Origin: Pyrinomonadaceae bacterium
GTDB taxonomy: Bacteria; Acidobacteriota; Blastocatellia; Pyrinomonadales; Pyrinomonadaceae
Length of the DNA stretch: 64,000 nt
Direction of reading: 5' to 3'
NCBI GenBank assembly: GCA_035545035.1
Contig: DASZZL010000159.1
Coordinates: 13,873-77,872, forward strand
Shown: positions 1 to 64,000 of the stretch, piece after piece
Layout of the letters: each line of letters begins with the position of its first letter
Position numbering within the stretch: the stretch's first letter is position 1
Notes under the pieces: model-generated
The model's database searches: none
The model's input: the letters and a program-made list of their open reading frames with translations, nothing else
Told to the model about the DNA's origin: nothing
Program-made: the position numbers and the translations under genes

Positions 1-2631
1 TGGGCCGCGGGCCCCGAGCGTGGGATTTTCAAAACGACAGACGGCGGTAAGACCTGGAACAAAGTCTTTTTCAAAGATGACAAGACCAGTGTCGTGGATA
101 TGGTCTCGGCGCCAGACGATCCGCGCATAGTCTTCGCTGCCACCTACAACCTGGTGATCGATCCGAAGCGGATTCGGGCGCTCGGGGCCGAGTCGCAAAT
201 CCTAAAATCAACTGACGAAGGCGCGACGTGGCAACAACTGGGCGTCGTCGGTTTGCCTGAGACAGGTCGCGGCTCGATTGGCTTAGCCGTTGCGCCCGGC
301 ACCAACGGAAAACGCGTGTACACGATCATTAACTCCGGATTCTTTCGCTCGGACGACGGTGGCGACAACTGGCGGCGCAGCACAACTGATCCGCGCATCA
401 CCGGTAGCACCTTCTTCGGTAAGCTCTACGTCGACCCACGCAATCCGGACGTCGTCTATGTGATGCAGACGTCTATGTATCGCTCGACTGACGGCGGCAA
501 AACTTTTGAATCGTATAAGGGCGCGCCTAGCGGCGAAGACCAACACGTGCTCTGGATCGATCCTAACGATACACAGCGAATGCTTCTCGGTTCTGATCAG
601 GGAGCCATCGTCAGCCTTGACGGCGGTCACACCTGGAGCGATTGGTTTACTCAACCAACCGGACAGTTCTATCACGTCATTACCGATAATGGATTTCCTT
701 ACCGCGCGTATGCCGCGCAGCAGGACAGCGGCTCAGTCGCCGTGCTTTCGCGCAGCGACTTTGGAATGATCACCTATCGCGATTGGTTCTCGACCGGAGC
801 GTTCGAGAGCGGCTACATTGCTCCCGATCCGACGAATGCAAATCTCGTTTACTCAGTCGGCTGGTATGGCTCCGTGTTCAGATTGGATCGAACCACCGGA
901 CAGATCTCGACAGTGTTCGCGCCGGGCGCAAAGTATCGCTACACGTGGGAGACGCCGCTGGTTTTTTCACCACACGATCCAAAGACGATGTACCTCGGCA
1001 TGCAATACGTTTTGAAAACCAAAGACGGCGCCCAGACGTGGGCTGAGATCAGTCCTGACTTAACCGCAAAGACGCCGTCAACGGACGCACAGGGAGTAAT
1101 CCAGGCAATCTCACCATCGGCGGCCGCGTCAGGTGAAATCTGGGTGGGCACGAGCACAGGTCTCGTCCAACTCACGCGAGACAACGGCGCAAACTGGACC
1201 AACGTTACGCCGCCCGGATTGCCTGAACGTCTTGAGATAAGGCTGATTGAAGCTTCGCCAGTTGACGCGGAAACGGCTTATGTCATCGCGGCGGCCTTTG
1301 GTGATTCGCACCCTTACATCTATCGCACACATGACGCCGGCAAGACGTGGCAGAAGATTGTCACAGGCCTGCCCGAATCCAGCATCGCTCGCGTCGTCCG
1401 CGAAGATCCGGTGCGTAAAGGACTGCTGTACGCCGGGACGGAAACAGGAGCGTACGTGTCTTTCGACGGCGGAGATCACTGGCGGCCTCTGCAACTGAAT
1501 CTGCCGACAACTTCCGTGCGCGATCTCAATGTGCACGGAAACGATCTGGTGGTCGCAACGTACGGACGCGGACTTTGGATTCTGGATGACTTATCGCCGC
1601 TCCGACAGGCCAACGCAGAGATAACGAGCGGCAATGCTTATCTATTCAAGCCGGCAAACGCAGTCCGCGTGCGCTGGGACAATCATCCGGATACGCCGCT
1701 GCCTGCCGACACCTCCGCCGGAGAGAATCCTCCGGAGGGCGCGATCATTTACTATTACTTGAAATCGTCGCCCGCGAAAGAGATCACGCTCGAGATTCGC
1801 GACGCGCGCGGCAACATCGTGCGACAGTTTTCAAGTAGAGCACCGTCGCGTGACAACACAACGAAGAATGTTCCCGACTACTGGTTCGCCCCCGCCGAAG
1901 TTCTGACAACTACAGCGGGCTTAAATCGTTTTGTTTGGAATCTGGAATGGCCGCATCCCGACACGCTCACCTATAACTTTCGCGGCAGACATATCGACTA
2001 CGTCGAATACACGCTTCCCGATCATGCGGTCGCGGGCAAGACGCCCATCAATCAACCGCCGGGGCCGCTCGCTGTGCCGGGGCATTACGAAGTCGTGCTG
2101 ACCGTTGACGGTAAGACACATCGTCAACCTTTAAATGTCACACTCGATCCGCGCGTGCGCGTCGCGCCGGGTGACCTCGAAGCGCAACTCGATCTCGCGC
2201 GGACGATTGATGCCTGGATGAATACCAGCTATCACTCTTACAATGAGGTCAGTAGTTTGCGCGCGGCTCTGGCTGCCGTTCAGAAAAGTCTGGCCGGAAA
2301 TCCGCAGGTAAGAGAAGTCAGTGACGCCGCGAAAGCTCTGGACAAGGAACTCGGCGAGATTCAGGACGGAACCAACGCGGCGCCGGGATTCGGTGCGGTC
2401 AACCGCGACGTCGCCAGATTCGTAACCATGATTCAGAGCGGTGACCTGCGTCCCGCAAAATCGATAATCGAAAACGCCTCTCCATTGTGCGATGCTTTGA
2501 AGAACGATCTAGCGCGATGGCGAAAGGTTAATGCTGAGACGCTGCCGGCTTTGAATAATCTTCTGAAGGAAAGCAAGCTGGCGCCATTAACGATGGTGAC
2601 GGTAGACAAAGATCCCGCGTGCCCGAAATAG
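1..2631 (+). CDS. BNR/Asp-box repeat double beta-propeller exported protein (sortilin/VPS10- or GH74-like); 5' end lies upstream of the window
   Basis: Frame 1 is open from base 1 (..GIFKTTDGGKTWNKVFF.. precedes the first ATG at 94); stop at 2629-2631. Repeated Asp-box motifs: STDEGATWQ, SDDGGDNWR, STDGGKTFE, SLDGGHTWS, TKDGAQTWA, TRDNGANWT, THDAGKTWQ, SFDGGDHWR. Colinear paralog of 12037..14766. Confidence 0.85.
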   Translation, partial: WAAGPERGIFKTTDGGKTWNKVFFKDDKTSVVDMVSAPDDPRIVFAATYNLVIDPKRIRALGAESQILKSTDEGATWQQLGVVGLPETGRGSIGLAVAPGTNGKRVYTIINSGFFRSDDGGDNWRRSTTDPRITGSTFFGKLYVDPRNPDVVYVMQTSMYRSTDGGKTFESYKGAPSGEDQHVLWIDPNDTQRMLLGSDQGAIVSLDGGHTWSDWFTQPTGQFYHVITDNGFPYRAYAAQQDSGSVAVLSRSDFGMITYRDWFSTGAFESGYIAPDPTNANLVYSVGWYGSVFRLDRTTGQISTVFAPGAKYRYTWETPLVFSPHDPKTMYLGMQYVLKTKDGAQTWAEISPDLTAKTPSTDAQGVIQAISPSAAASGEIWVGTSTGLVQLTRDNGANWTNVTPPGLPERLEIRLIEASPVDAETAYVIAAAFGDSHPYIYRTHDAGKTWQKIVTGLPESSIARVVREDPVRKGLLYAGTETGAYVSFDGGDHWRPLQLNLPTTSVRDLNVHGNDLVVATYGRGLWILDDLSPLRQANAEITSGNAYLFKPANAVRVRWDNHPDTPLPADTSAGENPPEGAIIYYYLKSSPAKEITLEIRDARGNIVRQFSSRAPSRDNTTKNVPDYWFAPAEVLTTTAGLNRFVWNLEWPHPDTLTYNFRGRHIDYVEYTLPDHAVAGKTPINQPPGPLAVPGHYEVVLTVDGKTHRQPLNVTLDPRVRVAPGDLEAQLDLARTIDAWMNTSYHSYNEVSSLRAALAAVQKSLAGNPQVREVSDAAKALDKELGEIQDGTNAAPGFGAVNRDVARFVTMIQSGDLRPAKSIIENASPLCDALKNDLARWRKVNAETLPALNNLLKESKLAPLTMVTVDKDPACPK

Positions 2632-2923
2632 AATGCCCGCGCAGCGGGCGGATTGAAAATAGCCCAGCAGTTTACTGCTGGGGATTGGAGATTAACCGCG
2701 GAGTAGTCCGTGAAACGGACGACTGCGTCTTTCCATTCAACCGTCCGCTACCCGGACTCAAATTGATTCTTGATTGCGCTTTCCCACCGATGAATCGGTG
2801 GGCTATTCTCATGTCGCCCGCGTTCGCGGGCTCTTGTTTCGCTTTTTTTCACCCCTCAGCTCGCGCTGCGGGCTCTGCTGTCGGCAGCGCCGACTGCTGA
2901 CTGATAAAAGCACGGAGACTATT
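2632..2923. repeat. Intergenic cluster of REP-like GC-rich hairpins (family A modules plus extra hairpins)
   Basis: Perfect short stems read directly: CCCAGCAG-TTTA-CTGCTGGG, GTCCG-TGAAA-CGGAC, CCCACCGA-TGAA-TCGGTGGG, GCCCGC-GTTC-GCGGGC, GTCGGC-AGC-GCCGAC. The 2811-2895 part recurs at 16188-16288 and 17312-17412. Accounts for track ORF 2619..2900. Confidence 0.75.
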
Positions 2924-5098
2924 ATGAAGCGATGCAACTTGTTTCTGCTTGGCGGTTTTCTTTCAGTGTTGGTGGCTTCAAGTTTGGGAGTCAACCAGCC
3001 CTCCCTTACGGTCGGGCTTCTGACACCCGCAACCGCCGCGATCCAGCAAACAAACCATGTAGAAATTAAGATCGACCCAAAGCTCTTCGATGAGTATGTC
3101 GGCCAGTACAGCTTTCTGGATGACCCTGAGTTCGTGCTCTCATTTCTGCGCGAAGGCGATAAGTTCTTTCTACTGCCAACCAATCAAGGCAAGATCGAAA
3201 TATTCCCGGAAAGCGAAACGAGATTCTTTCTTAAGATCATCGAAGCCCAGGCGACCTTTGTCCGCGATGCTGAGGGCAAGGTCACCGGCGTCGTCTGGCG
3301 GCAAAACGGCATAGACAATCCTGCGAAGAGAGCAAGCGACAAACCTGTCATCGAGAGGCTCGTTCCGTTTGAAAGGCGAGAGGAGATGATTAAGGCGCGC
3401 GACGGCGTGCGTCTGCACACACTTGTCTTTACACCGAAGAGCCACGCGGAACGGTTGCCCATTATGATGAGCAGAACGCCTTACGGTATTGGCCAGGCAA
3501 GCTCTGACGGCATCAATCGCCGCTACAACGATATGGTGAAAGATGGATACATTTTCGTGCTTCAGGACATTCGCGGGCGCTACGGCTCCGAAGGACAGTT
3601 TCTGATGAACCGTCCGATGCGCAACAAGAAAGATCCGAAGTCGATTGACGAAAGCACTGACACCTACGACACGATCGATTGGCTGATAAAGAACGTTCCC
3701 GGGAACAACGGACGCGTTGGCATTCTCGGCGTTTCTTATGATGGTTGGCTGGCCGCGGTTGCGACCATCGACGCGCATCCGGCGTTGAAGGCTTCGTCGC
3801 CGCAAGCGCCGATGACTGACACCTGGCTCGGCGATGACTTCTTTCATAACGGCGCTTTTCGTCAGAGCTACGGTTACGAATATGTGAAGGCAATGGAGAC
3901 TTCGAAAGAGGATACGGACGTGTCGTTCGACAAAGACGCGTACGATTGGTATCTCGGAATGGGTTCGCTGGGGAGAATCACGGAACTCAATGCGGGGAGG
4001 TTCCCGACATGGAACGCGTTTGTCGCGCACCCGAATTATGACGACTACTGGAAAGCGCGCGGGTCCGGCAACTATCTAAAGCCGACGACCGTCGCGACGC
4101 TTGTGGTCGGCGGATGGTGGGACCAGGAAGATTATTATGGCGCGCTCGCGACTTACAACACTTTGGAAAAATTCGATAAGAAACATCAGAACTTCCTGGT
4201 ACTCGGCCCATGGAACCACGGCGGCTGGAACGGCCGCGGCAGAAATTTGGGCAACATAAATTTTGGGACTTCGACTGGCGCGTACTTCCGTTCGCACATC
4301 CAGGCGCCATGGTTTGCCTACTACCTAAAGGGAAAGGGAAACTTGAACGAGCCCGAGGCGATGACATTCCAGACCGGTGCTAATCAGTGGACGTCCTTTG
4401 ACCATTGGTCGCCGAAAGAATCAACAGCTCGTGACCTTTTCCTGCGCGAAGGCAAGGAGCTCGCGTTTGAGAAACCGAGAGGCAACGAAGCGGAAACGTA
4501 TGTATCCGACACCGCGAATCCGGTTCCCTACCGCAAACGACCGATCGAGGCGACGTACGAACAAAAGGGCTCGGGCTGGTACACCTGGCTGGTTTCTGAT
4601 CAGCGATTTCTCAAAGGTCGCAACGACGTCGTTGCCTGGCAAAGCGAAGTTCTCGACAAAGATTTAGTCATTGCCGGGGATATCGTCGCGCATCTGTTTG
4701 CTGCGACAACCGGCAGCGACAGCGACTGGGTCGTGAAACTGATTGACGTCTATCCGGATGGTGCCGGCGAAAAGAATATGGCGGGCTACCAACTGATGAT
4801 CGCGGACGAAATTTTTCGCGGCAGATATCTGCGGGGCTTTGAAAAGCCCGCGCCGATCGTTGCGAATCAGGTCAATGAATACGCCATCGATCTGCACAGC
4901 GCGAACCATTGCTTCAAGAAGGGACACCGCGTGATGGTGCAAGTGCAGAGCACCTGGTTCCCACTTTACGATCGCAATCCGCAAAAATTCGTCGAGAATA
5001 TTTTCAACGCCCAGCCAGGCGATTATCAGATTGCGACGCAGCGAGTCTTTGAATCCGCTCGCTATCCATCGCACGTGACGCTGCCAGTGATGAAGTGA
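2924..5098 (+). CDS. CocE/NonD-family serine hydrolase (peptidase S15, X-Pro dipeptidyl-peptidase-like), secreted
   Basis: ATG at 2924 gives signal peptide MKRCNLFLLGGFLSVLVASS. Motifs: SRTPYG, nucleophile elbow GVSYDGW, GGWWDQED. C-terminal beta-sandwich region typical of the family. The upstream part of track ORF 2774.. is REP sequence. Confidence 0.85.
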   Translation: MKRCNLFLLGGFLSVLVASSLGVNQPSLTVGLLTPATAAIQQTNHVEIKIDPKLFDEYVGQYSFLDDPEFVLSFLREGDKFFLLPTNQGKIEIFPESETRFFLKIIEAQATFVRDAEGKVTGVVWRQNGIDNPAKRASDKPVIERLVPFERREEMIKARDGVRLHTLVFTPKSHAERLPIMMSRTPYGIGQASSDGINRRYNDMVKDGYIFVLQDIRGRYGSEGQFLMNRPMRNKKDPKSIDESTDTYDTIDWLIKNVPGNNGRVGILGVSYDGWLAAVATIDAHPALKASSPQAPMTDTWLGDDFFHNGAFRQSYGYEYVKAMETSKEDTDVSFDKDAYDWYLGMGSLGRITELNAGRFPTWNAFVAHPNYDDYWKARGSGNYLKPTTVATLVVGGWWDQEDYYGALATYNTLEKFDKKHQNFLVLGPWNHGGWNGRGRNLGNINFGTSTGAYFRSHIQAPWFAYYLKGKGNLNEPEAMTFQTGANQWTSFDHWSPKESTARDLFLREGKELAFEKPRGNEAETYVSDTANPVPYRKRPIEATYEQKGSGWYTWLVSDQRFLKGRNDVVAWQSEVLDKDLVIAGDIVAHLFAATTGSDSDWVVKLIDVYPDGAGEKNMAGYQLMIADEIFRGRYLRGFEKPAPIVANQVNEYAIDLHSANHCFKKGHRVMVQVQSTWFPLYDRNPQKFVENIFNAQPGDYQIATQRVFESARYPSHVTLPVMK

Positions 5099-5125
5099 GC
5101 CGTGTTGGCATACTGATTAAGCACA

Positions 5126-5821
5126 ATGAAAACTGTCGGCATCATCGGAGGCATCGGGCCCGAGTCAACGATCGAATACTACCGCGGGATTATTGCCGGC
5201 TACCGCGAGCGGCAAACCGACGGGAGCTATCCGTCGATAATAATCAACAGCATCAATTTGACTATATTGCTCGGTTTGATTATGGCGAACGAACTCGACA
5301 AAGCAACCGACCATCTCGTTAATGAAGTGCAGAAGTTGGCGCGCGCGGGCGTGGATTTCGGCGTAATCGCCGCCGGCACGCCGCACATTGTTTTTGACGA
5401 GGTTCAGGCAAGGTCGCCTATTCCGCTCGTCAGCATTGTCGAAGCTACTTGCGCGGCCGCGGCAAAGTTGAAATTGAAAAAGATTGCTTTGTTCGGCACG
5501 CGCTTCACGATGCAGGGCCGCTTCTATCCAGATGTATTTTCAAAAGCAGGGATCACGCTGGTGGCGCCGGAAGCAAATGAACAAACATACATTCACGACA
5601 AGTACATGAACGATCTGGTGAACGGCATCATCCTGCCCGAAACGCGCGAGCGCTTGCTCCGAATTTTAGACAAGATGAAAGAGCGCGACGGTGTCGAAGG
5701 TTTAATTCTCGGCGGAACCGAATTGTCTTTGATCCTGCGCGACACCGAGCACAATGGAATTCCCATCCTGGACACGACGAAGATTCACGTCGAGCGTATC
5801 ATCGCAGAGTTGTTTTCATAG
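5126..5821 (+). CDS. Asp/Glu/hydantoin-racemase superfamily protein; both canonical catalytic Cys positions are substituted
   Basis: N-terminus MKTVGIIGGIGPEST, then motif regions VIAAGTPH (expected xxxCNTxH) and LILGGTEL (expected xxGCTE). See finding. Confidence 0.8.
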   Translation: MKTVGIIGGIGPESTIEYYRGIIAGYRERQTDGSYPSIIINSINLTILLGLIMANELDKATDHLVNEVQKLARAGVDFGVIAAGTPHIVFDEVQARSPIPLVSIVEATCAAAAKLKLKKIALFGTRFTMQGRFYPDVFSKAGITLVAPEANEQTYIHDKYMNDLVNGIILPETRERLLRILDKMKERDGVEGLILGGTELSLILRDTEHNGIPILDTTKIHVERIIAELFS

Positions 5822-5844
5822 AGTGTTATAATCCGGCGCTTCCG

Positions 5845-6318
5845 ATGCCACATTCGCCGCCAGCCGCGCTCATCAAGTTTCTGAAGCCATACGATCGAGA
5901 GATTCGAGAGCTGGCGCTGGCCCTTCGTGCGCTGGTGCTCGAAGAAATGGCGCCGTGCTACGAAAACATCTATGACGCATACAGCGCGGTGGCGATCGGT
6001 TACGGCACCAGCGATCGTTTGCGGGATGGCATCTTTCACATCGCGGTTTACTCAAAGCACGTTAATCTCGGCTTCAATGACGGCGCGACGCTCGCCGATC
6101 CGAAAGGCATTCTCAAAGGCGCCGGAAATCGGATTCGGCATGTCACGATCAATACAAGTGACGACCTTGCGCGACCAGAGATTCGTTCTTATATTCGACG
6201 CGCGCGCAAAGTCGCGCTGGCTGAGGCAAAGAAGCTCGGTGGAGCGCCGCCAAAGGAACCTAAGGGTGTTGTCTCAACGGTGAAGGCGATCTATCCGAAG
6301 AAGCGCCGGCCGAAGTGA
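5845..6318 (+). CDS. DUF1801 (YdhG-like) domain protein
   Basis: Compact 157-aa ORF. The HVNLGFNDGATLADPKGILKGAGNRIRHVTI block resembles the DUF1801 core as I remember it. Confidence 0.6.
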   Translation: MPHSPPAALIKFLKPYDREIRELALALRALVLEEMAPCYENIYDAYSAVAIGYGTSDRLRDGIFHIAVYSKHVNLGFNDGATLADPKGILKGAGNRIRHVTINTSDDLARPEIRSYIRRARKVALAEAKKLGGAPPKEPKGVVSTVKAIYPKKRRPK

Positions 6319-6353
6319 GTTTCAAGTTCCAGGTTTCAGGTTTCAGGTTTGAC
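6319..6353. repeat. Tandem 'word' repeat (GTTTCAGG/GTTCCAGG units), family E
   Basis: GTTTCAAGTTCCAGGTTTCAGGTTTCAGGTTTGAC starts directly after the DUF1801 stop. Related arrays at 27033-27162 and 38909-39045. Confidence 0.7.
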
Positions 6354-6374
6354 TGCTTCGACGCGTGTAATGAA

Positions 6375-6460
6375 GTCAGTACCACCTGCGTTAGCGGGTG
6401 GGTCAAACACTCAACGCGGGTTGGGTGCTGGGTCCACCCGCTAACGCAGGTGGTACTGAC
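6375..6460. repeat. 27-bp perfect inverted repeat (family B) with 32-nt spacer
   Basis: 6375-6401 GTCAGTACCACCTGCGTTAGCGGGTGG is the exact reverse complement of 6434-6460. Single arms recur at 50066-50094 and 53472-53501. Confidence 0.9.
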
Positions 6461-6808
6461 AAGAGTTAAGGTTGTTGGACCCTACCTCGTGAGTTTGACG
6501 GTCTGGCGATGATTCGCCAGAAGTTCAGCAGCTCATGCAACCGTTAACTTTGGGAGGTTGATGTTGCGTGCTGCGCTTATGTAGGTGTTCGGCGTCATCC
6601 TCTTGCGAAAGAAACATATGTCAAACGGCAAACACGCCAACGCTGATCCAGCATGGCGAGCTTGGCCCTGTGGAAAATTCTCCTCTCGCCAAAGACAGGA
6701 GCGTTCTCGCCCATGGTAAACGAGTTGGCGGTCATTGACGGTAACAGCTTCGGAGCGTTTTCGTGGACCATGATTCTTCCCGTATTCCTCGCGACAACCG
6801 ATCCGCGG

Positions 6809-6817
6809 TGTTATACT
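6809..6817 (+). promoter_or_regulatory. Possible extended -10 promoter element (TGtTATACT) upstream of the HD-GHKL gene
   Basis: TGTTATACT lies 54 nt upstream of ATG 6871. No convincing -35. Pattern match only. Confidence 0.25.
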
Positions 6818-6870
6818 GACCTGCGCTAGCTCACCGATTGCTACAAAGAATGATTTAGACTCCATCGCGA

Positions 6871-9837
6871 ATGAAACTCCCGACTCGACTTGCGGATTTG
6901 TTAGCCTCAAATGCTGAACTGCTCGGCGCAGTCAATCTAACACTCCATGATTTCCTTATCTGGTTTGGCGACAGAAACATGGTGTTCTTTCCAGAGTACA
7001 CCGACCATGGACCGAAACATATTGAGGAAGTGATTGTTACGGCAGAGGCCCTAATCAAAGATGAGTCGTGGAGGCACTTGACTCCCGAAGATGCTGCAGT
7101 GTTAGTTCTCAGTGTTGTGCTTCACGATTGTGCGATGCACCTGAGTGAGGATGGATTTGTTGAGATCGTTAGTCCTGCTTCATCTCGCCAGATTGTTCCT
7201 GGCTTTAGTGAAAAGCCTTGGCCCGAGTTGTGGGCAGATTTTCTTGCTGAGGCATCCAGGTTCGATGCTCGAAAACTGAAAGCTCTCTTAGGAGACACCG
7301 AACCCATTCGACGGCCACCCTTAGACGCTCAGGAGATGACTCGTCGAGATCACTTACTAATCGGCGAATTTCTACGCCGCCATCATCCTCGGCTTGCCCA
7401 CGAGATCGCCTTGTGGGGTGTTCCGGGACCAAGTGAGGAAAAGATTAGGCTGGTTAGGGTACCTCATGGATTAGATAACCTCTCTGGACTTGTAGCGAGA
7501 AGTCACGGTCTAAACCTGCGTGAAGGCGTAAATACTCTTCCTCGAAATCATCGCCGCGAATATCTCAAGGTTCACACCCCGTTTTTAATGACAATCCTTC
7601 GCGTTGCTGATTACATACAGATTCATAGCGAGCGTGCCCCGACACAAGTTTTGAAGGTTCGATCTTTGAAGAGTCCTGTTTCTCAAGGCGAATGGAGGGC
7701 TCATGACGCTATAGAAGATATTAACTCCACACATGATGATCCTGAGGCTTTGGTAATCACCGCGCGACCAAAAGACGTAAAGGATTTCCTAAAGCTCGAA
7801 GGGCTGTTATCTGGGCTGCAGCGAGAATTAGACGATTCGTGGGCGTTTCTTGGTGAAATATATGGACTCTTACCAGGTTTAAAGGACTTAGGATTAACGA
7901 TTCGACGTGTCAGATCAAACTTGGATGACAGGCAGGAGTTTGCGAAGACAGTTTCATACTATCCAGATCGGATTCTTTTTGAGGCCGATCCGGAGATCCT
8001 TAAGCTCTTGATAGAGCCCCTATATGGCGACAACGGTGGGATAGCGATCAGGGAGTTGGTGCAGAATGCGGTGGATGCTTGTTTAGAACTTCGTGATTAT
8101 TTAAGGAGCACATCGCCTCAGGGCACGCACGACGTTAATTCCTACAAAGCAGAGGTGACTGTCCATCTTGATGGAGGGAAGGACGAAGGATGGCTTACCG
8201 TGCGTGACAACGGCACCGGTATGACTTCTGATGTGGTCAAAAACTACTTTTTGAAGGCTGGCGCTTCCTTCCGTCGCAGCGACGCTTGGAAGAGGCAACA
8301 CGAGACAGTTGATGGAAAACCACGCGTCCTTCGTTCTGGAAGGTTTGGAATCGGAATCTTGGCCGCGTTCTTGTTAGGTGACCAAGTAGAAGTAACAACT
8401 CGGCATGTTTCAAATCCGCCCGATCATGGTATTCAGTTCTCGGCCTCAATTGATGAAGAAGCGATAGAACTTCAAAGAGTTAATCTTCCTCACGTTGGAA
8501 CCACTGTTCGAGTTCGCTTGCCCAAGGGGACGGTGGCTAAATTCAAGCGAAAGCATTCGTCGCCTTGGGAAGACAAATGGGATTGGGATTGGTACTTTTT
8601 GGAGGATCCAGCCGTCAAGCGGACGCTTACACCGGAGCATCAGTCGAACGACGTCATGAGCGCTGAAGTGCTAGAACATGAACATTTCATTCCGAGTCCT
8701 CACACCAAACTGCCAACTGGTTGGCATCGCATTAGTCATGAAGACTTTGACGATATTCACTGGCACTTCCCCGAGAAGCGCTACAATCGAAGGGAAGCGG
8801 TGTTCTTCTGCAACGGAATTAAGATCGCTGGAGAATACGAGCGTGGACCCGACATCAAGAGAAAACTGAATTGGCAACTGTCCATACAACAACCCGTTCT
8901 TTCCATATTTGATGGCGCTGGAAAATTGCCGTTGAATCTTGCCCGTTTCGACTTAACAAGAGAGCTGGCTTTCGAACGTGAGCTATTGGAGGATATTTAC
9001 CGCGACTTGATCTCATACTTAATTGTGCGTACTCCGACAAGACCACTCTATGATCCTAAGACAGCTCAGCTCCACGGAAGTATTTCCTATCCCGGAAATT
9101 ATGGACACAACTGGTTTTGGAGTACACCGGGAGGGTTATCGCTCGCACACAAGTGGTTCCTCCGCCGCCTATCTCCGCCTAACTTGTACCTAGTGCCCGA
9201 ATTGATGGCATTGCAATTTCACCTTCCTAAACGTCATGCTTATATCGCATCCTTTGACCGTACCAGCTCTGGATTTGGTTACTACGACCCTTGGGTGCGA
9301 TTTGCGCTGACCGGGACGGGATTCCAAAGTCATTGGTTAGCAGGTCTCAAAGCAAAAGGTCGGCGCCTCTTAGTTAGCGCCGACTATGAAGATCGTATTA
9401 AGAAAAAAAAAGTTATCCCCAAAACGTTCTTCGCGACAATGATCGAAGAATGGAGAGACGACAATTGGGTGCTTCTAAGCACGAAGAATTGTCCACCTCC
9501 TAACGTTTCTTTTCAACGGTTGGCAGGTCAAGCGAAACCAGACGTCTTCACGATGTTGGCAGAGTGGTATTTAGAACCGAGCGAGAAGAATGTCGTTGAT
9601 GGTGATAACGACGTTGGCGATCTTGAATACGAAGACCGCGAGGATTTTTACTTGCCGGGGGGTAAGGTTGAGAGCAGAGACTCGGTCTTTGTGCCGGTCT
9701 GGAGGAACATCATTGGCGAATCCGCCATCATTCCATTCGACATCAAGAAGCGCAATACATCTCTGGCAGAAGCTATCCGTAAACTAGAGCCTTACATAAC
9801 ATTTCATCGGACTATCTCACAAAAATCAACGCGTTAG
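6871..9837 (+). CDS. HD-domain phosphohydrolase fused to Hsp90/sacsin-type GHKL ATPase, with a long unassigned C-terminal region
   Basis: HD signature: DHGPKHIEEV, VVLHDCAMHL, RRHHPRLAHE, RVADYIQIH. GHKL N-box ELVQNAVDA, G1 VRDNGTGMT, G2 SGRFGIGILAAF. A/T-ending codon bias unlike neighbouring genes. Confidence 0.8.
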   Translation: MKLPTRLADLLASNAELLGAVNLTLHDFLIWFGDRNMVFFPEYTDHGPKHIEEVIVTAEALIKDESWRHLTPEDAAVLVLSVVLHDCAMHLSEDGFVEIVSPASSRQIVPGFSEKPWPELWADFLAEASRFDARKLKALLGDTEPIRRPPLDAQEMTRRDHLLIGEFLRRHHPRLAHEIALWGVPGPSEEKIRLVRVPHGLDNLSGLVARSHGLNLREGVNTLPRNHRREYLKVHTPFLMTILRVADYIQIHSERAPTQVLKVRSLKSPVSQGEWRAHDAIEDINSTHDDPEALVITARPKDVKDFLKLEGLLSGLQRELDDSWAFLGEIYGLLPGLKDLGLTIRRVRSNLDDRQEFAKTVSYYPDRILFEADPEILKLLIEPLYGDNGGIAIRELVQNAVDACLELRDYLRSTSPQGTHDVNSYKAEVTVHLDGGKDEGWLTVRDNGTGMTSDVVKNYFLKAGASFRRSDAWKRQHETVDGKPRVLRSGRFGIGILAAFLLGDQVEVTTRHVSNPPDHGIQFSASIDEEAIELQRVNLPHVGTTVRVRLPKGTVAKFKRKHSSPWEDKWDWDWYFLEDPAVKRTLTPEHQSNDVMSAEVLEHEHFIPSPHTKLPTGWHRISHEDFDDIHWHFPEKRYNRREAVFFCNGIKIAGEYERGPDIKRKLNWQLSIQQPVLSIFDGAGKLPLNLARFDLTRELAFERELLEDIYRDLISYLIVRTPTRPLYDPKTAQLHGSISYPGNYGHNWFWSTPGGLSLAHKWFLRRLSPPNLYLVPELMALQFHLPKRHAYIASFDRTSSGFGYYDPWVRFALTGTGFQSHWLAGLKAKGRRLLVSADYEDRIKKKKVIPKTFFATMIEEWRDDNWVLLSTKNCPPPNVSFQRLAGQAKPDVFTMLAEWYLEPSEKNVVDGDNDVGDLEYEDREDFYLPGGKVESRDSVFVPVWRNIIGESAIIPFDIKKRNTSLAEAIRKLEPYITFHRTISQKSTR

Positions 9838-10058
9838 GCAAGACATTTCGCCTTCTCGCCGCTCATCACGATGACTTGGGCTCCAACCTCTCGTCGGGCA
9901 TGGCGACGTTGTAGTTGAGTGAGGTTGTGATGATCGAAGACCTGTTTCAGATCTTCCTCCTGCACGTGATCGTAGAGATCCATGTTTGTGTGCGCGGTGC
10001 GGGTGCCATACTCGATTTCATCGCGGATGAACATGAATCTGGGCGGCTTTCCATTCAA
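9834..10058 (-). CDS. Hypothetical small protein (no family recognised)
   Basis: Track ORF with TTG start at 10058 or ATG at 10034; convergent with and overlapping the stop of 6871..9837. No motif recognised. Confidence 0.3.
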   Translation of the reverse strand: MNGKPPRFMFIRDEIEYGTRTAHTNMDLYDHVQEEDLKQVFDHHNLTQLQRRHARREVGAQVIVMSGEKAKCLA

Positions 10059-10105
10059 CCGTCAATTCAGGCGCGGTCAAAAGGACGTTGATCTTTTCAG
10101 CGGTA

Positions 10106-10318
10106 TTAAAGCCTCTTCTCCTTGCGGGACGCCGTGATCTCCCGATCAATTTCGCGCATCGTCATCTTATCGGCGCCGGGGCGGGAAACGAGCTTAGCGG
10201 TTGCTTTCTTCTGCACTTCGAGAGCACGCGCGTAGATTTGCGCGAAATCGTCCTCGCACTCCTTCTCAATCTCCAGCCGCGCTCGCCGCACTTCGGCAAC
10301 TATCGGGTCTGTCCACAT
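10106..10318 (-). CDS. Small charged helical protein immediately downstream of the PIN pseudogene (possible toxin-antitoxin partner)
   Basis: ATG at 10318 (MWTDPIVAEVRRARLEIEKE..) sits 2 nt after the TGA (10321-10323) of the PIN ORF. 70 aa. Confidence 0.5.
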   Translation of the reverse strand: MWTDPIVAEVRRARLEIEKECEDDFAQIYARALEVQKKATAKLVSRPGADKMTMREIDREITASRKEKRL

Positions 10319-10320
10319 CT

Positions 10321-10793
10321 TCACACCTCCATCAACTCTTCCGGAGTACACACAATCGGCGTGTAAACACCCAGACGAGCGTTTGTATCTTGTAACATCT
10401 TCTGCACCCGTCCGCTGGCAATATGCTTGCAGTTCCACGAGAGCACGTAATCCATTCTGTGCCAAGCCGCAACCGCCAGGTGAAACGCATCAATCTTGGC
10501 CTTCTCCGGTATCTTCAGCGCGGCAAAATACTCGCGGGCCAAAGCTTCAACTTCTTCATTCACCTCCAAGACGGAGAAGTCTGCAATCGCTTCAAGACGA
10601 CAAGCGAAGCGTACTCGTCGTTTCCGCGTGTCGCCTCGTCTATGACAAACGGTGAGACAAAGCACTCGACTTCTGGGCGCACGCTCGCCCACCATTCAGA
10701 TGTAATCTGCTGATGTGCCGCAACGATCAGGTCCCTGCTCGGCTTCGCGGTCAAGTAGCTGATAATCGTTGTCTCAATGTAAACCGATGCCAC
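10321..10793 (-). pseudogene. VapC-like PIN-domain toxin, split by a frameshift near 10600-10640
   Basis: ORF 10560..10793 (MASVYIETTIISYL..FVSPFVIDEATRG) and ORF 10321..10695 (..RRGDTRKRR..VLEVNEEVEALAREY..DAFHLAVAAWHRMDYVLSWNCKHIA) are the N- and C-halves of one PIN protein in different frames. Confidence 0.7.
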
Positions 10794-11078
10794 AAGGCGC
10801 AGTATAGCAAATGGCGTAATCTTTAACTTGTCCTTTGCATCCCCTGTTGTTCATAATCGCCGCGCCCGGTCAAGTCGGACGTCATTCCGAGCAGTTTGGC
10901 CCGCGTGACCAGCGGGTCGGTTCGCGGTTCTGTAACGAAATATGGACTACGACGCAACTGACATAGCCTCTGCCTATGACCGTGGTCGCGATCATGGGCC
11001 GGAGTTTCTCGATCTTTGGATGAACGTTCTCTCGGCACACGTGAAAGATCAGCGCACAAAGCGATCCTGGACCGGTTA

Positions 11079-11199
11079 GCCACAGAGACACGGAGACACG
11101 GAGACACAGAGAAAGATGAAATCACCGAGAGGACAAGTCTATTGGCATTTCTGATCAATGCTGATCTGCCTTTTCTCGGTGACTCTGTGCCTCTGTGGC
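11079..11199. repeat. MITE-like element with CCACAGAGACAC..GTGCCTCTGTGG termini (family D, copy 1)
   Basis: GCCACAGAGACACGGAGACACGGAGACACAGAGAAAG ... GACTCTGTGCCTCTGTGGC. Copies at 45450-45551 and 59318-59398. Confidence 0.8.
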
Positions 11200-11293
11200 C
11201 GATTTCGCCTTCCTCAAGCCAATTGGCGTTTTCGTTTTTCGGAGCCCGCGAATGCAGGCGACATGATAAACGCTGGCTGGTGGAGGCCTTACC

Positions 11294-11914
11294 GTGAAAG
11301 CAAAAGCGAAGCTCACTAAGTCGATGACCATAACTCAGTTTGAAAATGGCTATTGGTATGCCACGGAACTGAAGAGATTTGCTGAGGCGATCGGAATTCC
11401 GTCGGCAAATAGACTGCGAAAAGACGAACTTGAAAAAGCGATCATTTCTTTTCTCGGGACCGGAACGATCCAAAGCCCAATCCGGAGCAGCCTCTCAAAA
11501 ACAGGAATCAGAGATGTCGAAAAAAGGCTGACCCTCAAACTTCCCGTGGTCAACTACACGAACGACAAGAAGACGAAAGATTTTCTCGAAAAAGAAGCTC
11601 GGAAAATCGCGCCCAACCTAAAAAGAAAATCGGGCGCACGCTATCGGCTGAATCGTTGGCGAGAAGAGCAGCTCACAAACGGCATCAAGATAACCTACAA
11701 GGATTTGGTAAACCAGTATGTTAAGTTGAATCAAACCAGAGAGCGCTTCGCCCAAATCCCACACGGGAGATATATCAATTTTATTAGCGATTTTTTCGCG
11801 GCAGAGAAAAATGCCACCAGAGAGCAGGCGATAAAAGCGTGGGAAAAGATCAAGAAAATGGATGTACCGAAAAACTATCGTTCGTGGGTTCAGCTACGGT
11901 CAAAACCAAATTGA
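11294..11914 (+). CDS. Hypothetical protein with SAP-like N-terminal motif
   Basis: GTG 11294 or ATG 11324 (MTITQFENGYWYATELKRFAEAIGIPSANRLRKDELEKAIISFL). AT-rich, Lys-rich. No enzymatic motif. Confidence 0.55.
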   Translation: MKAKAKLTKSMTITQFENGYWYATELKRFAEAIGIPSANRLRKDELEKAIISFLGTGTIQSPIRSSLSKTGIRDVEKRLTLKLPVVNYTNDKKTKDFLEKEARKIAPNLKRKSGARYRLNRWREEQLTNGIKITYKDLVNQYVKLNQTRERFAQIPHGRYINFISDFFAAEKNATREQAIKAWEKIKKMDVPKNYRSWVQLRSKPN

Positions 11915-12036
11915 AGGCCTGTGGGCTAGTGTTATGCCGTCGGCTACACCGACTGCTTATCGCTGACTTTTTAGGTCATCAAATCAGCCGCGAGTGCTAC
12001 AATTCAGCGAGCGGAATAATAACTAAAGCGATTTTT

Positions 12037-14766
12037 ATGGGGAGCCTATCCATGCCCGAGCTTCTGAGAATGATCGTGCGCACATCGGCAGCGTTTTCAA
12101 TCGCTGCGATCCTTGGTTTGTTGTTGTTCGGGCCGGTTACTACGGCGCAGCAGTACGACACCAATCTCTATTCCGGTTTGCATTGGCGGATGATTGGTCC
12201 GTTTCGCGCCGGGCGCGTGAACGCGGTCAGCGGCGTCATCGGACAACCAGAGACCTTCTATTTTGGCTCGGTCGGTGGTGGCGTTTGGAAGTCAACCAAC
12301 GCGGGTCGCACGTGGAAGCCGGTGTTTGATTCGCAATCCGCTGCATCGATTGGCGCGATCGGCGTCGCGCCGTCGGACGGAAGCGTCGTCTATGTCGGCA
12401 CCGGCGAGGCGGACATGCGCGATTCAATCCAGTTCGGTGACGGCATGTACAAATCCACCGACGCCGGCAAATCCTGGAAGCACATCGGACTTGAGAACAC
12501 GCGACAGATTGGTCGCGTGATTGTCGATCCGAAAAACCCGAACATCGTGTTTGTCGCGGCGCTGGGCCACGCTTACGGCCCGAGCCCCGACCGCGGTGTC
12601 TATCGCTCGCGCGATGGCGGCGCGACCTGGCAAAAAGTCCTGTTCAAGAACGACGACGTCGGCGCAATCGATCTCAATTTCGATCCCACCAATTCGCAGA
12701 TCGTTTACGCGACGATGTGGAATGTTCGTCGTCCTCCGTGGTTCATCTACGCTCCGGCGAACGGGCCGGGCGGCGGCATTTTCAAATCAAGTGACGGCGG
12801 CACGACATGGAAAGAAATCTCAGAAGGGATCCCGACAGAGAATCGCGGCCGCATCGGAGTCGCGGTCGCGCCGACGAATCGCAATCGTGTCTATGCCATG
12901 GTCGATGCAAAAGAAGGCGGGCTTTTCGTTTCGAATGATGCCGGCACGACTTGGACAAGGAACTCAAACGACAAGCGCGTTTGGGATCGCGGCTGGTACT
13001 TCTCCAAAGTCACCGCTGATCCGAAGAACGCGGACATAGTCTTTGCGTCGAACACTTCCGTTTATCGATCAACTGATGCGGGGAAAACGTGGACGGCGAT
13101 CAAAGGTGCGCCCGGCGGTGATGATTATCATCAGCTCTGGATCTATCCAGACGATCCGAAGCGCATGGTGCTCGGTAGCGATCAGGGCGCGATCGTAACC
13201 GTTGACGGCGCCGAGACGTGGAGTTCCTGGTACAACCAATCGACGGCGCAGATTTATCACGTCGCCGCCGACAGACGCATTCCTTACTGGGTGACCGGCG
13301 CGCAGCAGGACAGCGGCGCGGTCGGCACGCCTTCGCGCAGCCGGCACTCAGAGATTTCAAATCGCGACTGGGAAGGCTTGTGTTCCGGTGGCGAGTCAGG
13401 TTACACCGCGCCCGATCCCCTGCACCCGGAAATTCTTTTTGGCGGCACCGTCTCGCGCTGCAACGTCATCACCGGCGAAACAAAAAACGTTTCGCCTGAG
13501 CGCGGCGGAGGTCAGATAGTTTATCGACACGACTGGACGCAGCCGCTGGTGTTCTCACAAGCCGATCCGCACGCGCTCTACTACGCAAATCAGTTTCTCT
13601 ACAAGACGACAAACGGCGGCGAGAGTTGGACCCAAATTGGCCAGGACCTAACGCGCGAAGATCCGGGTGTGCCTCCGAACTTGAACGAAGCCGCCGCGGC
13701 TGACGCGCCGAAAGAGAAACGGCGCGGCGTGATTTACACGATTGCGCCTTCGCCCCTGCGCGCGTCGATGATTTGGATCGGCACGGACGACGGCCTGATC
13801 CAGGGAACGAATGACGATGGCAAGACCTGGAAGAACGTGACGCCGCCCGCGCTGACTTCGTGGAGCAAGGTCGTGATGATCGAAGCGTCGCATTTTGATG
13901 TCGACGAAGCTTACGCGGCAGTTGAGCGGCATCAACTCGAAGACTACGAACCGCACATCTATCGCACGCGCGACGCGGGCAAGACGTGGACTGAGATCAC
14001 GAATGGATTGCCGCCTGGCGTTTACGTGCAAACGGTGAAAGAAGATCCGTCGCGGCGCGGGCTTTTGTTCGCCGGCACCGAGCGCGCGGTCTTCGTTTCG
14101 TTTGACGACGGCGATCACTGGCAGTCTTTGCAACTCAATCTGCCGCCGGCATCGATGCGCGATCTCGCGATTCACGAAGACGATCTGATTGTCGCCACTC
14201 ACGGGCGCGGCTTCTGGGTGCTCGACGACATCTCCGCGCTGCGACAAATCAATGATGACGTTTCGAAGGCCGATGCCTTTCTGTTTCGGCCCGCAGAGGC
14301 CCTCAACATTACACCCGGCAGTGACAACGGCACGCCCATGCCGCGCGACGAACCGCTCGCCGAAAATCCTCCTTACGGCGCGCTGATTGATTACTATTTG
14401 AAATCGAACGCTAACGGTCCTGTAACTCTTGAGATTCTCGATCCATCGGGCGATGTGATTCGTCGTTATTCCAATGATGACAAGAACCCACCCGTCAATC
14501 CAGACACGCTCAACATTCCCGCGTTCTGGGTGCGCACGCCTGAACCGCTCTCGGCCGCGGCGGGTATGCATCGATGGATTTGGGATCTTCGTCCAACGCC
14601 GCCTCAGCGACCCGCCGGAGGGGGAGGCGGCGGTGGTGGCGGTGGCGGTTTTGGTGGTCGCGGTGCGTCCGCCGTGCTGCCCGGGGCGTATACGGTAAAG
14701 CTGACCGTCGGGGGCAAGAGCTACACGCAACCGCTCGTCGTGAAGATGGATCCGCGGGCAAAGTAA
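12037..14766 (+). CDS. BNR/Asp-box repeat double beta-propeller exported protein, paralog of 1..2631
   Basis: ATG 12037 (or 12052) precedes signal-like MPELLRMIVRTSAAFSIAAILGLLLFGPVTTAQQ. Asp-boxes: STNAGRTWK, STDAGKSWK, SRDGGATWQ, SSDGGTTWK, SNDAGTTWT, STDAGKTWT, TTNGGESWT, TNDDGKTWK, TRDAGKTWT. Gly run GGGGGGGGGGFGGRG near the C-terminus. Confidence 0.9.
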   Translation: MGSLSMPELLRMIVRTSAAFSIAAILGLLLFGPVTTAQQYDTNLYSGLHWRMIGPFRAGRVNAVSGVIGQPETFYFGSVGGGVWKSTNAGRTWKPVFDSQSAASIGAIGVAPSDGSVVYVGTGEADMRDSIQFGDGMYKSTDAGKSWKHIGLENTRQIGRVIVDPKNPNIVFVAALGHAYGPSPDRGVYRSRDGGATWQKVLFKNDDVGAIDLNFDPTNSQIVYATMWNVRRPPWFIYAPANGPGGGIFKSSDGGTTWKEISEGIPTENRGRIGVAVAPTNRNRVYAMVDAKEGGLFVSNDAGTTWTRNSNDKRVWDRGWYFSKVTADPKNADIVFASNTSVYRSTDAGKTWTAIKGAPGGDDYHQLWIYPDDPKRMVLGSDQGAIVTVDGAETWSSWYNQSTAQIYHVAADRRIPYWVTGAQQDSGAVGTPSRSRHSEISNRDWEGLCSGGESGYTAPDPLHPEILFGGTVSRCNVITGETKNVSPERGGGQIVYRHDWTQPLVFSQADPHALYYANQFLYKTTNGGESWTQIGQDLTREDPGVPPNLNEAAAADAPKEKRRGVIYTIAPSPLRASMIWIGTDDGLIQGTNDDGKTWKNVTPPALTSWSKVVMIEASHFDVDEAYAAVERHQLEDYEPHIYRTRDAGKTWTEITNGLPPGVYVQTVKEDPSRRGLLFAGTERAVFVSFDDGDHWQSLQLNLPPASMRDLAIHEDDLIVATHGRGFWVLDDISALRQINDDVSKADAFLFRPAEALNITPGSDNGTPMPRDEPLAENPPYGALIDYYLKSNANGPVTLEILDPSGDVIRRYSNDDKNPPVNPDTLNIPAFWVRTPEPLSAAAGMHRWIWDLRPTPPQRPAGGGGGGGGGGGFGGRGASAVLPGAYTVKLTVGGKSYTQPLVVKMDPRAK

Positions 14767-14788
14767 TCAACCGTTAGATGCGACGCCG

Positions 14789-16078
14789 ATGAACTATCCT
14801 GGGTTTCGTGTGTTATTCGCAGGCCAGCGAGGATTCCGAGCCAGCGTGCTGCTATTCTCGTTCTGGCTGGCGGCATCCAGTCTGTCGGCTGCGCCTTGTA
14901 GTCGAACAAACTCCCAGCAGGACGCATGGGTCCTTGCGAGAATCAATGCTCTGGTTCGCGCGGCGCGCGCGGCATATGAAAATGACAAAGCGCAGCGGGC
15001 CTACGAAAGAGTGCTTGATGACATTGCCGCCACGATGCGGCAATGCCGAATGGCTGAGGACAACGCGTTCGTTACCCGTTACCCTGAGTTCGTCGAATAT
15101 GTGAAGACACTTTCGCTCGCTCGGCTGAGCGATCACGAACTCGGCTTTATCGTTCCGGACAAAGTGTATTTCGCCGAAACGCGCGAATATGTTGCGATTC
15201 CGGATTTCCTGCTTACACCACGATTCCTGCGGGCCGTTAGTCGTTTCGAAACTTTGCCGCAGGCCAAGGCTTTGCTGCGTGAAATGAACGCCGGCAGAGC
15301 CGCACACGATCAGCTTCTTTTTTTCAGCTACGAATCGCGACATCTGGGAACGCCGGATAACCCCGACAGCTTTCGCCGCCTGCTGATTGTCGTGCCGGGA
15401 AATGCGGCGCAGCACGTGCCGGAAAAGTGGGTGCAGTTCGGCGTACCTGATCCGCGCGCGCGCGCAACTGTGCGCAACGTTTCGGTAGTCGCGGCGGTTC
15501 CCGGTCCGGACCAAACCACAAACGTCTACTTCAAAGACTACTACCGCACCTATCGTCGAGACGGTTCGATAGCCATCAACGGTCGTTGGGAACTTGGCTA
15601 CGGCGACGATAACTGTGCGCAGTGCCATAAAAGCGGTATTCTTCCGATCTTTCCCGTCAGTGGCAGCGTTAGTCGTGATGATAAGCCAGTGCTGGAAGCG
15701 GTCAACGAACGTTTTCTGAAATACGTTACGGCCCGTTTTGGAAAATATCTGGACGCCAGTAAGTTTGGGCCGGGACTCGGCTCAATCAGCGTGGGCGGGA
15801 CTCGCCATCATCTTGGATCACGATTTGACGAGACGGGTTTGGCAGAAGGAGCGTCGTGCGCGGCGTGTCATCATCCTGACAGGCTTGGTTCGTTAAGTTG
15901 GCCGATGGATCGAGTCCTGATCAGCTCTTTCGTCAAGGGCGGCCAGATGCCGCTGGGTTCCAGGCTTCAAAACGCTGCGCGCGCGGAATTATACCGAAAA
16001 CTAATTCAAGAGTATTTCGCCGTTGACGACGCGAATCCCGGCATTCTTAAGGCATGGCTCTTAAGCAAAAGGCGCTAG
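14789..16078 (+). CDS. Secreted hypothetical protein with two CXXCH haem-c motifs
   Basis: Signal-like N-terminus ..VLLFSFWLAASSLSAAPC. Motifs CAQCH and CAACH in the C-terminal third. No family recognised. Confidence 0.6.
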   Translation: MNYPGFRVLFAGQRGFRASVLLFSFWLAASSLSAAPCSRTNSQQDAWVLARINALVRAARAAYENDKAQRAYERVLDDIAATMRQCRMAEDNAFVTRYPEFVEYVKTLSLARLSDHELGFIVPDKVYFAETREYVAIPDFLLTPRFLRAVSRFETLPQAKALLREMNAGRAAHDQLLFFSYESRHLGTPDNPDSFRRLLIVVPGNAAQHVPEKWVQFGVPDPRARATVRNVSVVAAVPGPDQTTNVYFKDYYRTYRRDGSIAINGRWELGYGDDNCAQCHKSGILPIFPVSGSVSRDDKPVLEAVNERFLKYVTARFGKYLDASKFGPGLGSISVGGTRHHLGSRFDETGLAEGASCAACHHPDRLGSLSWPMDRVLISSFVKGGQMPLGSRLQNAARAELYRKLIQEYFAVDDANPGILKAWLLSKRR

Positions 16079-16187
16079 GTATATTCATCGACAAGCAGGA
16101 ATCCGTCCCTCCTCGACGAACCGATGGCGAATGCGGCTATAAATGTTGTTGATTAACAGGACCGCATCAGGTGACGAATTGGATGAC

Positions 16188-16288
16188 TTATGTCGCCCGC
16201 ATTCGCGGGCTCTCTTCCATTCTTTGGTATCCGTAACCCACAGCTTGCGCTGTGGGCTAATGACATACCGTCGGCTTCGCCGACTGGT
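16188..16288 (+). repeat. REP family A unit (three-hairpin module)
   Basis: TTATGTCGCCCGCATTCGCGGGCTC..CCCACAGCTTGCGCTGTGGGC..CCGTCGGCTTCGCCGACTGG. Accounts for track ORF 16085..16420. Confidence 0.8.
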
Positions 16289-16422
16289 CGAGTAGTCTAT
16301 CTCGTGTAGCAAGTCTCGAGGCGGTTGCGTCGATCCCAAAAGCCAGCTAGAGTCCCACGCGCAATGGGCACGCGAAGGTATCTGCTTCGGCAGTCCGAGA
16401 TGAGGCTGGACAAATAGCAAGA

Positions 16423-16523
16423 AACCAGTCTGCGAAGCAGGCGGCGATATCAGTAGCCCACAGCGCTAGCTGTGGGTAAGCAATCCCACAATTTCAATCT
16501 GAGCCCCGGAGGGGCGACATAAA
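16423..16523 (-). repeat. REP family A unit in inverted orientation, abutting the RAYT start codon
   Basis: CCAGTCTGCGAAGCAGGCGGC..AGCCCACAGCGCTAGCTGTGGGT..GAGCCCCGGAGGGGCGACATAAA, followed directly by ATG 16524. Confidence 0.8.
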
Positions 16524-16976
16524 ATGAGCAGAACCTTCACCAACCTTCTGACACATGTCGTCTTCAGCACGAAAGATCGCGAGCCCTTGATCGTCTCCGA
16601 TCTTAAACCGGAGTTGTATGCGTATCTCGGCGGCTTGACGCGCGAACTCAAAGGGAAGGCTTATGGCATCAACGGAACGGATGATCGCGTTCACCTGCTG
16701 ATCAGCCTCCCCCCGGTCGTCTCGATGTCGGACGCACTTCGGTTCCTAAAATCGAACTCCTCGGGTTGGGTGCATGATAAGTGGCCGCATAGAAAATCGT
16801 TTGCCTGGCAACTGGGATACGGAGCGTTCAGTGTGAGCAAGTCTAATGTTCCAGGCGTGCTAAAGTACATCGGCAATCAGGAAGCGCATCACCGTCGAGT
16901 TACATTCAAGGAAGAGTTCGTCGACTTTCTGATCAAGCATGAAATCGAATACGACGAGCGCTACATTTGGTCTTGA
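16524..16976 (+). CDS. IS200/IS605-family Y1 transposase-like protein of the REP-associated (RAYT) type
   Basis: FTNLLTHVVFSTKDREPLI, GTDDRVHLLISL (HUH position), FAWQLGYGAFSVS, YIGNQEAHHRR, EYDERYIW. Flanked by inverted family A REPs. Confidence 0.85.
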   Translation: MSRTFTNLLTHVVFSTKDREPLIVSDLKPELYAYLGGLTRELKGKAYGINGTDDRVHLLISLPPVVSMSDALRFLKSNSSGWVHDKWPHRKSFAWQLGYGAFSVSKSNVPGVLKYIGNQEAHHRRVTFKEEFVDFLIKHEIEYDERYIWS

Positions 16977-17024
16977 TTCATTTCGCTTGGCAGAACCCAG
17001 CCCCGTTCCCATGGGAGACTTAAG

Positions 17025-17312
17025 ATGCAATTCAGCTTTCGCGTCGGAATCCAAGAGCAACATCAGGTCGACTTCTCTTTCGATCAGTTCGTCGGCAATC
17101 TGGAAATCCGCGTCGACGGTGCGCCGCTGGTGAAGGACTTTCGCATGCTTTCGCTCAAGCTTACCAAGCGATACGAGTTTACAGTCGGCACGCGGGAGCT
17201 TCATCAGATAGCCATTGAGAAAAAGAGAAAGCTATTTCTTGCGGGCTTCAGACCTCAACAATATCGAATCTTCATCGACGGCCAGCTTGTTCAGACCTAC
17301 GAAGGGTCTTGA
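17025..17312 (+). CDS. Hypothetical 95-aa protein inside the REP-bracketed RAYT unit
   Basis: ATG 17025 lies 48 nt after the RAYT stop. Predicted beta-rich (MQFSFRVGIQEQHQVDFSF..). The stop abuts REP 17312-17412. Confidence 0.45.
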   Translation: MQFSFRVGIQEQHQVDFSFDQFVGNLEIRVDGAPLVKDFRMLSLKLTKRYEFTVGTRELHQIAIEKKRKLFLAGFRPQQYRIFIDGQLVQTYEGS

Positions 17313-17412
17313 TTCATGTCGCCCGCGTTCGCGGGCTTGTCCGTCCCTACTAACCTCGAAACCCACAGCTTGGGCTGTGGGCTATTAATATGCCGTCAGC
17401 TTCGCTGACTGG
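17312..17412 (+). repeat. REP family A unit
   Basis: TTCATGTCGCCCGCGTTCGCGGGCTT..CCCACAGCTTGGGCTGTGGGC..GCCGTCAGCTTCGCTGACTGG. Confidence 0.8.
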
Positions 17413-17529
17413 CTCTCCATTCCCTCGAAGTCGATTCCGGCAACAAAAATGTGCGCAAGTCCGCCCGGGCTGCGGCGTTCCTCTCTCGGTTGTTCGATTA
17501 TCGCAAACCCGAGGAGACGCCAGTTAGCC

Positions 17530-19503
17530 ATGAAAAACTTCATTCGATCCACGCGCACTACGCCACTCATCTTTTCCGCTTTCGCCGCCGTGTTAGTGAT
17601 CACCGCGCTCGCGGCGTGTGCGGGAAGACCCGTCAGCAGCGCACCTGCACCGCCAATTCCCTGGAACAAGAACGCCAAAAAGACCATGCGCGCGTTCGGT
17701 TCAGAGGAAGAACTCAAGAGCTACTTCCGGAAATTGGTTGAAGAGCGCAAAAAAGAATTAGCCCGCGCGCGGCGCGAAGCCTCCGCTAATCCGCCGGCGC
17801 CGATGGGTGCTGAGCAAGTAGCATCGAATGCGCCTGCCAAAGCGGCCAGCGGGCTCGCTTCAAAGGATGAATCGATCACCAACACGCAACACGTCGGCGT
17901 CGACGAAGGCGATATCGTCAAGTTGCACGGCGACCATCTCGTCGTGCTGCGACGCGGCCGTTTGTTCACGGTGGCGATTGGCAGCGGCGCGCTGAAACCG
18001 ATCTCGATGGCGGATGCTTTCGGCCCGGAGATCGATCCGCGCTACACCTGGTACGACGAAATGCTCGTGTCCGAAGACACGGTCGCGGTGATCGGATACA
18101 GCTACGAACGCGGTGGCACAGAAGTTGGATTGTTCAGAATCGATCGCGCCGGCAATCTCACTTATCGATCGACCTATCATCTGCGCTCGAACGATTATTA
18201 TTCGTCGCGCAACTATGCGAGCCGCTTGATCGGCAGCAAACTAATCTTTTACACGCCGCTTTATCTTTCGCCGGAGAGCGAGAATCCGTTCGCGCAATTC
18301 CCTGCCGTGCGCAAGTGGCACAAGGGCGCGACCGCGAGCGAATTTCAGCAGATTGTTTCGGCGACTCATGTCTATCGACCAGAGCGGCCGCTGAGTACGA
18401 CGGGCGGGCTGGCGCTGCACACGGTCACGGTGTGCGATCTCGCGCAGGAAGATTTGAAATGCGAAGGCACGGCGGTTTTGGGCGCGCCGGGTCGCGTGTT
18501 CTACGTTTCGCCCGATTCGGTTTACGTTTGGACGACTGACTGGTCGCGCTATGGCGAGAAAAATGCCGAGCGTTCATTGCTCTATCGCATGCCTCTCGAT
18601 GGATCGAGTCCCAGCGCGATCGGAGTTTCAGGCAGTCCAGTCGATCAGTTCTCGTTCCTCGAGAGCGAAGACAAACACCTCAACGTGCTGGTGCGTTCTG
18701 ATTCAACCGGCGACGGCATGTGGAGCGCGGAAGGCGCCGCCGGCGATGTCGCGCTGATGCGGATACCGCTCGCGAATTTCAATGACGGCAGCAACAGTGT
18801 CTCGTCGTGGGATTATCACGGTCTGCCGAAACCGTCCGGTTACACTTTCCAGAATCGCTTCGTCGGTGATTATCTGCTTTACGGCACGGGCAGCGGCTGG
18901 GGCGCGCCTGAGAAGAAGAGCCAGGCGAACTTGTTCGCGGTGCGTTGGGCCGATGGTGATCTGAGCAAACTCACGCTCGCGCACGGCGTCGATCGGATTG
19001 AAGCTCTGGGCTCGGATGCTGTCGTCGTGGGCACCGACGGAAAAGACCTGCACTTCACGTCTATACGCCTCGGCGAATCACCGGAAGTAGCCGACGATTA
19101 CATACGCAAAGGCGCTTCGCAGGGTGAGCTGCGGAGTCACGGTTTCTTCTACAAGCCCGACGGACCAAACTCTGGCTTGCTTGGCTTGCCGATCAGCGTG
19201 CCCGGACGTGCCGGTTATCGTCACCTGTTTGAAGAGTCCGCGGCAATCCTGTTTCTGCGCAACGAGTCTCTGCACTTCGAAGAGGTCGGTGAACTCGGCG
19301 CACACTCTGAGAAAGCGACCGATGATGCGTGTCGCGCATCGTGTGTCGATTGGTACGGGAACTCGCGGCCGCTCTTCATTCGCGGGCGCATGTTCGCGCT
19401 GCTCGGCTACGAGATTGTTGAAGGAAACGTGGCGGATGGCCGGATGCGCGAGACGCGCCGGATCAGTTACGCGCCGCAGCAAGTCAGGATTACGCGTCGC
19501 TAA
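17530..19503 (+). CDS. Beta-propeller domain (PF09826-like) lipoprotein
   Basis: ATG 17530 gives MKNFIRSTRTTPLIFSAFAAVLVITALAAC (lipobox LAAC). TNTQHVGVDEGDIVKLHGDHLVVL matches the family motif as I remember it. Confidence 0.75.
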   Translation: MKNFIRSTRTTPLIFSAFAAVLVITALAACAGRPVSSAPAPPIPWNKNAKKTMRAFGSEEELKSYFRKLVEERKKELARARREASANPPAPMGAEQVASNAPAKAASGLASKDESITNTQHVGVDEGDIVKLHGDHLVVLRRGRLFTVAIGSGALKPISMADAFGPEIDPRYTWYDEMLVSEDTVAVIGYSYERGGTEVGLFRIDRAGNLTYRSTYHLRSNDYYSSRNYASRLIGSKLIFYTPLYLSPESENPFAQFPAVRKWHKGATASEFQQIVSATHVYRPERPLSTTGGLALHTVTVCDLAQEDLKCEGTAVLGAPGRVFYVSPDSVYVWTTDWSRYGEKNAERSLLYRMPLDGSSPSAIGVSGSPVDQFSFLESEDKHLNVLVRSDSTGDGMWSAEGAAGDVALMRIPLANFNDGSNSVSSWDYHGLPKPSGYTFQNRFVGDYLLYGTGSGWGAPEKKSQANLFAVRWADGDLSKLTLAHGVDRIEALGSDAVVVGTDGKDLHFTSIRLGESPEVADDYIRKGASQGELRSHGFFYKPDGPNSGLLGLPISVPGRAGYRHLFEESAAILFLRNESLHFEEVGELGAHSEKATDDACRASCVDWYGNSRPLFIRGRMFALLGYEIVEGNVADGRMRETRRISYAPQQVRITRR

Positions 19504-19589
19504 GCACGCTCGCCTACCTCATCATCTTCCGGAAACGCGCTGGCCCGATCTAATCCTGGGTCAGCGCTTTTTTCCGAAACGTCAATTCT

Positions 19590-20057
19590 TCAACTCAACA
19601 ATAGCTCCATGAAGAGCGCGCCTGCTACCGGATTGTGATAATAAGGCGCAATTTCGCGGAAGCCGAGCGACCTGTAAAGCGCGATCGCTTCGTCCATTTT
19701 TCCCGGCAACGTATCCAGCAATATGCGCTGGTAACCAATCTGGCGCGCCGCGTCGAGAAGCGCTGAGACTAACTTCTTCCCCAGGCCCTGTCCGCGAAAC
19801 TCCGGCCGAACGTAAAGCCTTTTCATCTCGCAATCGCCTTCGCCGAGCGAACGCAGCGCGATGCAGCCGGCGATTTGCTCTCCTTCGATTGCCAGCAGCA
19901 AGCGTCCCGCCGGCGACGCGTAGTTGCCCGGCAAGCCGGCGACTTCCTGATCGAAGTTCTGAAAGCAAAGATCGACATTCAGCCCCGCGGCGTACTCCTC
20001 AAAAAGCCCGCGCGCGATCTCGATTTCTTCCGGCGATTGAGCCTGAACGAATTTCAT
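19590..20057 (-). CDS. GNAT-family N-acetyltransferase
   Basis: CoA-binding motif RGQGLGKKLV. Size and beta-alpha pattern are typical. Confidence 0.85.
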   Translation of the reverse strand: MKFVQAQSPEEIEIARGLFEEYAAGLNVDLCFQNFDQEVAGLPGNYASPAGRLLLAIEGEQIAGCIALRSLGEGDCEMKRLYVRPEFRGQGLGKKLVSALLDAARQIGYQRILLDTLPGKMDEAIALYRSLGFREIAPYYHNPVAGALFMELLLS

Positions 20058-20144
20058 TGCGACAAAACGTCGGGGCTGGTCATTAAGCTTGCGCCGGCCC
20101 TTACAGACAAGTAGCTAAATTTTGAGTAAAAATTCAAATCTCCG

Positions 20145-20340
20145 AAACCGCGGAGCGGTTTTGGCCTCCAGCCCAACGTTGCCGCAGGCTACGTTGGGTA
20201 ACCAATCGTTCATTGATTCGACCGCAACCCCGGCAGGGTTGCGGTCGGGGTTGCGGCTCCATAAAATTGGCCGCCCTCCCCCAGGGTAGCCGAAGCGGCA
20301 ACCCTGGGCTCTAGTCCATCAACCGCTTCGCGGTTGCGCT
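20145..20340. repeat. Cluster of five REP-like hairpins (family I)
   Basis: AACCGC-GGA-GCGGTT, CCCAACGT..ACGTTGGG, CCGCAACC..GGTTGCGG, CCCAGGGT..ACCCTGGG, AACCGC-TTC-GCGGTT. Confidence 0.75.
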
Positions 20341-20479
20341 CTTCCGTTTATGCAGTATGTGGCGCAAACTCAACGTTTTCCCGATCACCCAACAGGCCAC
20401 TACCTCTAACAGCGGCAATCTGAACTGTTATATACTTCGGGCCACCGGAATTCCAAAACTGCAAACTACGAGGAGAACG

Positions 20480-20956
20480 ATGAATATGAATTTACGCAGC
20501 AGGATTATCTTCGCGTCGCTGGTAATCGCCTTGGCGACGGTTTCAGCCGCTCAGGCGCAAGAGAGAAAGATTAAGCGGGCGCAGTTGCCGCCGGCCGTCG
20601 AGAAAACCGTCGCGGAGCAAAGTCAGGGTGCGACGATTAAAGGGTTTTCCACGGAAATCGAAAAGGGCAAGCGCGTTTACGAAGTCGCGATGACAATCAA
20701 CGGACACGGCAAAGACATTTTGATCGACTCGAAGGGCAACGTCATCGAGGTCGAAGAAGAGGTCGCGATGGATTCCCTGTCGCAGGCGGTGAAAGACGGA
20801 TTGACGAAGGCCGCGGGGACGGGAACGATTGGCAAGATTGAGTCGCTCACCAAGAATGGGAACCTCGTCGCCTACGAAGCCGTCGTCAAGCGCGGAGCGA
20901 AACACTCCGAAATTCAGGTTGGACCGAACGGTGAGAAGCTGGCACATCCGGAATAA
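20480..20956 (+). CDS. PepSY-like periplasmic protein (two PepSY-like modules)
   Basis: AGGAG sits 5 nt before ATG 20480. Signal MNMNLRSRIIFASLVIALATVSAAQA. LPPAVEKTV..YEVAMTINGHGKDILIDSKGNVIEVEEE pattern. Confidence 0.7.
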   Translation: MNMNLRSRIIFASLVIALATVSAAQAQERKIKRAQLPPAVEKTVAEQSQGATIKGFSTEIEKGKRVYEVAMTINGHGKDILIDSKGNVIEVEEEVAMDSLSQAVKDGLTKAAGTGTIGKIESLTKNGNLVAYEAVVKRGAKHSEIQVGPNGEKLAHPE

Positions 20957-21134
20957 CACTTCGGTCAGTCAGTCGACCATTTTCGTTGACTACTCGCACG
21001 GCAAGCGATTAGTATTCGCACGCTCTGATAGCCTTATTCGCCCTGCATCGAAGCATCGCGAGATTGCCTCCGCGATTTCGCCGATGCTGGTCGAAGCGGG
21101 CTTCAACCCGGGACATTCAAAAGAGGGGTTAACA

Positions 21135-22151
21135 ATGAAACGCAAGCCCCCCGTTCGCTTTGCCATCCCATTTATTTTCTTGCTGACTGTTTCGGCGCTG
21201 ACTTTTTCCGCGCACGCGAGAGCGACTCAGGCTGGACCCACGCTGCTCAAGCGCACGGTCACCGTCAGCGCGAAGCGCTTCCTGCGTTACTGGCCCAACC
21301 CGAGCGCGGCTGAGCCGCGATACAACACGTGGTCGTGGACTCCGCAAGTCAGCTTCCAGATTCTTGGCCCGGTGCCGGGCGGCAGTCAGTGGATGTTCGA
21401 AGCGAGCACGCCGGACGGCAAGCCGTGGGTCAGTTTCAAACTGCCGACGGCGGAAGTTGGCGACGATGAGTTGGTCACCGTCAAAGGGCCGGACCTGGAC
21501 GAAAATGAACTTGAGAAAAAAGCGATCACGCAGACCGGCCTGTTCCCTTTCAAGATCACTCTGAAGAACGCGCTCGCCGGCACGAATACCGCTCTGTTCG
21601 AAGGCAAGTTCAAGGTCGCAACCTACGCGCCCGATCAGGCCATTCCTGAATACAAAGGAAAGCGGGAGTTCTATGTCGTGCAGGACTGGCGACTGCCAAT
21701 CGGTTTTATTTGGTACGACCCCAGGATGGACGAGAACGTTCCGGTGATTAGCGTACAGATGTGGTTCCGCGGCACACGTAGCGGCGAGAAGATGGAAGGC
21801 GTCCTGTTCTACAAAGGGCAGCAGATTGGCACAGCTCTGGGATATAACGAAGACCAGATTTCGACCGGCGTAGGCGACCCCCAGGGACGTTGGGGCGTCT
21901 GGAAATTTCAGTTTGCGAAAGTGCGCGGATACAACAACGACACCGCGAGCGCGAACAGCTACGCGAGTCTGTTCTTTCTCGACAAGAACCCGGGCGACTA
22001 CGAGGTCAAAGTTTTGCGCGATGGCGATCTGGCGCGCTCGGCGAAGTTCACGGTCGGCGCTGACGGCCGTCTGGTGGACAACGGCATCGCGCAGAAAAAC
22101 ACCCTCGGGGGTTGCGATGGTCCTGCCGGTGAACGTTATCGGCGCGGGTGA
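21135..22151 (+). CDS. Secreted hypothetical protein; the 3' end probably continues to 22221 through a 1-nt frameshift at a G5 run
   Basis: AGAGGGG RBS, ATG 21135, signal MKRKPPVRFAIPFIFLLTVSALTFSAHARA. See finding at 22100-22221. Confidence 0.6.
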   Translation: MKRKPPVRFAIPFIFLLTVSALTFSAHARATQAGPTLLKRTVTVSAKRFLRYWPNPSAAEPRYNTWSWTPQVSFQILGPVPGGSQWMFEASTPDGKPWVSFKLPTAEVGDDELVTVKGPDLDENELEKKAITQTGLFPFKITLKNALAGTNTALFEGKFKVATYAPDQAIPEYKGKREFYVVQDWRLPIGFIWYDPRMDENVPVISVQMWFRGTRSGEKMEGVLFYKGQQIGTALGYNEDQISTGVGDPQGRWGVWKFQFAKVRGYNNDTASANSYASLFFLDKNPGDYEVKVLRDGDLARSAKFTVGADGRLVDNGIAQKNTLGGCDGPAGERYRRG

Positions 22152-22284
22152 TGGCCAGTGGGCCGCGAATGCGTGGAAGACTGATGCGTTTTACGGCAAT
22201 CCTTTGAGCGGTTTCGCCTAGCTGAAACTCATTTCGTCAGCGCATAGACGTTCGCAATGTCCGTGAAGTAGACCTGTATACGGC

Positions 22285-23373
22285 TTAATAGTGGTGAGCG
22301 GACAAGCGTTGTAATTGTCCGGTTCGGAGAGCGACGCTTGAAACCGGGTTTTCGTCGAGCAAATGTCCGGAGATAAACGCCGCATACTCTCGCCAGGCAA
22401 CTTCGTCTCGGCAACGACAGCGAGCAATCAAGCCGGAGAGCGCACGAAGGTGCGACGTTCTCTGCTCAAACTGCCGGAGAGAAAAAAGATTTCCCCCCTC
22501 ATCGTCTCTGATCGCCGCGGCGTACAAAGCTTCAGATATCCCGCAAGCCAACCCCTGTGAGGACAAAGTATCCCGGGCCAGCGCGGCGTCTCCAATTCTC
22601 GTGCCTGCATCGCCAATGGTCCACTGAACAGAGGCAGGCGAGATTCCTCCCTGAGTCATCTCGGCAACGCGAGGAAGCCCTTCGAGAATCCACGCCGCCC
22701 CATATTCATGTAAAAGGTGATCAAGCTCGTGAGGATTCCCTGCGACTGTCTTTCCCCGACCAACAATACCCAGGACAATGTAGTCGGCCGCCCCAAGCCG
22801 GAAGACAAAGCCTCCGGGCAGCGCGCAAATTCTGAACTCCTGGCTGCCAGAACAAGATCGCCTCGAAGTGAAGAGAGTCCGGGCCGCCCAGGGTCTGGCC
22901 GGCTGGATCTTCTTCTTCGCCGACAGAGATCTGCGGCCGGTGGCATCAATTAACCGTACCTTGTGATTTCTCGCGGCCGCAAGTGCCTTACTGAACGTTT
23001 CGGATTGCTGGCCCAGAATAATATTCACGCGCTTCGAAGCCACCAGTGCTGAAAGCAGGGCGAGATCGAGCGCCGGCCGCTCGACATGAGCGGAGACCGG
23101 GCCAACGCTTTCGGTGAAGCCTTCTTTTTCCCACGAGATCAAACGCGTCTCGTGCAACCGGTCGACACCGATCTGTTTGGGATGAATTCCGTATTCGACC
23201 AGCAGAGCCAGCAATGATGCAGGCACAGCTTCGACCCGAGGAGCTAGCTCAGCGGATGGCAGGCAACTTGTAATCAGCGCGGTCCGGTAATGCTTCGACA
23301 GTTCGAGCGCGGCCACCATCCCCACCGGCCCCGAACCGAGCACGACGACCTGGAAATCTCGGATACCTGTCAT
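22285..23373 (-). CDS. FAD-dependent oxidoreductase of the halogenase/LodB-like flavoprotein class
   Basis: Rossmann motif VVVLGSGPVGMVAALEL and GDAALARDTLSSQGLACGI (GD..D..SSQG motif). The ATG overlaps the upstream stop (ATGA at 23370-23373). Confidence 0.75.
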   Translation of the reverse strand: MTGIRDFQVVVLGSGPVGMVAALELSKHYRTALITSCLPSAELAPRVEAVPASLLALLVEYGIHPKQIGVDRLHETRLISWEKEGFTESVGPVSAHVERPALDLALLSALVASKRVNIILGQQSETFSKALAAARNHKVRLIDATGRRSLSAKKKIQPARPWAARTLFTSRRSCSGSQEFRICALPGGFVFRLGAADYIVLGIVGRGKTVAGNPHELDHLLHEYGAAWILEGLPRVAEMTQGGISPASVQWTIGDAGTRIGDAALARDTLSSQGLACGISEALYAAAIRDDEGGNLFSLRQFEQRTSHLRALSGLIARCRCRDEVAWREYAAFISGHLLDENPVSSVALRTGQLQRLSAHHY

Positions 23374-25094
23374 GGATGGTCGATTGGTGCGAAGCGCGGG
23401 TCAGCGATCCGATCAAAAGCAACCAGAAAACCCGCGTCAGCAACGGCCCCGGCAGCGCCTGCAATCCCCGCATTCCCGAGCATCGCATTTCGTGCCGTGT
23501 TGATGTCTCCCGCGCCTGCGGGAATTCCCAGGGTATAGCCGCTAAACAGCCGTTCAAGTAGATCCCGGTATCTCTGTTGCAGCGTAGCGTGCCGAGCATT
23601 GCCCGATGGTGGTGTCGTTAGATTGGAACCCCGGAGATAGTCGTTCGGGCTGTGCCGGTTAAGCCATTCCTGTATGAAGCTGAAGGTTTCGAAATGGTTC
23701 TCTCCCTCAGCCATGATCGACCGGATTGTTTGTCTCATCTCCGCCGACCCGTCGCGTTCCAGGGTTGCCAGAATGCGTGAGTAAAGTCCGTCAACCAAAA
23801 CGGAAGGACGCTCGAGGTCTATAAAATCCTGAATTGCTTGTGGTGTTGCGGCGCGCGGTTCGACGTTGCGGAAGCCGCCGGGCCCTGCCGCGGGAACTCG
23901 CACCGCCACGCGCAGTGCCGGAGTGAACTTCCCAACGGTCAAAGCATGCAGGACGTCGTTCACGGCGCGCAGGTGGCGCATCTCACTCGCGGCAATCCTT
24001 ATCAACTCGGCGCGGGCAGCCACTACATCATCATTGGCGGCGGGCGGAATCCGGGTTGCTTTCAAAGAATATGCCGCGGCCAGATACTCGTGAATGACTG
24101 CCAGTTCGACTCCCGCTGCATATCGCAGGTTCGTCAGCAGCTCTTCCTTGGTTGCAAACTTATCGGCGGCGAAAACTCCCGGCTGGTAAGGGCCAACGAT
24201 CTCTCGTCCTTCAACAACGAAATTCAGCGCCTGCCACTCCGTATTGATCTGATAATAGACAAGCTCAGCAAGCTCCGGATTACCTGCGCCATTGGGATCA
24301 TTAGAAGTTGCCGGAGGTGGCAAAGTGCTCAGGTTACGGTTGGCGCGTTCCCACACGACATCGGTATTAACCTCAGGAACGTTAGGCGCCGGTGTTGGCA
24401 AGGGCGGCAGCGCAATATCGGGGTGGTTTGACGCCCAATAAAAACATCCGCAGTCACGGAAGTCGTGCGTCCAGGGACTGCACAACGACTGGGTCAACTC
24501 GCCGGGCAGAAACATCTTAGCCAGACCGCCGTTATCATCCAGATAGCGCGCCCGGTTCCCGACCAGGGTCCGGGACATATTTCCCCGCTTAAGCGTGAGT
24601 TGAACTTCGGTGCCCTCGGTCAGCAATCGAATCGCAGTCCAGGCGTCGGGGGGCAAACGATTCGGGCCGGTGCTTGGCAACGCGAGATTAGCGACGACCA
24701 GAGTCTGCACGCCGAGCGGCCCAAACGTGCCGCGAATCTGTGTGACGCGCCAACTTCGGCTCGCCGCCAGGTCGCCGGCAATCTGTTGATAGACGGTCGC
24801 AGTGCCCGCCGGCATCTGTCCACCGCTGACCGCGCTCTGGAGGCCGGGTGTATCCACGGAAACAACTCTGATCGTGGTGTCGCCTTCAATATCAACTTCA
24901 AGGAAAGGAAAGAATCGCCGCTCGAGGTTTCGCAGATCGCACTCGAGTCCCGGAAAACAGTTTCCGACTCCGGCTTCAAGACGTGTCGAAACTGGATTGC
25001 CGGCAACGAGCCGGGTCCCGTTCTGTGGACCCTGCCCGCGGCGCAACGCCGCGACGTTCCGCGGAATGAGTTTGATTGGTTCCTGCTGACTCAT
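23370..25094 (-). CDS. Fusion protein: N-terminal half with LodA/GoxA-like Cys/Trp motif, C-terminal ferritin-like (PF12902-type) four-helix domain
   Basis: AAAGGAGGA RBS and ATG 25094 (MSQQEPIKLIP..). CSPWTHDFRDCGCFYWASNHPD at 24435-24482 region. Ferritin-like ligand motifs VELAVIHEYLAAAYSL and AASEMRHLRAVNDVLHAL. Confidence 0.65.
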   Translation of the reverse strand: MSQQEPIKLIPRNVAALRRGQGPQNGTRLVAGNPVSTRLEAGVGNCFPGLECDLRNLERRFFPFLEVDIEGDTTIRVVSVDTPGLQSAVSGGQMPAGTATVYQQIAGDLAASRSWRVTQIRGTFGPLGVQTLVVANLALPSTGPNRLPPDAWTAIRLLTEGTEVQLTLKRGNMSRTLVGNRARYLDDNGGLAKMFLPGELTQSLCSPWTHDFRDCGCFYWASNHPDIALPPLPTPAPNVPEVNTDVVWERANRNLSTLPPPATSNDPNGAGNPELAELVYYQINTEWQALNFVVEGREIVGPYQPGVFAADKFATKEELLTNLRYAAGVELAVIHEYLAAAYSLKATRIPPAANDDVVAARAELIRIAASEMRHLRAVNDVLHALTVGKFTPALRVAVRVPAAGPGGFRNVEPRAATPQAIQDFIDLERPSVLVDGLYSRILATLERDGSAEMRQTIRSIMAEGENHFETFSFIQEWLNRHSPNDYLRGSNLTTPPSGNARHATLQQRYRDLLERLFSGYTLGIPAGAGDINTARNAMLGNAGIAGAAGAVADAGFLVAFDRIADPRFAPIDHP

Positions 25095-25981
25095 TACTCT
25101 TCCTCCTTTGATTGAACTGCTCCGGGCTTGAAGAATTCTGGATTTCCTTCCACCAGCTCGCAGTAAGAAGCCAGACAGAATTCCAACCAGCCGCGGATGA
25201 ATCCACAGGCTGACTCGGTTCTGCTCGACGCTTCCTGGTGGCAGCCGCCCGAACACAAATATCTGGCCCAGCACTGGCGGCATGCCGCCTGTGCGTGAAC
25301 GTGTCTGGCTGAAAGAAACTCTTGCTGCCGCGTCCGCTCGATTCCCTCATTATCGCCGAGGTAATAGGCGGCAGAGCCAATGGCGCGGTGGCAGGCATAC
25401 CAATCTCCATTGGCGGCAACGGAAAAATATCCGCCACCCGCCCCGCACGGATAGGGAGAGCTTGCGCCGCGGTAAAGCTGCTTGAGCCCAACGGCTAAGT
25501 TGGTAAGACGAATTGATTCACCGTGACGCGCACGTTCAAGCTCCGGCTCTGCCGTCTCGGTAAGCGCGGCGAGATATTTGGGCCAGTCCTCGTCCTTGAG
25601 CGCTCCAGCGTTCTCTCCGGCTGCCCGTAATGGAGCGAACCCAACCTCCGGAAAACCCATTGAGAGAATCGCCTCGAACCGTTTCCGCAGATTGAGGTCA
25701 AAGCGCGTGACTGTGGCACGAGCGGCGATGAAGGCCGACCCGGGATTGGATAAGAGTGACTTTGTGGCATCGCGCAAGAGTGCGTATGAGCCGTGTTGAT
25801 TAACCGGCAGCGGCCTTTGCAGATTCTGTATCCGCGCTCCACCGTCCACACTCACCGTCACAGCAAAGCGATGTCTTCTGAAAAGTTCGATATCTTCCTC
25901 ACGCAGGAGCGTTCCGTTTGTAGTTACTGAAAATCGCACGTCCAGCCCGCGCTTGTCTCCTTCGGCAGCCGCGAATTGCAC
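25094..25981 (-). pseudogene. Radical-SAM/SPASM maturase lacking the N-terminal CX3CX2C core (5'-truncated or stand-alone SPASM half)
   Basis: Begins at TNGTLL. Intact SPASM Cys pattern (YPCGAGGGYFSVAANGDWYACH, CRQCWARYLCSGGCH..ACGF..C). In-frame stop 5 codons upstream of GTG 25981. No CX3CX2C in any minus frame up to 26460. Its TAA overlaps ATG 25094. Confidence 0.65.
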
Positions 25982-26292
25982 TGACTGATGTGGAACTTAT
26001 TCGGTTTCGATTTACTCCGGCACGCGGTCACTCTTATGGTCCGCCGCAAGCGGCGCAGCCGCACCCGTCAATGACGGGAACATTCGCGCCCGTTGAGGCC
26101 AGCCGGGCTTTCTTGAATCAAAACACCGCCTGGGTCACGTTCCGCGGCAACATTCCGTACGATCCACCGCAGGACACCTATGATGGGGCGGACATCGGTG
26201 ACGATACGTCGCTTGGCGTGGTAGATGACACTTGCGGAGCACGCGTAGAAATAAGTCTGCGACTACCGGCGCCGGTGAACAAGTGGGTAGAG

Positions 26293-26415
26293 TCACCCAA
26301 TCCGCGCAGCCGCGGAGAAACTGCGATTGTAGGCGTCCTGAGGTTTGGTGCTGCCTCCGAGCCGCGCGATCGCGATCGCTGGAGTAACAAAAATCGTCTG
26401 AATGACCTCCGCCAT
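26293..26415 (-). CDS. 40-codon ORF whose N-terminus matches the canonical LodA-family start (PAIAIARLGGS)
   Basis: AAGGAG sits 9 nt upstream of ATG 26415. MAEVIQTIFVTPAIAIARLGGSTKPQDAYNRSFSAAARIG, then stop. Too short for the ORF track. Confidence 0.35.
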   Translation of the reverse strand: MAEVIQTIFVTPAIAIARLGGSTKPQDAYNRSFSAAARIG

Positions 26416-26777
26416 TTTTGAGAACTCCTTTTTGTGACTATAGGGACGGGCTTGCTTCATTCGACTGGCAAAGCGCCGGTCAGGGGCGTTACCTTCAACT
26501 AATCACTGTCACCGCCGCTTCTTGCGACAAGTGGGGGCCATAGAACCACAAAGATCCTGTGCATGGACCAAGGCTGGATTAGCGAGTATGCAAGACCGGG
26601 CAGGCTCGTGAGAATTCAGCCTTCGCAAATGAATAGCGGGCGCACAATATTCTCTTTCCCGCAAAAAATCAATTGCTTTTTGGGGCCTTGATGGATCGAC
26701 AAGATTGTCCCCCCATGTATTGTCCCCCATGTAAACGAACAGCGGCTTTGCTGGCCGCTGTAAGTTGCTGATTACTA

Positions 26778-26854
26778 TGGTAGCGGGGGGCAGGATCGAA
26801 CTGCCGACCTTGGGGTTATGAATCCCACGCTCTAACCATCTGAGCTACCCCGCC
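26778..26854 (-). tRNA. tRNA-Met (anticodon CAT; could be a lysidine-modified tRNA-Ile2), CCA encoded
   Basis: Reverse complement reads GGCGGGGTAGCTCAGATGGTTAGAGCGTGGGATTCATAACCCCAAGGTCGGCAGTTCGATCCTGCCCCCCGCTACCA. Cloverleaf arms fold by hand. Position 1-72 is paired, so it is not an initiator. Confidence 0.85.
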
Positions 26855-26864
26855 ACGGGAACTG

Positions 26865-26870
26865 ATTATA
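26865..26870 (-). promoter_or_regulatory. Possible -10 box (TATAAT) for the tRNA gene
   Basis: A perfect TATAAT on the minus strand lies 10 nt upstream of the tRNA 5' end. The -35 is weak. Confidence 0.3.
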
Positions 26871-26892
26871 AAGTTAGATCGGCCGGCGCGAA

Positions 26893-27162
26893 AGCGCAAA
26901 GGAAAAGAGCTAAGGGGTAAAGGGGTAAGGGGGAAGCAGTGAGCAGGAGGTAGGAGGCCGCCTTCGATTTCGGATTGCGAACCTGAAAAGCAAAGGGCAA
27001 AGGAAGGGGGTAAGGGCAAAGGGGTAAGGGAAGATTTCAGATTCGAGATTTTAGGTTTGAGATTTCAGATTCCAGACTTGAGATTTAAGATTCGAGATTT
27101 GAGATTCAGCATTCGAGATTGAAGTCTTGAAATCTGAAACTTGAAACTTGAAACTTGAAACC
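26893..27162. repeat. Low-complexity 'word' repeat tract (AAGGGGTAA units, then GAGATTT/CAGATTC/GAAACTT units)
   Basis: AAGGGGTAAAGGGGTAAGGGGG..GGGGGTAAGGGCAAAGGGGTAAGGG, followed by about 130 nt of 7-8 nt units ending TGAAACTTGAAACTTGAAACTTGAAACC. Confidence 0.8.
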
Positions 27163-27164
27163 AA

Positions 27165-27959
27165 TCACCCGGTCCGGCCGCTTTCGAGCGCTTTCAAAAG
27201 CTGATCGACCAACTCGACTTCTTCATCGCCGGGCTCGAGTTCCTTGTACTTATGCAGGGCCTTCGTGGCGGCGGCGACATCCGTCAGCCGGTGATAAACC
27301 AGGGCGAGATTGTAATAAACCAGCGAGAAGTTCGGCTCGATTTGCGCCGCCGCTTCGTAATGCAAACGCGCGAGCGGAAAGTCGCCCGCGTCGTAGTAGA
27401 GGTTGCCGAGGTTGTAGTGCGCTTCGACGTGCCGGGGATCGTGTTTCAAAGACTGCGTGAAGTTGTCGAGCGCGCCAATCGAATTGCCCCTATCCAGATC
27501 GATGATTCCCAGATTGCAGTATGCTTCCGCGACGTTGTCGCCCTCGCCAATAGCTTCAGCGTAAAACTCGGCGGCCTTTACGTCACCTCGCTCATGCAGC
27601 ATGAGAGCTTCTTCGAAAGGCGTCAGCAAGCGCGCGATTTGTCCGCCGGCGGGCCGAAACAAACTTAACTGGCCCTGAAGCTCGGCCTCGATCTGCTTGA
27701 TCGTCAAACCCTGCGAGCGCATTTCGCGCACGCGTCGAAAGAGCGTGAGCGCCTGGAAATCGTAAGTGAAGTCTACGCCGTCGGCAGCCGGCGTGCCCTG
27801 AATGATTCCGGCTTCAGTCCAGCGACGAACGGTGCGTTCGCTCAGACCAAACAGTTGTTTGATCTCGCGAACCGAATAGCTGGATTTGACACGTTGGTAA
27901 TCCGCCTTTGGGGGAACGGAGGACGGGAACGAGAGAATCTTCCGACTCTTTTCAGTCAT
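27165..27959 (-). CDS. MerR-type HTH transcriptional regulator with C-terminal TPR repeats
   Basis: YSVREIKQLFGLSERTVRRWTEAGII, then TPR-like AEAYCNLGIIDL, VEAHYNLGNLYY, SLVYYNLALVYH. Confidence 0.8.
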   Translation of the reverse strand: MTEKSRKILSFPSSVPPKADYQRVKSSYSVREIKQLFGLSERTVRRWTEAGIIQGTPAADGVDFTYDFQALTLFRRVREMRSQGLTIKQIEAELQGQLSLFRPAGGQIARLLTPFEEALMLHERGDVKAAEFYAEAIGEGDNVAEAYCNLGIIDLDRGNSIGALDNFTQSLKHDPRHVEAHYNLGNLYYDAGDFPLARLHYEAAAQIEPNFSLVYYNLALVYHRLTDVAAATKALHKYKELEPGDEEVELVDQLLKALESGRTG

Positions 27960-27991
27960 GCTCAGGGTATCAGCCTATCACGAAAAATGCG

Positions 27992-28882
27992 CTATGCGGA
28001 ATCTTTATGCTGCTTTTCTACGCGCTCCAGCTCGCAGTTGATTTCGCCGCCTAAAAGAATTGCCGCACCCGTAAGATAAAACCACAACATCAAAACGATG
28101 AGCGCGCCCAGCGAGCCATACGTCGCGCTGTACGAATTGAAAAAATGCAGATAGAGACGAAAACCGAGCGACACCAGCAGCCACAGCGTGACCGCAACAA
28201 GAACTCCCGGCGACAACCAGCGCCGGCGATAGTCGGACGCCGGTAGGCGTCGACCGCGGCGCTTCGCGGCCAGGTTGGGAGCAAACTGATAGATGAGTGA
28301 GAACGTCACGAAGACAAACGTAAGCGCGAGAGGCCACTGAAGAATTCTCCAGGCCACGATGAACGCGTCTCCCTCGTAGATCAGCGCGGCGAAGAAATGC
28401 CCGAGTCTTCCACCGTAAAGCACAATCAGCAACGCGGAAATAATCAAAGTCGACAACGCAATTGTTAAGGCGATTGAAACCAGTCGAATCTTCCACCAGG
28501 GCCGAGTCTCGCGCACGTCGTAGGCGGCGTTCAGCGATTGACCGATGGCATTCATTCCGCTCGACGCGGCCCACAACGCGGCCAACAACCCAAACGATAG
28601 CTTGCCCCCGCCCCTCGCCGCGGTAACTTCATTTATCGTGGCGACGACCAGTTCCAACGCAGATCCTGGAATGACCGAGTTAAGATAGGAAATCAGCTTG
28701 TCGCGTAGACGCGAGCCCGCGCCATCGAAATAACCGAAGAGCGTAATCAGGAAAAGCAGTAGCGGAAATAGCGCGAGCAGGAAATAGTAGGACAACTGCG
28801 CGGCGCGATCGAAGATTTCGTCTTCATTCGCCCGGGCCCAAACGCGCGCGAGAAAGTCTTTGGATATCAGGCGGCTGAGCAC
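27992..28882 (-). CDS. YihY/BrkB-family inner-membrane protein
   Basis: DRAAQLSYYFLLALFPLLLF, six hydrophobic segments, typical length. GTG start. Confidence 0.85.
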   Translation of the reverse strand: MLSRLISKDFLARVWARANEDEIFDRAAQLSYYFLLALFPLLLFLITLFGYFDGAGSRLRDKLISYLNSVIPGSALELVVATINEVTAARGGGKLSFGLLAALWAASSGMNAIGQSLNAAYDVRETRPWWKIRLVSIALTIALSTLIISALLIVLYGGRLGHFFAALIYEGDAFIVAWRILQWPLALTFVFVTFSLIYQFAPNLAAKRRGRRLPASDYRRRWLSPGVLVAVTLWLLVSLGFRLYLHFFNSYSATYGSLGALIVLMLWFYLTGAAILLGGEINCELERVEKQHKDSA

Positions 28883-28896
28883 GAGCGTTCCCGCAA

Positions 28897-29802
28897 TTAT
28901 CTCACCATCGTTCCGGTGCGGCTCCAGCGAGTTTGCGTGAAAAAGTTAACGGGGCCAAAGTCTTTGGTTTCATCAAACGACCAGTAAACAAACATGGCCC
29001 GACCAATGATCAGATCGCGTGGAACAAATCCCCAGGCTCGGCTGTCGAGACTGTTGTCGCGATCGTCGCCCATTACGAAGTATTCATTCTCAGGGACTCT
29101 GGCCGGCTTGCCGTTAACGGCATAGTGAAAATCGGAGCCCGCGCGCAAGTCCTGCCCTTCGCGGGCGGCAATGACATTCTTTGAACTGTAGTAGACATCG
29201 TAAGATTCGTTCTGGCGGGGCGTGTCTTCTTTTATCTCAAGCGGCGCTTTGTCATTGGTATCATCGGCAACGACAATCAAATGTTCCGGCAGCTGCTGGC
29301 CGTTGATGTAAACGTGTAGTCCCCTCACTTCCACCAGGTCTCCGGGCAGGCCGATCACTCGCTTCACGTAATTAACTTTGTAAGGAATGTTGTCTTCCAT
29401 CTTGTCGCGGTCCGGATTATTTGGATTGCCTGGGTATTTGAAAACGATAATGTCGCCGCGCCGGATCTCGCGCTGCGGCAGGAAAGGAAGGCGCGGGCCA
29501 GGCCCAAAAACAAATTTATTGACGAGCAGATGGTCGCCGACGGTTATGGTGTTCTCCATCGAGGCCGTTGGGACTTTGACAGCCTGGACGATAAACGTCA
29601 TGCCGAACAACGCCATGATTATGGTGACGACTGCTGATTCGAAGTACTCGCGAAAAACGGTTTTGGGCGGGCCTGCTGGTTCAGCCTCGACCTCTGACTC
29701 GCGTTCGCGGCCGTTGGGATTGACTGAGCGAGAACCGAATGCGCCGGTCGTTTCCTTCGGCTTCTTTTCCGTTGTGGTTGCTGACTCAATCATTGCGGAC
29801 AT
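28897..29802 (-). CDS. lepB: Signal peptidase I
   Basis: PTASMENTI (Ser), GDHLLVNKF, RGDIIVFKYP, YVKRVIGLPGD (Lys), GDDRDNSLDSR. ATG 29802 (TTG 29817 is also possible). Confidence 0.9.
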   Translation of the reverse strand: MSAMIESATTTEKKPKETTGAFGSRSVNPNGRERESEVEAEPAGPPKTVFREYFESAVVTIIMALFGMTFIVQAVKVPTASMENTITVGDHLLVNKFVFGPGPRLPFLPQREIRRGDIIVFKYPGNPNNPDRDKMEDNIPYKVNYVKRVIGLPGDLVEVRGLHVYINGQQLPEHLIVVADDTNDKAPLEIKEDTPRQNESYDVYYSSKNVIAAREGQDLRAGSDFHYAVNGKPARVPENEYFVMGDDRDNSLDSRAWGFVPRDLIIGRAMFVYWSFDETKDFGPVNFFTQTRWSRTGTMVR

Positions 29803-29929
29803 CGTAGAGGTTAGCAAGCATCGTGGTCAAGCAACGCTTCGATAACGGCGTTTCGGAGTACCGACTTTAGTCGGGTCTTTGTTGTCTGGGAAAAGGCCCA
29901 ACTAAAGTTGGTACTCAAAACTCCGTTGT

Positions 29930-30655
29930 TCACCCGCCCTCCATTTGTTTCAGGGCCAATTGCGCCGCGGCGGCTTCCGCGGCTTTGATCGTGTTGCCTT
30001 CCCCACGCGCGCTGCCGCCATTCCATTTCAGTTCGACATGAAACCTGCGCCGGTGCGGCGGGCCCAGAGTTTCGACCACGGTGTACTGCGGCGCGGTCTG
30101 TCGAGCCGCTTGCAGTTTCTCTTGCAGCATGGTCTTCGGGTCGGCCGCCGCCGCCGCCACGGGATTAGCATCTCGCAACTCTTCGTTCAAGGCGCGCTCG
30201 ACAAACTTTGTCACGGCTTCGAATCCGCCGTCCACAAAAATTGCGCCAGTAACCGCTTCGAAGACGTCTGAGAGCAGAGCGTGCTTGCGCCGGCCGCCGC
30301 TCTTCTCTTCTCCGCGTCCGAAGCGCACAAATTCACCCAGACCTAATTCAGTCGACGCCTTCGCCAGCGTTGGCGCGCTGACCAGCCGGTGCTTCATGCG
30401 CGAAAGCTCGCCTTCGCTCGCTTGCGGATAAGCTTTGAAGAGATAATCCGCGACTACCAAACCCAGAATCGAATCACCGAGGAATTCAAGCGCTTCGTTG
30501 TGCAGCTGCCGGGCGTCGTGCTGGAAACGGGGCGCCACCTGCTCGTGCGCCCACGAACGATGCGTCATCGCCTGCGTCAACAGATTGTGATCGCGGAATC
30601 GATAGCCGATCACTTCTTCCAGGGTGTCCGACTTTTCGAGGGTGGTTGGTTTCAC
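29930..30655 (-). CDS. rnc: Ribonuclease III
   Basis: LEEVIGYRFRDHNLLTQAMTHRS, NEALEFLGDSILG, C-terminal dsRBD (DPKTMLQEKLQA..PHRRRFHVEL). GTG 30655 chosen because the longer track ORF overlaps the upstream gene. Confidence 0.85.
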   Translation of the reverse strand: MKPTTLEKSDTLEEVIGYRFRDHNLLTQAMTHRSWAHEQVAPRFQHDARQLHNEALEFLGDSILGLVVADYLFKAYPQASEGELSRMKHRLVSAPTLAKASTELGLGEFVRFGRGEEKSGGRRKHALLSDVFEAVTGAIFVDGGFEAVTKFVERALNEELRDANPVAAAAADPKTMLQEKLQAARQTAPQYTVVETLGPPHRRRFHVELKWNGGSARGEGNTIKAAEAAAAQLALKQMEGG

Positions 30656-30761
30656 CGTGACGATTCTAGCAAAACGCCGAACGCAGCGTCGAAGTGACGA
30701 TGCGCTCGGCGTTGGGACTTGAAAGCCGCACGCGAAGATGCGGACTTTCGGATAACTCAGT

Positions 30762-31946
30762 TTACCCGCGGCTTTGGTTAGCGCGACGGGGCTTTGGCTT
30801 GTTACTCGGCGTCGGACTTGGGCTCGGCTTAGCGCCGCTGGTTGTCTTATTGACGTTCTGCGCTCCAGTTCCGCCGGTTGAGCCCGTCTTAATCTGACCG
30901 TTGGTGCCTGTGTTGCTCGATGTCGTGCCGTTTGTTCCAGACGGCGAGCCATTTGTCGCCGGAGTCGTGGTCGGCGTTGTCGTCGAAGTCGGCAGCGAAG
31001 TAAGAGGCGTTGGAACATCCGGCAAGGGCTTCGAAAGAATTCCCGCGACCAGTTCATTCAGGCCGGTCTCAGACTTATTCCGATACTTGTACAGCCCTGT
31101 GAGCTCGTCCATTACCGCCTTCTTGTCGGCGGCGGCAGTTGTGAGCGCAGCCAACCGAGCATAGGCGTCGATCTCACGATCAATAATCTGATCGACATTC
31201 GCAGCTGCAAGTTTGCTTTCAGGCGTTTCGGGTTTGCCCTTGTACTTAGACTCGTAGTCCTCAGTCAGTTTCGCGCGTGGACCTTTCTCGTAGGCCGTCA
31301 GAATGTCTAGGTAGGTGGCCGGGCTCTTCTTCAAGTCACTCTCGTAACGCGCCGCCTTTATCAGATACGGAAGTGCGTCTCCCGGGGCGTTCTGAAGATT
31401 GGCCTTTCCTATAGCGTAGTTCAGCGCAGCCAGTGCCCTATCCTTAGAGTCGTAAGGCGCGAATGGCTTTCCGGCCTCGATCATCTCAATTGCCTTTTTC
31501 GCGTACTGAGCTGAATCAGCGAGGACTGTTGCGTCTCCCAAACCGGCAACTCCCATGATGATATACACCGCGGGGTTGTCAGGATTACTGGCAAGCACCA
31601 GCTTCCCGACCCTCATTTGTTCGGCATAGTTCTTTTGCTTAAAGGCGTCTTCGAACTGCTTCTTAACTGTCGCACGTGCGGTCATTTCGTCAAACGGCAC
31701 GACAAACTTGATCTTCATAAACTCAGCTATCTTGTCGGCCGGATCTTCGGGACAGGAAGTCAAATAAAGTTTAGCGGCATCGTAAGCAATCTTTTGCTGA
31801 GGCGGCTCTCCCTTGTAGTTCTTAAGAAACGTGTCATACCACGCGGCCTTATTCTCGTCGTTGCACTCCTTCGCCTGGGCCAAGGCCGGCGCTGCGAATA
31901 CCGCCAACATCGCAGCGAGTGTCACTAATTTGATCGTCTGTCTCAT
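30762..31946 (-). CDS. Secreted helical protein with Thr/Pro/Gly-rich C-terminal tail
   Basis: GGAGG RBS, ATG 31946, signal MRQTIKLVTLAAMLAVFAAPALAQA. Low-complexity tail TSLPTSTTTPTTTPATNGSPSGTNG... Confidence 0.6.
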   Translation of the reverse strand: MRQTIKLVTLAAMLAVFAAPALAQAKECNDENKAAWYDTFLKNYKGEPPQQKIAYDAAKLYLTSCPEDPADKIAEFMKIKFVVPFDEMTARATVKKQFEDAFKQKNYAEQMRVGKLVLASNPDNPAVYIIMGVAGLGDATVLADSAQYAKKAIEMIEAGKPFAPYDSKDRALAALNYAIGKANLQNAPGDALPYLIKAARYESDLKKSPATYLDILTAYEKGPRAKLTEDYESKYKGKPETPESKLAAANVDQIIDREIDAYARLAALTTAAADKKAVMDELTGLYKYRNKSETGLNELVAGILSKPLPDVPTPLTSLPTSTTTPTTTPATNGSPSGTNGTTSSNTGTNGQIKTGSTGGTGAQNVNKTTSGAKPSPSPTPSNKPKPRRANQSRG

Positions 31947-32289
31947 TGGTTTGCTAAAAGCCTCCGATCGATTCCTTCTCAACTTCTTGCGTCAAACTGT
32001 CGGGAGTTGCCGACTGCCCTCACTAGGCCGACGATTAAGATGCAATTCCCAAGCCGCTCGTTGTCGTAACTGTTGGGTCTTCGCCCGCTTCCAGAAAGAG
32101 AGGTTGCCAAAGCGAACGGCAATAATCACGCAACAGTCGCCTGAGTGTCAAGCCCTGCAAGTTGGAAAGGAGCGCCCGGCGTGGCTGAGCCGACGATTAA
32201 AGGAAAAACGCCGAACTCTCGCAATCAAATTACGCGAGTTCGGCGTTCGTAGTCTTGCGCCAAACCGGTTCTAAAAAACCGAAATGGTG

Positions 32290-33972
32290 TTAGCGCTGGT
32301 CAGGCTGAATTCGGCGCGGCCGTCCGTCGTTCGCTTCTTTCGAATTCGTCTTGGCCGGAGTCGCAGTCGGCTTGGCAGCCGGCTTTCCCTTGTTTTCGAT
32401 GGTCATTACCGTAGGCTTGACCTTGCTCTTAGGCTCAGTCCCAGCCGCGTTGTTTCCGTTCGCGTTTGCGTTCCCCGCGGTCGTATTGTCGGCTGAGTTG
32501 TCGCCGTTCTCTTCGGCTTCCATCGCGGCTTTGGTTTCCGCATTCTCTTCGTTCAGCGCCGCGGCCTTCTTATTGCCATTTCCGGTCGGCGTTTCGTCAC
32601 CCTCGTCCGCTGCCGCAATCTGGAAATTAATCAGGGTGCCAAAGCGCGGGCTGAGGGCGCGGTAGATGTTGCCGGCGACGGCCGCGGGCAAGTGACCATG
32701 GGCGTCCGTGCCGCGCGTAATCACGACCACCGCCAGCCGCGGATTTACGACCGGCGCGTACGAAGTGAACAATCCCAGCCATGCTCCCTGGCCGATGCAC
32801 GTGCCGGTTTTTCCCGCGACGGTTTGTTCCGGACGATAAGCTCTCTTGCCAGAACCATAATTGACGGCGCCAATCATTCCGGGAACCATGCGCTTCCAGG
32901 TTTCATCGCTGATATTGATTCTGCGCCGCACTTCGGTCTTGAAGTGCGCGTCCTCTGCCGGCGTGCGCGGCAGATGGGGAACCAGCAGTTTGCCACCGTT
33001 CGACATTGCCGAAACCAAACTCGCCAATTGAATAGCCGTGATCTCAAAATCGTCGCCATGCGAACTCATGTGATTCACGGCGTAGCCTGACTTGAACAGC
33101 GGCACTTTGCCCGGCGACTCGTTCGCGTAATTGATGCCCGTCTTTTCGCCCAGGCCCAATTGGCGCGCGTACAAGACCATCTTGTCAAAGCCGACCTGGC
33201 CGCCGACACTCTGGAAATATGAGTTGTTTGAGTAAGCCAGCGCGTCCGTCAGATCGATCCGATATTTACTGCCGTCGCTGACTGTTTCGATGGGCTGAAT
33301 AACCTTCTCGCACAAGCCGGCGACGCCCGTAACCAATTTGATCGTCGAGCAGGGTTTGAATCCGCGGCGCAGCGCCCATTCTTGATTGACGACGGTGTAC
33401 ACGCGGCCCGACCTTGGATCCATCACGACGACTGTGCCGGCATGATTGCCCAGCGCAGCGATCGCGGCATTGCGAACTTCCAGGTCTTCGCCGACCGTGC
33501 TGTCCTTGGCGATGTTGGCCTGGACTTCGTTGCGCATTCCTTCGTCCAGCGCTCGCTGCCGAGCGATCGCTGCAAGTCGCGCAGCCTCAGCGCGACGACG
33601 AGCTTCTTCAATTTCGCGTCGATGCCTCGACGAAAACTTTCGCATCTCGGCGGCGCGTTCGCGCTTGCTCAGCTTGTGGCCGGCGCGTCGCTCGAGCTTT
33701 GCCATGTAAGCCGATTCTTCGCGCGCCAATCGCGCGCGCTCGGCGCGCATTTCTCTTTTCGACAAACGCCCGCGTCCGCGGCGTCCCGAGCGCGCCAGCA
33801 GACGACGCTCATGTCGCGACAACCGTCCGCCGCGCGCTACTCGGCGCGCAGCGCGCCCTCGCGAGTGTCTCCCGCGTGCCGAAGTCTCAGTTGTGGTAAA
33901 ACCGATTAGAGTGAAGAGAAGAAAGAAAGCAAATGCTACCCGTGCAACCCTGAGGGAACGTATTAAATTCAT
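32290..33972 (-). CDS. Penicillin-binding transpeptidase-domain protein with Arg-rich N-terminal coiled region
   Basis: AGGAG 6 nt before ATG 33972. SxxK (CSTIK), SxN (YSNNS), KTG (GKTGT). Confidence 0.8.
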   Translation of the reverse strand: MNLIRSLRVARVAFAFFLLFTLIGFTTTETSARGRHSRGRAARRVARGGRLSRHERRLLARSGRRGRGRLSKREMRAERARLAREESAYMAKLERRAGHKLSKRERAAEMRKFSSRHRREIEEARRRAEAARLAAIARQRALDEGMRNEVQANIAKDSTVGEDLEVRNAAIAALGNHAGTVVVMDPRSGRVYTVVNQEWALRRGFKPCSTIKLVTGVAGLCEKVIQPIETVSDGSKYRIDLTDALAYSNNSYFQSVGGQVGFDKMVLYARQLGLGEKTGINYANESPGKVPLFKSGYAVNHMSSHGDDFEITAIQLASLVSAMSNGGKLLVPHLPRTPAEDAHFKTEVRRRINISDETWKRMVPGMIGAVNYGSGKRAYRPEQTVAGKTGTCIGQGAWLGLFTSYAPVVNPRLAVVVITRGTDAHGHLPAAVAGNIYRALSPRFGTLINFQIAAADEGDETPTGNGNKKAAALNEENAETKAAMEAEENGDNSADNTTAGNANANGNNAAGTEPKSKVKPTVMTIENKGKPAAKPTATPAKTNSKEANDGRPRRIQPDQR

Positions 33973-34321
33973 CAGCAACTCCTCGTTTAAAGATTCTGCA
34001 AATCCAGCACGCTCGAGGCGAAACCAGATAAAGTCTCGTTGCTTTGATTTGCACGCCGAGGGGCGACGCGCGCTACTCGTCCTCTTAAGTCCAGAAACCG
34101 CTAAGGGCGCTCAAAAACCCGTTACCTAGACTCTTGAAATACCTTCCGTCACCAGTCTAAAAAACGTGAGGCGGGATCACCTCCCGCGGGGCAGCTTCTG
34201 GGGAGTTTGCTTTGAAGCCAAGCCAACTATAACATCAGCTTAAGCAAACGGCAACTAGAAATGATGGCTCCGAAATCGCTTGTTGGGGCAAGCGGGCAAG
34301 TCATTTTGGTGTCTTCGGAAA

Positions 34322-35836
34322 ATGGCCCGATCCAGACTGCTAAAAAGCTTTCGCATTCGTTTATTGCTGCTCCTGGCAGCTCTGCTCATGCTGACGCTCA
34401 GCGTGCAGTACTACGTCAATTTGCGCGCTGTGCGACGCAACACCCAATTCATCGTCGAGCAACAGCAGGCCATCATGGCGGGTTTCGCGCTCGGTGTTAA
34501 TAGTCTCTCGAGCGGCGAGTATCTCGACCAAATGCGCGAGGAGGCAAAGCAACCGCTGTTGGGCGAGCAGGCTGAACGCGTGAAAAACATTTTGCGCGTT
34601 GACGACCAGGGAAACATCCGGGACAGCTTGGATAAAGAACTGATTCCGCGAAAGAACCCTGACAAGTCAGTTCATTACGTTAGGGTCAAAGATATCTCCC
34701 TGCCGCCACTGAACCCCGCCGTCGATCTCCCTTCTGATAACACGCCCCTCCCTGATGGCATGACGATCGGACCGCAGACCAAAGCAGGCGAACCGGGCGC
34801 TTTCTACTTTGCGGTCGACACAACCAGTGGTCGCCGGTACATCATTGTCGTGCTCGGCTCTGCCAGCAACTTGACGACTCTGTTGGAGCGCCAGTCGCGG
34901 CAGTCGCAGCTTTATACTCTCGCCGTCTTGCTTGCGACAACTTGCCTGACAGCAATCGTGGTGTGGCGCTTTACGCGTCCAATCAAATCACTGTCGGTTG
35001 GAGCGCGGCGCGTCGCCGGCGGAGATTTTTCTTTTCGCGTTCCCACCAGCGGACGGCAAGACGAGATGGGCGAGCTGACAGAGCAGTTCAATGAGATGAC
35101 GGTCAAACTTGGCCGGACGCGCGAACTGGAAACAAAACTTCACGAAGCTGAGAAGGCCGCAGTGGTGGGCCGGCTGGCGTCAGCGATCGCGCATGAGATT
35201 AGAAATCCGCTGAACTATATCAATCTGACGCTCGATCATTTGCGCGCAAATTTCGCTCCGAACGATGCGGCCCGGCAGGAAAAGTTCGCGGCTTTAACAG
35301 CGCAACTAAAGGCCGAAGTAGCGCGCATTAATACTCATGTCACTGAGTTCCTCAATTATTCGCGGCCGGCAAAACTCGAGCTGCAACCGGTCGATCTTTA
35401 TGCCGTCGCTCGCGATGCGCTGAGTCTGGTCGAACCGCAGGCGGCGTCAAGCAATGTCGAAACTCACGTCGATAAGCAGGGCGAAATACCGCCGGTCATG
35501 GCCGACTCTGAGTCGTTGCGTTCCGCGCTGACGAACCTCATTATTAATGGCCTGCAAGCGACGGATGGGACTGGCGGCAATGTTTCGATCGCCTTATCAA
35601 GCGAGGATCGAGGCCGGCGCGTGCGCATCGAAGTCAGCGACACAGGTCGCGGCATCGCGCCCGAAGATATCTCGAAAGTTTTCGAGCCGTATTATTCGAC
35701 GAATGAGACAGGAACCGGTTTGGGATTGGCGATCGTTAGAAAAGCCGTGGACGATCATCGCGGAACGATCTCAGTAAAATCGAAAGTAGGCGAGGGCACA
35801 ACGTTTACGATTACGCTGCCAACCAATCAATCATGA
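34322..35836 (+). CDS. Sensor histidine kinase (TM-sensor-HAMP-HisKA-HATPase_c)
   Basis: H-box SAIAHEIRNPLNYI, N-box LINGLQA, G-boxes DTGRGI and GTGLGLAIV. The stop overlaps the next start (ATGA). Confidence 0.9.
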   Translation: MARSRLLKSFRIRLLLLLAALLMLTLSVQYYVNLRAVRRNTQFIVEQQQAIMAGFALGVNSLSSGEYLDQMREEAKQPLLGEQAERVKNILRVDDQGNIRDSLDKELIPRKNPDKSVHYVRVKDISLPPLNPAVDLPSDNTPLPDGMTIGPQTKAGEPGAFYFAVDTTSGRRYIIVVLGSASNLTTLLERQSRQSQLYTLAVLLATTCLTAIVVWRFTRPIKSLSVGARRVAGGDFSFRVPTSGRQDEMGELTEQFNEMTVKLGRTRELETKLHEAEKAAVVGRLASAIAHEIRNPLNYINLTLDHLRANFAPNDAARQEKFAALTAQLKAEVARINTHVTEFLNYSRPAKLELQPVDLYAVARDALSLVEPQAASSNVETHVDKQGEIPPVMADSESLRSALTNLIINGLQATDGTGGNVSIALSSEDRGRRVRIEVSDTGRGIAPEDISKVFEPYYSTNETGTGLGLAIVRKAVDDHRGTISVKSKVGEGTTFTITLPTNQS

Positions 35837-37182
35837 CACGAAAAAGCATCCTTGTAGTTGACGACGAGAAACCGCAACGCGACATCCTGAACGATATTCT
35901 CACCCAAGCAGGATACGACGTTACCTCCGCCGCGTCTGGCGAAGCAGCGCTCAAGTTTGTCAAAGAGCACAGCTTCGACCTTATTCTAACGGATCTAAAG
36001 ATGTCAGGCATGGACGGCATCGATCTATTGAAGCACCTAATGGGGTTCGATTCGTCAATCTTAGTCATTGTCTTGACCGCACACGCATCAGTCGACACTG
36101 CCGTTGATGCATTGAGACGCGGTGCCTTCGATTACTTACAAAAGCCATTTGACCGCGACGTTCTGATTGAAACGATCGGGCGCGCACTCGAGAAGCGCGA
36201 TGAGTTAAATATCGAAATCGTATCAGCTTCACCAAAGATGGAAGCGGTGAAGAAGATGATCCTGAAAGTTGCGCGCTCAAACTCGACAGTGCTGATTCGC
36301 GGCGAGTCGGGGACAGGAAAAGAGTTGGTTGCGCGAGCAATCCATAATCAGTCTTCTCCTCGGTTAACGACGATGTTCCAAGCGGTCAATTGCGCCGCGA
36401 TTAACGAGAACCTGCTTGAGTCGGAGTTGTTCGGCCACGAAAAAGGGTCATTCACCGGCGCGCACGCTGAAAAGAAAGGCCTGTTCGAAGTTGCCGATCG
36501 CGGCACGCTCTTTCTCGATGAAATCGCCGAGCTTGATGTCGGTATGCAGGCAAAACTCTTGCGAGCTCTACAGGAGCACAAGATCCGTCGCGTGGGCGGC
36601 ACACACGAGATCCCTATCGATGTTCGCGTCATCGCGGCGACGAATCGCGATCTGCGAGCGATGGTTTCCGACGGACGGTTTCGCGACGACCTTTACTATC
36701 GCATCAACGTGCTTTCTGTTGACGTGCCGCCGCTGCGCGAACGCCGCGACGACATTCCCGTGCTGATTGCTTACTTTCTGAAGAAGCACACGCGCAACAC
36801 TTCGCGTCTGGTGAAGGGGCTGACAACTGAGTCGAAGCGGATGATGAACGATTACGGCTGGCCCGGCAACGTACGCCAGCTTGAATCGGCAATCGAGCGC
36901 GCAATTCTTTTGTGCGAAGGCGACATGATCACGCCCGACGATCTGCCTTCTGAATTGCAACAGGAATCGCGAGGGACAGCGGCCGGCGCTTTCAAGCTGC
37001 CGCCCGAAGGCATCTCATTCGAAGAAGTCGAAAAGAATTTGATCCTGCAAGCAATGGATCAGACCGATTACAACATCACGAAGTCGGCGAAACTCCTTGG
37101 TCTGACGTTTCGCACGTTGCAGTATCGTTTGGAGAAGTTTGGGATCAAGAGGCCTGACGGAAAAGGAGATGGCGAAGAGTGA
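35833..37182 (+). CDS. Sigma54-dependent response regulator (REC-AAA+-Fis HTH, NtrC family)
   Basis: DLILTDLKMSGMDG, Walker A GESGTGKE, GSFTGA loop, C-terminal HTH KSAKLLGLTFRTLQYRL. Confidence 0.9.
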   Translation: MTRKSILVVDDEKPQRDILNDILTQAGYDVTSAASGEAALKFVKEHSFDLILTDLKMSGMDGIDLLKHLMGFDSSILVIVLTAHASVDTAVDALRRGAFDYLQKPFDRDVLIETIGRALEKRDELNIEIVSASPKMEAVKKMILKVARSNSTVLIRGESGTGKELVARAIHNQSSPRLTTMFQAVNCAAINENLLESELFGHEKGSFTGAHAEKKGLFEVADRGTLFLDEIAELDVGMQAKLLRALQEHKIRRVGGTHEIPIDVRVIAATNRDLRAMVSDGRFRDDLYYRINVLSVDVPPLRERRDDIPVLIAYFLKKHTRNTSRLVKGLTTESKRMMNDYGWPGNVRQLESAIERAILLCEGDMITPDDLPSELQQESRGTAAGAFKLPPEGISFEEVEKNLILQAMDQTDYNITKSAKLLGLTFRTLQYRLEKFGIKRPDGKGDGEE

Positions 37183-37751
37183 ACCGCTCGTTTCTCGTCG
37201 CTTTGTGTTTGGCGTTAGCGTTTGTTTTGGAAGGCTGCACTCACGGCATTCATTCCGGAACTGGTGGCTGGCCGCCAGCTTCAGCGTCCAGCCCGGTGAG
37301 CATCTCATCATCCGCGGACGTGGTGAAAGTGCGAGCCGCGGATGTTTCGATTCCAGCAGGCGGCAATGCTGACGCGACGGTCACGCTTTCGATCTCTCCC
37401 GGCTATCACATCAACGCCAATCCAGCGACCTTCTCTTATCTCATCGCCACTGAAGTGCGGCAGGTCCCTGCGCCAGATGGAATTTGCGTAGTGACGGGGA
37501 AGATCGTCTATCCCGCCGGCATAAATAAGAAGTTCGCGTTCGCGGAGAAACCGCTGGCCGTTTACGAAGGCGAAGTCGTAATCAAACTGCCCCTCCACGT
37601 GCCCCGGCCGGGGGAGGGTGGATGTTACGGTTATTTGACCAAGGGGGCCCATGATTCGTTGCCAATCAACGTAAAAGTGCAAGCGTGTGACAACGAGAAG
37701 TGTTACTCACCCGCGACGCTGGACGCAACGATTACGGTGAATGTGAAATGA
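37179..37751 (+). CDS. DsbD-N/DsbC-like (PF11412-type) lipoprotein
   Basis: GTGA overlap with the upstream stop. Lipobox LEGC. PGYHINANP and VQACDNEKCYSP pair of Cys. Confidence 0.6.
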   Translation: MNRSFLVALCLALAFVLEGCTHGIHSGTGGWPPASASSPVSISSSADVVKVRAADVSIPAGGNADATVTLSISPGYHINANPATFSYLIATEVRQVPAPDGICVVTGKIVYPAGINKKFAFAEKPLAVYEGEVVIKLPLHVPRPGEGGCYGYLTKGAHDSLPINVKVQACDNEKCYSPATLDATITVNVK

Positions 37752-37760
37752 TCTCTGCCG

Positions 37761-37976
37761 ATGACTGAGCGCATCTGGATAATCGTGGCAGGTTTGTTTG
37801 TCGTGGCTGCCGCAGTGTTTCTGTGGCGAAACAATTTGTCGGCCGCATTCGTTTCTGCTGCATTAGGCGCGGTCGCGTGGTTCCTGAGTTATCGAAGTCA
37901 ATTGCGTGCAAGAATCGCGGCGGCCGAACGAGATTCTGGTGAACAGCAAACTTCTGAAGAGTCTGATGAAAAGTAA
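37761..37976 (+). CDS. Small two-TM membrane protein
   Basis: MTERIWIIVAGLFVVAAAVFLW..AAFVSAALGAVAWFLSY, acidic tail. Confidence 0.5.
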   Translation: MTERIWIIVAGLFVVAAAVFLWRNNLSAAFVSAALGAVAWFLSYRSQLRARIAAAERDSGEQQTSEESDEK

Positions 37977-38538
37977 ACGAACAATTCTTTCGCTGATCTT
38001 TTTGATTTTCGCTTTCGGCTGCTTCTTGCCGGCCAATTTGTTCGCCGGCGGGTCTCTATCCGACGCTGCTTTTACGCCTTCCGATCAAACGGACGTGCGC
38101 TCTGCGGTGGAAAGGATCTTCGATCAATTGAAAGGCGGCAAATACGAGGCACTGTATGACACTTTGCCCTCATCGTCGCGCGCGCGCATGTCGCGCGAGC
38201 GCTTCACGAGCGCCCTGCAAAAGACGCGAAATCTTTACCAACTGGATCGAATTGAAATTAGCGCCGTGCGCGTCTCAGGAGATCTGGCGGCGGTTGACAC
38301 AGTGATGTACGCGCACATCGCTCCACCCTTCAACGCCGATGGCAAGCTGGTTGTGCAGCAGTATCTGGTGCGTGAAGATAGGAGCTGGCGCGTGGCCACC
38401 GGCGATCGCGCAACCATCGACCGCTTCCTGAAAAACAATCCCAGCTTCGCGCGAAAGTTTCCGATCAAGCGGCCGCGCGCTTTCATCAAACAGGACGGCA
38501 AGTGGGTGGAGTTTCAACCGCCGGCGCGGCGGAAGTGA
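37966..38538 (+). CDS. Hypothetical exported (possibly lipo-) protein
   Basis: ATG 37966 overlaps the previous gene by 11 nt. MKSKRTILSLIFLIFAFGC. Confidence 0.55.
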   Translation: MKSKRTILSLIFLIFAFGCFLPANLFAGGSLSDAAFTPSDQTDVRSAVERIFDQLKGGKYEALYDTLPSSSRARMSRERFTSALQKTRNLYQLDRIEISAVRVSGDLAAVDTVMYAHIAPPFNADGKLVVQQYLVREDRSWRVATGDRATIDRFLKNNPSFARKFPIKRPRAFIKQDGKWVEFQPPARRK

Positions 38539-38540
38539 TT

Positions 38541-38655
38541 TTGCGGCTTCGCCGCCTGATGTGCGGAAGGGCTGTGCCCTTCGGGGAAACGGCACTCTTT
38601 TTCGGTGAGGCTGCGCCTCACCTCAATGCGGGCGAGACGCCCGCGCTCCCAGCAT
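38541..38655. repeat. REP-like hairpin cluster (family J)
   Basis: GCGGC-TTC-GCCGC, GAGGC-TGC-GCCTC, GCGGGCG-AGA-CGCCCGC. Confidence 0.65.
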
Positions 38656-38897
38656 CAACTCGAAAGCAAATCTTCAAACGATAACTGTGCGTCGTCAGTT
38701 TGCACGCCATGCGGGCCGGAAATGCGTGGCACGTCCAGCGCTTCGCGCACGGCGTCGAGATGGAAACGAATGATGCGCGGCGTCAAGCGCACGGAAGGAA
38801 TGCGACGTTTGGCAGCCAGACGACGCACAGTGGACTCGCTCACCTGAAGGACTTCGGCAAGCTGCTTCGCGGTTAGAAACTCTTCTCTGTCAGACAT
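38655..38897 (-). CDS. Excisionase/MerR-superfamily HTH DNA-binding protein (orphan)
   Basis: ATG 38897. FLTAKQLAEVLQVSESTVRRLAAKRRIPSVRL matches the excisionase-type HTH pattern. Confidence 0.65.
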   Translation of the reverse strand: MSDREEFLTAKQLAEVLQVSESTVRRLAAKRRIPSVRLTPRIIRFHLDAVREALDVPRISGPHGVQTDDAQLSFEDLLSS

Positions 38898-38908
38898 GGT
38901 CAAGTACG

Positions 38909-39045
38909 AGTCCCAGTCCCAGGTTTCAGGTCTCAAGCGCCAGGACTAATCGAACTCAAATTGATGCGTCATCGTAGCGCAAAGCACGCGCGACTCCCAA
39001 CACAGCCTCTGTTTTTTCTGAGACCTGAGACTTGAGACTTGAGAC
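38909..39045. repeat. Inverted 'word' repeats (CAGGTTTCAGGTCTCAAG vs CTGAGACCTGAGACTTGAGACTTGAGACC)
   Basis: The 38909-38937 and 39018-39045 arms are roughly reverse-complementary word arrays separated by about 80 nt. Confidence 0.65.
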
Positions 39046-39669
39046 CTATTTCGGGTTGGGTTTCACGGTCAAGGCCACGCGATAGACTGCCGCGCTGTCA
39101 ACCGCGACATCCTGTGAGGCGGGCTCTAGACCGTCGGCTTTCAGAGTCAGTCGATACCTGGCTGCCTCAGGCGGAAGCCGGAAAACGAACTCGCCGGTCT
39201 CGCCCGTGATACGAAAATCGATTTTTTGCATCGAGTTCTCGGCCACGATTCTGGCCAGTTCAACGCGGACGCCGGGAACGCTGCGACCGGCTTCGGTGAA
39301 GACGCTGCCGCGAATGAACGCGATCGAGCCTTCGTCAACGGAAAGAATCAGATGGTCGCCGAGAGTCCGAGTCTTGCCGGCTTTCACTTCCACGGGTTCG
39401 ATCGAGCCGACACTCAGTCCGGGCTTGCGAAGCGTGACTCCGTAGACGCCGGGAGCAACGCGCGCAATAACAAAGTCGCCTTTCTTATCAGTTGTCGTGC
39501 GCGTCACTTCGCGTTCACCCTGCCGCAGGATCACGGCCACGCCCGCGGGCGAACCCTTCTCAACGCGCACTTTGCCTTTGATGGCGCCGGTGGCTTTGTC
39601 CTGGGCAAGACACGAGAGCGAGAGGAAAAGCAATACGATCGTTGTGAAAACCGATTTGATGAGTGTCAT
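39046..39669 (-). CDS. Secreted protein with two carboxypeptidase-regulatory-like (CarboxypepD_reg) domains
   Basis: GAGGA RBS, ATG 39669, signal. GAIKGKVRVEKG..TTTDKKGDFVIARVAPGVYGVTL and SIAFIRGSVFTEAG..ITGETGEFVFRLPPEAARYRLTL. Confidence 0.75.
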   Translation of the reverse strand: MTLIKSVFTTIVLLFLSLSCLAQDKATGAIKGKVRVEKGSPAGVAVILRQGEREVTRTTTDKKGDFVIARVAPGVYGVTLRKPGLSVGSIEPVEVKAGKTRTLGDHLILSVDEGSIAFIRGSVFTEAGRSVPGVRVELARIVAENSMQKIDFRITGETGEFVFRLPPEAARYRLTLKADGLEPASQDVAVDSAAVYRVALTVKPNPK

Positions 39670-39963
39670 GTTGAATTCCTCGTCGGTGCCGCTCACGTTA
39701 GCACGAAGAGGCGGCAAGCAACCAGCTCCCCACCATCAGCGCCGTTAGGCGCGAAATATTTATAGACGAGAAGTATCACTTTCATCAGGCTCAGACAGAG
39801 AGCGACAAAGTGTCGCTCTCTGTCTGAGTGAATTGAAGCAAACCTTTTTCATCTATAAATATCGCGCTCCTGACGGAGCTTAAGAAGCCCGATATCGCCT
39901 GCGGCGTTGCCCGCGTAAGACATAGCGCGCGGAATTGTCGCAAGCGTATAATTGCCCCCGATC

Positions 39964-41022
39964 ATGTGTGCTGGTCTGACATCGTCTCGATTGCTACGGT
40001 TCTCTCTGTTCGCCGTAACGCTGGTCCTGATCGCGTTAACTTCATTTCCAGCCTTCGCCCAGGACGATCCCACGAAGAAAGAACGTCCGCGCAGAGTTCT
40101 TCCGACAACGACTGAGCCTCAGGACGTTATCAAGATCGATACGGATCTGGTGCCGCTTGACGTGACCGTCACCGACTCCAAAGGCCGTTTGGTTCGCAAC
40201 CTGAAGAAAGAAGATTTCAAACTATACGAAGATGGAATTGAGCGGCCGATCGCTTCTTTCAATGTCGAGAAAATCGAAGGCGCGCCGCGCCCAGCCGCGA
40301 TTGTGTTCGCGCTCGATCTTTCCGGCAGCATGTCGCCCGAAGAGATTGACCGGGTGGCTGATGCCATGCGCGAATTCTCGCGGCGGCTGTCAGAGCATCC
40401 GGCGGTGTTTGCAGTGATGACGTTTGGCATGCGCGTGAAGACAATTCAGTCGTTCACGAGCGATCGAGAGAAACTCGAGCGTGCTTACGATCGTCTGGCG
40501 CATGAGCCCAACGGAATGTCGACGCATACTTACGACGCGGTCGATGACGCAGTGCGCATGTTGGTGCGCCACGCGCCGCTGATGCGCGCGCATCAATTGA
40601 TGAAGCGAGCCGTCGTGGTGATCACCGATGGCTTTCCCGTGGGCGACACGGTTTCGCCCGACACGGTGATCGAACGCGCCAACGCCGCGGACACCAGCGT
40701 TTACGTCGTCACCATGCCTTCGTACACGCACCTGCTGGCGTCCGCGCGGATGACGCCGCTGCCGACGCTGCTCGATGTCAGCGGATTGGTCGAGAAGACC
40801 GGGGGCCGTAGCGTATACGCAAACGAAAAGGATTTAGGACCGTTGTTTCGAGCGATTGCCGAAGAAGTTGCTTCGGCTTACGTCCTGGGATTCTATCCGC
40901 CGGAAGAAAAGCGGAGCGACGGCAAGTTCCACACGATCAGAATCGAAGGTCCGGGTGGGATGACGCTGCGGCAAAGCCGGCCGGGATACCAGAGCCAGAA
41001 GGCAGGAGGCAGGAAGCAGTAA
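39964..41022 (+). CDS. VWA-domain protein of the acidobacterial VWFA-related type
   Basis: Signal, IKIDTDLVPLDVTVTDSKGRLVRNLKKEDFKLYEDG N-terminal module, MIDAS FALDLSGSM. Confidence 0.8.
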   Translation: MCAGLTSSRLLRFSLFAVTLVLIALTSFPAFAQDDPTKKERPRRVLPTTTEPQDVIKIDTDLVPLDVTVTDSKGRLVRNLKKEDFKLYEDGIERPIASFNVEKIEGAPRPAAIVFALDLSGSMSPEEIDRVADAMREFSRRLSEHPAVFAVMTFGMRVKTIQSFTSDREKLERAYDRLAHEPNGMSTHTYDAVDDAVRMLVRHAPLMRAHQLMKRAVVVITDGFPVGDTVSPDTVIERANAADTSVYVVTMPSYTHLLASARMTPLPTLLDVSGLVEKTGGRSVYANEKDLGPLFRAIAEEVASAYVLGFYPPEEKRSDGKFHTIRIEGPGGMTLRQSRPGYQSQKAGGRKQ

Positions 41023-41195
41023 CACAAAACATCGTTTTCCATTTGTTATTGGCCATTTTTCATTTGCCCCCATGTTCCGACGCCTAGAACCCTGACCAGA
41101 GACAGATCGCGGCAAATAAGGATTCCATCGGACAACAATGTCAGATGGAAAATGAAATTACGTGCTGCCTACTGCCTCCTGCTTACTGCCTTCTG
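40998..41195. repeat. Nested imperfect palindrome built from two word families (GGCAGGAGGCAG.. and TTTTCCATTT..)
   Basis: Outer arms 40998-41021 and 41163-41195. Inner arms 41033-41067 and 41141-41162. Lies between convergent genes. Confidence 0.6.
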
Positions 41196-41199
41196 TCTT

Positions 41200-41388
41200 T
41201 CAGTATTCGTCGTCCTCGTCGTCGTCATCGTCGTCGTCTTCATCCTGAACGATATCCAGCTCGACGGGATCGAGGCCGACGACCTCAAGTCCGATTCCAC
41301 ACTCTTCGCAATTCACCATCTCGCCTTTGTCCACATCGGTATCCACATGAACATCGGCATCGCATTCTGGGCATGTTCCGGTCGGCAC
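41200..41388 (-). CDS. LysW-like zinc-ribbon protein with poly-Asp tail (orphan amino-group-carrier-like protein)
   Basis: GGAGG 8 nt before GTG 41388. TCPECDADVHV..GEMVNCEECGIGLEVVGLDPVEL closely follows the LysW pattern. C-terminus is DEDDDDDDDEDDEY instead of EDWGE. Confidence 0.7.
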   Translation of the reverse strand: MPTGTCPECDADVHVDTDVDKGEMVNCEECGIGLEVVGLDPVELDIVQDEDDDDDDDEDDEY

Positions 41389-41479
41389 CTGTCCTACCTC
41401 CAGTGAAGATTGATTTATCTGCGCAGCCTTTTGAGAGCCGTACGCTTGTTCGCAGTAAGGTCTCGGATAAGAACCGCCG

Positions 41480-44400
41480 TCAATCTAACCGCAGCACGGC
41501 AGATTTTGCAATAGCTTTCTCATCGCGAGCCAGCAGTCTCATCCGCGCCTGCCGGCGAGCCATGAAGACGGCGGCAAATAACACACTGACTGCAACTATC
41601 GCCGCAGACCATTGACCCGAATCCATGATTGTCGAGGACGTAGCGCTCGTGGCTTTCGGATTCCGCGGCGCGGTGGCCGGCTCGTCAGCCACGGTGAAAG
41701 CTTCGCCTCGGCCTTCATTCGTCCGCAGCATCCGCTGCGTTTCCGCGAAAGAAAACGGTCGCGCTCCGCGTCGACCGAAAACGGCGATCTGGTTGCCGCT
41801 CTCGTCCACGGCGCGATCGCGATCGAGCGCTTTTGAAACGGCGAGCGCTTCGCCTTTCGTTTTAAACGTCGCGATCAGCTGCGGCTCGGGCCGCGGACTA
41901 AATCCGGCATAAGTCGCCATCGTTTCCGGCGAAGTGAGTTGCAGAATACGCAAGCCGTTCTTGCCATCAGCCACATAGGCGAACAAGCTTGCATTAGTCA
42001 TAGCGACCTTGACCTGGCGCGCGTCGTTCAATTTGCCGTCGGCGTTGTAGAGCTGATCGAGGCGCGGCTTCTCCGGGCTCTTCACATCGACGATCGCTAC
42101 GCCATCTTTTCCGTCGGCGACGTACGCGTATGTCCGCGCCACGTAAACGTCGCGCGCGTCACGAAGCTGAACGCTTGCGCCTTCGACAGAGTGCGCGCGC
42201 TCCGGTTCGGTGAGATCGATCACTTTCAAGCCATCATCGTCAACGACGAAGCCGTACCGGAATTGAATGGCGATCGCGCGCGGATGCTTCAATGCAATGC
42301 GAGTAGCAATCTTTGGGTTTAGCGGATCGTCGATACTGACGATTACCAACTCGCGTTCGGTTGTGATGTAAGCGTGCGTGCCCGCAATCGCGATGTTGTT
42401 CGCTCCTGTTAATACCCCATCCGGATTGAACGCGCCGTTTGAGTATTTCGGGGGATCGAGCTGGCGCTTCAAATAATTATTCAAAGGATCGCCGTCCAGC
42501 AATGTCGCGGCGTTGACCAGAATCAAGCCTTCGAACTTATCGACGACGTAGAGATAAGCGTAGAGTGGATGAATCGGCTGCTCTTCATTAACAAGTTTAT
42601 CAGCGCTCATCTGTTTGGCGGTTTCTGGATCAACCATCTTCCCGTCCGTCGTCATTCGCCAGCGCGCCGGATCCACCGCCAGTGTTGAGGGCGCGGCAAC
42701 CGCCGTCGCGTACCTTGTCTTCACATAAAACTTTTGCCCGAATGGCGAGACGGGCGCGGTCGTGATGCGTTCCGAAAATCCTTTCTGATCGATCTGCGCC
42801 ACATCGTAAACGCGCAAGCCGCCCTCGCCCGCCGCGACGTACGCGTACTCTCCGCGCAGCTGTACCTGCAGGACTCGCGGATTGCCTTTGTGTTCAAACG
42901 CAGTACGAAGCTCGCGATTATCGCTCACAAATTTCTTGTAATCGTCCGTGTACACGACCTTTTGCAGCGTGCTGCCAAACACGGCCTGCGGCTCAGTGTG
43001 TTCAGTGGCGACGACGGCTTCCAGCGCGTCACCTGACGCAACGTAAACGTATCGTCCCATGAAATTGACAAAGTTCGTGCCCTGCAAAAGCAGTTGCGCC
43101 ATCCACGCGTTGTTGTCGTTACTCTTCGAGACGTGACAATCGGTGCAGCCTTTGGTTTCCGTGGCGCGCACGGTGTGCGGCACGTGCGTATTGAAAGTTT
43201 GTCCCGAATAACCTTCGGCCGAAACGGTCTGCTGTTGCGAATAAATCCATTCGCGATTCTGATTCTGTGAACTGACCAGCACCGCGCTCGACGAACGCAC
43301 CGGCGCGATGCGATTACCAGTGACGGTCCCGTCTCGGCCGAGCATGAACACATCGTCGCGCAGCACCTGATAGTTGTAGGTCGTGAAGTTGCGCGTGTCG
43401 CCGCCTTCGTTGTGGCGGTTCGGCATCTTTCGATTCGCCTGCATCGACAGATGACAGCCAAAACAGCTTGTGATCCACGACGAGTGGCAGGCAAAGCACG
43501 TCATGTTCGAATCGCGATGCGCCAAAAGCTTATCGTCGACCGGCACGTCGCCCCAGGTCGAGTTGTCGGTGCGCATCGTTTTCGCATAGCGCGACTTCAC
43601 GCTGTAGTCTTCCGGATGCGGCGCGTTGGGATTGATGGTGTCGGTCGTTTGCTTGACGCGCCACCAGCGGCCGGGAACGACCATCGAGTTCTGAATGATG
43701 TCTCCGGCTTTCAGCGCGATGTCATTTCCGTTCTCGTCCTTTTTCTTCGTATCGTTTCTGATGGGCTGGAAAAGCGGCACCTTACCGCCGTTCGGATCGC
43801 GGAAGCGGATGTTTGCCAGAGGGCGCTTCGGGCCCTCTGCGAACTTTCCGTCTTTGACGCTCGTGCCCGCGGCAAATCCCGAGGTGAGCAGCGTCGCCCG
43901 TTCGCGAATCGTGCCATGACAGTCGATGCAACCGATCTCGATCGCCGCGCGCGGTTCGTTGTAGAGAATGCCGTTGCCGTGCGCGTCTTGCCGGAAATGG
44001 CAATCGACACAGTGCATGCCTTTCTCAAGATGAATGTCGTTGAGATGGACGGCCTTCTTGAATCGATCCGGATCGTCGGGCGGGACAATTCCGTTTTTTG
44101 CGTCGAGCAAGTTCCCTTCACGATCGCGTTTGAAAACCTGGCGAAACATCCAGCCATGTCCGTGAAAGTCTGCGAACTGCGCCCGCTTGAGCTGGCCGTT
44201 GAATTCGGCTGAGCCGGTCTGGTTTAAGAATTCTGGTTCAGACCACAGCCCGCGCAGACTCGACGCTTCCGGATTGCTGTTCAGCTTTTGCTGCTCTTCG
44301 GTCTGCGAAGGATTGTGTTGCTGCGCCGGATACATCTTTTCGCCATCGGTTTCGTTGTCCCACCAGATCAGACCTTGATACGACGCGACCATATTCTCGC

Positions 44401-45517
44401 CCGGGTGCATGTGACAGACCATGCACTGCGAAGTGGGAATCCGCGAAGTCAACTGATGTTTGATCGGATGGCCCGATTCATTTTTCGGAATGCTTACGTC
44501 CGCGCTCTGCGACACGCCAAGATTTCCAGCTGAGTTATAGAAAGCTGAATGCCGCGCATCGCGATCGTTCGCGTAGATGACGTGACACGCCGTGCATCCT
44601 GACGAACGATAATCGCCGGGATGATCATTCGTACCCAGAAAGTTCAGCGTCGGATCGAGCAGACGAGTCTTTTGCAAGCCGAGATAGACCGGATCGGTGC
44701 GCTGCGCAGTTCCGAATCCGCGCGCGCTTAGTCCCTTGTCCGGCTTCCCCGGATCTTCGTCTTTGTCTGGCAGGCCAACTTCCAAACGCCGCTTGCCGCC
44801 GCGCTCGAATACGCGCAGGACATTTCCCGGTTGCGAAATTTCCCAACGCGGCAGTGGATCGAGAAACGAGAGAATCCCTTTCAGTCTTCTTTGCTCCGCA
44901 GTTGGTTGCGGATTTTGAATCAGACTTTGCGGCGCGCCATTCTCGCCATAACTCTCGCCGAAGTTGGCGTCTTTGATCGGAAAGCCGCCGTTGTTATAAA
45001 GCGCGGCGCCCCAAAGCATCGCGCCGTGCGTCATCATGCTTTTCGCGACGCCGCTAGACTCTGTACTGTGGCACTCAGAACTGCCGCATGTTTTCCCGGC
45101 CACGCGCAAATCTCCGGGATTGATGAAACGGACGAACTCGAGACTTTCTTTCTCAAGCAGCGGCCCTGAGCGCTCGGGGACTCTGAACTTTCCCTCGCGC
45201 ATCCACTCGCGCGGAAAGCGTGGTCGCACATGCGCTGTGTCCTTCTCGGTCGCTGCCGGATTGCCGCCGTGACACGCGGTGCACGTCAAACCCAAAGCGT
45301 CTTTGCCATGATCGAGTTTGTCGAGCGTCGCCGACGGACCGAAGCGATGCATCGGTTCGATCTTGTCATGACATTTCAGGCAACCTTCGAGATTTTCGAT
45401 CGAAGCAGATGACCATGAACCCTCGGCGCGGGTACGAAAAACCAGGAATGCCACAGAGACACAGAGACACAGAGAAAAAACCAAGAGCCCACTCCTCAAT
45501 TGTGTTGATCTGATCAT
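41480..45517 (-). CDS. Multihaem c-type cytochrome (9 CXXCH + 1 CX4CH) fused to an LVIVD-repeat beta-propeller, with C-terminal TM anchor
   Basis: Haem motifs: CLKCH, CTACH, CGSSECH, CTACH, CMVCH, CVDCH, CIDCH, CFACH, CFGCH, CTDCH. Six LVIVD-like repeats ([101 protein letters not shown]). C-terminal [25 protein letters not shown]. Confidence 0.85.
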
Positions 45518-45551
45518 TCTTTCTTTCTCTGTGTCCCTGTGCCTCTGTGGC
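45450..45551. repeat. Family D MITE-like element (copy 2), overlapping the cytochrome start
   Basis: GCCACAGAGACACAGAGACACAGAGAAAAAA ... TCTCTGTGTCCCTGTGCCTCTGTGGC. Confidence 0.8.
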
Positions 45552-45556
45552 TTAAT

Positions 45557-47704
45557 TCAAAAAATAAACTTCACTTGCGCGAACAAATTGAACAACGGCT
45601 TGCTCGGATTAATAATCGTGTTGTCCGCGGTGCAGAAGTCTCTCAAGTTCGGCGGACAGTCCGTCGCCGCGTTCGTGTAGATATCGCGAAAGCCGCGTCC
45701 CGGTTTCAAAGTCGCCGCGCCGAACGTCATCGTCACGTTGTTAATTAAGAACGGGCGATACGCGACGCCAAGACTGTAGTCCCAGCCAATTTCGTGTCGA
45801 ATGTGGGGTTGAAACAGAACGTATTCGAGCGACTCGGTGCGATGAAAGCGCAGATAGTTCGCGTTAAAAACTGCTTTCAAGCGCTGCGTAATTTCCACGT
45901 CCACGCCCGCGTTGTAAATAAAGATTCCCGGATTGACGAAGTTCGCCTGCCCTTCGATCTTGCTGCTGCGCAACGACGGCAAGATGCTGTTCGCCTGCAC
46001 CAGGCCGACTCCTGTTTGCGTCAGGCGTATGCCGTTACGATTCCAGAACGAGAATTGTCCGCCGACGAAATTCGGATCGTCGAAGATCGCGTCAAAACCT
46101 GTCGCCTTTCCGTCCGTCGGATTCTTATCGCCCTGCGCCCAGAAAACCGATCCGCGAAAACGAAAATAATCTTTATCGATCGACGCTTCGGTTGCGGCCA
46201 TTTGCGAGCTGATGTGAACTGATCGCCCAGCAATCGGATTACGATCGTCGCGACCGAATGCGTAATAGTAAGAGTTCGTCAGGTTAAGCCGGCCGACATG
46301 GCCGTCGCCGTTGACGCCAACATAGCCAACCTTGATCGCGTGTGGTCGCACGTCGCCAATCAATGCAGGACGGACCAGAAAACCGTTGCGATCGAATTTG
46401 TGGCTGCGACGATCGTCGTTGTAAAGCGCGCTCGCCTGAATCGTGTAACCCTTTTTGATGAAGTCCTGACGAAAAATGTTCGCGACGTAAACGTTCTGAT
46501 GCCGCAAATCGAAACGATTCAGCCCACTGTTCGTGTCCTTCTCAAGCTGGGCGAAGTAAGCGGCGTTGTACTGGTAACGATTGTTATCAAAGCTGCCGAA
46601 GATGCGCGCGCCCAGATTGTTGTCTGAAAAGATGAAGCCGCGAAAATCGGAAACGAATGGTTGAATGCCGACGCGCGCGGAGATGAAATCAAAATTCGCG
46701 TTGACGTCGGCAAGCTTCACTTCACCGAACGCTTCTTCCAGCGAAACCTGCGTATCGGTGCGATTCGTGCCACGGCGCACATCGATGTTGACGACGCCGT
46801 TTTCGCGCGCGTTGAGGTAGTTCGGCAGACTGAAAGTCGGCGAAATCTTGATCGCCCAGTCGCGCGGCTTGTAGGTCGAATCGCCGTGGAACATCTCAAA
46901 CGTAAACTGGAAAGTTTGATTTACGGCGAGGGCTTCCGGCTGACCAAAAAACTCGGCGCTGCCCGGACGTGCGCTGCTGACATCCGAAGGCGTCGGCGTG
47001 CGCCGCAGCTCGACATCGGTCGAACTCACCGCCGAAAGGATCATGAACGTCTTGTTGCCGATGATCGGGTAATCGCCTTTCAACTTACTCTGATGATAAG
47101 GGTCATACCAATGGCCCTTCGTGAAGGGAATGTCGCGTCCGCGCGCGCCTTTGTCGCCGTAGCGATCGTATTCGGGAAAGCCTATGCGCCAGCGGTCGCG
47201 CACCGCGCGGCGATCCGTCTGCGTCTGCGGTTCCGACTCGACGCTCTTCTCGCCGGCGGCGCCCGAAGGCTTGCGTTCGGGAATGCTGACGAGCGGCTTC
47301 TCTTCTCTCTTCTCGACTTCAAAATCGATCTTGGTTTCTTTACCTTGGCTGACGATAACGTTCTCCAGCACGTCGTCGCGGATCACGGCGTGTTCGCCGT
47401 AATTCTTCGCCTTATCAAACTTCGCGACGTAAGGTGGTGCCACCGTTACGCGATAGGCGCCCGCAGGGAGTCGCGCTGCATAGCGTCCGTCGGCGCCGAC
47501 GCGGGCGCGCGTGACTCTGCTCGTTACTTGATTGGTCAGCACCACGACCACGCCGGCCGCCACAGGATGAACCACACCGGTAATGCTTCCGCGGCCTTGT
47601 CCGAGAGCAAGAGTTGCGGACGCCAGTATCAACACGACCACGGCGCGCGCGCCTGAGGCGCGTAGTCCCAACCTGGAAAGCCGCGTTTTCATCAGCCAGG
47701 TCAT
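45557..47704 (-). CDS. Predicted outer-membrane beta-barrel protein with N-terminal CarboxypepD_reg-like domain
   Basis: Signal, GSITGVVHP..RVGADGRYAARLPAGAYRVTV, long alternating-hydrophobicity region, terminal ..NLFAQVKFIF (aromatic C-terminus). Confidence 0.65.
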   Translation of the reverse strand: MTWLMKTRLSRLGLRASGARAVVVLILASATLALGQGRGSITGVVHPVAAGVVVVLTNQVTSRVTRARVGADGRYAARLPAGAYRVTVAPPYVAKFDKAKNYGEHAVIRDDVLENVIVSQGKETKIDFEVEKREEKPLVSIPERKPSGAAGEKSVESEPQTQTDRRAVRDRWRIGFPEYDRYGDKGARGRDIPFTKGHWYDPYHQSKLKGDYPIIGNKTFMILSAVSSTDVELRRTPTPSDVSSARPGSAEFFGQPEALAVNQTFQFTFEMFHGDSTYKPRDWAIKISPTFSLPNYLNARENGVVNIDVRRGTNRTDTQVSLEEAFGEVKLADVNANFDFISARVGIQPFVSDFRGFIFSDNNLGARIFGSFDNNRYQYNAAYFAQLEKDTNSGLNRFDLRHQNVYVANIFRQDFIKKGYTIQASALYNDDRRSHKFDRNGFLVRPALIGDVRPHAIKVGYVGVNGDGHVGRLNLTNSYYYAFGRDDRNPIAGRSVHISSQMAATEASIDKDYFRFRGSVFWAQGDKNPTDGKATGFDAIFDDPNFVGGQFSFWNRNGIRLTQTGVGLVQANSILPSLRSSKIEGQANFVNPGIFIYNAGVDVEITQRLKAVFNANYLRFHRTESLEYVLFQPHIRHEIGWDYSLGVAYRPFLINNVTMTFGAATLKPGRGFRDIYTNAATDCPPNLRDFCTADNTIINPSKPLFNLFAQVKFIF

Positions 47705-47832
47705 TTCAGCCGCTCGACAAATCAGACGCTAAGTTTGCACAAATACGATGTTGATTTGATAAGGTCTTGTAGCATAGGAGTCGCGAGCTATCAATCAAAA
47801 TCTCGTAAGTACGACACGCAGGAAAACGTGCT

Positions 47833-47860
47833 TTGACTCACTCGCGATTAATGATAGATT
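47833..47860 (+). promoter_or_regulatory. Possible sigma70-type promoter (TTGACT-16 nt-TAGATT)
   Basis: Pattern match in the AT-rich 200-nt divergent intergenic region, 46 nt upstream of ATG 47906. Confidence 0.3.
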
Positions 47861-47905
47861 GCCCGCAGAAGCCGAGATCGCAGCTTCGCACTGCCGGCAC
47901 GTCCA

Positions 47906-50065
47906 ATGATGACTAAGCCCTTAGCCAATCGCGTGCGCTATCTGCTGGCTCTATCGATCTGTGCACTCTCGCTTTTGGCTGCGCCAAATCTTACGCGTCC
48001 TCGCGCGCAGGCCAATCGACCGACGCTGATCAGCGAAGAGACTTCAACCCGGGCAGTCGCGGTTGATTCAGTGACGCAAACGCGCGAGCCCTTCGCCGTG
48101 ACTTCGCCGGTGAACTGGAGCAACGACAATCGAACTCGCATCATGCTCTTTGCGATGGGCGTGAGTTTGCAAGCCGATGAGAATGCGTCGGCGGTCACTG
48201 CGGACGCCGAAGATGGCGCGCACAATATCTATCATTTGATGGTCGAGTATGTCGGGCCCGTTCCTGAGCAGGAATGGATGAGTTCGATCATCGTTTGTCT
48301 CAACGATCAAATGAGCGACGTGGGCGACGTGCTGGTCGGAATTAGTTACCACGGCGTCGCCAGCAATCGCGTGCGCGTCGGCATCGGCCACGTGGGCGAC
48401 GGGCCGCCGGATGATCCCGGCTCTGTTCCAACTCCCGGGACGATCGCGCCGCCGCCGCAACCCGCAACCACCGCGGGCACGCTCACGACTTCCGAAGTGC
48501 AGACGATCATCGCGCAGGCTGTTTCCACCGCGGCACAGTTGGGTCATCCCGTCACTGTCGCAGTCACTGATCGAGAGGCAAACGTCCTTGGCGTTTTCAA
48601 GATGACCGGCGCGCCCGCGACGACACAGTTTCGTGGCGGCGGGCCAGGGCCTTCGCAAATTCCGAATCCGATTACCGGTTTCGTTTCTACGGGTCTCGAC
48701 GGAACGATTGTCCCCGCAAAGCTCGCGGCGATTTCGAAGGCCGCGACCGCGTCAATCTTTAGCACGAGAGGTAATGCGTTCACTTCGCGCACTGCCAGCT
48801 TCATCATTCAGGAACACTTCCCGCCCGGCGTCGATTTCAAACCGGGCGGACCGCTTTACGGCGTGCAGTTTTCGTCGCTTCCTTGCGGAGACATCAAGAT
48901 TCCCGGACTGCCTTTGGGTCTTAGTGGCGATCCTGGCAGCGTTCCGATTTACAAGAATGGCGAGGCGGTCGGCGGCGTCGGCATCGAGGGCGACGGCGTT
49001 TACACGGTCGATCGCGACCCAGCGGATTTCGATCAGCCGTTTGAAGAAGTGATTGCGGTTTCGGGTGCGCGCGGTTTTGAAGCTCCATCTCTGGTTCGCG
49101 GCGACAACATTCTGGTTGATGGAATTCGACTCGCTTATCAGAACGTGACCAACGCGCCTGCTCCGCCAACCATCGCGTTTGGCATTCTGCCCGGCGCCGT
49201 CGATCTGCTGTTTCCGATTCGCGCGGCGCAGCCGTCGGAATTCACAGCCGCCGTTGTCGGCGGCATCGCCGGCGAAGTGGATACGCGTTTCTTTCCATTT
49301 GTCGCCAGCCCGACGGTCACCGCAAATTCGCTGACGGCATCCGACGTCAACACGATCATCTCGCACGGCGCGCAGCAGGCAAACATCACGCGCGCCGCCA
49401 TCCGCCAGCCGCTCGGCAGCAACGCGCGCGTCACGATTGCGGTCGTGGACGCGAACGGCGTTGTCCTCGGAATCTTTCGCACTTTGGATGCACCCGTGTT
49501 TGGTTTTGACGTGTCAGTGCAGAAGGCGCGCACGGCCGCGTTTTTCTCGCGCGCGAATGCTGGAGTATTATTGAGCGGCGCGGGTTTTGGTTCTTACGTC
49601 AGCCGCGCCGCGAGCGACGGTGTGCAGCTTAACGGCGCGATCGCTTTGAGTGATCGAGCGATTGGTTTTTTGCATCGCCCGTTTTTCCCGGACGGAATCA
49701 ACAACACCGCGCCGGGTCCATTCAGTACGCCGATCGATCAATGGAGCGTCTTCAACGTAGGGCTGCAAGGCGATCTAATCAAAGCGAATCTGCAGACAGT
49801 TCTTTCAGGCGGCGCCGCGCCTTGCACTGCGCTTCCCAACTTGCCGAATGGGCTGCAAATCTTTGCGGGCAGCATCCCCCTTTACAAAAACGGCGAACTT
49901 GTCGGCGCGATCGGAATCAGCGGCGACGGCATCGATCAGGACGATTTGATTGCCGCCGGGGGAGCCGTTGGCTACACTCCAGCCGTTGGCATTCGCTCAG
50001 ATCAGTTTTTTGTGCGCAGCGTGCGTCTGCCGTTCGTGAAATTTCCGCGCAGCCCGAACCTTTGA
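47906..50065 (+). CDS. Secreted protein with two GlcG/HbpS-like (DUF336) haem-binding domains
   Basis: Signal ..LALSICALSLLAAPNLTRPRAQA. LTTSEVQTIIAQAVSTAAQLGHPVTVAVTDREANVLGVFKM..IPIYKNGEAVGGVGIEGDG and LTASDVNTIISHGAQQA..VTIAVVDANGVVLGIFR..IPLYKNGELVGAIGISGDGIDQDD. Confidence 0.75.
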   Translation: MMTKPLANRVRYLLALSICALSLLAAPNLTRPRAQANRPTLISEETSTRAVAVDSVTQTREPFAVTSPVNWSNDNRTRIMLFAMGVSLQADENASAVTADAEDGAHNIYHLMVEYVGPVPEQEWMSSIIVCLNDQMSDVGDVLVGISYHGVASNRVRVGIGHVGDGPPDDPGSVPTPGTIAPPPQPATTAGTLTTSEVQTIIAQAVSTAAQLGHPVTVAVTDREANVLGVFKMTGAPATTQFRGGGPGPSQIPNPITGFVSTGLDGTIVPAKLAAISKAATASIFSTRGNAFTSRTASFIIQEHFPPGVDFKPGGPLYGVQFSSLPCGDIKIPGLPLGLSGDPGSVPIYKNGEAVGGVGIEGDGVYTVDRDPADFDQPFEEVIAVSGARGFEAPSLVRGDNILVDGIRLAYQNVTNAPAPPTIAFGILPGAVDLLFPIRAAQPSEFTAAVVGGIAGEVDTRFFPFVASPTVTANSLTASDVNTIISHGAQQANITRAAIRQPLGSNARVTIAVVDANGVVLGIFRTLDAPVFGFDVSVQKARTAAFFSRANAGVLLSGAGFGSYVSRAASDGVQLNGAIALSDRAIGFLHRPFFPDGINNTAPGPFSTPIDQWSVFNVGLQGDLIKANLQTVLSGGAAPCTALPNLPNGLQIFAGSIPLYKNGELVGAIGISGDGIDQDDLIAAGGAVGYTPAVGIRSDQFFVRSVRLPFVKFPRSPNL

Positions 50066-50094
50066 GTCAGAACCGCCTGCGGTAGCGGGCGGGT
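50066..50094 (+). repeat. Family B half-site
   Basis: GTCAGAACCGCCTGCGGTAGCGGGCGGGT starts directly after stop 50063-50065. Confidence 0.7.
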
Positions 50095-50116
50095 TGATCC
50101 CAGAAGAGACGATTTC

Positions 50117-50917
50117 ATGAGTTCACGAGCAATCCGCTTGATTCTTTTCAGTGTTGTCGTGCTCTCGATTGTCGTGACTAACTTTGTCGCTCACACTCAA
50201 GCTCCACAAGCGACGCGCGGCGTCATCCGGTTGAAGGTCAAATACAAAACCGGCGACGTGCCAAAGGAGCTTCCACGCAGGCGCTTCTTTCTGATCAAAG
50301 GCAGTCTCGAAGAAAACAAAAGCCTTATCGAAAAGATCAAGCAGGCCTCGCTTCAATCGCGCGAGTGTTATTACCGAAGCCTTGGCGCCAGCGAAGCCTT
50401 GATCAAGTGGCTGAAGGAGAGCAATTGCGAATCCATATATTGTCGCGAGATTGAAGAAAGGTATGTCATCGGCAGCGAGGCTGTGCCGGAATTTCAAGCG
50501 GCCTACAGTCGAGGGCTGCGCGATTTCAAAACTCCCGAGCTGGCGCGAAGATGGCTCGCTGTCAATCTTTCCATGGAATTACGCGCCGGCTTTTACAACC
50601 AGAAGCAGGAAGCCATCAACTCGCTGGTGGCGCAGGCCGAAAGTACAACCAAGACCAAAGTGATGTCGGTGATGACGGATCGCAAAGGCACGGCATATCT
50701 AACCGATATCGAGCCCGGCATGTACACGATCTCGAATCTCGTCGGCAGTGAAACTGAAAAGACGAGCATCCTGTGGGCCTGCGAGAAAGAAGTGAAAGCA
50801 GTGGATCTGGCGGTGGCGATGAAAAGGCCTTTCACTCTGTCGAATGAGAAGGACCCGAAAGTTAAGTGCGAGATCGTCGAACGACCGCTACCGGTTTGTG
50901 AGAAGACGGTTAAGTGA
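50117..50917 (+). CDS. Secreted hypothetical protein
   Basis: Signal MSSRAIRLILFSVVVLSIVVTNFVAHTQA. No catalytic motif. One CarboxypepD_reg-like stretch (TDRKGTAYLTDIEPGMYTISN). Confidence 0.6.
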   Translation: MSSRAIRLILFSVVVLSIVVTNFVAHTQAPQATRGVIRLKVKYKTGDVPKELPRRRFFLIKGSLEENKSLIEKIKQASLQSRECYYRSLGASEALIKWLKESNCESIYCREIEERYVIGSEAVPEFQAAYSRGLRDFKTPELARRWLAVNLSMELRAGFYNQKQEAINSLVAQAESTTKTKVMSVMTDRKGTAYLTDIEPGMYTISNLVGSETEKTSILWACEKEVKAVDLAVAMKRPFTLSNEKDPKVKCEIVERPLPVCEKTVK

Positions 50918-50927
50918 GACCGCCTAT

Positions 50928-51024
50928 GGAGTGCGGTGGCAAGCGTAGCGCGACACCGCTTTGGATATTTGCCAAGGCCGAAACCAAAGCGCCGTCGCCG
51001 GCAACGCTTCGGCCGGCGCACTCC
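50928..51024 (+). repeat. 97-bp palindromic element (family C, copy 1)
   Basis: GGAGTGCGGTGGCAAGCGTAGCGCGACACCGCTTTGG...CCAAAGCGCCGTCGCCGGCAACGCTTCGGCCGGCGCACTCC. Near-identical copy at 54112-54208. Confidence 0.85.
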
Positions 51025-51026
51025 AA

Positions 51027-52130
51027 ATGAATTTGTCGAACGCTTTGATGTCACGTCGAACCATTCTCTTGCTAATCTCTGTCGCGTGCGCCGCGGTGTT
51101 AACTGGCGCGCAGACTCGCCATCCGAAGCGCGTCTCGAAACCCGCTTCAACTACACGACCAGCTCCGAGCCGATCGGCCGCCAAGTATTCGGCGTTTCTC
51201 CATTCGTCTGAGAAACACAAGAGCCTCGCGTGCAACGCCTGCCACAAGCTGCCGACCGCGTGGACGGCGAAGAGAGATTTTCCCGACGCCGCAGACTTTC
51301 CCGATCACGATGCGTGTGTGCGTTGCCACCGGCAACAATTCTTTACGCGGCAAGCGTTCGTCGGCACCGGCCCGACGATTTGCACAGTCTGTCATGTGCG
51401 CGCCGCGCCGCGCGAAGATGCGCGCTTTGCTTTTGGCAAGCCTAATAACACGAATCAATCTGCGAAGCCGAAAGAAGAACGCCAGTTCACGATTGAGTTT
51501 CCGCACGACAAACATCAGAACGTGATCGCATCGCTGCGTCGTCGGGCCGAGGAAGAAGATAACGTTCGCTTAATTCGTGCTTCATTTTTCGGACCAGCCG
51601 CACCAGACGACAAGAAACCTGACTACAACAACTGCTCGATTTGTCACGTAACGAATCATAAAGTGCCGGCCGCTTTAGCGGATTCGTTCCTGCCGCCGGC
51701 CGGAACTTTCAAGACAATGCCCCACGCGCACGATGCGTGTTTCGATTGTCATTGGAAAAGTCAGAAGCCGGCCAGCGACGACTGCGCCGGATGCCATAAA
51801 CTTGCCGCCACGTTTGTCGCGATGGATTGGCCGCAGCGCAAGTCCGCGAAGTTCAGTCATGAGGGTGGCAAAGAAAATCATGTTCAGGAGTGCACGACCT
51901 GTCACATCAACATTACCAGGGCAAGCACGCTGCAGGGATTAACTCCCGACGTTCCGATTACGGCGTGTGCGACGTGCCACAAGGACAACAAGAAAATTAC
52001 GTATCCGAAGATCACAACGATTGAAGAAGAGCTTGCGCAGTTCAAGAAAACGAGCAACTGCACGTATTGCCACGCGTCAGATGTTGGGAAGAAGAAGCCG
52101 CCGGCGAGTCATGAGGCGGCGGTGCAGTAA
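51027..52130 (+). CDS. Nonahaem c-type cytochrome (c3/c7-like multihaem family)
   Basis: ATG 51027 gives signal MNLSNALMSRRTILLLISVACAAVLTGAQ. Haem motifs: CNACH, CVRCH, CTVCH, CSICH, CFDCH, CAGCH, CTTCH, CATCH, CTYCH. Confidence 0.85.
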   Translation: MNLSNALMSRRTILLLISVACAAVLTGAQTRHPKRVSKPASTTRPAPSRSAAKYSAFLHSSEKHKSLACNACHKLPTAWTAKRDFPDAADFPDHDACVRCHRQQFFTRQAFVGTGPTICTVCHVRAAPREDARFAFGKPNNTNQSAKPKEERQFTIEFPHDKHQNVIASLRRRAEEEDNVRLIRASFFGPAAPDDKKPDYNNCSICHVTNHKVPAALADSFLPPAGTFKTMPHAHDACFDCHWKSQKPASDDCAGCHKLAATFVAMDWPQRKSAKFSHEGGKENHVQECTTCHINITRASTLQGLTPDVPITACATCHKDNKKITYPKITTIEEELAQFKKTSNCTYCHASDVGKKKPPASHEAAVQ

Positions 52131-52600
52131 GACAAGGAAAAAGTAAAAAGGTAAAAGGCAAAAAGAAGAGAGTGGTAAGAACAAACAGTGTGAAATTGAG
52201 TTAGAGGATCAAATCGAGCGGGATTGGAGCAAACCACCTGCTGTGATGAGCGCACTACGCAAAGAAGTGACGGAACATGAGAGCACTCAGTCAGCCCGCG
52301 TTCAGCGGGCGGCAGAATATAGCCCCAGGCGTAAGCCTGGGGTTGGGTTCACAACTGATGACCTGAGCCCCGCAAGGGGCGACAGAGATTCAGATCCAAA
52401 GCTTGAGAGTAAGCAAAACGTCTGCCGCCCTCTTCGAGGGCTTGCTGGAATTGTGTCTTATCTTAACCCCGGGCTTACGCCAGGGGCTACACTCTGCCGC
52501 CATCTCCGATGGCTGGTTGAGCGGTCTCTTCTTAGGAGAGCAAGAGCCAGCGCAGTTTTGTTTTTTTCCTTTTTCCTTTTTCCTTTTTCCTTCTCGGCTG
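52131..52600. repeat. Composite intergenic structure: purine word array, inverted pair of REP family A-like units, pyrimidine word array
   Basis: 52135-52175 GGAAAAAGTAAAAAGGTAAAAGGCAAAAAG vs 52556-52598 TTTTTTTCCTTTTTCCTTTTTCCTTTTTCC. Hairpins CAGCCCGC-GTTCA-GCGGGCGG, CCCCAGGC-GTAA-GCCTGGGG, GCCCCGCAAGGGGC, CCCTC-TTC-GAGGG, CCCCGGGCTTACGCCAGGGG. Confidence 0.75.
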
Positions 52601-53358
52601 CGCCGCAGGGCAACGACCAGGACTATTCGAAGTTTCTGCACACGAGTCAGCGTCATGCGTCGGTTGCGTGTTCGGCTTGTCATCATCGAAATGACAACTC
52701 AGCTCAGCCCATCTTCCCTGGTCACAAAGACTGTACCGGATGTCATCTGACGCAGTTCACCACGCCTAACGTGCCCATGTGCTCGATCTGCCACACGAGC
52801 GTGAACGGTAACGATCCCCCGCGAAAGCCTTTCCCTGGCAGCTTCAAAGAAAGCTTCAACATGAAATTCGATCATGCCCAGCACATGACGGGCGCGGCGC
52901 GTCCAAAGAGCGGCTGCGTTGCTTGTCACAGCTCGCCGCTGAGACGCGGCGTCGCGTTATCCATCCCGGCCGGGTTGTCTGCGCACAATCAGTGCTACAC
53001 CTGCCACACTCCGAAACTCCAAGCGAATGGACGCGACATCGCGTCGTGCAAGACGTGCCACGATCAAAAATCGTACGCGAGAACTCCGACCAATACCGCG
53101 GCGTTTGGTCTCTCTTTCAGTCACGTGCAACACGGCACGCGCCAACGTCTGGCTTGCGCGGATTGTCACAACTACACGGCCGGATTGCTACAACGGCGAC
53201 AGGTCAGTTCAACGCGCGCCCTGGCGCACTTCCCGAGCGGAAACAACACGTGCGCGAGCTGTCACAATGGAAAGCGATCCTTTGGCGGTGATCTGAACTT
53301 CAAAGATTGCCGGCGATGTCACGCCGGGCAGACGTTTCGGTTGGGCACGGGGCAGTAG
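52243..53358 (+). CDS. Nonahaem c-type cytochrome, paralog of 51027..52130 (start codon uncertain)
   Basis: Haem motifs: CSACH, CTGCH, CSICH, CVACH, CYTCH, CKTCH, CADCH, CASCH, CRRCH. The mature part starts about 52600. Everything from 52243 to about 52600 is repeat-derived, so the true start is unresolved. Confidence 0.75.
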   Translation: MMSALRKEVTEHESTQSARVQRAAEYSPRRKPGVGFTTDDLSPARGDRDSDPKLESKQNVCRPLRGLAGIVSYLNPGLTPGATLCRHLRWLVERSLLRRARASAVLFFSFFLFPFSFSAAPQGNDQDYSKFLHTSQRHASVACSACHHRNDNSAQPIFPGHKDCTGCHLTQFTTPNVPMCSICHTSVNGNDPPRKPFPGSFKESFNMKFDHAQHMTGAARPKSGCVACHSSPLRRGVALSIPAGLSAHNQCYTCHTPKLQANGRDIASCKTCHDQKSYARTPTNTAAFGLSFSHVQHGTRQRLACADCHNYTAGLLQRRQVSSTRALAHFPSGNNTCASCHNGKRSFGGDLNFKDCRRCHAGQTFRLGTGQ

Positions 53359-53471
53359 CCCGGCTGTAAGGGAGCGCGCTAAGTTAATAATAAGGAAACC
53401 GAGACCGCTCCGCGTGCATCGAACGAGTCCAGTTTGACAAGCTTTCGATCACGTTCATAAGATTGGCCGAT

Positions 53472-53501
53472 GTCAGTACCGCCTGCGTTAGCGGGCGGGT
53501 C
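53472..53501 (+). repeat. Family B half-site
   Basis: GTCAGTACCGCCTGCGTTAGCGGGCGGGTC. Confidence 0.7.
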
Positions 53502-53534
53502 TTGCAAGGCCACGGAACCCGGAGAGAACAAAGA

Positions 53535-54104
53535 ATGAAGCCGATTAAAATCCTGATTGCGGTACTGAGTTTCGTCGTGGTTACTATCGTTTCGAACGCG
53601 TCGCTCAGCACGGCTTCACAGCAGATACCGAAGGAAGGCAAAGAACAGCCGACGAAGGTCAAGCTGGACACGGACAGCGTCGATGACAAATGGGGCGAGG
53701 TCGCCTTCGATCACACAAACCACACCACCAAGAACTACAGCATCGACGGCAAGTCTCTCATCAGCTGCGTCGAATGCCATCACACCGATCAGCCGAAAGA
53801 GAACCTGAAAGCACCGCTCGTCACCTCGGAAAGAACCGTAGCTCTGACCGCTGACGTGCTGAAGGATGCCGCCGCCACACCCGTCAAGACCTGCCGCTCG
53901 TGTCACCTGCAAGCCGGCGACGACAGCAAACCGCTTCCCGTAATTAAGAAAGATGACAAAGAAGTGAAGATGGATAACGAGGTCGCCTATCACACGAACT
54001 GCTTTGTCTGCCACGACGCCGCTATCAAAGCGCGGCCTGATCTCGCCACGAAGATTTCAGGTTCAGATCCGAAGGGCTGTGTGAAGTGTCACGTCGCCAA
54101 GTGA
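53535..54104 (+). CDS. Tetrahaem c-type cytochrome (c3-like)
   Basis: GGAGAG RBS, ATG 53535, signal MKPIKILIAVLSFVVVTIVSNA. Haem motifs: CVECH, CRSCH, CFVCH, CVKCH. Confidence 0.85.
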   Translation: MKPIKILIAVLSFVVVTIVSNASLSTASQQIPKEGKEQPTKVKLDTDSVDDKWGEVAFDHTNHTTKNYSIDGKSLISCVECHHTDQPKENLKAPLVTSERTVALTADVLKDAAATPVKTCRSCHLQAGDDSKPLPVIKKDDKEVKMDNEVAYHTNCFVCHDAAIKARPDLATKISGSDPKGCVKCHVAK

Positions 54105-54111
54105 CGTTCTT

Positions 54112-54208
54112 GGAGTGCGGCGGCAAGCGTAGCGCGACGCCGCTTTTAATTAATCTACCAACAAATCCAAAGCGCCGTCGCCGGCAACGCTTCGGCCGGC
54201 GGCACTCC
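54112..54208 (+). repeat. 97-bp palindromic element (family C, copy 2)
   Basis: GGAGTGCGGCGGCAAGCGTAGCGCGACGCCGCTTT...CCAAAGCGCCGTCGCCGGCAACGCTTCGGCCGGCGGCACTCC. Same orientation as copy 1. Confidence 0.85.
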
Positions 54209-54212
54209 AAAT

Positions 54213-55682
54213 TTATCGCATCGAAAGCAAGCTCGGATTCCAGTGCCGCTTATCTCTGACGTGCTGAACATGGCATGAGGTGCAGTTGGGTTTGTCGGCA
54301 GCAATCACCTGACGCCCCGCGCGCGGATCGGTTTGACCGTTGTGACACTTCGCACAGGTTGTGCGCGGAGTAATTAGATCAATCGGGTCGCGCGTCGCAT
54401 GACAACTCGAACAACTCAATTCGCCTTCTTTGTTGCCCGGAAGACCTGCGATCGCCTTCACTCGATAAAGATGCACAGCGTGGAATTGTTTACTGCGCCA
54501 TTGGTCCTCGCTGTCTGTCGGTAAGCGTTCGAGTTTCAAAGTTTCTTTCCTGACAGCCATTTCCTGCTCGTCGATGCCAGTCCAGTTCCAGTGACCATCA
54601 ACCACCGGATAGCCAAATGTGCCGCCGTGTGGAGTGCTGACTTTCTTTCCGTTGTAGAAATGTTTGTTGCTATCGCTATGACACTCGGCGCATGACAGCA
54701 GCGCGCCGCCGATCGCGCTGAACTGCGCGCCGCGATGTTCGGCATGACACTGCGCGCATCCGATTCCGGCATTGATGTGTGGCTGAATCACGGTGGCCAC
54801 GAAAGCATCGGTCGCGTGACACGACGAACATTTCGTTTCCATGCTGGTTCTGAGCGCGTGACACGAAGTACACGCGCCGGCGTTCGCGCGATTCGCAATC
54901 GACGGTGACAAAACCAATTTCGTTCGCGTGTGCGCATCAGAGATGGGCGCCGGCGCAAACGCCTTTGCATAAAAAAGCGCGCCCGCCGCCGACAGCAATC
55001 CGACTACGATAACTCCCCATGCGATTATTGAGACAGGCCAGCGTCGTTTCAGATCGCTGGTCGGCGTCCACACCGACTGTGCCTTGCCCGAAGGTCGGCC
55101 AGTCATTGGGAAAAGCGGTGATGGCTTTACAGTTTTGGTCGCCGCTGTGATGCGTTTGTCCCAGAAAACGTCGAGCGCTTTAGAGCTCGTGGCAGCGGGT
55201 TTTGGTTTTCGCTGAGGAGGCTTCTTGTGCGCGCCTTCTGCTGGTTGCCCTTCCGTTGGCGTGATTGGAAATTCCAGATTCATGGTCGTGGCCAAGTCCC
55301 ACATGCCTGACTCTTCTCTGCGCGCGACGGCTTCGCCGGGCGTCGCACCGATTTGCAGCGACACGCTGATCACCAGCGCGTCGTCTTTGAAATCTATGTT
55401 CAGGGAAAACGGGCCGATTCCCAGAAGGTCGCCCGCAGTCAAAGCTTCGTACTGCTCTAATGGCTTGCCGTTGAGAATGATCGGATTCGCGGGCCGAAGG
55501 TTGCGGATGTAGTATTCCCCTTCCGTCGCGGTAATGCCGGCGTGCAGACGAGACACGGAAGGATGGTTGAGCAGTAGCTCGCACGTCGGCAGCCGGCCGA
55601 CCAGCAAGCCTTCGGCGACGATTGTCACCGGATCGACCTGCAAGTCGTCGCGAATGATGATGAAAGTGCCTTGCATACTCAT
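54213..55682 (-). CDS. FHA domain - single TM helix - heptahaem c-type cytochrome fusion
   Basis: FHA: VGRLPTCELLLNHPSVSRLHAGI..ILNGKPL..GDLLGIGPF. TM: WPVSIIAWGVIVVGLLSAAGALFYA. Haem motifs: CTSCH, CSSCH, CAQCH, CAECH, CSSCH, CAKCH, CTSCH. Confidence 0.85.
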   Translation of the reverse strand: MSMQGTFIIIRDDLQVDPVTIVAEGLLVGRLPTCELLLNHPSVSRLHAGITATEGEYYIRNLRPANPIILNGKPLEQYEALTAGDLLGIGPFSLNIDFKDDALVISVSLQIGATPGEAVARREESGMWDLATTMNLEFPITPTEGQPAEGAHKKPPQRKPKPAATSSKALDVFWDKRITAATKTVKPSPLFPMTGRPSGKAQSVWTPTSDLKRRWPVSIIAWGVIVVGLLSAAGALFYAKAFAPAPISDAHTRTKLVLSPSIANRANAGACTSCHALRTSMETKCSSCHATDAFVATVIQPHINAGIGCAQCHAEHRGAQFSAIGGALLSCAECHSDSNKHFYNGKKVSTPHGGTFGYPVVDGHWNWTGIDEQEMAVRKETLKLERLPTDSEDQWRSKQFHAVHLYRVKAIAGLPGNKEGELSCSSCHATRDPIDLITPRTTCAKCHNGQTDPRAGRQVIAADKPNCTSCHVQHVRDKRHWNPSLLSMR

Positions 55683-55753
55683 CAGTTGGCAGTGAGCGGT
55701 GAGCAGTAAGCAGTTGTCTTACAGTTCACTCTGCCCACTGCTCACTGCCAACT
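55683..55753. repeat. Imperfect 23-bp palindrome (CAGTGAGC word family) filling the intra-operon spacer
   Basis: AGTTGGCAGTGAGCGGTGAGCAG (55684-55706) vs the reverse complement of CTGCCCACTGCTCACTGCCAACT (55731-55753); 2 mismatches. Confidence 0.75.
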
Positions 55754-58215
55754 TACCGTACATTAAAGAACACAACCTGGATTACGTGCACGCACATCAA
55801 CGCCAGCATCAGCGACGACGAAACGACGTGCGGCGCCAACCAAACTTTCAGCAAACGATGCAGGTAGACGAGCGATTCCACGCGCCGCAGAGTCGCCGTT
55901 CGCTCGATGGCTTTTAAGAGCAGGTTGCGCTTTTCTTTATCATCCAGCGCAGAAAGTTCGGACTTGAACTGAAGGCGCGCTCGCGCCAAAAGCGTGGTCA
56001 GCTCCTCGCGACGAATGTATTGCCGCACCAGATAAGCGATCGAAAAGAAATGGCGACGCACGCTCCCTTCCAGCAGCTGGCGCATTTGATCATCGCCCTT
56101 GTCCGCGATCGCGGCCAGCTCTTCGCGCAGTTCGTTACGTCGCGTCTCGAGGTCTTCGATCAGCAGCGGGTCGCCTTCGATGCTGGTCATGATGCGCGGC
56201 ACGACCAGGTAACACGCGAGCCCAAACAATCCCGAAAGAATTACGAGATCGAAAGAGACCATCAACGTCGCAGTGAGCAGGCCGCCGCCATGACTGGCGC
56301 CGTGCATCAACAAAACGATGCCGGCAATCACGCCCAGATAAATGTGCGCCAGCAGCCAGTAACGCAACGCGCCCGCGCGCCGGCGGTACACGGGTTTGCG
56401 AATCGGATACGTCATCACGCCGGCGATGCCGACTAAACCAACGAGGCCGGTGACCCAGCGCATCGTCAGCCAGGTTCCCCCTAAATGATCGTTGAAGCCG
56501 TGATGCACAACGGCGAACGCGATCATTGCCGTAACAGCGATCGTGAATAGAACACCGCCGATGTGCCAGAACCTGGCGATCGGATCGCTCTTGTGAATGT
56601 TGCGTCCGATGGCGTGCGTCTGATCGCGAAAGACCAGACCGAGCGTCTTCTCGATCTCGCCAAAGTATTCCTGTGGATTGACGCGCACCAGCGCGCCCGT
56701 CGGGCAATTCTCTTCGCATGAATAGGCTGGACGTGACGCGCCTGACGGATTCAGCGGCGTGGCCTCACAGAGGTTGCACTTGATCGCCACCATGTCCTCG
56801 CCTTCGGCCGCTGCTGCCGTAGCTGCCGGCACGTTGAAGCTAAACAAGCCCTTGATTCGGTTGACGAGATTTGGCGAAGCCGTCGGCGGCCCGTTGCGCG
56901 GGACCATCGTGATCGCGTTGTAAGGACACTGCGTTGCACAGTCGAAACAACCGATGCAAGTCTTCGGATCGATGTCCACGTGCCCTCTCGGATCGCGGAA
57001 GATTGCACCCGTCGGGCAACCAGTCAGGCATTCCGGGTCTTTGCAGTGCATACACACCGACGGCGAAAGCACATGCTGCGTAGCTTTGCTTTCAGGTTGG
57101 ACCGGGCGTTCGATGTGAATTCCCCTGCGTAGCAACCGCGACTGTCCATGAACTTTGTGGCACGCGAGCGAGCAGTTGCCGCAGCGAATGCACAAATCCA
57201 TGTCCATCACCAGCAGGTTGACGCCGTCAACGATGCCAGTAGCAATTTCTTTTTTGGCCGCCGTGAGACTCTCTTTGTCCGCGCGCGCGCGCAGGCTCGT
57301 GTCATCGTCGGCGACTGAGAAATCCGCGAAAACTTTCAGCACCCGGTCGCAGAGTTGCTGATCGGAACGCAACTCAGCCAACGGGATCTCCAGCACTTCA
57401 GTGCGGGCCATCAGCTCTGCGGAGTATTGCCAGGTGCTTTGTCCAGTCAGGCCTTCCAACCCGAGGCAATTGCCCGCGCCCAGAAAATCTTCCGGAATCA
57501 GCGTGCTGGTGCCGGCACCGGCGCCCTCGGTGATGTCTGCAAAAATCGGGACTCCGCGCACGCGCCGCACCCAACCGCTTCTGATCAAAAAAAGTCTATC
57601 GATCGGCTTTCCTTCTTCGATCAGCAGGTGATGCTTGCCGTAGGCCATGAATTGCGCCAGGTTGCCCAGCGCAACGAGTTCGATGGCACTCAAAGAGTCG
57701 CCGGCCGCTTCCTGGATCTGAGCGATCGTGTTACCCAGTCCGTGGATGCGATATGTTGAGTCGACTTTCTCGGCAAACTTCTTGAGCGATCTCAAAAGCC
57801 TGAGTGCGGGGCGAACCATTTCGAGAATAGTCACCGCAGCGCCATCCGCGGGCGCGACAATTGTCGCGTTGCGCGGCACTCCAGCGAGAACCGACATCTC
57901 TCCGAAGCACGATCCCGCCTCAATCCGCCCGACCTTCCTTTGCTGACCTGCATCATCAGCGACAAGGACGTGCAGCTCGCCTTTCACCGAAAGGTAAAAA
58001 GTATTTCCGCCCCACTCGCCTTCGCGCATGATGACTTCGCCGGGAGAGTACGCGAGCAAACGCGCGTAAGGCCCGATTTGCTTGCCGCCGGAAACCTTCC
58101 CCTCGGCGATCATCTTGAGATTGTTCTTATTCTTTTCGTCGAGCAGCTCGGAAACGATGTCGACCTTCTTGAGAGCTTCCAGGATCGCTTCGGGCCTGAC
58201 GTCTTCTTTTGGCAT
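55753..58215 (-). CDS. Cyclic-nucleotide-binding (x2) - 4x[4Fe-4S] ferredoxin - polytopic membrane domain fusion protein
   Basis: cNMP cassette FGEMSVLAGVPRNATIVA. Cys clusters CIRCGNCSLAC, CMHCKDPECLTGCP, CIGCFDCATQCP, CNLC..CEENCP. At least 5 hydrophobic helices with conserved His (VVHHGF, LLAHIYLG, LLMHGASH). Confidence 0.8.
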   Translation of the reverse strand: MPKEDVRPEAILEALKKVDIVSELLDEKNKNNLKMIAEGKVSGGKQIGPYARLLAYSPGEVIMREGEWGGNTFYLSVKGELHVLVADDAGQQRKVGRIEAGSCFGEMSVLAGVPRNATIVAPADGAAVTILEMVRPALRLLRSLKKFAEKVDSTYRIHGLGNTIAQIQEAAGDSLSAIELVALGNLAQFMAYGKHHLLIEEGKPIDRLFLIRSGWVRRVRGVPIFADITEGAGAGTSTLIPEDFLGAGNCLGLEGLTGQSTWQYSAELMARTEVLEIPLAELRSDQQLCDRVLKVFADFSVADDDTSLRARADKESLTAAKKEIATGIVDGVNLLVMDMDLCIRCGNCSLACHKVHGQSRLLRRGIHIERPVQPESKATQHVLSPSVCMHCKDPECLTGCPTGAIFRDPRGHVDIDPKTCIGCFDCATQCPYNAITMVPRNGPPTASPNLVNRIKGLFSFNVPAATAAAAEGEDMVAIKCNLCEATPLNPSGASRPAYSCEENCPTGALVRVNPQEYFGEIEKTLGLVFRDQTHAIGRNIHKSDPIARFWHIGGVLFTIAVTAMIAFAVVHHGFNDHLGGTWLTMRWVTGLVGLVGIAGVMTYPIRKPVYRRRAGALRYWLLAHIYLGVIAGIVLLMHGASHGGGLLTATLMVSFDLVILSGLFGLACYLVVPRIMTSIEGDPLLIEDLETRRNELREELAAIADKGDDQMRQLLEGSVRRHFFSIAYLVRQYIRREELTTLLARARLQFKSELSALDDKEKRNLLLKAIERTATLRRVESLVYLHRLLKVWLAPHVVSSSLMLALMCVHVIQVVFFNVR

Positions 58216-58365
58216 GGAATTGTGCGCAGCTTAGCACGCTACTACTGAGGGAATCCACACCCTCGGGCGGCGTGGCAATCCCGCTGATAGCAGTGGTTGA
58301 CCTGCGCGAGACGTGATAGCATCCGCGTACACGGCAATCAATTTTCAACGTAATAATTGGCGGCA

Positions 58366-59283
58366 ATGCTGATTCCGACCTTTCAAGTGCGCGCCCCTTC
58401 GAAGCGCTGGATAGTCGTCGCCGGCGTCCTCGTCGTTTCGCTCGTTTCGATCGCGTGGAGCTTTGATCGATTCGTGCTGCACGCTCGCGGCTTTGGAGGG
58501 GCGCCCGCCTCGTCAAAACAGAACGCAGGAGGCAGAAGGCAGGAGGCAGCAAGCGACCACGCCAGCGCGGCCAGTGTGGTACGGCCAGCCGCATCGACCT
58601 TGGTTGACGCGGACAACGACGGCATCCCGGACGTGGCCGAGTTACGCACGTTTCAGGATCGCGAGAGTTTTCGCCGCTGGTTCACCGCGATCGCCGAGAT
58701 GCAGTTCTATCAATTGAGCGATCAGTGGAATGTCGATCAGCGCGATTGTGCCGGGCTGGTCCGTTTTGCGATCCGCGAAGCGCTGCGTCGTCACGACCGC
58801 CCCTGGTTTCAAAAGATGGGCCAGGGTTACCAGACGGTCGCGCCGGATGTTGCCGGTTTCGATTTGGATCACAACCCGCTCGGCGAAAAGATCTTTCGCA
58901 CTGACTTTGGATCGTTTCATGAAAGCGATTTGCGCGACGGCAGGTCTTCAGAGTTTGCCGATGGCCGCGCGCTGAAGAATTTCAATACGGCTTTCGTCAG
59001 CCGCGACCGTCGCGAAGCCGAAGCAGGCGACCTAATCTTCTTCTATCAACCCTGGGTCCAAAAATTTCCTTATCACGTGATGATTTTTCTGGGCGGGCCA
59101 CGCGTCGCGCCGAACGGCGCGCAGGATTGGGTCGTCTATCACACCGGCTCATCGCCGATAGATCAGGGAACGGTGAAGAAGGTCGAGCTTTCCGTGCTCG
59201 ATCATCATCCCGATCCGCGCTGGCGACCGGTTGAGAGCAATCGCAATTTTCTCGGGTTCTACCGATTGAAGATTGTTGAGTGA
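58366..59283 (+). CDS. DUF1175 (YfaT-like) protein with N-terminal membrane anchor
   Basis: ATG 58366. WIVVAGVLVVSLVSIAW. QRDCAGLVRFAIREAL and YHVMIFLG blocks resemble DUF1175 as I remember it. Followed by an alpha-2-macroglobulin gene, as in the yfaS-yfaT context. Confidence 0.6.
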   Translation: MLIPTFQVRAPSKRWIVVAGVLVVSLVSIAWSFDRFVLHARGFGGAPASSKQNAGGRRQEAASDHASAASVVRPAASTLVDADNDGIPDVAELRTFQDRESFRRWFTAIAEMQFYQLSDQWNVDQRDCAGLVRFAIREALRRHDRPWFQKMGQGYQTVAPDVAGFDLDHNPLGEKIFRTDFGSFHESDLRDGRSSEFADGRALKNFNTAFVSRDRREAEAGDLIFFYQPWVQKFPYHVMIFLGGPRVAPNGAQDWVVYHTGSSPIDQGTVKKVELSVLDHHPDPRWRPVESNRNFLGFYRLKIVE

Positions 59284-59317
59284 TTCAAATTCAGTTTGAG
59301 GGCTGGTAATGAACCTT

Positions 59318-59398
59318 CACCACAGAGACACAGAGGTTACACAGAGATTCACTGAGAAGAACTCTGTGGCCCTTTGTGCGATCTCCGTGTCTGTGGTG
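59318..59398. repeat. Family D MITE-like element (copy 3)
   Basis: CACCACAGAGACACAGAGGTTACACAGAG...GATCTCCGTGTCTGTGGTG. Confidence 0.75.
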
Positions 59399-59433
59399 AT
59401 GTTTTTCGTTGAGCGCCTCTCTGGAGGATATCG

Positions 59434-62400
59434 ATGTCTGAAATAAATCAACGCCTGCGACGGATTTTACCGACCGCGGCTATCTATCTCGCCGTCGCCG
59501 CGTCCGTCTTTGGCTTCAACGTGATTCGTTCGCGCGCCGCGCGGCAAGCTGCGCAACCGGCGCCGCCGGATCAGCCGACCGTTGTCAGCACCAAGCCATA
59601 TTTCTCGCTGACGACCAATCGCACCTACTCGCCGAACGAAACGGCGCGGCTATGGGCCAGCTATCAGAATGTCGAGTACCTGGATTTCCGCGTCTATCGC
59701 GTCAAGGATCCGTCGAAGTTCTTCAAGCAGCTCGACGACCCGCACCAGATGGGCGAGAAAGAAAAAGAAGCGGCTTCGCAGGGTTATGGCCGTCGGGTTT
59801 CGGTGCTTGAGCGCGCGCATTCGCTGAAGATTTCCCTCTTCTCGGCGGTCAAGGATTACGTGCGCACGCACCTGCTGAAAGAGCATCGCGAGACTTTCAA
59901 TCAGAAGTTTCGCAAGGAAGAAGAACCCACGCGCACGCCTTTGAATGTCGCCGACTACGCCCGCGTGCCTTTGCTGAATCCCGATCAGAAAGTCAAAGAC
60001 TGGCGCGAGAAACTACCGGCGTTGGATCACGATTACGACAGCCGCATGATCTCGCTCGGCAAGCAGGATCCGGGCGTCTATCTGATCGAAGCGGTCAACG
60101 GCGGAATGCGCGCCTATTCGATTGCGATCGTCACGAACCTGACGATGGTGCAAAAGACGACCAAGGGCGGCCAGGTCGTGGTTTATGTCGTCGATCGCAA
60201 ATCCGGCGCGCCGCACGAAGGCGTGAACGTCGAAGTCGCGCGTGCCAGGCAAACGCTGGCCAACGGCACGACCGACAAGACCGGCATCTTCAAAGCTGAA
60301 ATCAAACCTCCGCAATCATCCGATCAGGCGCCGGAAGACGTTGACCCAGAAGCCACGACAAAGAACGCTTATCTGATCATGGCGCATGAGCGCGACAACT
60401 TCGTCATTTCCGACGTCGAGTCGTTTTATTTCAGCGGTGAAGGCGGCGAAGACGACGTTCTCTCCAGCAACGATCTGACCAGTTACATCTACACCGATCG
60501 TCCCATCTACCGGCCGGCGCAAAAGGTTTTCTTCAAAGGCATTCTGCGACACTGGGGACGCAACGGCTACGAACTGATTGACAGCAAGACCGTGAACGTC
60601 ACGATCGAAGATCCAAACAACGGCAAAGTTTTCGAGAAGGAGCTGCCGCTCTCAACGCGCGGCAGTTTCAGCGGCGACCTCGACATCGCCGACGAAGCGC
60701 CGCTCGGCAGCTATAACATCACGGCCGCGATCGGCGAAGCGAAAGCGAGCGGCTACTTTGAAGTTCAGGAATACAAGAAGCCGGAGTTCAAAGTAAGCGT
60801 TAAGGGCCCGAAAGACTTCGCCGCCGTCGGCGAAAAAGTGAAGTTCACCGTCAGCGCGAATTACTTTTTCGGCGCCCCGGTGACGAACGCCGACGTGCAT
60901 TACTACGTCTATCGCTCGCGCTATTACCACTGGTGGTGGGGCAACGATTCGACGGATGAATTCGACGATGCCGCGGGTCCGGAAAACGAAGGCGGCGATG
61001 AAAACACCTCCGGCTACTACGGCAACGACATGGTCACCGAAGGCGATGCGAGTCTTAATTCGCGCGGAGAGACAACAATAGATTTCGAAGTGCCGCGGAC
61101 CGAAGAAAAAGATGAATGGGATTATTCGTATCGGCTGGAAGCTCAGGTCACCGACGCTTCACGCCGCGAGATGCGGGGGGCGGCAAGTTTCATCGGCACG
61201 CGCGGCAAGATCGTCGCGGACGCCTATCCGGAACGTTATCTCTACTATCAGGGCGACGCGGCGAAAGTGCGCGTGAAGACCGCCGACTATTCCGGTCATC
61301 CCGTTTCCCAAAAGGTCACGCTGAAGTTCATCGAACAGAAGTGGGAGAAGATCGAGAAGGACGAAGAGTACAACGGCTACAAATACAAAACCTACGACTA
61401 CAAGCTGCATGAACGCGAGCTGCTTTCGGCGGATGTGAACACGGACAGCCAGGGCAACGCCGCGTACGACTTCACGGTTCCCTCGCCCGGCAGCATCTAC
61501 GTCAAGGCCATCGTCAACGAAAACGGAAAAGAAATCGTGAATCGGGGCGGCTCGTTCTGGGCGCCGGATAAGAAGGGCGAATGGTCCGATTTCGAATATC
61601 GCGACTTTGACGAAAAGTCGATCAAGCTAGTTCCTGACAAGAAGTCTTACAAGCCCGGCGAGACCGCGCACGTGCTGGCGATGCTCCCGGCAGACAAAGC
61701 GCACTTGCTGGTGACGACCGAACTCTCGAACGTCATCACCGTGCGGCAAATCGATGCGCCGGGACGCAGCATCGTCATCGATGTGCCCATCGATCGCCGC
61801 TACGAACCGAACGTGTATCTCGACGTGTCGTTCGTCAAAGACAGCGACATGTACAACCAGAGCCAGCTTATCGCCGTGCCCGCGCGCGACAAGATGCTGA
61901 AGCTCGACATCGTTCCCAACAAAAAAGAATTCAAGCCGCGCGACGTCGCGTCATACACAATCCTCGCGCGCAACGAAGACGGTTCGCCCGCCGCGAATAC
62001 TGAAATCAGTCTGGGAATTGTTGACGAAGCGATCTACAGCATCCAGCCGGAGACTGCCGGCAACATCAAACGCGAGTTTTACGGCAAGCGCTTTGACGAA
62101 GTGCGGACGAGTCTCGCGATTCATTACACGTTCACCGGATACGCCGGCGAGAAGCCCGCGGACCTGGCAAAAAACAAGTCCGCATATCAGCTGGCGGATT
62201 TCAAGAACGAAAGTTCGTACGCCGAGCCGACAATTCGCCGCGAGTTCAAGGACACGGCGTTCTGGCAGCCCGACGTCGTCACCGGCGGCGACGGCAAAGC
62301 GACGGTCAGTTTCAAACTGCCCGACAACCTGACGACCTGGCGCGCCACTGCGCGCGCGGTCACGGCCGACACGCGCGTCGGTGCGGCAGTACAAAAAACC

Positions 62401-64000
62401 ATTGCTCGTAAAGACGTGATCATGCGACTGGAGATGCCGCGCTTTCTGACCGAAGGCGACACGGTGACGATCTCCGGCGTTGTGCACAACTTTTTGAAGA
62501 GCGACAAATCGACAAAGATTTCGCTCGACCTGAACGGCGCGCAGTTGCTCGATTCTCCCAGTGAGACCGTCACGATTAAGCAGAACGGCGAGCATCGCGT
62601 CGATTGGCGCGTGCAGGCCAATCAGGTAGGCAAGCTGACGTTGCTGGCGAAGGCTTTGACCGACACGGAATCCGACGCGGTCGAGATGTCGATGGAAATC
62701 GTGCCGCATGGTTTGAAGCAGACCGTGGGGAACGCGACGACGTTAACGCAGAACGACGCGGATCAAAGCTTCTCGCTCGATCTGCCGAAGAACCCGGACA
62801 TTCAGGCGCGAAACCTGCGCATCGAAGCGTCGCCTTCGATCGCGGCCACGTTATTCGGCGCGCTTGATTATTTAACGAGCTTCCCCTACGGCTGCACCGA
62901 ACAAACGATGTCGAGCTTTCTGCCGAACATCGTTGTCGCGCAGGCGTTGAAGGACGTGCCGACCGCGAAGATTCGCGCGTCGAACGATCTCGACAAGAAA
63001 GTTCAGCGCGGAATGGATCGGCTCTACGCCTATCAACATGACGATGGCGGCTGGGGCTGGTGGAAAGACGACAAGAGCGATCCGTTCATGACGGCTTACG
63101 TGGTCGATGGACTGACGATGGCCGCCGGCGCCGGATATCAGATCGATGCTTCGCGCCGCGATCGTGGCCGCGAGAAACTCTCGGCCCTGCTCAATGCGGG
63201 CAAGCGCGATGACGGCAATCCCATCGATGATGAAACGCGCGCTTACATGATTTATGCGCTGACCGAAAGCGGCGACAGCGATGGCCATTACCTCGAAGAG
63301 CTTTACAGCAAGCGCGGAAGTCTCGGGCCCTATGGCCGTGCTTTGCTCGCGCTGTCGTTGCAGCAACGGAAGGACGGTCGGGCGAAAGAAATTGCCAACA
63401 CTATCGAGGGCGCGGCGCAAAAAGATGAATTCGAAGCGCACTGGCAGACCGCGCGCGTCAACGACTATGGCCGCGACGTTTACCTGGACAACGAAGCGAC
63501 GGCGCTTTCATTGAAGGCCTTGTCGCAAATCAACCCGAACAGCAGCTTGCTGCCAAAAGTTGCGCGCTGGCTGGTTAAGAACCGCAACAACGGTTACTAC
63601 TGGCTCTCGACCAAGGAAACTGCGTTCGCGATCTATGGCTTGACCGATTATTTGAAAGTCAGCCACGAACTCACGCCGGATTACACCTTCGAAGTTTACT
63701 TGAACGGCGCGCAGGTCGCTTCGCAACACGTCGGCGCGAGCGATGCGACGAACGCGCAGGCTTTGGTCATCACGAAGAAGGGCGGCGATGTCGGCGATAC
63801 AAATCAGATTCGCATCGTGAAGCACGGCCGCGGCGCACTGTATGTCTCGACCGCGGTCGAATACTTCACCGCCGAAGACAACGTGGCCGCGCAATCATCG
63901 CCGACTCTGAAAATCACGCGCGAGTATCTGCGCCTGCGCGTGGTTGAGAACGAAGGCGGCAAGCCGAGCTGGCACGTCGAACCGTTAACCGGCGAGCTGC
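59434..64000 (+). CDS. Bacterial alpha-2-macroglobulin family protein with thioester motif; 3' end beyond the window
   Basis: GGAGGA RBS, ATG 59434, frame 1 open to base 64000 (so absent from the ORF track). Membrane-anchor N-terminus. MG-domain motifs YIYTDRPIYRPAQKVFFKG and FEVQEYKKPEFKV. Thioester GCTEQ at 62890-62904. Confidence 0.85.
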   Translation, partial: MSEINQRLRRILPTAAIYLAVAASVFGFNVIRSRAARQAAQPAPPDQPTVVSTKPYFSLTTNRTYSPNETARLWASYQNVEYLDFRVYRVKDPSKFFKQLDDPHQMGEKEKEAASQGYGRRVSVLERAHSLKISLFSAVKDYVRTHLLKEHRETFNQKFRKEEEPTRTPLNVADYARVPLLNPDQKVKDWREKLPALDHDYDSRMISLGKQDPGVYLIEAVNGGMRAYSIAIVTNLTMVQKTTKGGQVVVYVVDRKSGAPHEGVNVEVARARQTLANGTTDKTGIFKAEIKPPQSSDQAPEDVDPEATTKNAYLIMAHERDNFVISDVESFYFSGEGGEDDVLSSNDLTSYIYTDRPIYRPAQKVFFKGILRHWGRNGYELIDSKTVNVTIEDPNNGKVFEKELPLSTRGSFSGDLDIADEAPLGSYNITAAIGEAKASGYFEVQEYKKPEFKVSVKGPKDFAAVGEKVKFTVSANYFFGAPVTNADVHYYVYRSRYYHWWWGNDSTDEFDDAAGPENEGGDENTSGYYGNDMVTEGDASLNSRGETTIDFEVPRTEEKDEWDYSYRLEAQVTDASRREMRGAASFIGTRGKIVADAYPERYLYYQGDAAKVRVKTADYSGHPVSQKVTLKFIEQKWEKIEKDEEYNGYKYKTYDYKLHERELLSADVNTDSQGNAAYDFTVPSPGSIYVKAIVNENGKEIVNRGGSFWAPDKKGEWSDFEYRDFDEKSIKLVPDKKSYKPGETAHVLAMLPADKAHLLVTTELSNVITVRQIDAPGRSIVIDVPIDRRYEPNVYLDVSFVKDSDMYNQSQLIAVPARDKMLKLDIVPNKKEFKPRDVASYTILARNEDGSPAANTEISLGIVDEAIYSIQPETAGNIKREFYGKRFDEVRTSLAIHYTFTGYAGEKPADLAKNKSAYQLADFKNESSYAEPTIRREFKDTAFWQPDVVTGGDGKATVSFKLPDNLTTWRATARAVTADTRVGAAVQKTIARKDVIMRLEMPRFLTEGDTVTISGVVHNFLKSDKSTKISLDLNGAQLLDSPSETVTIKQNGEHRVDWRVQANQVGKLTLLAKALTDTESDAVEMSMEIVPHGLKQTVGNATTLTQNDADQSFSLDLPKNPDIQARNLRIEASPSIAATLFGALDYLTSFPYGCTEQTMSSFLPNIVVAQALKDVPTAKIRASNDLDKKVQRGMDRLYAYQHDDGGWGWWKDDKSDPFMTAYVVDGLTMAAGAGYQIDASRRDRGREKLSALLNAGKRDDGNPIDDETRAYMIYALTESGDSDGHYLEELYSKRGSLGPYGRALLALSLQQRKDGRAKEIANTIEGAAQKDEFEAHWQTARVNDYGRDVYLDNEATALSLKALSQINPNSSLLPKVARWLVKNRNNGYYWLSTKETAFAIYGLTDYLKVSHELTPDYTFEVYLNGAQVASQHVGASDATNAQALVITKKGGDVGDTNQIRIVKHGRGALYVSTAVEYFTAEDNVAAQSSPTLKITREYLRLRVVENEGGKPSWHVEPLTGEL

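Follow-up and report, generated by a model that had tools for sequence, protein, structure and literature searches.

The fusions that come closest to the gene analysed here combine an HD-CE domain with an HSP90 module. Nicastro and colleagues are said to have described them in 2023 and to have predicted that they are prokaryotic immune proteins. In that work the HSP90 modules are reportedly treated as STAND analogues, and the HD-CE domain is said to be predicted to attack free nucleotides, not to act as a nuclease. Nucleotide depletion by the HD superfamily is familiar from SAMHD1 and from bacterial dGTPase-type defences, in which such phosphohydrolases deplete dNTPs. Further points of comparison come from other effector families. 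The suffix CE stands for conflict effector, and in the PUA–Calcineurin-CE–HAD system the Calcineurin-CE effector depletes dNTPs and aborts infection (PMC12871103). VcSduA (type I-D Shedu), in turn, is a validated single-gene defence built as a GHKL-nuclease fusion, in which the GHKL ATPase (ATPase motifs mutated) and the middle domain that follows it are thought to control the fused effector (PMC12137116).

The window, by which we mean the whole analysed stretch of 64,000 nucleotides, contains a gene whose product unites in one polypeptide an HD-CE phosphohydrolase, a predicted split ATPase of Hsp90 type (GHKL N-domain and putative middle domain) and a family-specific C-terminal domain (Table 1). 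This architecture is already in Pfam as HD-CE and is not a new kind of system. Like the described HD-CE–HSP90 proteins, the window protein has its HD-CE domain N-terminal and fused to an Hsp90-like GHKL ATPase, and its gene likewise stands alone and has a patchy distribution, while the protein itself falls into a divergent clade with many members from Acidobacteriota and Myxococcota. The first-pass annotation had proposed an open reading frame of this length whose product starts with an HD domain and has a GHKL ATPase in its centre; the frame was found, and the motifs quoted for it were recovered where they had been placed. An identical copy of the gene is called on another public contig, and full-length homologues span 99-100% of the protein. 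Residue conservation was read from a 60-sequence alignment of such full-length homologues, in which the catalytic residues of both the HD domain and the ATPase are conserved. The predicted model of the full-length protein is confident (pLDDT 85, pTM 0.76).

Table 1. Coordinates of the HD-CE–Hsp90-like gene, its domains and motifs, and its surroundings in the window.
Feature	Position (nt)	Strand	Remarks
HD-CE–Hsp90-like gene	6871..9837	+	complete ORF, ATG start, stop codon included, 988 aa
HD-CE phosphohydrolase domain	6988..7833	+	residues 40-321, Pfam PF24391
HD motif HDCAMH	7123-7140	+	residues 85-90
Hsp90-type GHKL ATPase N-domain	7981..8550	+	residues ~371-560
N-box ELVQNAVDA	8053-8079	+	residues 395-403
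DNGTG box	8206-8220	+	within VRDNGTGMT, residues 444-452
GRFGIGILAAF box	8338-8370	+	residues 490-500
Putative Hsp90-like middle domain	8551..9180	+	residues ~561-770, catalytic-arginine loop
LPLNLAR catalytic-arginine loop	8926-8946	+	residues 686-692
Family-specific alpha/beta C-terminal domain	9181..9834	+	residues ~771-988, ends in helical bundle
Low-GC islet holding the HD-CE–Hsp90-like gene	6400..11900, approximate	.	between DUF1801 gene and BNR/sortilin gene
Frameshifted PIN-domain gene	10321..10793	-	two tblastn segments in different frames against an intact 157-aa orthologue

The assignment of the N-terminal region is straightforward. It matches the Pfam HD-CE profile with 145.9 bits against a cut-off of 27 bits (E=2.4e-42) and covers profile positions 1-262 of 263, and UniRef names one of the homologues "HD-CE domain-containing protein". 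Among the 60 homologues H85, H90, H172, H212, H235 and D247 are invariant, while H46, H50 and D86 are each conserved in at least 90%. The earlier claim of an HD domain with its metal-ligand motifs is thus borne out by the HDCAMH motif and by metal-binding residues that are invariant or nearly so. With these residues intact, the domain is predicted to be of the active rather than the iHD-CE form; the Pfam profile of iHD-CE, the inactive form, gives no match to the window protein. None of the other Pfam HD families matches the HD region, and phmmer found no sequence relative of it in the PDB (E<=10). The likeness to SAMHD1 and the dGTPases is one of analogy: here, too, an HD phosphohydrolase is proposed to cut off the invader's nucleotide supply, but the HD region shows no detectable sequence similarity to theirs, and its regulation would come from a fused ATPase instead of allosteric nucleotide sites. 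The relation to PUA–Calcineurin-CE–HAD is likewise conceptual. The effector of that system is likewise a conflict-effector phosphoesterase, there coupled to a sensor, whereas the system uses a calcineurin-like effector fold, a PUA sensor, two genes and filaments and has no sequence relationship to the window protein (PMC12871103). A PADLOC model of a defence-type reverse transcriptase, RT_UG24, is hit in its C-terminal part by HD-CE domains of the family, and the domain therefore appears as an effector that swaps partners.

For the central ATPase several lines of evidence point to the Hsp90 family. Pfam places HATPase_c_3 at residues 392-535, and E395, N399, D446, G448, G450 and G490 to G495 show little or no variation among the 60 homologues. 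HtpG is the best NCBIfam match (E=1e-19, below the family cut-off), the best 60 matches of a PDB profile search are all Hsp90-family N-domains, and the best 50 PDB matches of a Foldseek search with the full-length model all belong to the Hsp90 family. When aligned by hhalign with residues 8-183 of Escherichia coli HtpG, the domain gave a probability of 98.6% and 31% identity, with all ATP-binding boxes present. All four approaches agree with the first description of the ATPase as Hsp90-type rather than kinase-type. MORC/paraMORC and MutL, which we considered as the closest GHKL kin, were rejected, as neither is among the best 60 profile or the best 50 Foldseek matches. In PHROGs the protein has matches at the level of the GHKL fold only, to RIIA and to one family of unknown function. 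Nevertheless, the window protein is not simply an HtpG. In the equivalog models it scores 70.5 and 64 bits where the cut-offs are 371 and 455, respectively, and its C-terminal ~220 residues bear no likeness to the Hsp90 dimerisation domain in sequence or fold; thus we regard it as Hsp90-like and not as an Hsp90 orthologue. It differs from Hsp90/HtpG as well in its extra N-terminal HD effector and in not being a conserved housekeeping gene.

HD domains include nucleases, and one could envision a restriction-like enzyme in which invading DNA or RNA is cleaved by the HD domain, comparable to that of Cas3, while the GHKL module acts as an ATP-driven nucleic-acid clamp in the manner of MORC, MutL or topoisomerase. 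This is near the reading of the first-pass annotation. The GHKL region does weakly match models of the BbrUII/HgiDII family (NCBIfam NF050001, E=5.6e-10) and of type II restriction enzymes in PADLOC (REase_II, E=1e-3), with which it has the Hsp90-like GHKL region in common. However, the BbrUII/HgiDII match is confined to the common ATPase fold, covering residues 424-554 only with 38 bits against a 550-bit cut-off. The window protein has no restriction nuclease domain, and a DNA-binding domain was not detectable by Pfam, PDB profile and fold searches of the protein regions. Neither a methyltransferase nor another self-protection partner is conserved across 83 loci, the ATPase is nearest to Hsp90 and not to MutL, MORC or topoisomerase, and the HD-CE family was reportedly defined as nucleotide-targeting. 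VcSduA shows that a GHKL-nuclease fusion can be a genuine defence (PMC12137116); the effector of VcSduA, however, is a C-terminal PD-(D/E)xK nuclease (DUF4263) where the window protein has an N-terminal HD-CE domain, the two are not homologous beyond the GHKL fold, and none of the PADLOC Shedu models matches the window protein. A nuclease of this kind therefore seems unlikely to us. More generally, no system-specific model of PADLOC-DB v2.0.0 matches the window protein, REase_II being hit via GHKL (E=1e-3, 0.02), and seven other family members behaved the same except that their HD-CE domain matched RT_UG24. The first-pass annotation could not place the protein in any named defence system; the family is, however, catalogued as HD-CE.

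Beyond the N-domain the similarity to Hsp90 becomes fainter. From the sequence, the ATPase is predicted to be split, with a putative middle domain supplying the catalytic arginine loop to the GHKL N-domain. A profile of residues ~561-770 has a single local match to HtpG, the R336 loop SDLPLNVSREILQ, where LPLNLAR aligns with HtpG residues 328-343, a short motif with E=0.05. The loop reads LPLNxxR in the window family and LPLNVSR in HtpG, and its R692 is invariant among the 60 homologues. When Foldseek compares the full model with full-length Hsp90s, the alignments run over about 400 columns, ~200 residues beyond the N-domain, yet they are loose (TM about 0.4). An AF2 model of residues 561-988 is confident (mean pLDDT 80); searched alone, its fold matches to Hsp90-M and MORC3 were not significant (MORC3 E=2.1). 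We consider residues ~561-770 a putative Hsp90-like middle domain. The first-pass annotation had seen no recognisable motif after about residue 560, which overlooked the LPLNLAR loop but stands for residues ~771-988, for which no significant PDB match was obtained. In Foldseek the model of residues 561-988 has no significant PDB fold match (best E=0.28), and a PDB sequence profile search with the C-terminal region yielded a single match at chance level. P955 and R961 are nevertheless invariant in the C-terminal domain of the 60 homologues, and the region is confined to about 500 representative proteins among 1.84 billion. This domain may serve as a sensor or in dimerisation.

Besides its domain build, the setting of the gene is unusual for the window. 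The islet around it has a GC content of 0.48-0.52 against 0.53-0.60 in the flanks, and the gene itself has a GC3 of 0.476, where 35 further genes in the window give 0.650 +/- 0.041 (z=-4.2). Its codons had been called strongly A/T-ending; the direction was right, but the wording was too strong for third positions that are balanced. A Pyrinomonadaceae MAG contig with different flanks shares 90% identity with positions 8161-10823. In a close relative that has the islet in different flanks, a transposase fragment immediately precedes the gene, whose 5' end is missing, and the gene is thus dispensable. Both the compositional outlier and an islet in common with a relative of different flanks agree with the horizontal acquisition proposed at the outset. 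A search for att-like direct repeats flanking the islet returned just one 26-nt pair of 77% identity, probably a chance match.

Adjacent to the gene lie the remains of a PIN-domain gene. The window copy itself has a PIN match; its intact 157-aa orthologue matches PIN at E=1e-5 and reveals the frameshift of the window copy, so the decayed PIN module noted in the first reading is real. Only the closest relatives have it next to the gene, and since among 83 loci it is shared by the closest ones only, we rejected it as a part of the system. One might speculate that the HD-CE–Hsp90-like gene is itself a selfish or decaying passenger, which came, along with a PIN toxin module, on a small mobile islet and has since become neutral or is being lost from this genome, without any present function. 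The frameshift in the adjoining PIN gene, the truncation of the orthologous gene in loci L003 and L004 and the low GC of the islet would fit such a scenario. In contrast, the window copy is complete, retains all catalytic residues and has its identical counterpart on another contig, and the whole architecture is kept in homologues at 40-90% identity, which implies purifying selection. We thus regard the passenger scenario as highly improbable.

Full-length homologues number in the hundreds and occur in many bacterial phyla, with relatives in at least 505 species genomes, patchily distributed across phyla. More distant HD-CE and GHKL fusions are found in Bacillota and Actinomycetota and reach the archaea with Methanosarcina, and all nine distant homologues that were scanned show the HD-CE–GHKL fusion. 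Profiles of the middle and C-terminal regions of the window protein's clade did not detect other HD-CE–GHKL clades. The gene is enriched in large-genome Acidobacteriota and Myxococcota from soil. All-against-all BLASTP clusters over 83 loci contained no conserved partner gene, apart from sharing among the three closest loci. Since no neighbour is conserved, we consider the gene a stand-alone unit, in line with the single-gene unit suggested earlier. The homologues are also not syntenic across these loci.

The neighbourhoods themselves give a mixed picture. In the core clade even the commonest Pfam family is present in at most 2 of the 139 proteins at +/-2 genes and in at most 2 of the 145 at +/-3 to 5 genes. 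Pfam and PADLOC scans of the +/-2 set mark only some 6% of its proteins as mobile or defence-related in appearance. Most homologues are flanked by ordinary metabolic genes and few adjoin defence or mobile genes; of nine annotated neighbourhoods, four consist of housekeeping or hypothetical genes. Some loci are clearly of another kind. A Sorangium homologue is surrounded by TA modules, HNH, IS21, NACHT and RHS, and one from a soil genome by ArdC, ParB, SSB, RT+PNP and an OLD-like ATPase. Among plasmid-borne relatives, one adjoins a type I R-M system and one adjoins IS3 elements. Plasmid carriage concerns three distant relatives only, and no family member was found on phages. The expected association with defence or mobile genes therefore holds for some loci but does not recur in the core clade, and with no recurrent family and few such neighbours we do not claim island enrichment there.

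These neighbourhoods bear on a further explanation, namely that the protein is an accessory, chaperone-coupled or stress-regulated phosphohydrolase that serves host physiology, for example in the turnover of signalling nucleotides. Mostly metabolic or housekeeping neighbours in the core clade, the same ordinary context of the gene in two assemblies of Corallococcus exiguus, the enrichment in large-genome soil bacteria and the lack of a system-specific PADLOC match would all suit such a role. Against it stand the absence of synteny, the patchy distribution over phyla, the deviating composition of a gene whose islet sits in different flanks, and the relative's copy that is cut off right after a transposase fragment. 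In addition, several loci lie in plainly mobile or defence contexts, and the HD-CE domain is also fused in the RT_UG24 model. On balance, a purely physiological role appears quite unlikely.

We conclude, with confidence somewhat better than even, that the gene stands alone, was acquired horizontally and belongs to the HD-CE–HSP90 class, whose proteins are predicted to act in prokaryotic immunity. Its role in defence is suggested by prediction at the level of the family and by the patchy context; no experimental test of any family member was found in the literature searched. The first-pass annotation had pictured an ATP-driven sensor coupled to an HD effector. An Hsp90-like ATP switch joined to an HD domain, both with conserved catalytic residues, is what we find, while the sensing part is conjecture. 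For the protein as an immune factor, we infer substrate, trigger and oligomeric state, and the following mechanism could be envisioned. The Hsp90-like module and the C-terminal domain would together form sensor and switch, as a STAND NTPase does elsewhere in immunity, and in the resting state the HD-CE domain would be kept inactive. An invader cue, such as a phage protein or another client on the chaperone-like module, would lead to ATP-dependent closure or dimerisation, by which the HD-CE domains would be released or assembled. Hydrolysis of free nucleotides by these domains, be it of dNTPs, NTPs or some related pool, would follow, and phage replication would stall or the infected cell would arrest. 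In its most specific form, the Hsp90-like module and the fold-orphan C-terminal domain might constitute a chaperone-derived pattern-recognition receptor for a phage-encoded or phage-perturbed client, which switches on a nucleotide-depleting HD enzyme through ATP-driven closure; this version is tentative, and we would sooner doubt than assert it.

The window contributes an intact, full-length representative from a little-studied soil lineage together with a confident structural model, a C-terminal domain without structural precedent in PDB searches, and candidate residues for mutation (H85/D86, E395/N399 and R692). If the immune reading is true, a single gene would make up a whole immune system, with infection read by an ATPase of chaperone type, and not by a STAND/NLR protein, a helicase or a cyclase, and a nucleotide-degrading enzyme fired by it. 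It would extend both nucleotide depletion and single-protein sensor-effector fusions as themes of bacterial immunity and would offer a simple model of Hsp90-type conformational cycles rewired for signalling. Should the receptor reading hold as well, a bacterial immune sensor would have arisen from chaperone machinery and not from a STAND or NLR ATPase, and the sensor domain of the Acidobacteriota/Myxococcota clade would be one not described before.

The product of the HD-CE–Hsp90-like gene unites two enzymes in one polypeptide, with the catalytic residues of both conserved, and its ATPase is a split ATPase of the Hsp90 type, for which the assignment of the middle domain is probable. An identical gene was called in a public 4-kb contig, and homologues of 940–1040 residues align over 99–100% of the protein; thus, gene and start are real. 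The HD and ATPase motifs quoted in the first-pass annotation, made from the sequence alone, were all recovered in the translation. Across 60 aligned full-length homologues, the HD residues H85, H90, H172, H212, H235, and D247 as well as the ATPase residues E395, N399, D446, G448, G450, and G490 to G495 are invariant or nearly so, and H46, H50, and D86 are at least 90% conserved.

Table. Features of the gene, its islet, and selected homologous loci (L numbers: other contigs or loci with homologues; residues: 988-aa window protein).
Feature	Position	Strand	Detail
HD-CE–Hsp90-like gene	window 6871–9837	+	ATG start, 988 residues
HD motif HDCAMH	residues 85–90
N-box ELVQNAVDA	residues 395–403
VRDNGTGMT	residues 444–452
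GRFGIGILAAF	residues 490–500
Low-GC tract	between DUF1801 gene and BNR/sortilin gene		~5.5 kb
Inverted repeat, 41 nt	window 6375–6415 and 6420–6460		arms 88% complementary, 4-nt loop; just past DUF1801 gene, left edge of low-GC islet
Two small ORFs	window 9834–10058 and 10106–10465	-	between gene and PIN pseudogene
PIN gene	window 10321–10793	-	frameshifted
PIN orthologue	L003 2555–3028	-	intact, 157 aa
rve-type transposase, C-terminal fragment	L003 3–383		directly 5' of truncated gene copy
SAP ORF	window 11294–11914	+	206 aa, in low-GC tract; N-terminal SAP-type domain (SAP_new25, E=6e-11)
BNR/sortilin-Vps10-like genes	window 94–2631 and 11839–14766	+	paralogous, on either side of islet
IS200-like Y1 transposase	window 16524–16976	+	7 kb downstream
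Archaeal HD-CE homologue	L069 9848–12835		Methanosarcina sp. Z-7115
RVT_1 + PNP_UDP_1 fusion	L087 13356–15869		directly 3' of homologue
IS200-like Y1 transposase	L089 13749–14192		directly after homologue

The protein is a member of the Pfam family HD-CE (PF24391), with HD-CE–Hsp90-like architecture: residues 40–321 match profile positions 1–262 of 263 with 145.9 bits (E=2.4e-42; cut-off 27 bits). No other HD family matched in the Pfam scan, and the HD-CE region found no relatives among PDB sequences even at E<=10. The abbreviation CE means conflict effector, an expansion given for the sister family Calcineurin-CE (PMC12871103). In the PADLOC model RT_UG24 (DRT), positions 699–911, near the C-terminus, are matched by HD-CE from the Methanosarcina homologue (E=8e-19). 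HD-CE is therefore an effector that changes partners, and the match implies that UG24 reverse transcriptases carry a C-terminal HD-CE effector.

The ATPase, at residues ~371–560, is of the GHKL type and belongs to the Hsp90 clade. In NCBIfam, HtpG (E=1e-19) and an HSP90-family model (E=8e-18) scored best, both far under the equivalog cut-offs, and hhalign paired the domain with residues 8–183 of E. coli HtpG (probability 98.6%, identity 31%). A MORC- or MutL-like ATPase was rejected, since the best 60 PDB matches of the family profile are exclusively Hsp90-family N-domains and the best 50 Foldseek matches of the full model are all full-length or N+M Hsp90s (GRP94, HtpG, TRAP1, Hsp82, HSP90-beta). 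Nevertheless, the protein is Hsp90-like and not an Hsp90/HtpG orthologue, because its scores stay under the cut-offs and its C-terminus differs. BbrUII/HgiDII restriction enzymes, sacsin, and topo VI-B were more distant NCBIfam matches. We consider it unlikely that the protein is a restriction-like nuclease in which HD cuts and GHKL serves as the clamp.

The C-terminal ~430 residues had been described as unassigned at first pass. This holds for residues 771–988, modelled as a family-specific alpha/beta domain with three helices at its end, for which the PDB offers no precedent in structure or sequence, whereas residues 561–770 are probably a divergent Hsp90-type middle domain. For the whole protein, AlphaFold2 gave a confident model (mean pLDDT 85, pTM 0.76), whose Hsp90 alignments of ~390–550 columns extend roughly 200 residues past the N-domain. 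The profile of residues 561–770 gave one weak local match in E. coli HtpG (E=0.05), in which the family consensus gkLPLnLqRt pairs with HtpG 328-SDLPLNVSREILQ. In Hsp90, this segment is the catalytic loop of the middle domain, whose arginine (HtpG R336, yeast R380) completes the ATPase site; the counterpart R692 is invariant among 60 homologues, and the loop motif recurs across the clade. Modelled alone, residues 561–988 (pLDDT 80, pTM 0.83) yielded nothing significant in Foldseek (best E=0.28; Hsp90-M and MORC3 only at E~1–2), and it is because of this result and the weak loop match that we call the middle domain probable. Against BFVD, the GHKL domain together with the domain after it matched giant-virus Hsp90 and phage RIIA over ~400 columns, with E down to 4e-10. 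RIIA is a phage protein in host-exclusion conflict.

A protein search returned 1,439 matches, the best 120 of which are nearly all 940–1040 aa long with HD-CE and HATPase_c_3; named sources among these 120 are Corallococcus, Sorangium, Acidobacteriota, and Pyrinomonadaceae. When one genome per species was scanned, at least 505 genomes held a relative, in Acidobacteriota, Myxococcota, Planctomycetota, Serratia, Ralstonia, Leisingera, Bacteroidota, Chlorobiaceae, Campylobacterota, Nitrospirota, Bacillota, Actinomycetota, and the archaeon Methanosarcina. Thus, the HD-CE plus GHKL fusion is an established, widespread architecture. Domain profiles built from the alignment separate a core clade, with HD-CE, GHKL, the window-type middle domain, and usually the window-type C-terminal domain, from more distant clades (~805–830 or ~1000–1160 aa) that by these profiles have only HD-CE and GHKL in common; Pfam detected HD-CE and HATPase_c_3 in 9/9 distant-clade proteins, with even higher HD-CE scores. 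The window protein belongs to one clade of these fusions, and its closest relatives point to a source that is probably a Pyrinomonadaceae-like member of the Acidobacteriota. Its C-terminal 428 residues matched only 500 representative proteins among 1.84 billion, almost always at ~560–930 of a ~950–1000-aa protein. Ten were of atypical length: four HD-CE proteins with a truncated N-terminus, four possible fragments without an HD-CE match, one longer HD-CE protein of 1146 aa, and one protein with an extra APH kinase-like domain. In the metagenomic homologue P0189 (1345 aa), an APH/kinase-like domain (PF01636, 1039–1250) lies behind the HD-CE–GHKL–C-terminal module.

At 0.476 (z=-4.2), GC3 of the gene is the lowest in the window, where the 35 other genes of 150 aa or more have 0.650 +/- 0.041. 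Its codon usage, first described as strongly A/T-ending, deviates in that direction, but the third position is roughly balanced. Window 8161–10823 has 90% identity to a contig of a Pyrinomonadaceae MAG (L003/L004), and for the remaining genes of that contig no counterpart was found anywhere in the window. The copy there lacks the first ~445 codons. From the different flanks and the truncated copy we conclude that the islet moved or rearranged and that the gene is dispensable; it does not behave as a core, syntenic, vertically inherited gene. The decayed PIN gene noted downstream was borne out by tblastn, as two window segments in different frames (10796–10581 and 10638–10324) match the intact PIN protein of the relative. 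Decay is reciprocal, with PIN broken in the window and the HD-CE/Hsp90 gene cut in the relative. That the gene is a neutral passenger in decay may be considered beside this truncation, yet with the catalytic residues of both enzymes conserved we regard it as very improbable.

The two small ORFs show ~85% aa identity in L003 and L004, have no Pfam family match, and are possibly partners of the PIN toxin, whose gene would then come first, an unusual order. The inverted repeat could be what is left of a mobile-element end, or else a terminator or REP-like element. The SAP ORF lies just 5' of the second BNR/sortilin gene and overlaps its predicted start; the product of the latter contains about eleven consecutive glycines close to the C-terminus.

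All-against-all BLASTP of the genes of 83 loci revealed no family in common beyond the gene itself, apart from the PIN gene and the small downstream ORFs, which the three closest loci share. With Pfam, every family among 139 proteins at +/-2 genes and 145 at +/-3 to 5 occurred in at most two proteins, mostly metabolic or regulatory. Mobile or defence matches at +/-2 were few: two transposases, one conflict-system NTase, one YhcG-type PD-(D/E)xK nuclease, SoFic, PDC-S02, PD-T4-2_B (two proteins), and one REase. Among nine loci whose surroundings carry precomputed annotation, mobile/defence and ordinary contexts are about equally frequent. A Sorangium locus is clearly mobile- and defence-rich (ParE, antitoxins, HNH, Uma2, RadC, IS21, NACHT ATPase, RHS), as is a soil-genome locus (SSB, ParB, ArdC, helicase-DUF559, RT+PNP, AAA_23/AAA_21 ATPase, PolB); in L089, an IS200-like transposase adjoins the gene, the window and L003 have TA or IS elements, and Corallococcus (identical in two assemblies), L088, L002, and L090 offer ordinary or hypothetical contexts. 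Of two plasmid-borne distant-clade members, one adjoins type I R-M, the other IS3 elements and a sce7726/beta-protein pair. The L087 fusion joins a reverse transcriptase to a nucleoside phosphorylase-like domain, and the element around that homologue contains ArdC, ParB, SSB, and PolB. Carriage on phages was not found, and PADLOC v2 assigned the window protein to no defence system. The first-pass annotation had proposed a horizontally acquired single-gene conflict factor, and this is partly supported; the displaced islet and the lack of a conserved partner gene agree with it, but association with mobile or defence loci is seen only in part, at Sorangium, the soil genome, and the two plasmids, most neighbours being metabolic or regulatory. 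A non-immune phosphohydrolase, tied to stress or acting on a signalling nucleotide, might be thought of beside such neighbours, and we hold it to be quite unlikely, with the defence-rich loci on the other side.

By analogy, we lean towards an immune role in which an Hsp90-like sensor or switch activates a nucleotide-hydrolysing HD-CE effector. The Hsp90-like module and the C-terminal domain would sense an invader-derived cue, and ATP-driven closure or dimerisation of the N-domain, a general mechanism of GHKL and Hsp90 proteins, would switch on the HD-CE domain, which might then hydrolyse free nucleotides and so cause replication arrest or abortive infection. In a 2023 abstract, Nicastro and colleagues reportedly present HSP90- and HSP70-related modules as analogues of STAND/GTPase domains, coupled to nucleotide-targeting effectors. 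This mechanism is supported by analogy with the RT_UG24 match, with Calcineurin-CE, the dNTP-depleting sister effector of a validated system (PMC12871103), with VcSduA, a single-protein GHKL-nuclease and validated defence (PMC12137116), and with DnaK-like chaperone modules fused with protease-effector defence modules (PMC12642450).

HD-CE–Hsp90-like proteins as a kind are already known from computational prediction. What is new is modest: evidence that the Hsp90 catalytic loop is retained in the middle region, a clade-confined C-terminal domain without structural precedent, and a clean case of one islet in different flanks with reciprocal decay. Taken together, the protein is a good candidate for the predicted class of single-gene immunity, although specialists would hardly find it surprising.

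Follow-up and report, generated by a model that had tools for sequence, protein, structure and literature searches.

Cysteine tryptophylquinone (CTQ) is known to us from only two enzyme systems, LodA/GoxA and QHNDH. The first consists of CTQ-dependent amino-acid oxidases of Marinomonas mediterranea and Pseudoalteromonas luteoviolacea (PDB 2YMW, 3WEU and 6BYW), and these proteins are matured by one flavoprotein (LodB/GoxB). The second is quinohemoprotein amine dehydrogenase, whose small gamma subunit QhpC is matured by the radical-SAM enzyme QhpD and the flavoprotein QhpG. The cross-links of QhpC join Cys27 to Asp33 and Cys41 to Asp49, and QhpG hydroxylates Trp43 (PMC8172795, PMC7876137).

The locus analysed here lies in a 64-kb window from a Pyrinomonadaceae bacterium, the window being the whole stretch of 64,000 nucleotides examined. 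An earlier note on this DNA had described a 574-aa reading frame with a LodA-like Cys/Trp motif, a ferritin-like C-terminal half and a coupled LodB-like flavoprotein, and had proposed that the LodA core may be shortened. The reading frame (gene A) is present, with the motif invariant among homologues. Its start is backed by an AAGGAGG Shine-Dalgarno sequence 7 nt upstream and by the same start residue in homologues; a longer 637-aa reading from 25283 was rejected as the homologues give it no support. The comparison of related genomes revealed a conserved cassette of four genes in the order X - radical-SAM - A - B, which genes A and B close. The favoured reading, with a probability of about 0.6, is that this cassette encodes a quinoprotein on a LodA scaffold, whose CTQ would be caged by two Cys-Asp thioethers and which is fused to a ferritin-like di-metal domain. 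The features are summarized in Table 1.

Table 1. Features of the cassette in the window (coordinates in nucleotides of the window).
Feature	Coordinates	Strand	Description or basis
Gene B	22285..23373	minus	362-aa FAD-dependent monooxygenase, LodB/GoxB/QhpG clade (peptidyl-tryptophan hydroxylase type)
Gene A	23370-25094	minus	574 aa, starts MSQQEP
Ferritin-like PF12902 helical bundle, gene A residues ~307-574	23373..24176	minus	Pfam, AlphaFold, Foldseek
LodA/GoxA C-terminal-domain-like region, gene A residues 187-297	24204..24536	minus	PGELT, PW..D...C, YW...P, W248ER, W287Q.LNFV
Predicted cofactor loop, gene A residues 194-226	24417..24515	minus	Translation, invariance, alignments to LodA and QhpC
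Gene A N-terminal segment, residues 30-67	24894..25007	minus	Invariant GNPVSTRLE.GVGNCFPGLECDLRNLERRFFPF, including invariant C46
Truncated radical-SAM/SPASM gene	25094..25990	minus	blastn and tblastn against intact relative L002
Inverted X remnant, codons ~205-300	25988..26281	plus	Includes SLGVVDDTC motif common to LodA/GoxA
Inverted X remnant, codons ~29-45	26279..26329	plus	blastn
X remnant, codons 1-29	26329..26415	minus, original orientation	MAEVIQTIFVTPAIAIARLGGSTKPQDAY; runs into inverted sequence

The gene order was identical in all five contigs inspected. In a survey of 80 genomes the radical-SAM gene adjoined gene A in 74 of 77 loci, nearly always between gene A and X, while X lay upstream in each of the 69 related loci with room for it. 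A B/LodB-like gene was found at 66 of the 80 loci, and its linkage to gene A is kept across phyla and in two differing gene arrangements. Three loci (L029, L034 and L038) keep the Cys pattern without an intact radical-SAM gene and without B within 6 kb, L038 holding only a 29-aa radical-SAM remnant. QHNDH has the di-haem QhpA, the beta-propeller QhpB, the QhpE protease and the QhpF exporter, whereas none of their Pfam families was found among the neighbours in five contexts, nor did the cassette contain a small conserved ORF. Peroxidase or multicopper-oxidase genes lie near some cassettes, as they do at some lodA loci (PMC4417212). Homologues of gene A number more than 1229 at 90% clustering, form 476 clusters at 50% identity and occur in at least 200 species genomes of soil and freshwater phyla, with cultured Bradyrhizobium, Paraburkholderia and Undibacterium among the hosts. 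The search for literature and for curated models of this family found none, and the four genes form a widespread, undescribed system that probably builds a cysteine-tryptophan quinone enzyme.

The gene X product of the related genomes (~555 aa) is equivalent to the N-terminal ~60% to two-thirds of LodA. Foldseek of the X model returned six LodA chains (probability 1.00, E 3e-5 to 3e-4), with everything else at a probability of 0.12 or lower, and in hhalign X matched the LodA/GoxA profile with a probability of 95.9% (E 6e-9), the alignment reaching over 227 columns. Natural X-A fusions of 1110-1201 aa also exist (P0291, P0304, P0307 and P0334); the fused and concatenated X plus A matched the LodA family with a probability of 96.9% (E 1.6e-10) in an alignment that spans LodA positions 8-656 of 658. 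On these comparisons, X and the first ~300 residues of gene A evidently constitute one LodA/GoxA-like protein in two polypeptides, collinear with the whole of LodA. The core is split and not shortened as had been proposed, its N-terminal part being encoded by X. LodA/GoxA is a single polypeptide of ~600-1000 aa, whereas the protein described here is split in most genomes and a single chain in a minority of lineages. X gave no match on Pfam and reached GoxA NF038173 with E 0.002-0.03, below the cutoff of 750; the curated LodA_N, LodA_C, LodA and GoxA cutoffs were reached by neither X nor the gene A of the window.

Within gene A, residues ~30-300 form the LodA-like C-terminal third, with an insertion of ~130 residues (64-197) relative to LodA, and residues ~307-574 form the PF12902 ferritin-like domain. 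AlphaFold left residues 1-53 and 197-306 unplaced when gene A was modelled alone, which fits gene A needing X. Residues 30-67 are possibly equivalent to the C.GG.FHPGIELTW...PF segment of LodA; they are collinear with LodA positions 416-437, an alignment that alone is non-significant (E 0.3), and their AlphaFold pLDDT is below 50.

The predicted cofactor loop of gene A is MFLPGELTQSLCSPWTHDFRDCGCFYWASNHPD, running to D226. Among 30 gene A homologues, down to 57% identity, the residues C205, W208, H210, D211, F212, R213, D214, C215, C217, Y219, W220, N223, H224, P225 and D226 were invariant, and the motif core was found again in ~200 distinct family sequences, which places the motif far beyond chance. 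The loop was aligned to LodA 497-517 and 579-586 and to QhpC 25-52. The alignment indicated that D211, C215 and W220 correspond to D512, C516 and W581 of LodA, with the same Asp-Cys spacing. The hhalign comparison with the LodA/GoxA profile gave E 9.4e-4 for the full gene A profile and E 1.1e-4 (probability 56%) for the motif sub-profile, the probability for gene A alone against the LodA profile being 22-56%. On Pfam LodA_C the window protein scored 15 bits (E 0.02) against a cutoff of 25, and its own 42-aa motif segment gave E 7.7e-4. All 30 family members matched LodA_C at the same place, all below threshold (best E 0.0011), and the 42-aa segment of one member passed the cutoff with 29.8 bits. 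LodA was the sole match of the motif profile in the PDB, a search that did not recover QhpC. Against 24,736 Pfam families the motif matched two CTQ-bearing families and, weakly, the unrelated Ig_NUP210_1st (E 0.14), and nothing else. The likeness to LodA, proposed earlier on the basis of motifs, holds as a remote homology at the CTQ site, although the window protein stays below the curated LodA_C cutoff. The CTQ is predicted to form from C215 and W220, which are invariant across the family, and D211 would be the conserved Asp of the active site.

The two further cysteines of the loop flank the CTQ Cys and were absent from 10 of 10 canonical LodA/GoxA proteins, at whose loci no radical-SAM gene was found; unlike LodA/GoxA, the gene A family also has a radical-SAM maturase and a fused ferritin-like domain. 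By inspection, the spacing C205-x5-D211, C215, C217, W220-x5-D226 repeats that of QhpC, C27-x5-D33-x3-C37...C41..W43-x5-D49, in the QhpC sequence SLC27QPMEAD33LYGC37SDPC41WW43PAQVPD49. The gamma-subunit family PF08992 (QH-AmDH_gamma) was matched by two of four motif segments (E 0.0034 and 0.037), the segment of the window itself being unmatched, and the QhpC parallel is a pattern-level argument. QhpC is small (~80 aa plus leader), whereas the motif of gene A is internal to a 574-aa protein, and signal peptides are absent from both X and gene A. Thioethers are predicted between C205 and D211 and between C217 and D226.

The intact radical-SAM homologue gave QhpD (TIGR03906) as its best NCBIfam match, with E 6.7e-79 and 266 bits, short of the cutoff of 453, followed by the PapB and SCIFF maturases, and CteB (5WGG, E 1.8e-43) as its best PDB match. 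Judged from these matches, it is probably a thioether-forming SPASM maturase of the QhpD/PapB/CteB type. The system taken earlier for a flavoprotein pair also includes this QhpD-like maturase, which had been missed. In a different explanation, the CTQ would form from C215 and W220 with B as in LodA/GoxA, and the radical-SAM enzyme would form no Cys-Asp thioethers in gene A; its target would be X, some other residue or a separate substrate, or else its reaction would be a different one, such as an anSME-type oxidation. Its score below the QhpD cutoff, its resemblance to PapB, SCIFF and also sulfatase maturases, the few loci without its gene and the pattern-level nature of the QhpC similarity are in accordance with this explanation. 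It is nevertheless unlikely, as the best matches (QhpD, PapB, CteB) are all thioether formers, the extra invariant Cys and D226 stand exactly at the QhpC cross-link positions and are missing from LodA without a radical-SAM gene, and the radical-SAM stop overlaps the gene A start (TAATG), coupling the two genes translationally.

Gene B carries VLGSGPVGMVAA and IGDAALARDTLSSQGLA and has the GxGxxG and GD motifs of FAD binding, and its start overlaps the stop of gene A in an ATGA (CCATGACAGG); the coupling and both motifs are as first described. It is 90% identical to its relative in L002. The best NCBIfam match was QhpG (E 3.7e-21; 75.5 bits, below the cutoff of 240), ahead of GoxB (3e-6) and LodB (1e-5), and the best PDB match was again QhpG (7CTQ, E 3.9e-5). 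The family profile of gene B matched the LodB/GoxB profile with a probability of 99.1% (E 9e-19) over 324 columns. The designation as LodB-like is correct as to the LodB/GoxB/QhpG clade, with homology over the full length, but on NCBIfam gene B is nearer to QhpG than to LodB. As it stays below the curated equivalog cutoffs, gene B is classed by its profile scores as a new subfamily and not as an orthologue of LodB, GoxB or QhpG.

These results also bear on a further explanation, in which the Cys/His motif would be a metal or iron-sulfur site, gene A a ferritin-like oxygenase or oxidase with its LodA likeness as structural heritage, and B an enzyme acting on a small molecule. C205, C215, C217, H210 and H224 are invariant potential metal ligands, the window protein reaches no CTQ-family cutoff, and PF12902 occurs in VioB-type enzymes too, the VioB match being weak (E 0.0019). 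This explanation is quite improbable, since gene A keeps precisely the Asp, Cys and Trp that make up the CTQ triad of LodA, at an unchanged Asp-Cys spacing, the motif finds two CTQ families on Pfam beside the weak Ig_NUP210_1st match, and gene B is homologous to CTQ maturases over its full length and linked to gene A in both arrangements.

The ferritin-like C-terminal half of gene A was borne out. PF12902, a domain that to our knowledge is uncharacterised, matched with 38.4 bits (E 1.6e-9) against a cutoff of 22.3 and was found in 30 of 30 family members; of the profiles expected by the earlier note it lies above its cutoff, while LodA_C stays sub-threshold. The AlphaFold pLDDT of the domain is mostly above 80. 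For this domain Foldseek gave first the ferritin-like protein 3HL1 (E 1.7e-4) and then bacterioferritins. The two E..H helices lie at residues 329-338 (VELAVIHEYL) and 368-375 (AASEMRHL). The candidate metal ligands are E330, E371-x-x-H374, E428/D435, E465 and H467, among which E330 and E371-x-x-H374 are invariant and aligned with bacterioferritin ligands. A complete di-metal ligand set is E, ExxH, E, ExxH. The second ExxH is replaced in gene A by E463-G464-E465-x-H467, with G464 where Glu would be required, and this half of the putative di-metal site appears non-canonical.

The quinoprotein reading suggests the following mechanism. X and the gene A product would assemble, and the radical-SAM enzyme would join C205 to D211 and C217 to D226 by sulfur-to-beta-carbon thioethers, as in QhpC. 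The gene B product would then hydroxylate W220, which the ring between C217 and D226 encloses, in the way that QhpG acts on Trp43, and C215 would add to the indole to give the CTQ, D211 serving as the active-site Asp. The mature enzyme would work in the cytoplasm, X and gene A having no signal peptide, and its substrate would be a primary amine or an amino acid, which it would oxidise. The ferritin-like domain may act as redox partner, taking electrons from the reduced CTQ or handling O2/H2O2, which is the favoured role and the least certain step, or alternatively as the oxygenase for the first Trp hydroxylation.

The copy in the window is damaged. The cassette unit of the window is oriented as a whole on the minus strand, an orientation that was missed earlier, as were the truncated radical-SAM gene (25094-25990) and the scrambled remnants of the fourth gene (25988-26415). 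The QhpD-like maturase would have 451 aa, of which the radical-SAM remnant keeps residues 154-451; the CxxxCxxC cluster motif is missing. X codons 1-29 hold the LodA-like N-terminal P.IGIARVGNS motif, and blastn matched L002 499-549 to window 26279-26329 on the opposite strand with 96% identity. The window lacks codons 46-204 and 301-556 of X as well as codons 1-153 of the radical-SAM gene. With X and the N-terminal part of the radical-SAM gene deleted or inverted, this copy of the cassette probably does not function, or else is misassembled. Unless the genome has intact copies elsewhere or the assembly is in error, gene A can be neither completed nor matured here. The latter case, an assembly artefact or intact copies outside the window with a complete and active system in the source organism, is a possible but doubtful one. 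The remnants look like selected coding sequence, having dN/dS of 0.11 (radical-SAM fragment) and 0.27 (X fragment), compared to 0.24 for gene A and 0.27 for gene B, and no internal stops occur in the four reading frames; the junctions overlap by just 3-4 bases, with no repeats to account for them. Against this, two inverted pieces in non-collinear order together with two deletions are atypical of assembler error, a second deletion relative to L002 is found directly downstream of gene B, and no other copy of X or the radical-SAM gene was found within the window.

Other loci also bring the same components together. A PF12902 gene stands beside lodA-lodB in Agaricomycete fungi (PMC4417212 Fig. 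1C), and separate PF12902 genes adjoin canonical lodA-lodB in Azospirillum brasilense p3 and a Hymenobacter cellulosilyticus plasmid. As in the cassette, a LodA-type protein is linked there to a PF12902 domain and to a LodB-type flavoprotein. Their PF12902 proteins are separate and match strongly (E 7e-42 and 1e-28), whereas the domain of gene A is divergent and fused, and their LodA is unsplit, without the extra Cys and without a radical-SAM gene nearby. The cassette resembles LodA/GoxA in the X fold, the triad and the adjacent homologous flavoprotein gene, and QHNDH in the best matches of its maturases and the spacing of its loop, while unlike QHNDH its scaffold is LodA-like. A tentative extension is a third CTQ class with a cytoplasmic two-piece LodA scaffold, a QhpC-type thioether cage and a ferritin-like di-iron electron acceptor or O2 site, in which the C-terminal domain of LodA and the gamma subunit of QHNDH would descend from one CTQ-loop ancestor. 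If true, this would be a pairing of quinone and di-iron cofactors not described before. The gene A family ties the PF12902 domain to tryptophylquinone enzymes and offers a testable model of how a radical-SAM enzyme may modify a large protein rather than a peptide. It appears to set the maturation scheme and the loop pattern of QHNDH on a LodA/GoxA scaffold, and could explain the relation between the two systems.

At the level of homology, the analysis gives good support to gene A (which carries the Cys/Trp motif and a ferritin-like C-terminal half) and an upstream gene, X, together forming a split LodA-like protein with a ferritin-like fusion. Gene A and gene B, a LodB/GoxB/QhpG-type flavoprotein, were found on the minus strand exactly as the earlier note had described them, including the ATGA overlap that joins the stop of A to the start of B. 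AAGGAGG lies ahead of the start of A at 25094, a start that its homologues share. Translation of A residues 194-226 gave MFLPGELTQSLCSPWTHDFRDCGCFYWASNHPD. Both E..H helices claimed for a PF12902 fold (VELAVIHEYL and AASEMRHL) are present, and Pfam placed the PF12902 ferritin-like domain at residues 323-444 with 38.4 bits against a cutoff of 22.3. The LodA_C profile, proposed as a check, matched exactly over the motif at a sub-threshold score (15 bits, E 0.02). Against NCBIfam, B matched QhpG best (E 3.7e-21), then GoxB and LodB, each under its curated cutoff. The intact arrangement was taken from a metagenomic contig 94% identical to the window (L002) and from Paraburkholderia nodosa (L001), and in both the order is X - radical-SAM - A - B, where the product of X has 554-556 aa and no Pfam domain and that of the radical-SAM gene has 451-455 aa.

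Genes A and B and the segments of the window that align with the intact contig L002
Feature	Window position	Strand or orientation	Product	L002 position
Gene A	23370-25094	minus	574 aa	
Gene B	22285-23373	minus	362 aa	
Aligned segment	26855-26327	same orientation		1-502
Aligned segment	26279-26329	inverted		499-549
Aligned segment	25988-26281	inverted		1027-1314
Aligned segment	25990-22297	same orientation		2572-6265

The window copy of the system is damaged. The ORF directly upstream of A, ending at 25094, is what is left of a gene for a radical-SAM/SPASM enzyme; it encodes the last 298 residues and lacks the CxxxCxxC motif. A short ORF farther upstream starts MAEVIQTIFVTPAIAIARLGG. Codons 46-204 and 301-556 of X and codons 1-153 of the radical-SAM gene are absent from the window, the remainder of X is scrambled, and no second copy of either gene was found within the 64 kb. 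The remnants contain no internal stops and show dN/dS values of 0.11-0.27, hence no sign of relaxed selection by either measure; this lack of decay indicates that the breakage is either recent or an assembly error. At the rearrangement junctions no repeats were found that account for the inversions. A 143-aa plus-strand ORF at 25990-26421 is an artefact of inversion: it runs through X codons ~205-300 and ~30-45 in that order and continues into the reverse-complemented start region of X. A second rearrangement lies nearby at 22150-22300, and at its breakpoint the final ~10 codons of B are replaced; compared with L002 6266-8960, the window lacks the DUF5050-like gene that follows B, and two paralogous ~365-aa genes appear collapsed to one. 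The sole RNA family detected in the 64-kb window was a tRNA-Met (CAT) at 26778-26854 (minus), just upstream of the X remnant. Between it and a MerR/TPR-type ORF (27165-27959) lies a tandem array at 27032-27161 of 7-nt AGATTTG-like units (about 11 copies; periods of 14 or 21 nt are also readable) followed by CTTGAAA x5.

Homologues of A number more than 1229 at 90% clustering, nearly all of 560-580 aa and named only "ferritin-like", and more than 952 homologues of X occur on the same contigs. Residues 1-310 of A retrieved 476 clusters from 1.84 billion representatives. With each species represented by a single genome, 200 carriers were counted; among them are Nitrospirota, Acidobacteriota, Rokubacteria, Alpha-, Beta- and Gammaproteobacteria, Actinomycetota, Cyanobacteria, Myxococcota and others. 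Paraburkholderia nodosa CNPSo 1341, Bradyrhizobium jicamae and an Undibacterium sp. are carriers available in culture. Gene linkage was counted over 80 retained loci. X lies upstream of A in all 69 loci with room for it, the radical-SAM gene adjoins A in 74 of 77, and 66 of 80 have a flavoprotein of B type or LodB type, so that the pairing of fusion and flavoprotein is conserved elsewhere. In the main clade the flavoprotein gene lies downstream, and in a clade of 33-38% identity it lies upstream in divergent orientation. An intact radical-SAM gene and a B gene within 6 kb are both lacking in three of the 80 loci (L029, L034 and L038, uncultured Alphaproteobacteria), where A follows X nearly directly and L038 keeps a 29-aa radical-SAM remnant; in L027 and L043 B alone is missing, and all five loci retain the Cys pattern. 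Paraburkholderia fungorum (L079 370-3002) has two LodB-type genes upstream of X, one of them a very strong canonical LodB match (E 1e-116), so that the split system may be adjacent to a canonical lodAB operon in this species. Searches of the literature and of curated models turned up no entry for the X - radical-SAM - A - B family.

X matched no Pfam family with one sequence or 30, and its relation to LodA was obtained from structure and profile comparison. X was modelled with AlphaFold (pLDDT 72), and Foldseek matched the model to six LodA chains in the PDB with probability 1.00 (E 3e-5 to 3e-4) and to no other structure above 0.12. The LodA/GoxA profile was built from ten plasmid proteins obtained by tblastn of a 54-aa GoxA fragment against plasmids; a protein search with the fragment gave no candidates. 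X aligned to this profile with 95.9% (E 6e-9) over X 13-347 and LodA 1-259, A with E 9.4e-4, and the motif sub-profile of A with E 1.1e-4 (probability 56%). Five motifs are collinear between A and LodA, namely PGELT, PW..D...C, YW...P, W248ER and W287Q.LNFV. The N-terminal FPGLE of A is also collinear with LodA FHPGIE, not significantly (E 0.3), and is a suggestion only. Natural X-A fusions are found in four metagenomic representatives of 1110-1201 aa (P0291, P0304, P0307 and P0334); on the contig of P0307 the fusion is followed by a radical-SAM gene, with a Trp-halogenase-like flavoprotein and a BBE-type FAD oxidase on the opposite strand. An alignment of these four fusions and 13 same-contig X+A pairs matched the LodA family with 96.9% (E 1.6e-10) over LodA positions 8-656 of 658. 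The most conserved parts of A, residues 1-53 and 197-306, have pLDDT below 50 in AlphaFold, which fits segments that would fold only against X. The proposal of a shortened LodA core fused to a di-metal domain thus held for the LodA relatedness and the ferritin-like fusion; the core is split over X and A, not shortened.

Partners of LodB/QhpG and QhpD type are likewise well supported for A at the level of homology. B could be aligned with LodB/GoxB along its entire length (99.1%, E 9e-19), in accordance with the LodB-like assignment, and its nearest solved relative is QhpG, the flavoprotein maturase of quinohemoprotein amine dehydrogenase (QHNDH); this PDB match required a six-sequence profile, and the sequence of B alone did not give it. 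The intact radical-SAM protein is nearest to QhpD (E 6.7e-79), then to PapB and SCIFF maturases, and in the PDB to CteB, all of which are thioether formers. A RiPP-type precursor peptide as its substrate was considered and dropped, since the gap between X and the radical-SAM gene is 28 nt and the cassette holds no conserved small ORF.

For the ferritin-like domain of A, Foldseek on the AlphaFold model returned 3HL1, a PF12902 protein, followed by bacterioferritins. The invariant residues E330 and E371-x-x-H374 coincide with metal ligands of bacterioferritin in the alignment, and the second half-site is non-canonical. A PF12902 gene lies immediately upstream of a canonical unsplit LodA/GoxA in Azospirillum brasilense plasmid p3 (L012 1487-5907), where a LodB-type gene follows downstream, and in a Hymenobacter cellulosilyticus plasmid (L008 1404-4394). 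These loci show the same three-component link as the cassette, but unfused and without a radical-SAM gene. PF12902 genes beside lodA-lodB are also reported in fungi (PMC4417212), and their occurrence beside ordinary lodA-lodB in bacteria and fungi makes the link to this enzyme class a recurrent one. The role of the domain is the weakest step of the proposed system. Several genomes have genes for a peroxidase or a multicopper oxidase beside the cassette, which hints at H2O2 or oxidative chemistry; the enzymes are of three kinds, DyP peroxidase, animal-type haem peroxidase and multicopper oxidase. In Mycetohabitans a DyP peroxidase also adjoins canonical lodA. The loci concerned are L001 1745-3256, L015 4250-5896, L016 7697-9787 and L009 1-691.

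The cofactor site was compared with those of known cysteine tryptophylquinone (CTQ) enzymes. In searches of PDB sequences the full A profile returned bacterioferritin alone (E 0.27), a single-sequence query with the 74-aa motif segment returned no match, and LodA surfaced only with the motif profile. In the PDB alignment the LodA site reads EPGDLTKRMACPWQAD512FFNC516 ... YWW581PPQSP and that of PlGoxA PWQSD678AASC682 ... WW697; D211, C215 and W220 of A align with the numbered Asp, Cys and Trp of these sites and do not vary in any family sequence examined, as the Cys/Trp reading of the earlier note expected. Against all Pfam, 42-aa motif segments matched LodA_C (E 7.7e-4 to 5.6e-7, one member above cutoff) and QH-AmDH_gamma (E 0.0034 and 0.037), the sole non-CTQ match being a weak, unrelated one of the window's own segment to Ig_NUP210_1st (E 0.14). 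QhpC, the QHNDH gamma subunit, has in Pseudomonas putida the loop SLC27QPMEAD33LYGC37SDPC41WW43PAQVPD49, and A has SLC205SPWTHD211FRDC215GC217FYW220ASNHPD226. The two loops agree in four spacings: C-x5-D, D-x3-C, a Cys located between CTQ Cys and Trp, and W-x5-D with Pro before the Asp. None of the ten canonical LodA/GoxA proteins has the two extra Cys of A, and none is encoded next to a radical-SAM gene. In QhpC, CTQ is formed from Cys37 and Trp43, the thioethers Cys27-Asp33 and Cys41-Asp49 are made by the radical-SAM enzyme, and QhpG hydroxylates Trp43 within the Cys41-Asp49 ring (PMC8172795, PMC7876137). By analogy, A would form CTQ from C215 and W220 and carry thioethers C205-D211 and C217-D226. 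In Hymenobacter, a short LodA-like protein (L008 2910-4394) has a CTQ loop (residues 416-445) that matched QH-AmDH_gamma in Pfam (E 0.005) and QhpC in the PDB (1jmx_G 25-52, E 0.12). These two matches suggest a related CTQ loop in the C-terminal domain of LodA and the gamma subunit of QHNDH.

Follow-up and report, generated by a model that had tools for sequence, protein, structure and literature searches.

A conserved gene pair in a Pyrinomonadaceae bacterium encodes a putative regulated transmembrane electron conduit

The analysed window is a 64,000-nucleotide stretch of DNA from a Pyrinomonadaceae bacterium, whose genome is that of a soil Acidobacteriota. ORF calling and translation placed two genes, here termed A and B, on the minus strand exactly where an earlier note on this DNA had located them, with a gap of 70 nt from A to B. 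That note had proposed a signal-gated transmembrane electron conduit, and each of the sequence details that it reported for the two genes was borne out. The features of gene A are:

55753..58215, minus strand: gene A, 820 aa, comprising tandem cNMP-binding domains, four [4Fe-4S] ferredoxin clusters and a 5-TM di-haem-b-like domain (ORF, Pfam, NCBIfam)
57811..58083, minus strand: cNMP-binding domain 1, residues ~45-135, with an intact phosphate-binding cassette, FGEMSVLAGVPRNAT (best PF00027 stretch, 55-126)
57316..57663, minus strand: cNMP-like domain 2, residues ~185-300, degenerate, lacking the cassette Arg (second Pfam stretch)
56671..57213, minus strand: four-cluster ferredoxin domain, residues 335-515, with 16 Cys
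55756..56583, minus strand: membrane domain, residues 545-820, with 5 TM helices by hydropathy and loop charges
55855..56202, minus strand: cytoplasmic helical insert between TM4 and TM5, residues 672-787, with 22 K+R

The NCBI entry identical to A is named 'cyclic nucleotide-binding domain-containing protein [Pyrinomonadaceae bacterium]', and Pfam cNMP_binding matched the protein in two stretches (E 2.7e-23). The canonical cassette described in the earlier note at the start of A is intact, with the G, E, R, A and T of domain 1 each kept in at least 95% of 161 homologues. The second domain is a beta-sandwich in the AF2 model. In Foldseek, the PKA/PKG regulatory subunits with their tandem CNB-A/B were matched by the full-length model (E 1e-12) and by the N-terminal 300 residues (E 3e-12 to 1e-10). 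The tandem fold match and the missing phosphate-binding Arg confirm that the second domain is real and degenerate. A and the PKA/PKG subunits share the tandem CNB fold with the first phosphate-binding cassette intact; in A, however, the second site is degenerate and the module is attached to a redox protein rather than to a kinase-inhibitor segment.

The ferredoxin part of A matched Pfam Fer4_7 and Fer4_11. Its 16 Cys form cluster motifs at residues 342-352, 388-400, 420-430 and 480/483/500/504 (mean of 0.0012 cluster motifs in shuffled A as a chance control), and all are invariant in distant homologues (alignments A2, A4). NCBIfam matches were of the NrfC/DsrO/ArrB/DmsB type (1e-15 to 1e-17), consistent with the assignment of the four clusters to the NrfC/DmsB kind, with scores far under the family cut-offs (62 bits versus 378 for NrfC). 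The closest PDB relatives were ArrB (6cz7_B, 1.5e-15) and PsrB (2vpw_B, 8e-14), followed by FdnH and NarH. In 161/161 full-length homologues, the four-cluster FeS domain and the TM domain share one polypeptide. No twin-arginine motif is present in the A sequence, as had been noted previously. The Pfam search identified no HTH or other output domain in A or B; the redox chain itself is the sole output present in the pair.

Hydropathy analysis of the membrane domain, which carries no annotation, identified five hydrophobic helices. Across 60 diverse homologues, its only invariant His are H624 and H638 on TM3, and H796 and H810 on TM5, giving H-x13-H on each of the two helices; W-x3-H is also seen. 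W620, W792, R606 and G662 are invariant as well. The His conservation was repeated in alignments A1, A3 and A4, and the 16 Cys and four His of A remain invariant down to 24-30% identity. The polytopic domain with conserved-looking His reported earlier thus retains four possible haem ligands, the absence of which the earlier note had named as grounds for refutation. H-x13-H on two helices is the classical two-haem signature in cytochrome b and NOX/FRD domains. The recurrent Pfam matches of the domain were all sub-threshold and were to two-haem b families only (Ni_hydr_CYTB in 19/41 members, DUF4405 in 16/41 and Ferric_reduct in 7/41). The domain is very probably a di-haem b conduit, with haem b binding inferred from the ligand pattern only. 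It was modelled with confidence (AF2 pLDDT 86), with no PDB counterpart by fold (Foldseek) or by sequence, and any fold-level kinship to known di-haem b proteins is therefore not demonstrated by the model. The insert at residues 672-787 is all-helical with a pLDDT >90 in the AF2 model, and its start (PRI.TsIEG.plLieDL) is conserved among the homologues.

The loops at residues 571-582 and 638-652 contain 0 K+R, compared with 6 at residues 602-618 and 22 in the insert. Under the positive-inside rule, these charges locate both the cNMP and the FeS parts in the cytoplasm, consistent with an N-in, C-out arrangement.

Gene B and the flanking RNA elements are as follows:

54213..55682, minus strand: gene B, 489 aa, comprising an FHA domain, a conserved linker, 1 TM helix and a heptahaem cytochrome c
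55413..55604, minus strand: FHA domain, residues 27-90 (PF00498, E 2.6e-13)
55047..55181, minus strand: juxtamembrane motif, residues 168-212, ..aLd.FWdKRi...pSPLfP...GKaq..W.pT.DL, cytoplasmic and conserved in 111 B homologues
54972..55028, minus strand: single TM anchor, residues 219-237 (hydropathy 2.35)
54243..54935, minus strand: periplasmic heptahaem domain, with CXXCH at residues 271, 285, 309, 331, 424, 443 and 467
55685..55752, minus strand: RNA hairpin filling the A-B spacer (-42.9 kcal/mol, z -6.5)
54167..54195, minus strand: terminator-like hairpin 18 nt past the B stop codon, with an 11-bp stem followed by a T-rich tail

Pfam, hydropathy and motif positions agreed with the earlier description of B, in which a single TM helix separates an FHA domain from seven CXXCH motifs. 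Conservation was assessed in 111 homologues, in which all seven CXXCH motifs and the G-R, S-R and N-G residues of the FHA domain are conserved, and the His of the FHA S-R-x-H motif is <70% conserved. In 20,000 shuffles of B the mean number of CXXCH motifs was 0.019 and the maximum was 2, compared with the seven observed. The haem domain showed weak matches to the Cytochrom_c3_2, c7 and DmsE families (Pfam, NCBIfam), no close solved structure, and no Pfam or NCBIfam match to the NapC/NirT, ImcH or CbcL families. The predicted topology of B requires its c-haems to lie in the periplasm and puts its FHA domain in the cytoplasm. The earlier note would have been contradicted by FeS and haem domains on the same side of the membrane; they are instead placed on opposite sides. 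None of 200 shuffles of the spacer folded as well as its hairpin, and no second such hairpin was found in the window.

The association of the two genes was then considered across relatives. A B-family FHA-multihaem gene follows A at 124 of the 127 loci with sufficient flank, down to 25% identity and in every identity bin, and A stands without B nearby at three loci; the conserved adjacency expected by the earlier note thus holds. Start/stop overlap of A and B is frequent in relatives (gaps of -4 to +4 nt). A natural (Rosetta-stone) fusion, P0140, combines an A-like TM domain with a heptahaem domain resembling that of B (BLASTP E 7e-28), and no FeS domain is fused beside them.

The long B partners of distant clades read FHA (one to five copies) - TM - 6 to 8 CXXCH - TM - Fer4 - Pyr_redox; in others of these clades, a separate downstream gene encodes a 2-TM - Fer4 - flavoprotein instead. 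The downstream flavoprotein is YpdA/TrxR-like, with two dinucleotide motifs present and CxxC absent, and the extra module in the distant clades comprises 2x[4Fe-4S] and an NAD(P)H flavoprotein. This module is absent from the window's own clade across 64 kb, and from within 8 kb of A in 80 related loci; the cytoplasmic donor or acceptor of the window's pair was consequently not identified.

Signalling genes are also found beside the pair. In a sister clade, the A-B gene row includes an FHA-GAF-cyclase and a cAMP phosphodiesterase, with a PDEase_II-like gene and an FHA-GAF-cyclase gene directly after B at four loci (L099, L127, L139, L149); a PP2C phosphatase adjoins the partner gene at L082. 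Two further groups of genes lie near A-B in the window:

50961..54104, plus strand: three convergent multihaem cytochrome genes with 9, 9 and 4 CXXCH, MtrC/c7-like (Pfam)
41480..47704, minus strand: 1345-aa nine-haem LVIVD beta-propeller protein and 715-aa CarboxypepD_reg/barrel-like protein (Pfam)

The three cytochrome genes are co-located with A-B in most relatives (87 loci for the tetrahaem family, 85 for the nonahaem family). The A-B gene row also contains multihaem, LVIVD and barrel genes; the multihaem LVIVD gene is co-directional with A and B at L149 and L099, and lies after both at L081. The nine-haem LVIVD and barrel-like proteins are likely to form an outer part of the pathway.

The signal-gated conduit proposed earlier is supported by these data, insofar as sequence-based analysis can support it. 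The sequences establish which domains are present, the logic of the topology, the invariance of the ligands, the conserved adjacency, the fusions and the occurrence of cNMP enzymes in the gene row. It is by inference that A is taken to bind haem b and to contact B, and the flow direction, its gating and its independence of quinone are likewise matters of inference. We consider it reasonably probable, and no more than that, that A and B each supply one of the two membrane subunits in a regulated transmembrane electron conduit. Points that weigh against this reading are the lack of a PDB match for the confidently modelled TM domain, the missing flavoprotein module in the window's clade, P0140 with its c-haems and TM domain but no FeS, the <70% conservation of the FHA S-R-x-H His, and the three loci with A but no B nearby. 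The cytoplasmic chain of four [4Fe-4S] clusters in A would serve as the electron entry or exit, and the membrane would be crossed through two stacked b-haems, with H624 and H796 as the putative ligands on the cytoplasmic side, and H638 and H810 on the periplasmic side. The b-haems would hand electrons to the seven periplasmic c-haems of B, and B would pass them on to the tetra- and nonahaem cytochromes encoded nearby and to the LVIVD and barrel proteins. In other clades, the cytoplasmic end would be completed by a membrane-tethered 2x[4Fe-4S] ferredoxin with an FAD/NAD(P)H flavoprotein resembling thioredoxin reductase, either in one protein with B or from a gene immediately downstream. The whole chain is then predicted to run NAD(P)H - FAD - FeS - haem b - haem c.

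The tandem cNMP domains of A and the FHA domain of B are cytoplasmic readers. Most likely, they switch or tune the electron flow, or assembly, according to cAMP/cGMP and Ser/Thr-kinase marks, although this gating is inferred. The direction is also inferred and is most likely outward, to periplasmic or extracellular acceptors, as electrons run downhill from NAD(P)H to haem c and the membrane potential favours their outward movement. Without regulation, such an outlet would deplete both reductant and membrane potential; this would account for tight control.

The earlier statement that no characterised respiratory module was known to have such domain logic stands only in part, as the Hmc/Tmc/DsrMKJOP and NarHI systems share the FeS - haem b - (haem c) logic. 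The Hmc, Tmc and DsrMKJOP complexes of sulfate reducers link periplasmic multihaem c, membrane di-haem b and cytoplasmic FeS in transmembrane electron transfer. A-B shares this wiring logic; however, those complexes have a CCG/HdrD-type cytoplasmic subunit and a NarI-like b subunit, lack cNMP, FHA and flavoprotein components, and showed no detectable sequence relationship to the A TM domain. The Fer4 domain of A is a clear homologue of the beta subunits of NarGHI, FdnGHI and PsrABC (CISM) and, like NarH on NarI, is cytoplasmic and attached to a 5-TM anchor, here of inferred di-haem type. In contrast to CISM enzymes, A-B has no molybdopterin catalytic subunit, A is a single polypeptide, and its anchor differs in the arrangement of the His (H-x13-H twice) and in carrying a 115-residue insert.

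NOX/FRE/FRD proteins and the cytochrome b of bc1/b6f complexes carry two stacked b-haems on two helices, with two His each, 13-14 residues apart, and NOX-type proteins pass cytoplasmic NAD(P)H electrons to the outside. A shares the two-His-per-helix layout, with only weak Ferric_reduct matches; compared with NOX/FRD, it has 5 TM helices rather than 6, and an FeS wire in place of the fused FAD/NADPH domain. The A TM domain had no Foldseek match to solved NOX, STEAP or cytochrome b structures, and none of these families reached the Pfam threshold. Geobacter CbcL, ImcH and CbcBA and Shewanella CymA resemble A-B as inner-membrane entries to periplasmic multihaem EET chains, and CbcL fuses di-haem b to multihaem c as P0140 does; these are quinol oxidases, however, and carry neither the cytoplasmic FeS nor the signalling domains of A-B.

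Two preprints have already noticed related split clusters, the function of which was called unknown. The 'NHC' cluster of Ferrigenium straubiae encodes an FHA-nonahaem cytochrome of unknown function (bioRxiv 10.64898/2026.01.22.701106, section 6.3.2) that, like B, has a cytoplasmic FHA domain, one TM helix, a periplasmic multihaem domain and no signal peptide. Its neighbours are a 5-TM protein without an InterPro match and a cytosolic [4Fe-4S] protein, a likeness noted without sequence comparison. The FeS and 5-TM genes are separate there, whereas they are fused in A together with tandem cNMP domains, and the 5-TM protein was not recognised as redox-active by those authors; the four invariant His of A argue for di-haem b. 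A 'Forkhead-associated protein' with 10 haems occurs in 27 Gallionellaceae genomes (PMC10734462); the Ferrigenium and Gallionellaceae proteins thus have nine or ten haems, compared with seven in B. The ptdABCDEFG cluster of marine Alphaproteobacteria UBA11136, Nitrospirales, Planctomycetes and others has been proposed to encode a porin-cytochrome EET-type complex of unknown function (bioRxiv 10.1101/2023.11.21.568154). PtdE is a cNMP-binding protein with 4Fe-4S clusters and PtdF a ferric-reductase-like TM protein (not compared with A by sequence); PtdC is an FAD/NAD(P) oxidoreductase, and the cluster further encodes several multihaem cytochromes and a porin. The cluster differs from A-B in its separate genes, in two reported FeS clusters rather than four, in penta-, tetra- and decahaem cytochromes, and in that FHA is not mentioned.

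Among the alternatives, a quinol-linked module is unlikely, yet has to be taken seriously. The di-haem b domain would then belong to the CbcL/NarI/di-haem-SQR type and act as a menaquinol:cytochrome c or FeS:menaquinone oxidoreductase; the quinone pool would feed the heptahaem domain, and the FeS wire would reduce quinone or form a side branch, without any direct route from cytoplasm to periplasm around quinone. Such a role is consistent with the weak matches to quinone-reactive Ni_hydr_CYTB/HydC-type families, the CISM beta-subunit type of the Fer4 domain (the usual partner of quinone-reactive anchors), and the absence of an NAD(P)H module in the window's clade. P0140, joining the TM domain to seven c-haems without FeS, also fits a quinol-oxidising role. 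However, no quinone-site motif could be identified in A, the FeS-TM fusion is universal among the full-length homologues, and the tethered ferredoxin-flavoprotein modules of several clades are hard to reconcile with an irrelevant cytoplasmic side. The quinol reading would not, moreover, exclude a through-path.

Inward uptake from periplasmic or extracellular donors, such as Fe(II) or reduced humics, to cytoplasmic FeS and NAD(P)+ appears improbable. It parallels the proposal for the Ferrigenium FHA-nonahaem cluster, and that inward flow has been proposed for related split clusters of an Fe(II) oxidiser, which expresses the FHA-nonahaem, 5-TM and [4Fe-4S] proteins, counts against an outward conduit; the Gallionellaceae decahaem protein and the reversibility in principle of a redox chain point the same way. 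Established bioenergetics imply, however, that such flow would run against the membrane potential, with a steep climb from haem c to NAD(P)+. The genes encode nothing that would couple energy to it, whether a proton channel, an ATPase or a bifurcating flavin pair, and the neighbouring genes resemble MtrC/c7-type reductive pathways.

We regard as about equally improbable a redox sensor, in which haems and FeS clusters sense periplasmic and cytoplasmic redox state and the complex is a signalling scaffold that acts through FHA and cNMP domains without bulk flux. Each pair has two signalling-type domains, with up to five FHA in relatives, and genes for a cyclase, a PDE and a PP2C are close by. Domains of the FHA and cNMP kinds read signals and do not transmit them, however, and no kinase, cyclase, HTH or GGDEF domain is fused to A or B in the clades examined. 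At least 13 redox centres in line, with an NAD(P)H flavoprotein and multihaem/outer-membrane genes, are typical of flux chains. That a membrane-bound ferredoxin of unrelated function lies beside a cytochrome by chance is scarcely credible and already contradicted: three loci have A without B, and the spacer hairpin could uncouple their expression, but the adjacency across clades, the frequent start/stop overlap and the A/B domain fusion all stand against it.

There has been no experiment on the pair to date. If the regulated conduit reading is true, A and B would represent a new kind of switchable electron outlet.

The two-gene module claimed in the earlier note was recovered exactly, with both reading frames on the minus strand and separated by a gap of 70 nt:

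54213-55682, minus strand: gene B, 489 aa; FHA domain, one transmembrane (TM) helix and heptahaem cytochrome c
55753-58215, minus strand: gene A, 820 aa; tandem cyclic nucleotide (cNMP)-binding domains, four-cluster ferredoxin domain and five-helix TM domain

The gene A protein is identical to an NCBI entry with the generic name 'cyclic nucleotide-binding domain-containing protein [Pyrinomonadaceae bacterium]'. A terminator-like hairpin is present 3′ of gene B, and the pair thus looks like a bicistronic unit. The spacer between the genes (55685-55752) is almost wholly occupied by a single strong hairpin, whose outer arms (GTTGGCAGTGAGC) pair perfectly over 13 nt; its folding energy is -42.9 kcal/mol and its z is -6.5. 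It lacks a T-run, and 3 nt separate its end from the gene B start codon. No second copy was found within the window, which ruled out a REP-like element repeated there. The spacer length and hairpin spacing between the genes were not conserved among relatives. The hairpin may be an mRNA processing, stability or translational-coupling element.

Homologous loci were collected from a scan of one genome per GTDB species (178 relatives of gene A), from a metagenome scan with a profile built from distant homologues (80 further loci), and from three contigs fetched for distant proteins. The best 80 of the 178 relatives were all from Acidobacteriota (Pyrinomonadaceae, Blastocatellia and Chloracidobacterium MAGs). 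Adjacency was counted only where gene A had at least 1.7 kb of downstream DNA, which left 127 loci. A B-family gene was present in 124 of these, so that the pair is indeed kept as neighbours across genomes. The partner lies directly 3′ of gene A on the same strand, often overlapping its stop codon, except in one distant locus (L082), where it is on the opposite strand, 0.7 kb from gene A. The pairing was kept in every identity bin, down to <35%. The three exceptions were L068, L076 and L100. Their gene A homologues show 56-58% identity, with no B gene within 3.7-8 kb; the next gene in L068 and L076 is mutS-like and lies on the opposite strand. In a further locus, the B homologue (L013:10515-11956) is broken by a frameshift into two reading frames, an FHA part and a haem part, representing either an assembly error or a pseudogene.

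The gene A protein matched Pfam PF00027 over two stretches (82.2 bits against a cut-off of 27.5, E 2.7e-23). The phosphate-binding cassette of the first domain (FGEMSVLAGVPRNAT) is intact and of the G-E ... R-x-A form, while the second domain has lost the cassette arginine, in agreement with the canonical and degenerate domains that had been proposed. The cassette consensus is FGEM..LAG.PRNAT, and its G, E, R, A and T were at least 95% conserved in 161 homologues. A full-length model (pLDDT 80, pTM 0.75) matched the tandem CNB-A/B domains of the PKA/PKG regulatory subunits (E ~1e-12). The profile match and the conserved cassette place gene A in the cNMP-binding family at the level of predicted domains; the binding of cAMP or cGMP is inferred, as there are no binding data. 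A reading of gene A as a CRP/FNR-type transcription factor was ruled out, as the profile search showed no HTH domain.

The ferredoxin region contains 16 cysteines in four groups (Cys 342/345/348/352, 388/391/396/400, 420/423/426/430 and 480/483/500/504), giving the ligands for four [4Fe-4S] clusters, and all 16 were invariant in alignments A2 and A4. Pfam placed a block of 4Fe-4S dicluster families here. The nearest NCBIfam models were NrfC, DsrO, ArrB, DmsB and TtrB (E 1e-15 to 1e-17), which is consistent with the NrfC/DmsB kind of cluster named in the earlier note, and the closest solved chains were ArrB, PsrB, FdnH and NarH. However, the top NCBIfam score was 61.8 bits against an NrfC cut-off of 377.6, and the others were likewise far under their cut-offs. 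No molybdopterin or other catalytic alpha subunit was found near gene A in the window or among the conserved neighbour families. A named NrfC, DmsB or NarH enzyme was excluded on both grounds. Judged from sequence, the domain is a CISM-type homologue in fold and a member of no named enzyme family. No twin-arginine motif was found in gene A, as had been claimed. In shuffled sequences, the counts of cluster motifs in gene A and of CXXCH in gene B proved far beyond chance, with the gene B shuffles giving a mean of 0.019 CXXCH.

Five hydrophobic helices are present beyond residue 550 of gene A. No Pfam or NCBIfam model covers residues 540-820, and NCBIfam has none for the stand-alone relatives of this domain. 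When 1.8 billion representative sequences were searched exhaustively with the TM domain (HMMER), 1,371 relatives emerged in three groups: proteins with the same cNMP-Fer4-TM fusion, whose identity falls to 24-30%; numerous stand-alone versions, about 270-300 aa long; and a single metagenomic protein of 1277 aa (P0140). A profile search of a 5.8-billion-protein set with the TM alignment returned almost only Pyrinomonadaceae fragments and added no diversity or names.

In 60 diverse TM domains, the only invariant histidines were H624 and H638 in TM3 and H796 and H810 in TM5, bearing out a polytopic domain with conserved-looking histidines. Each pair has the form H-x13-H after an invariant W-x3-H, and was seen again in alignments A1, A3 and A4. 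R606 and G662 were near-invariant in the 60-domain alignment. The periplasmic loops carry 0 K+R and the cytoplasmic loops 6 and 22, which fits an N-in/C-out topology and would place one histidine pair near each membrane face. Two helices, each with two histidines 14 residues apart, are the textbook arrangement for two stacked b haems, as in cytochrome b and the NOX/FRD proteins. When 41 TM members were scanned singly, the recurrent weak matches were to two-haem cytochrome b families only, all sub-threshold: Ni_hydr_CYTB in 19/41 (best E 5e-4), DUF4405 in 16/41 (4e-5) and Ferric_reduct in 7/41 (3e-3). The window protein itself showed no match to these families or to cytochrome b in the Pfam search. 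An AlphaFold model of the TM domain was confident and all-helical (pLDDT 86, pTM 0.79), with a 115-residue helical cytoplasmic insert between TM4 and TM5. A Foldseek search of the PDB with this model gave nothing at E<=0.001; the best TM-score was 0.34, to an unrelated helical bundle, and no fold similarity to any solved two-haem cytochrome b member was found. An hmmsearch of PDB sequences with the TM profile gave no match. The domain very probably represents a new, divergent di-haem b family, with haem binding inferred in the absence of spectra.

The FHA domain of gene B matched Pfam PF00498 (50.6 bits against a cut-off of 20.7, E 2.6e-13). One TM helix is present at residues 219-237, and the seven CXXCH motifs lie beyond it, all conserved; the FHA, single helix and seven haem motifs are thus as the earlier note had described them. 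The FHA residues GR, SR and NG were at least 95% conserved in 111 homologues, and the histidine of SxxH <70%. The Pfam and NCBIfam matches of gene B included no NapC/NirT, ImcH or CbcL model and only weak c3/c7/DmsE-type matches. With no profile match, membership of the NapC/NirT/CymA or ImcH/CbcL quinol dehydrogenase families was ruled out for gene B. A conserved cytoplasmic juxtamembrane motif (..aLd.FWdKRi...pSPLfP...GKaq..W.pT.DL) spans residues 168-212 (window 55047-55181). The threonine of its W.pT.DL portion, with leucine at +3, could, speculatively, be a phospho-site for an FHA domain.

Among the relatives, P0140 opens with 650 residues of unknown nature; a B-like heptahaem domain and then an A-like di-haem membrane domain come next, each preceded by a TM helix, and there is no FeS or cNMP part. 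Its heptahaem domain aligned with gene B by BLASTP (E 7e-28, 30% identity), including the anchor helix. From its predicted domains, P0140 joins in one chain, as a Rosetta-stone fusion, the very two parts for which contact is proposed.

Three partner layouts were observed. In the first, a protein of 1050-1430 aa carries 1-5 FHA domains, followed by 6-8 CXXCH between two TM helices and, after the second helix, by a 2x[4Fe-4S] ferredoxin and then a Pyr_redox_3/Pyr_redox_2 flavoprotein. In the second, a short B is followed 1.4-3 kb downstream by a separate gene for a two-TM hairpin with the same ferredoxin and flavoprotein. In the third, which is that of the window, there is only the short B. Among known families, the flavoprotein comes closest to YpdA and thioredoxin reductase. 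With both dinucleotide-binding motifs present and a redox CxxC lacking, it is read as an NAD(P)H:ferredoxin-type module. Where it is present, the full chain would run NAD(P)H - FAD - 2 FeS - 4 FeS - 2 haem b - 7 haem c. The 64-kb window contained no flavoprotein module, and none was found within 8 kb of gene A when 80 related loci were searched.

In a sister clade (L099, L127, L139 and L149), all genes of the row are co-directional. A class-II cAMP-phosphodiesterase-like gene and an FHA-GAF-adenylate/guanylate cyclase directly follow the long B (L149:13527-15977, and the same in the other three), in effect giving the row its own private cNMP circuit. The upstream flank, available for L149 and L099, shows how the row opens there: with a nine-haem LVIVD protein, resembling the window gene at 41480-45517, and two multihaem genes, after which come A and the long B. 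In the distant locus L082, a PP2C-type Ser/Thr phosphatase (L082:12543-13676) is located beside the FHA-cytochrome-flavoprotein partner. In those loci, enzymes that make and destroy cNMP and a phospho-Ser/Thr phosphatase thus travel with the module. Neither cyclase nor phosphodiesterase genes were present in the window, and a simple motif scan of it identified no Ser/Thr kinase.

The window contains 40 CXXCH motifs in six reading frames, including the seven of gene B and a two-motif frame at 14744-16075. A dense multihaem cluster (41480-54104) lies on one side of the pair, and two genes lie on the other:

41480-45517: nine-haem protein with LVIVD propeller, 1345 aa
within 41480-54104: CarboxypepD_reg/barrel-like protein, 715 aa
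within 41480-54104: secreted protein with three HbpS-like domains, 719 aa
within 41480-54104: protein without family, 266 aa
50961-54104: two nonahaem and one tetrahaem MtrC/c7-like cytochrome genes, adjoining the A-B pair
58357-59283, plus strand: DUF1175 gene
59413-64000, plus strand: reading frame of at least 1529 aa, running off the window end

The tetrahaem family was co-located with the pair in 87 loci and the nonahaem family in 85. The cluster looks like a periplasm-to-outer-membrane outer pathway of the porin-cytochrome type. The same DUF1175 and large-frame pair is present upstream of gene A in L006 and L013 (1650-aa protein), and is probably unrelated to the redox module.

On balance, we favour a regulated conduit that carries electrons across the membrane as the joint role of genes A and B, with export the most likely direction. 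The path claimed in the earlier note, from FeS through the membrane to periplasmic haem with signalling inputs, is supported by the topology, the invariant histidines and the adjacency, all evidence from sequence alone. Outward flow would be downhill, both chemically and electrically. Double control would make sense, as reductant and membrane potential would be lost through an outlet without a gate. An alternative, which we consider unlikely, is that the di-haem domain is quinol-linked; the FeS-less P0140 fusion and the lack of the flavoprotein in the window's clade both speak for it. Inward electron uptake, as suggested for Fe(II) oxidisers, would run the same carriers in the opposite direction and appears improbable. 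A pure sensor is at least as hard to sustain: no transmitter domain (kinase, HTH or GGDEF) was found in A or B, so the reader domains can act only on the redox chain itself. With partners retained in all but three of the loci counted, neighbourhood by coincidence can practically be set aside.

The export conduit may be the prototype of a wider class, a proposal that we hold only tentatively. This would be an uncharacterised, widespread and quinone-independent 'electron valve', in which electrons pass from a membrane-tethered NAD(P)H flavoprotein-ferredoxin to the four-cluster FeS wire, a di-haem b domain of a new family and heptahaem c, so that reducing power from the cytoplasm would go straight to acceptors in the periplasm or outside the cell. 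Gating would be post-translational, by cAMP/cGMP through the PKA-R-like tandem CNB on the wire and by Ser/Thr phosphorylation through the FHA on the cytochrome. If true, the valve would be a bacterial counterpart of the NOX-type oxidases, with second-messenger control inside respiratory proteins.

Literature searches identified no characterised system with the cNMP-FeS-TM plus FHA-multihaem architecture. The earlier claim that no characterised module has such domain logic thus stands for the full architecture, but not for the general FeS - haem b - haem c transmembrane logic, which is shared by Hmc, Tmc, DsrMKJOP and NarHI. Related split clusters have been noticed in two preprints and left unexplained. 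In the ptd cluster (bioRxiv 10.1101/2023.11.21.568154), multihaem cytochromes and a porin accompany a cNMP/4Fe-4S protein, an FAD/NAD(P) oxidoreductase and a TM protein resembling ferric reductases. In Ferrigenium (bioRxiv 10.64898/2026.01.22.701106), an FHA-nonahaem cytochrome (NHC) lies beside a 5-TM protein 'with no redox motif' and a [4Fe-4S] protein. An FHA-cytochrome is also reported in the Gallionellaceae pangenome (PMC10734462). The stand-alone ~280-aa relatives of the gene A TM domain fit the descriptions of the ptd and Ferrigenium TM proteins; this likeness rests on descriptions only, without sequence comparison. The new elements are the assignment of a probable di-haem b character to the family of the TM protein, the fusion of the domains, the pairing of A with B, near-obligate across clades, the flavoprotein as a modular input and the cNMP enzymes that travel with the module.

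To our knowledge, electron exit from the cytoplasmic membrane to extracellular acceptors is known in a few model organisms only (CymA, ImcH, CbcL and Ndh2/EetAB), always via quinones. The module would add a direct route from cytoplasmic FeS/NAD(P)H to periplasmic haems. It would also add an unrecognised di-haem b family, including, by description, the stand-alone proteins uninterpreted in two recent studies, and suggests in concrete terms what the ptd and Ferrigenium NHC clusters may do. It would be the first case of second-messenger and phospho-threonine readers fused directly to electron carriers, implying post-translational switching of a respiratory path and not transcriptional control. 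The homologues number >2,300; they are abundant in soil Acidobacteriota, with relatives in marine and freshwater metagenomes, and the module could thus influence the redox balance of soils and their cycling of iron, manganese and humics.
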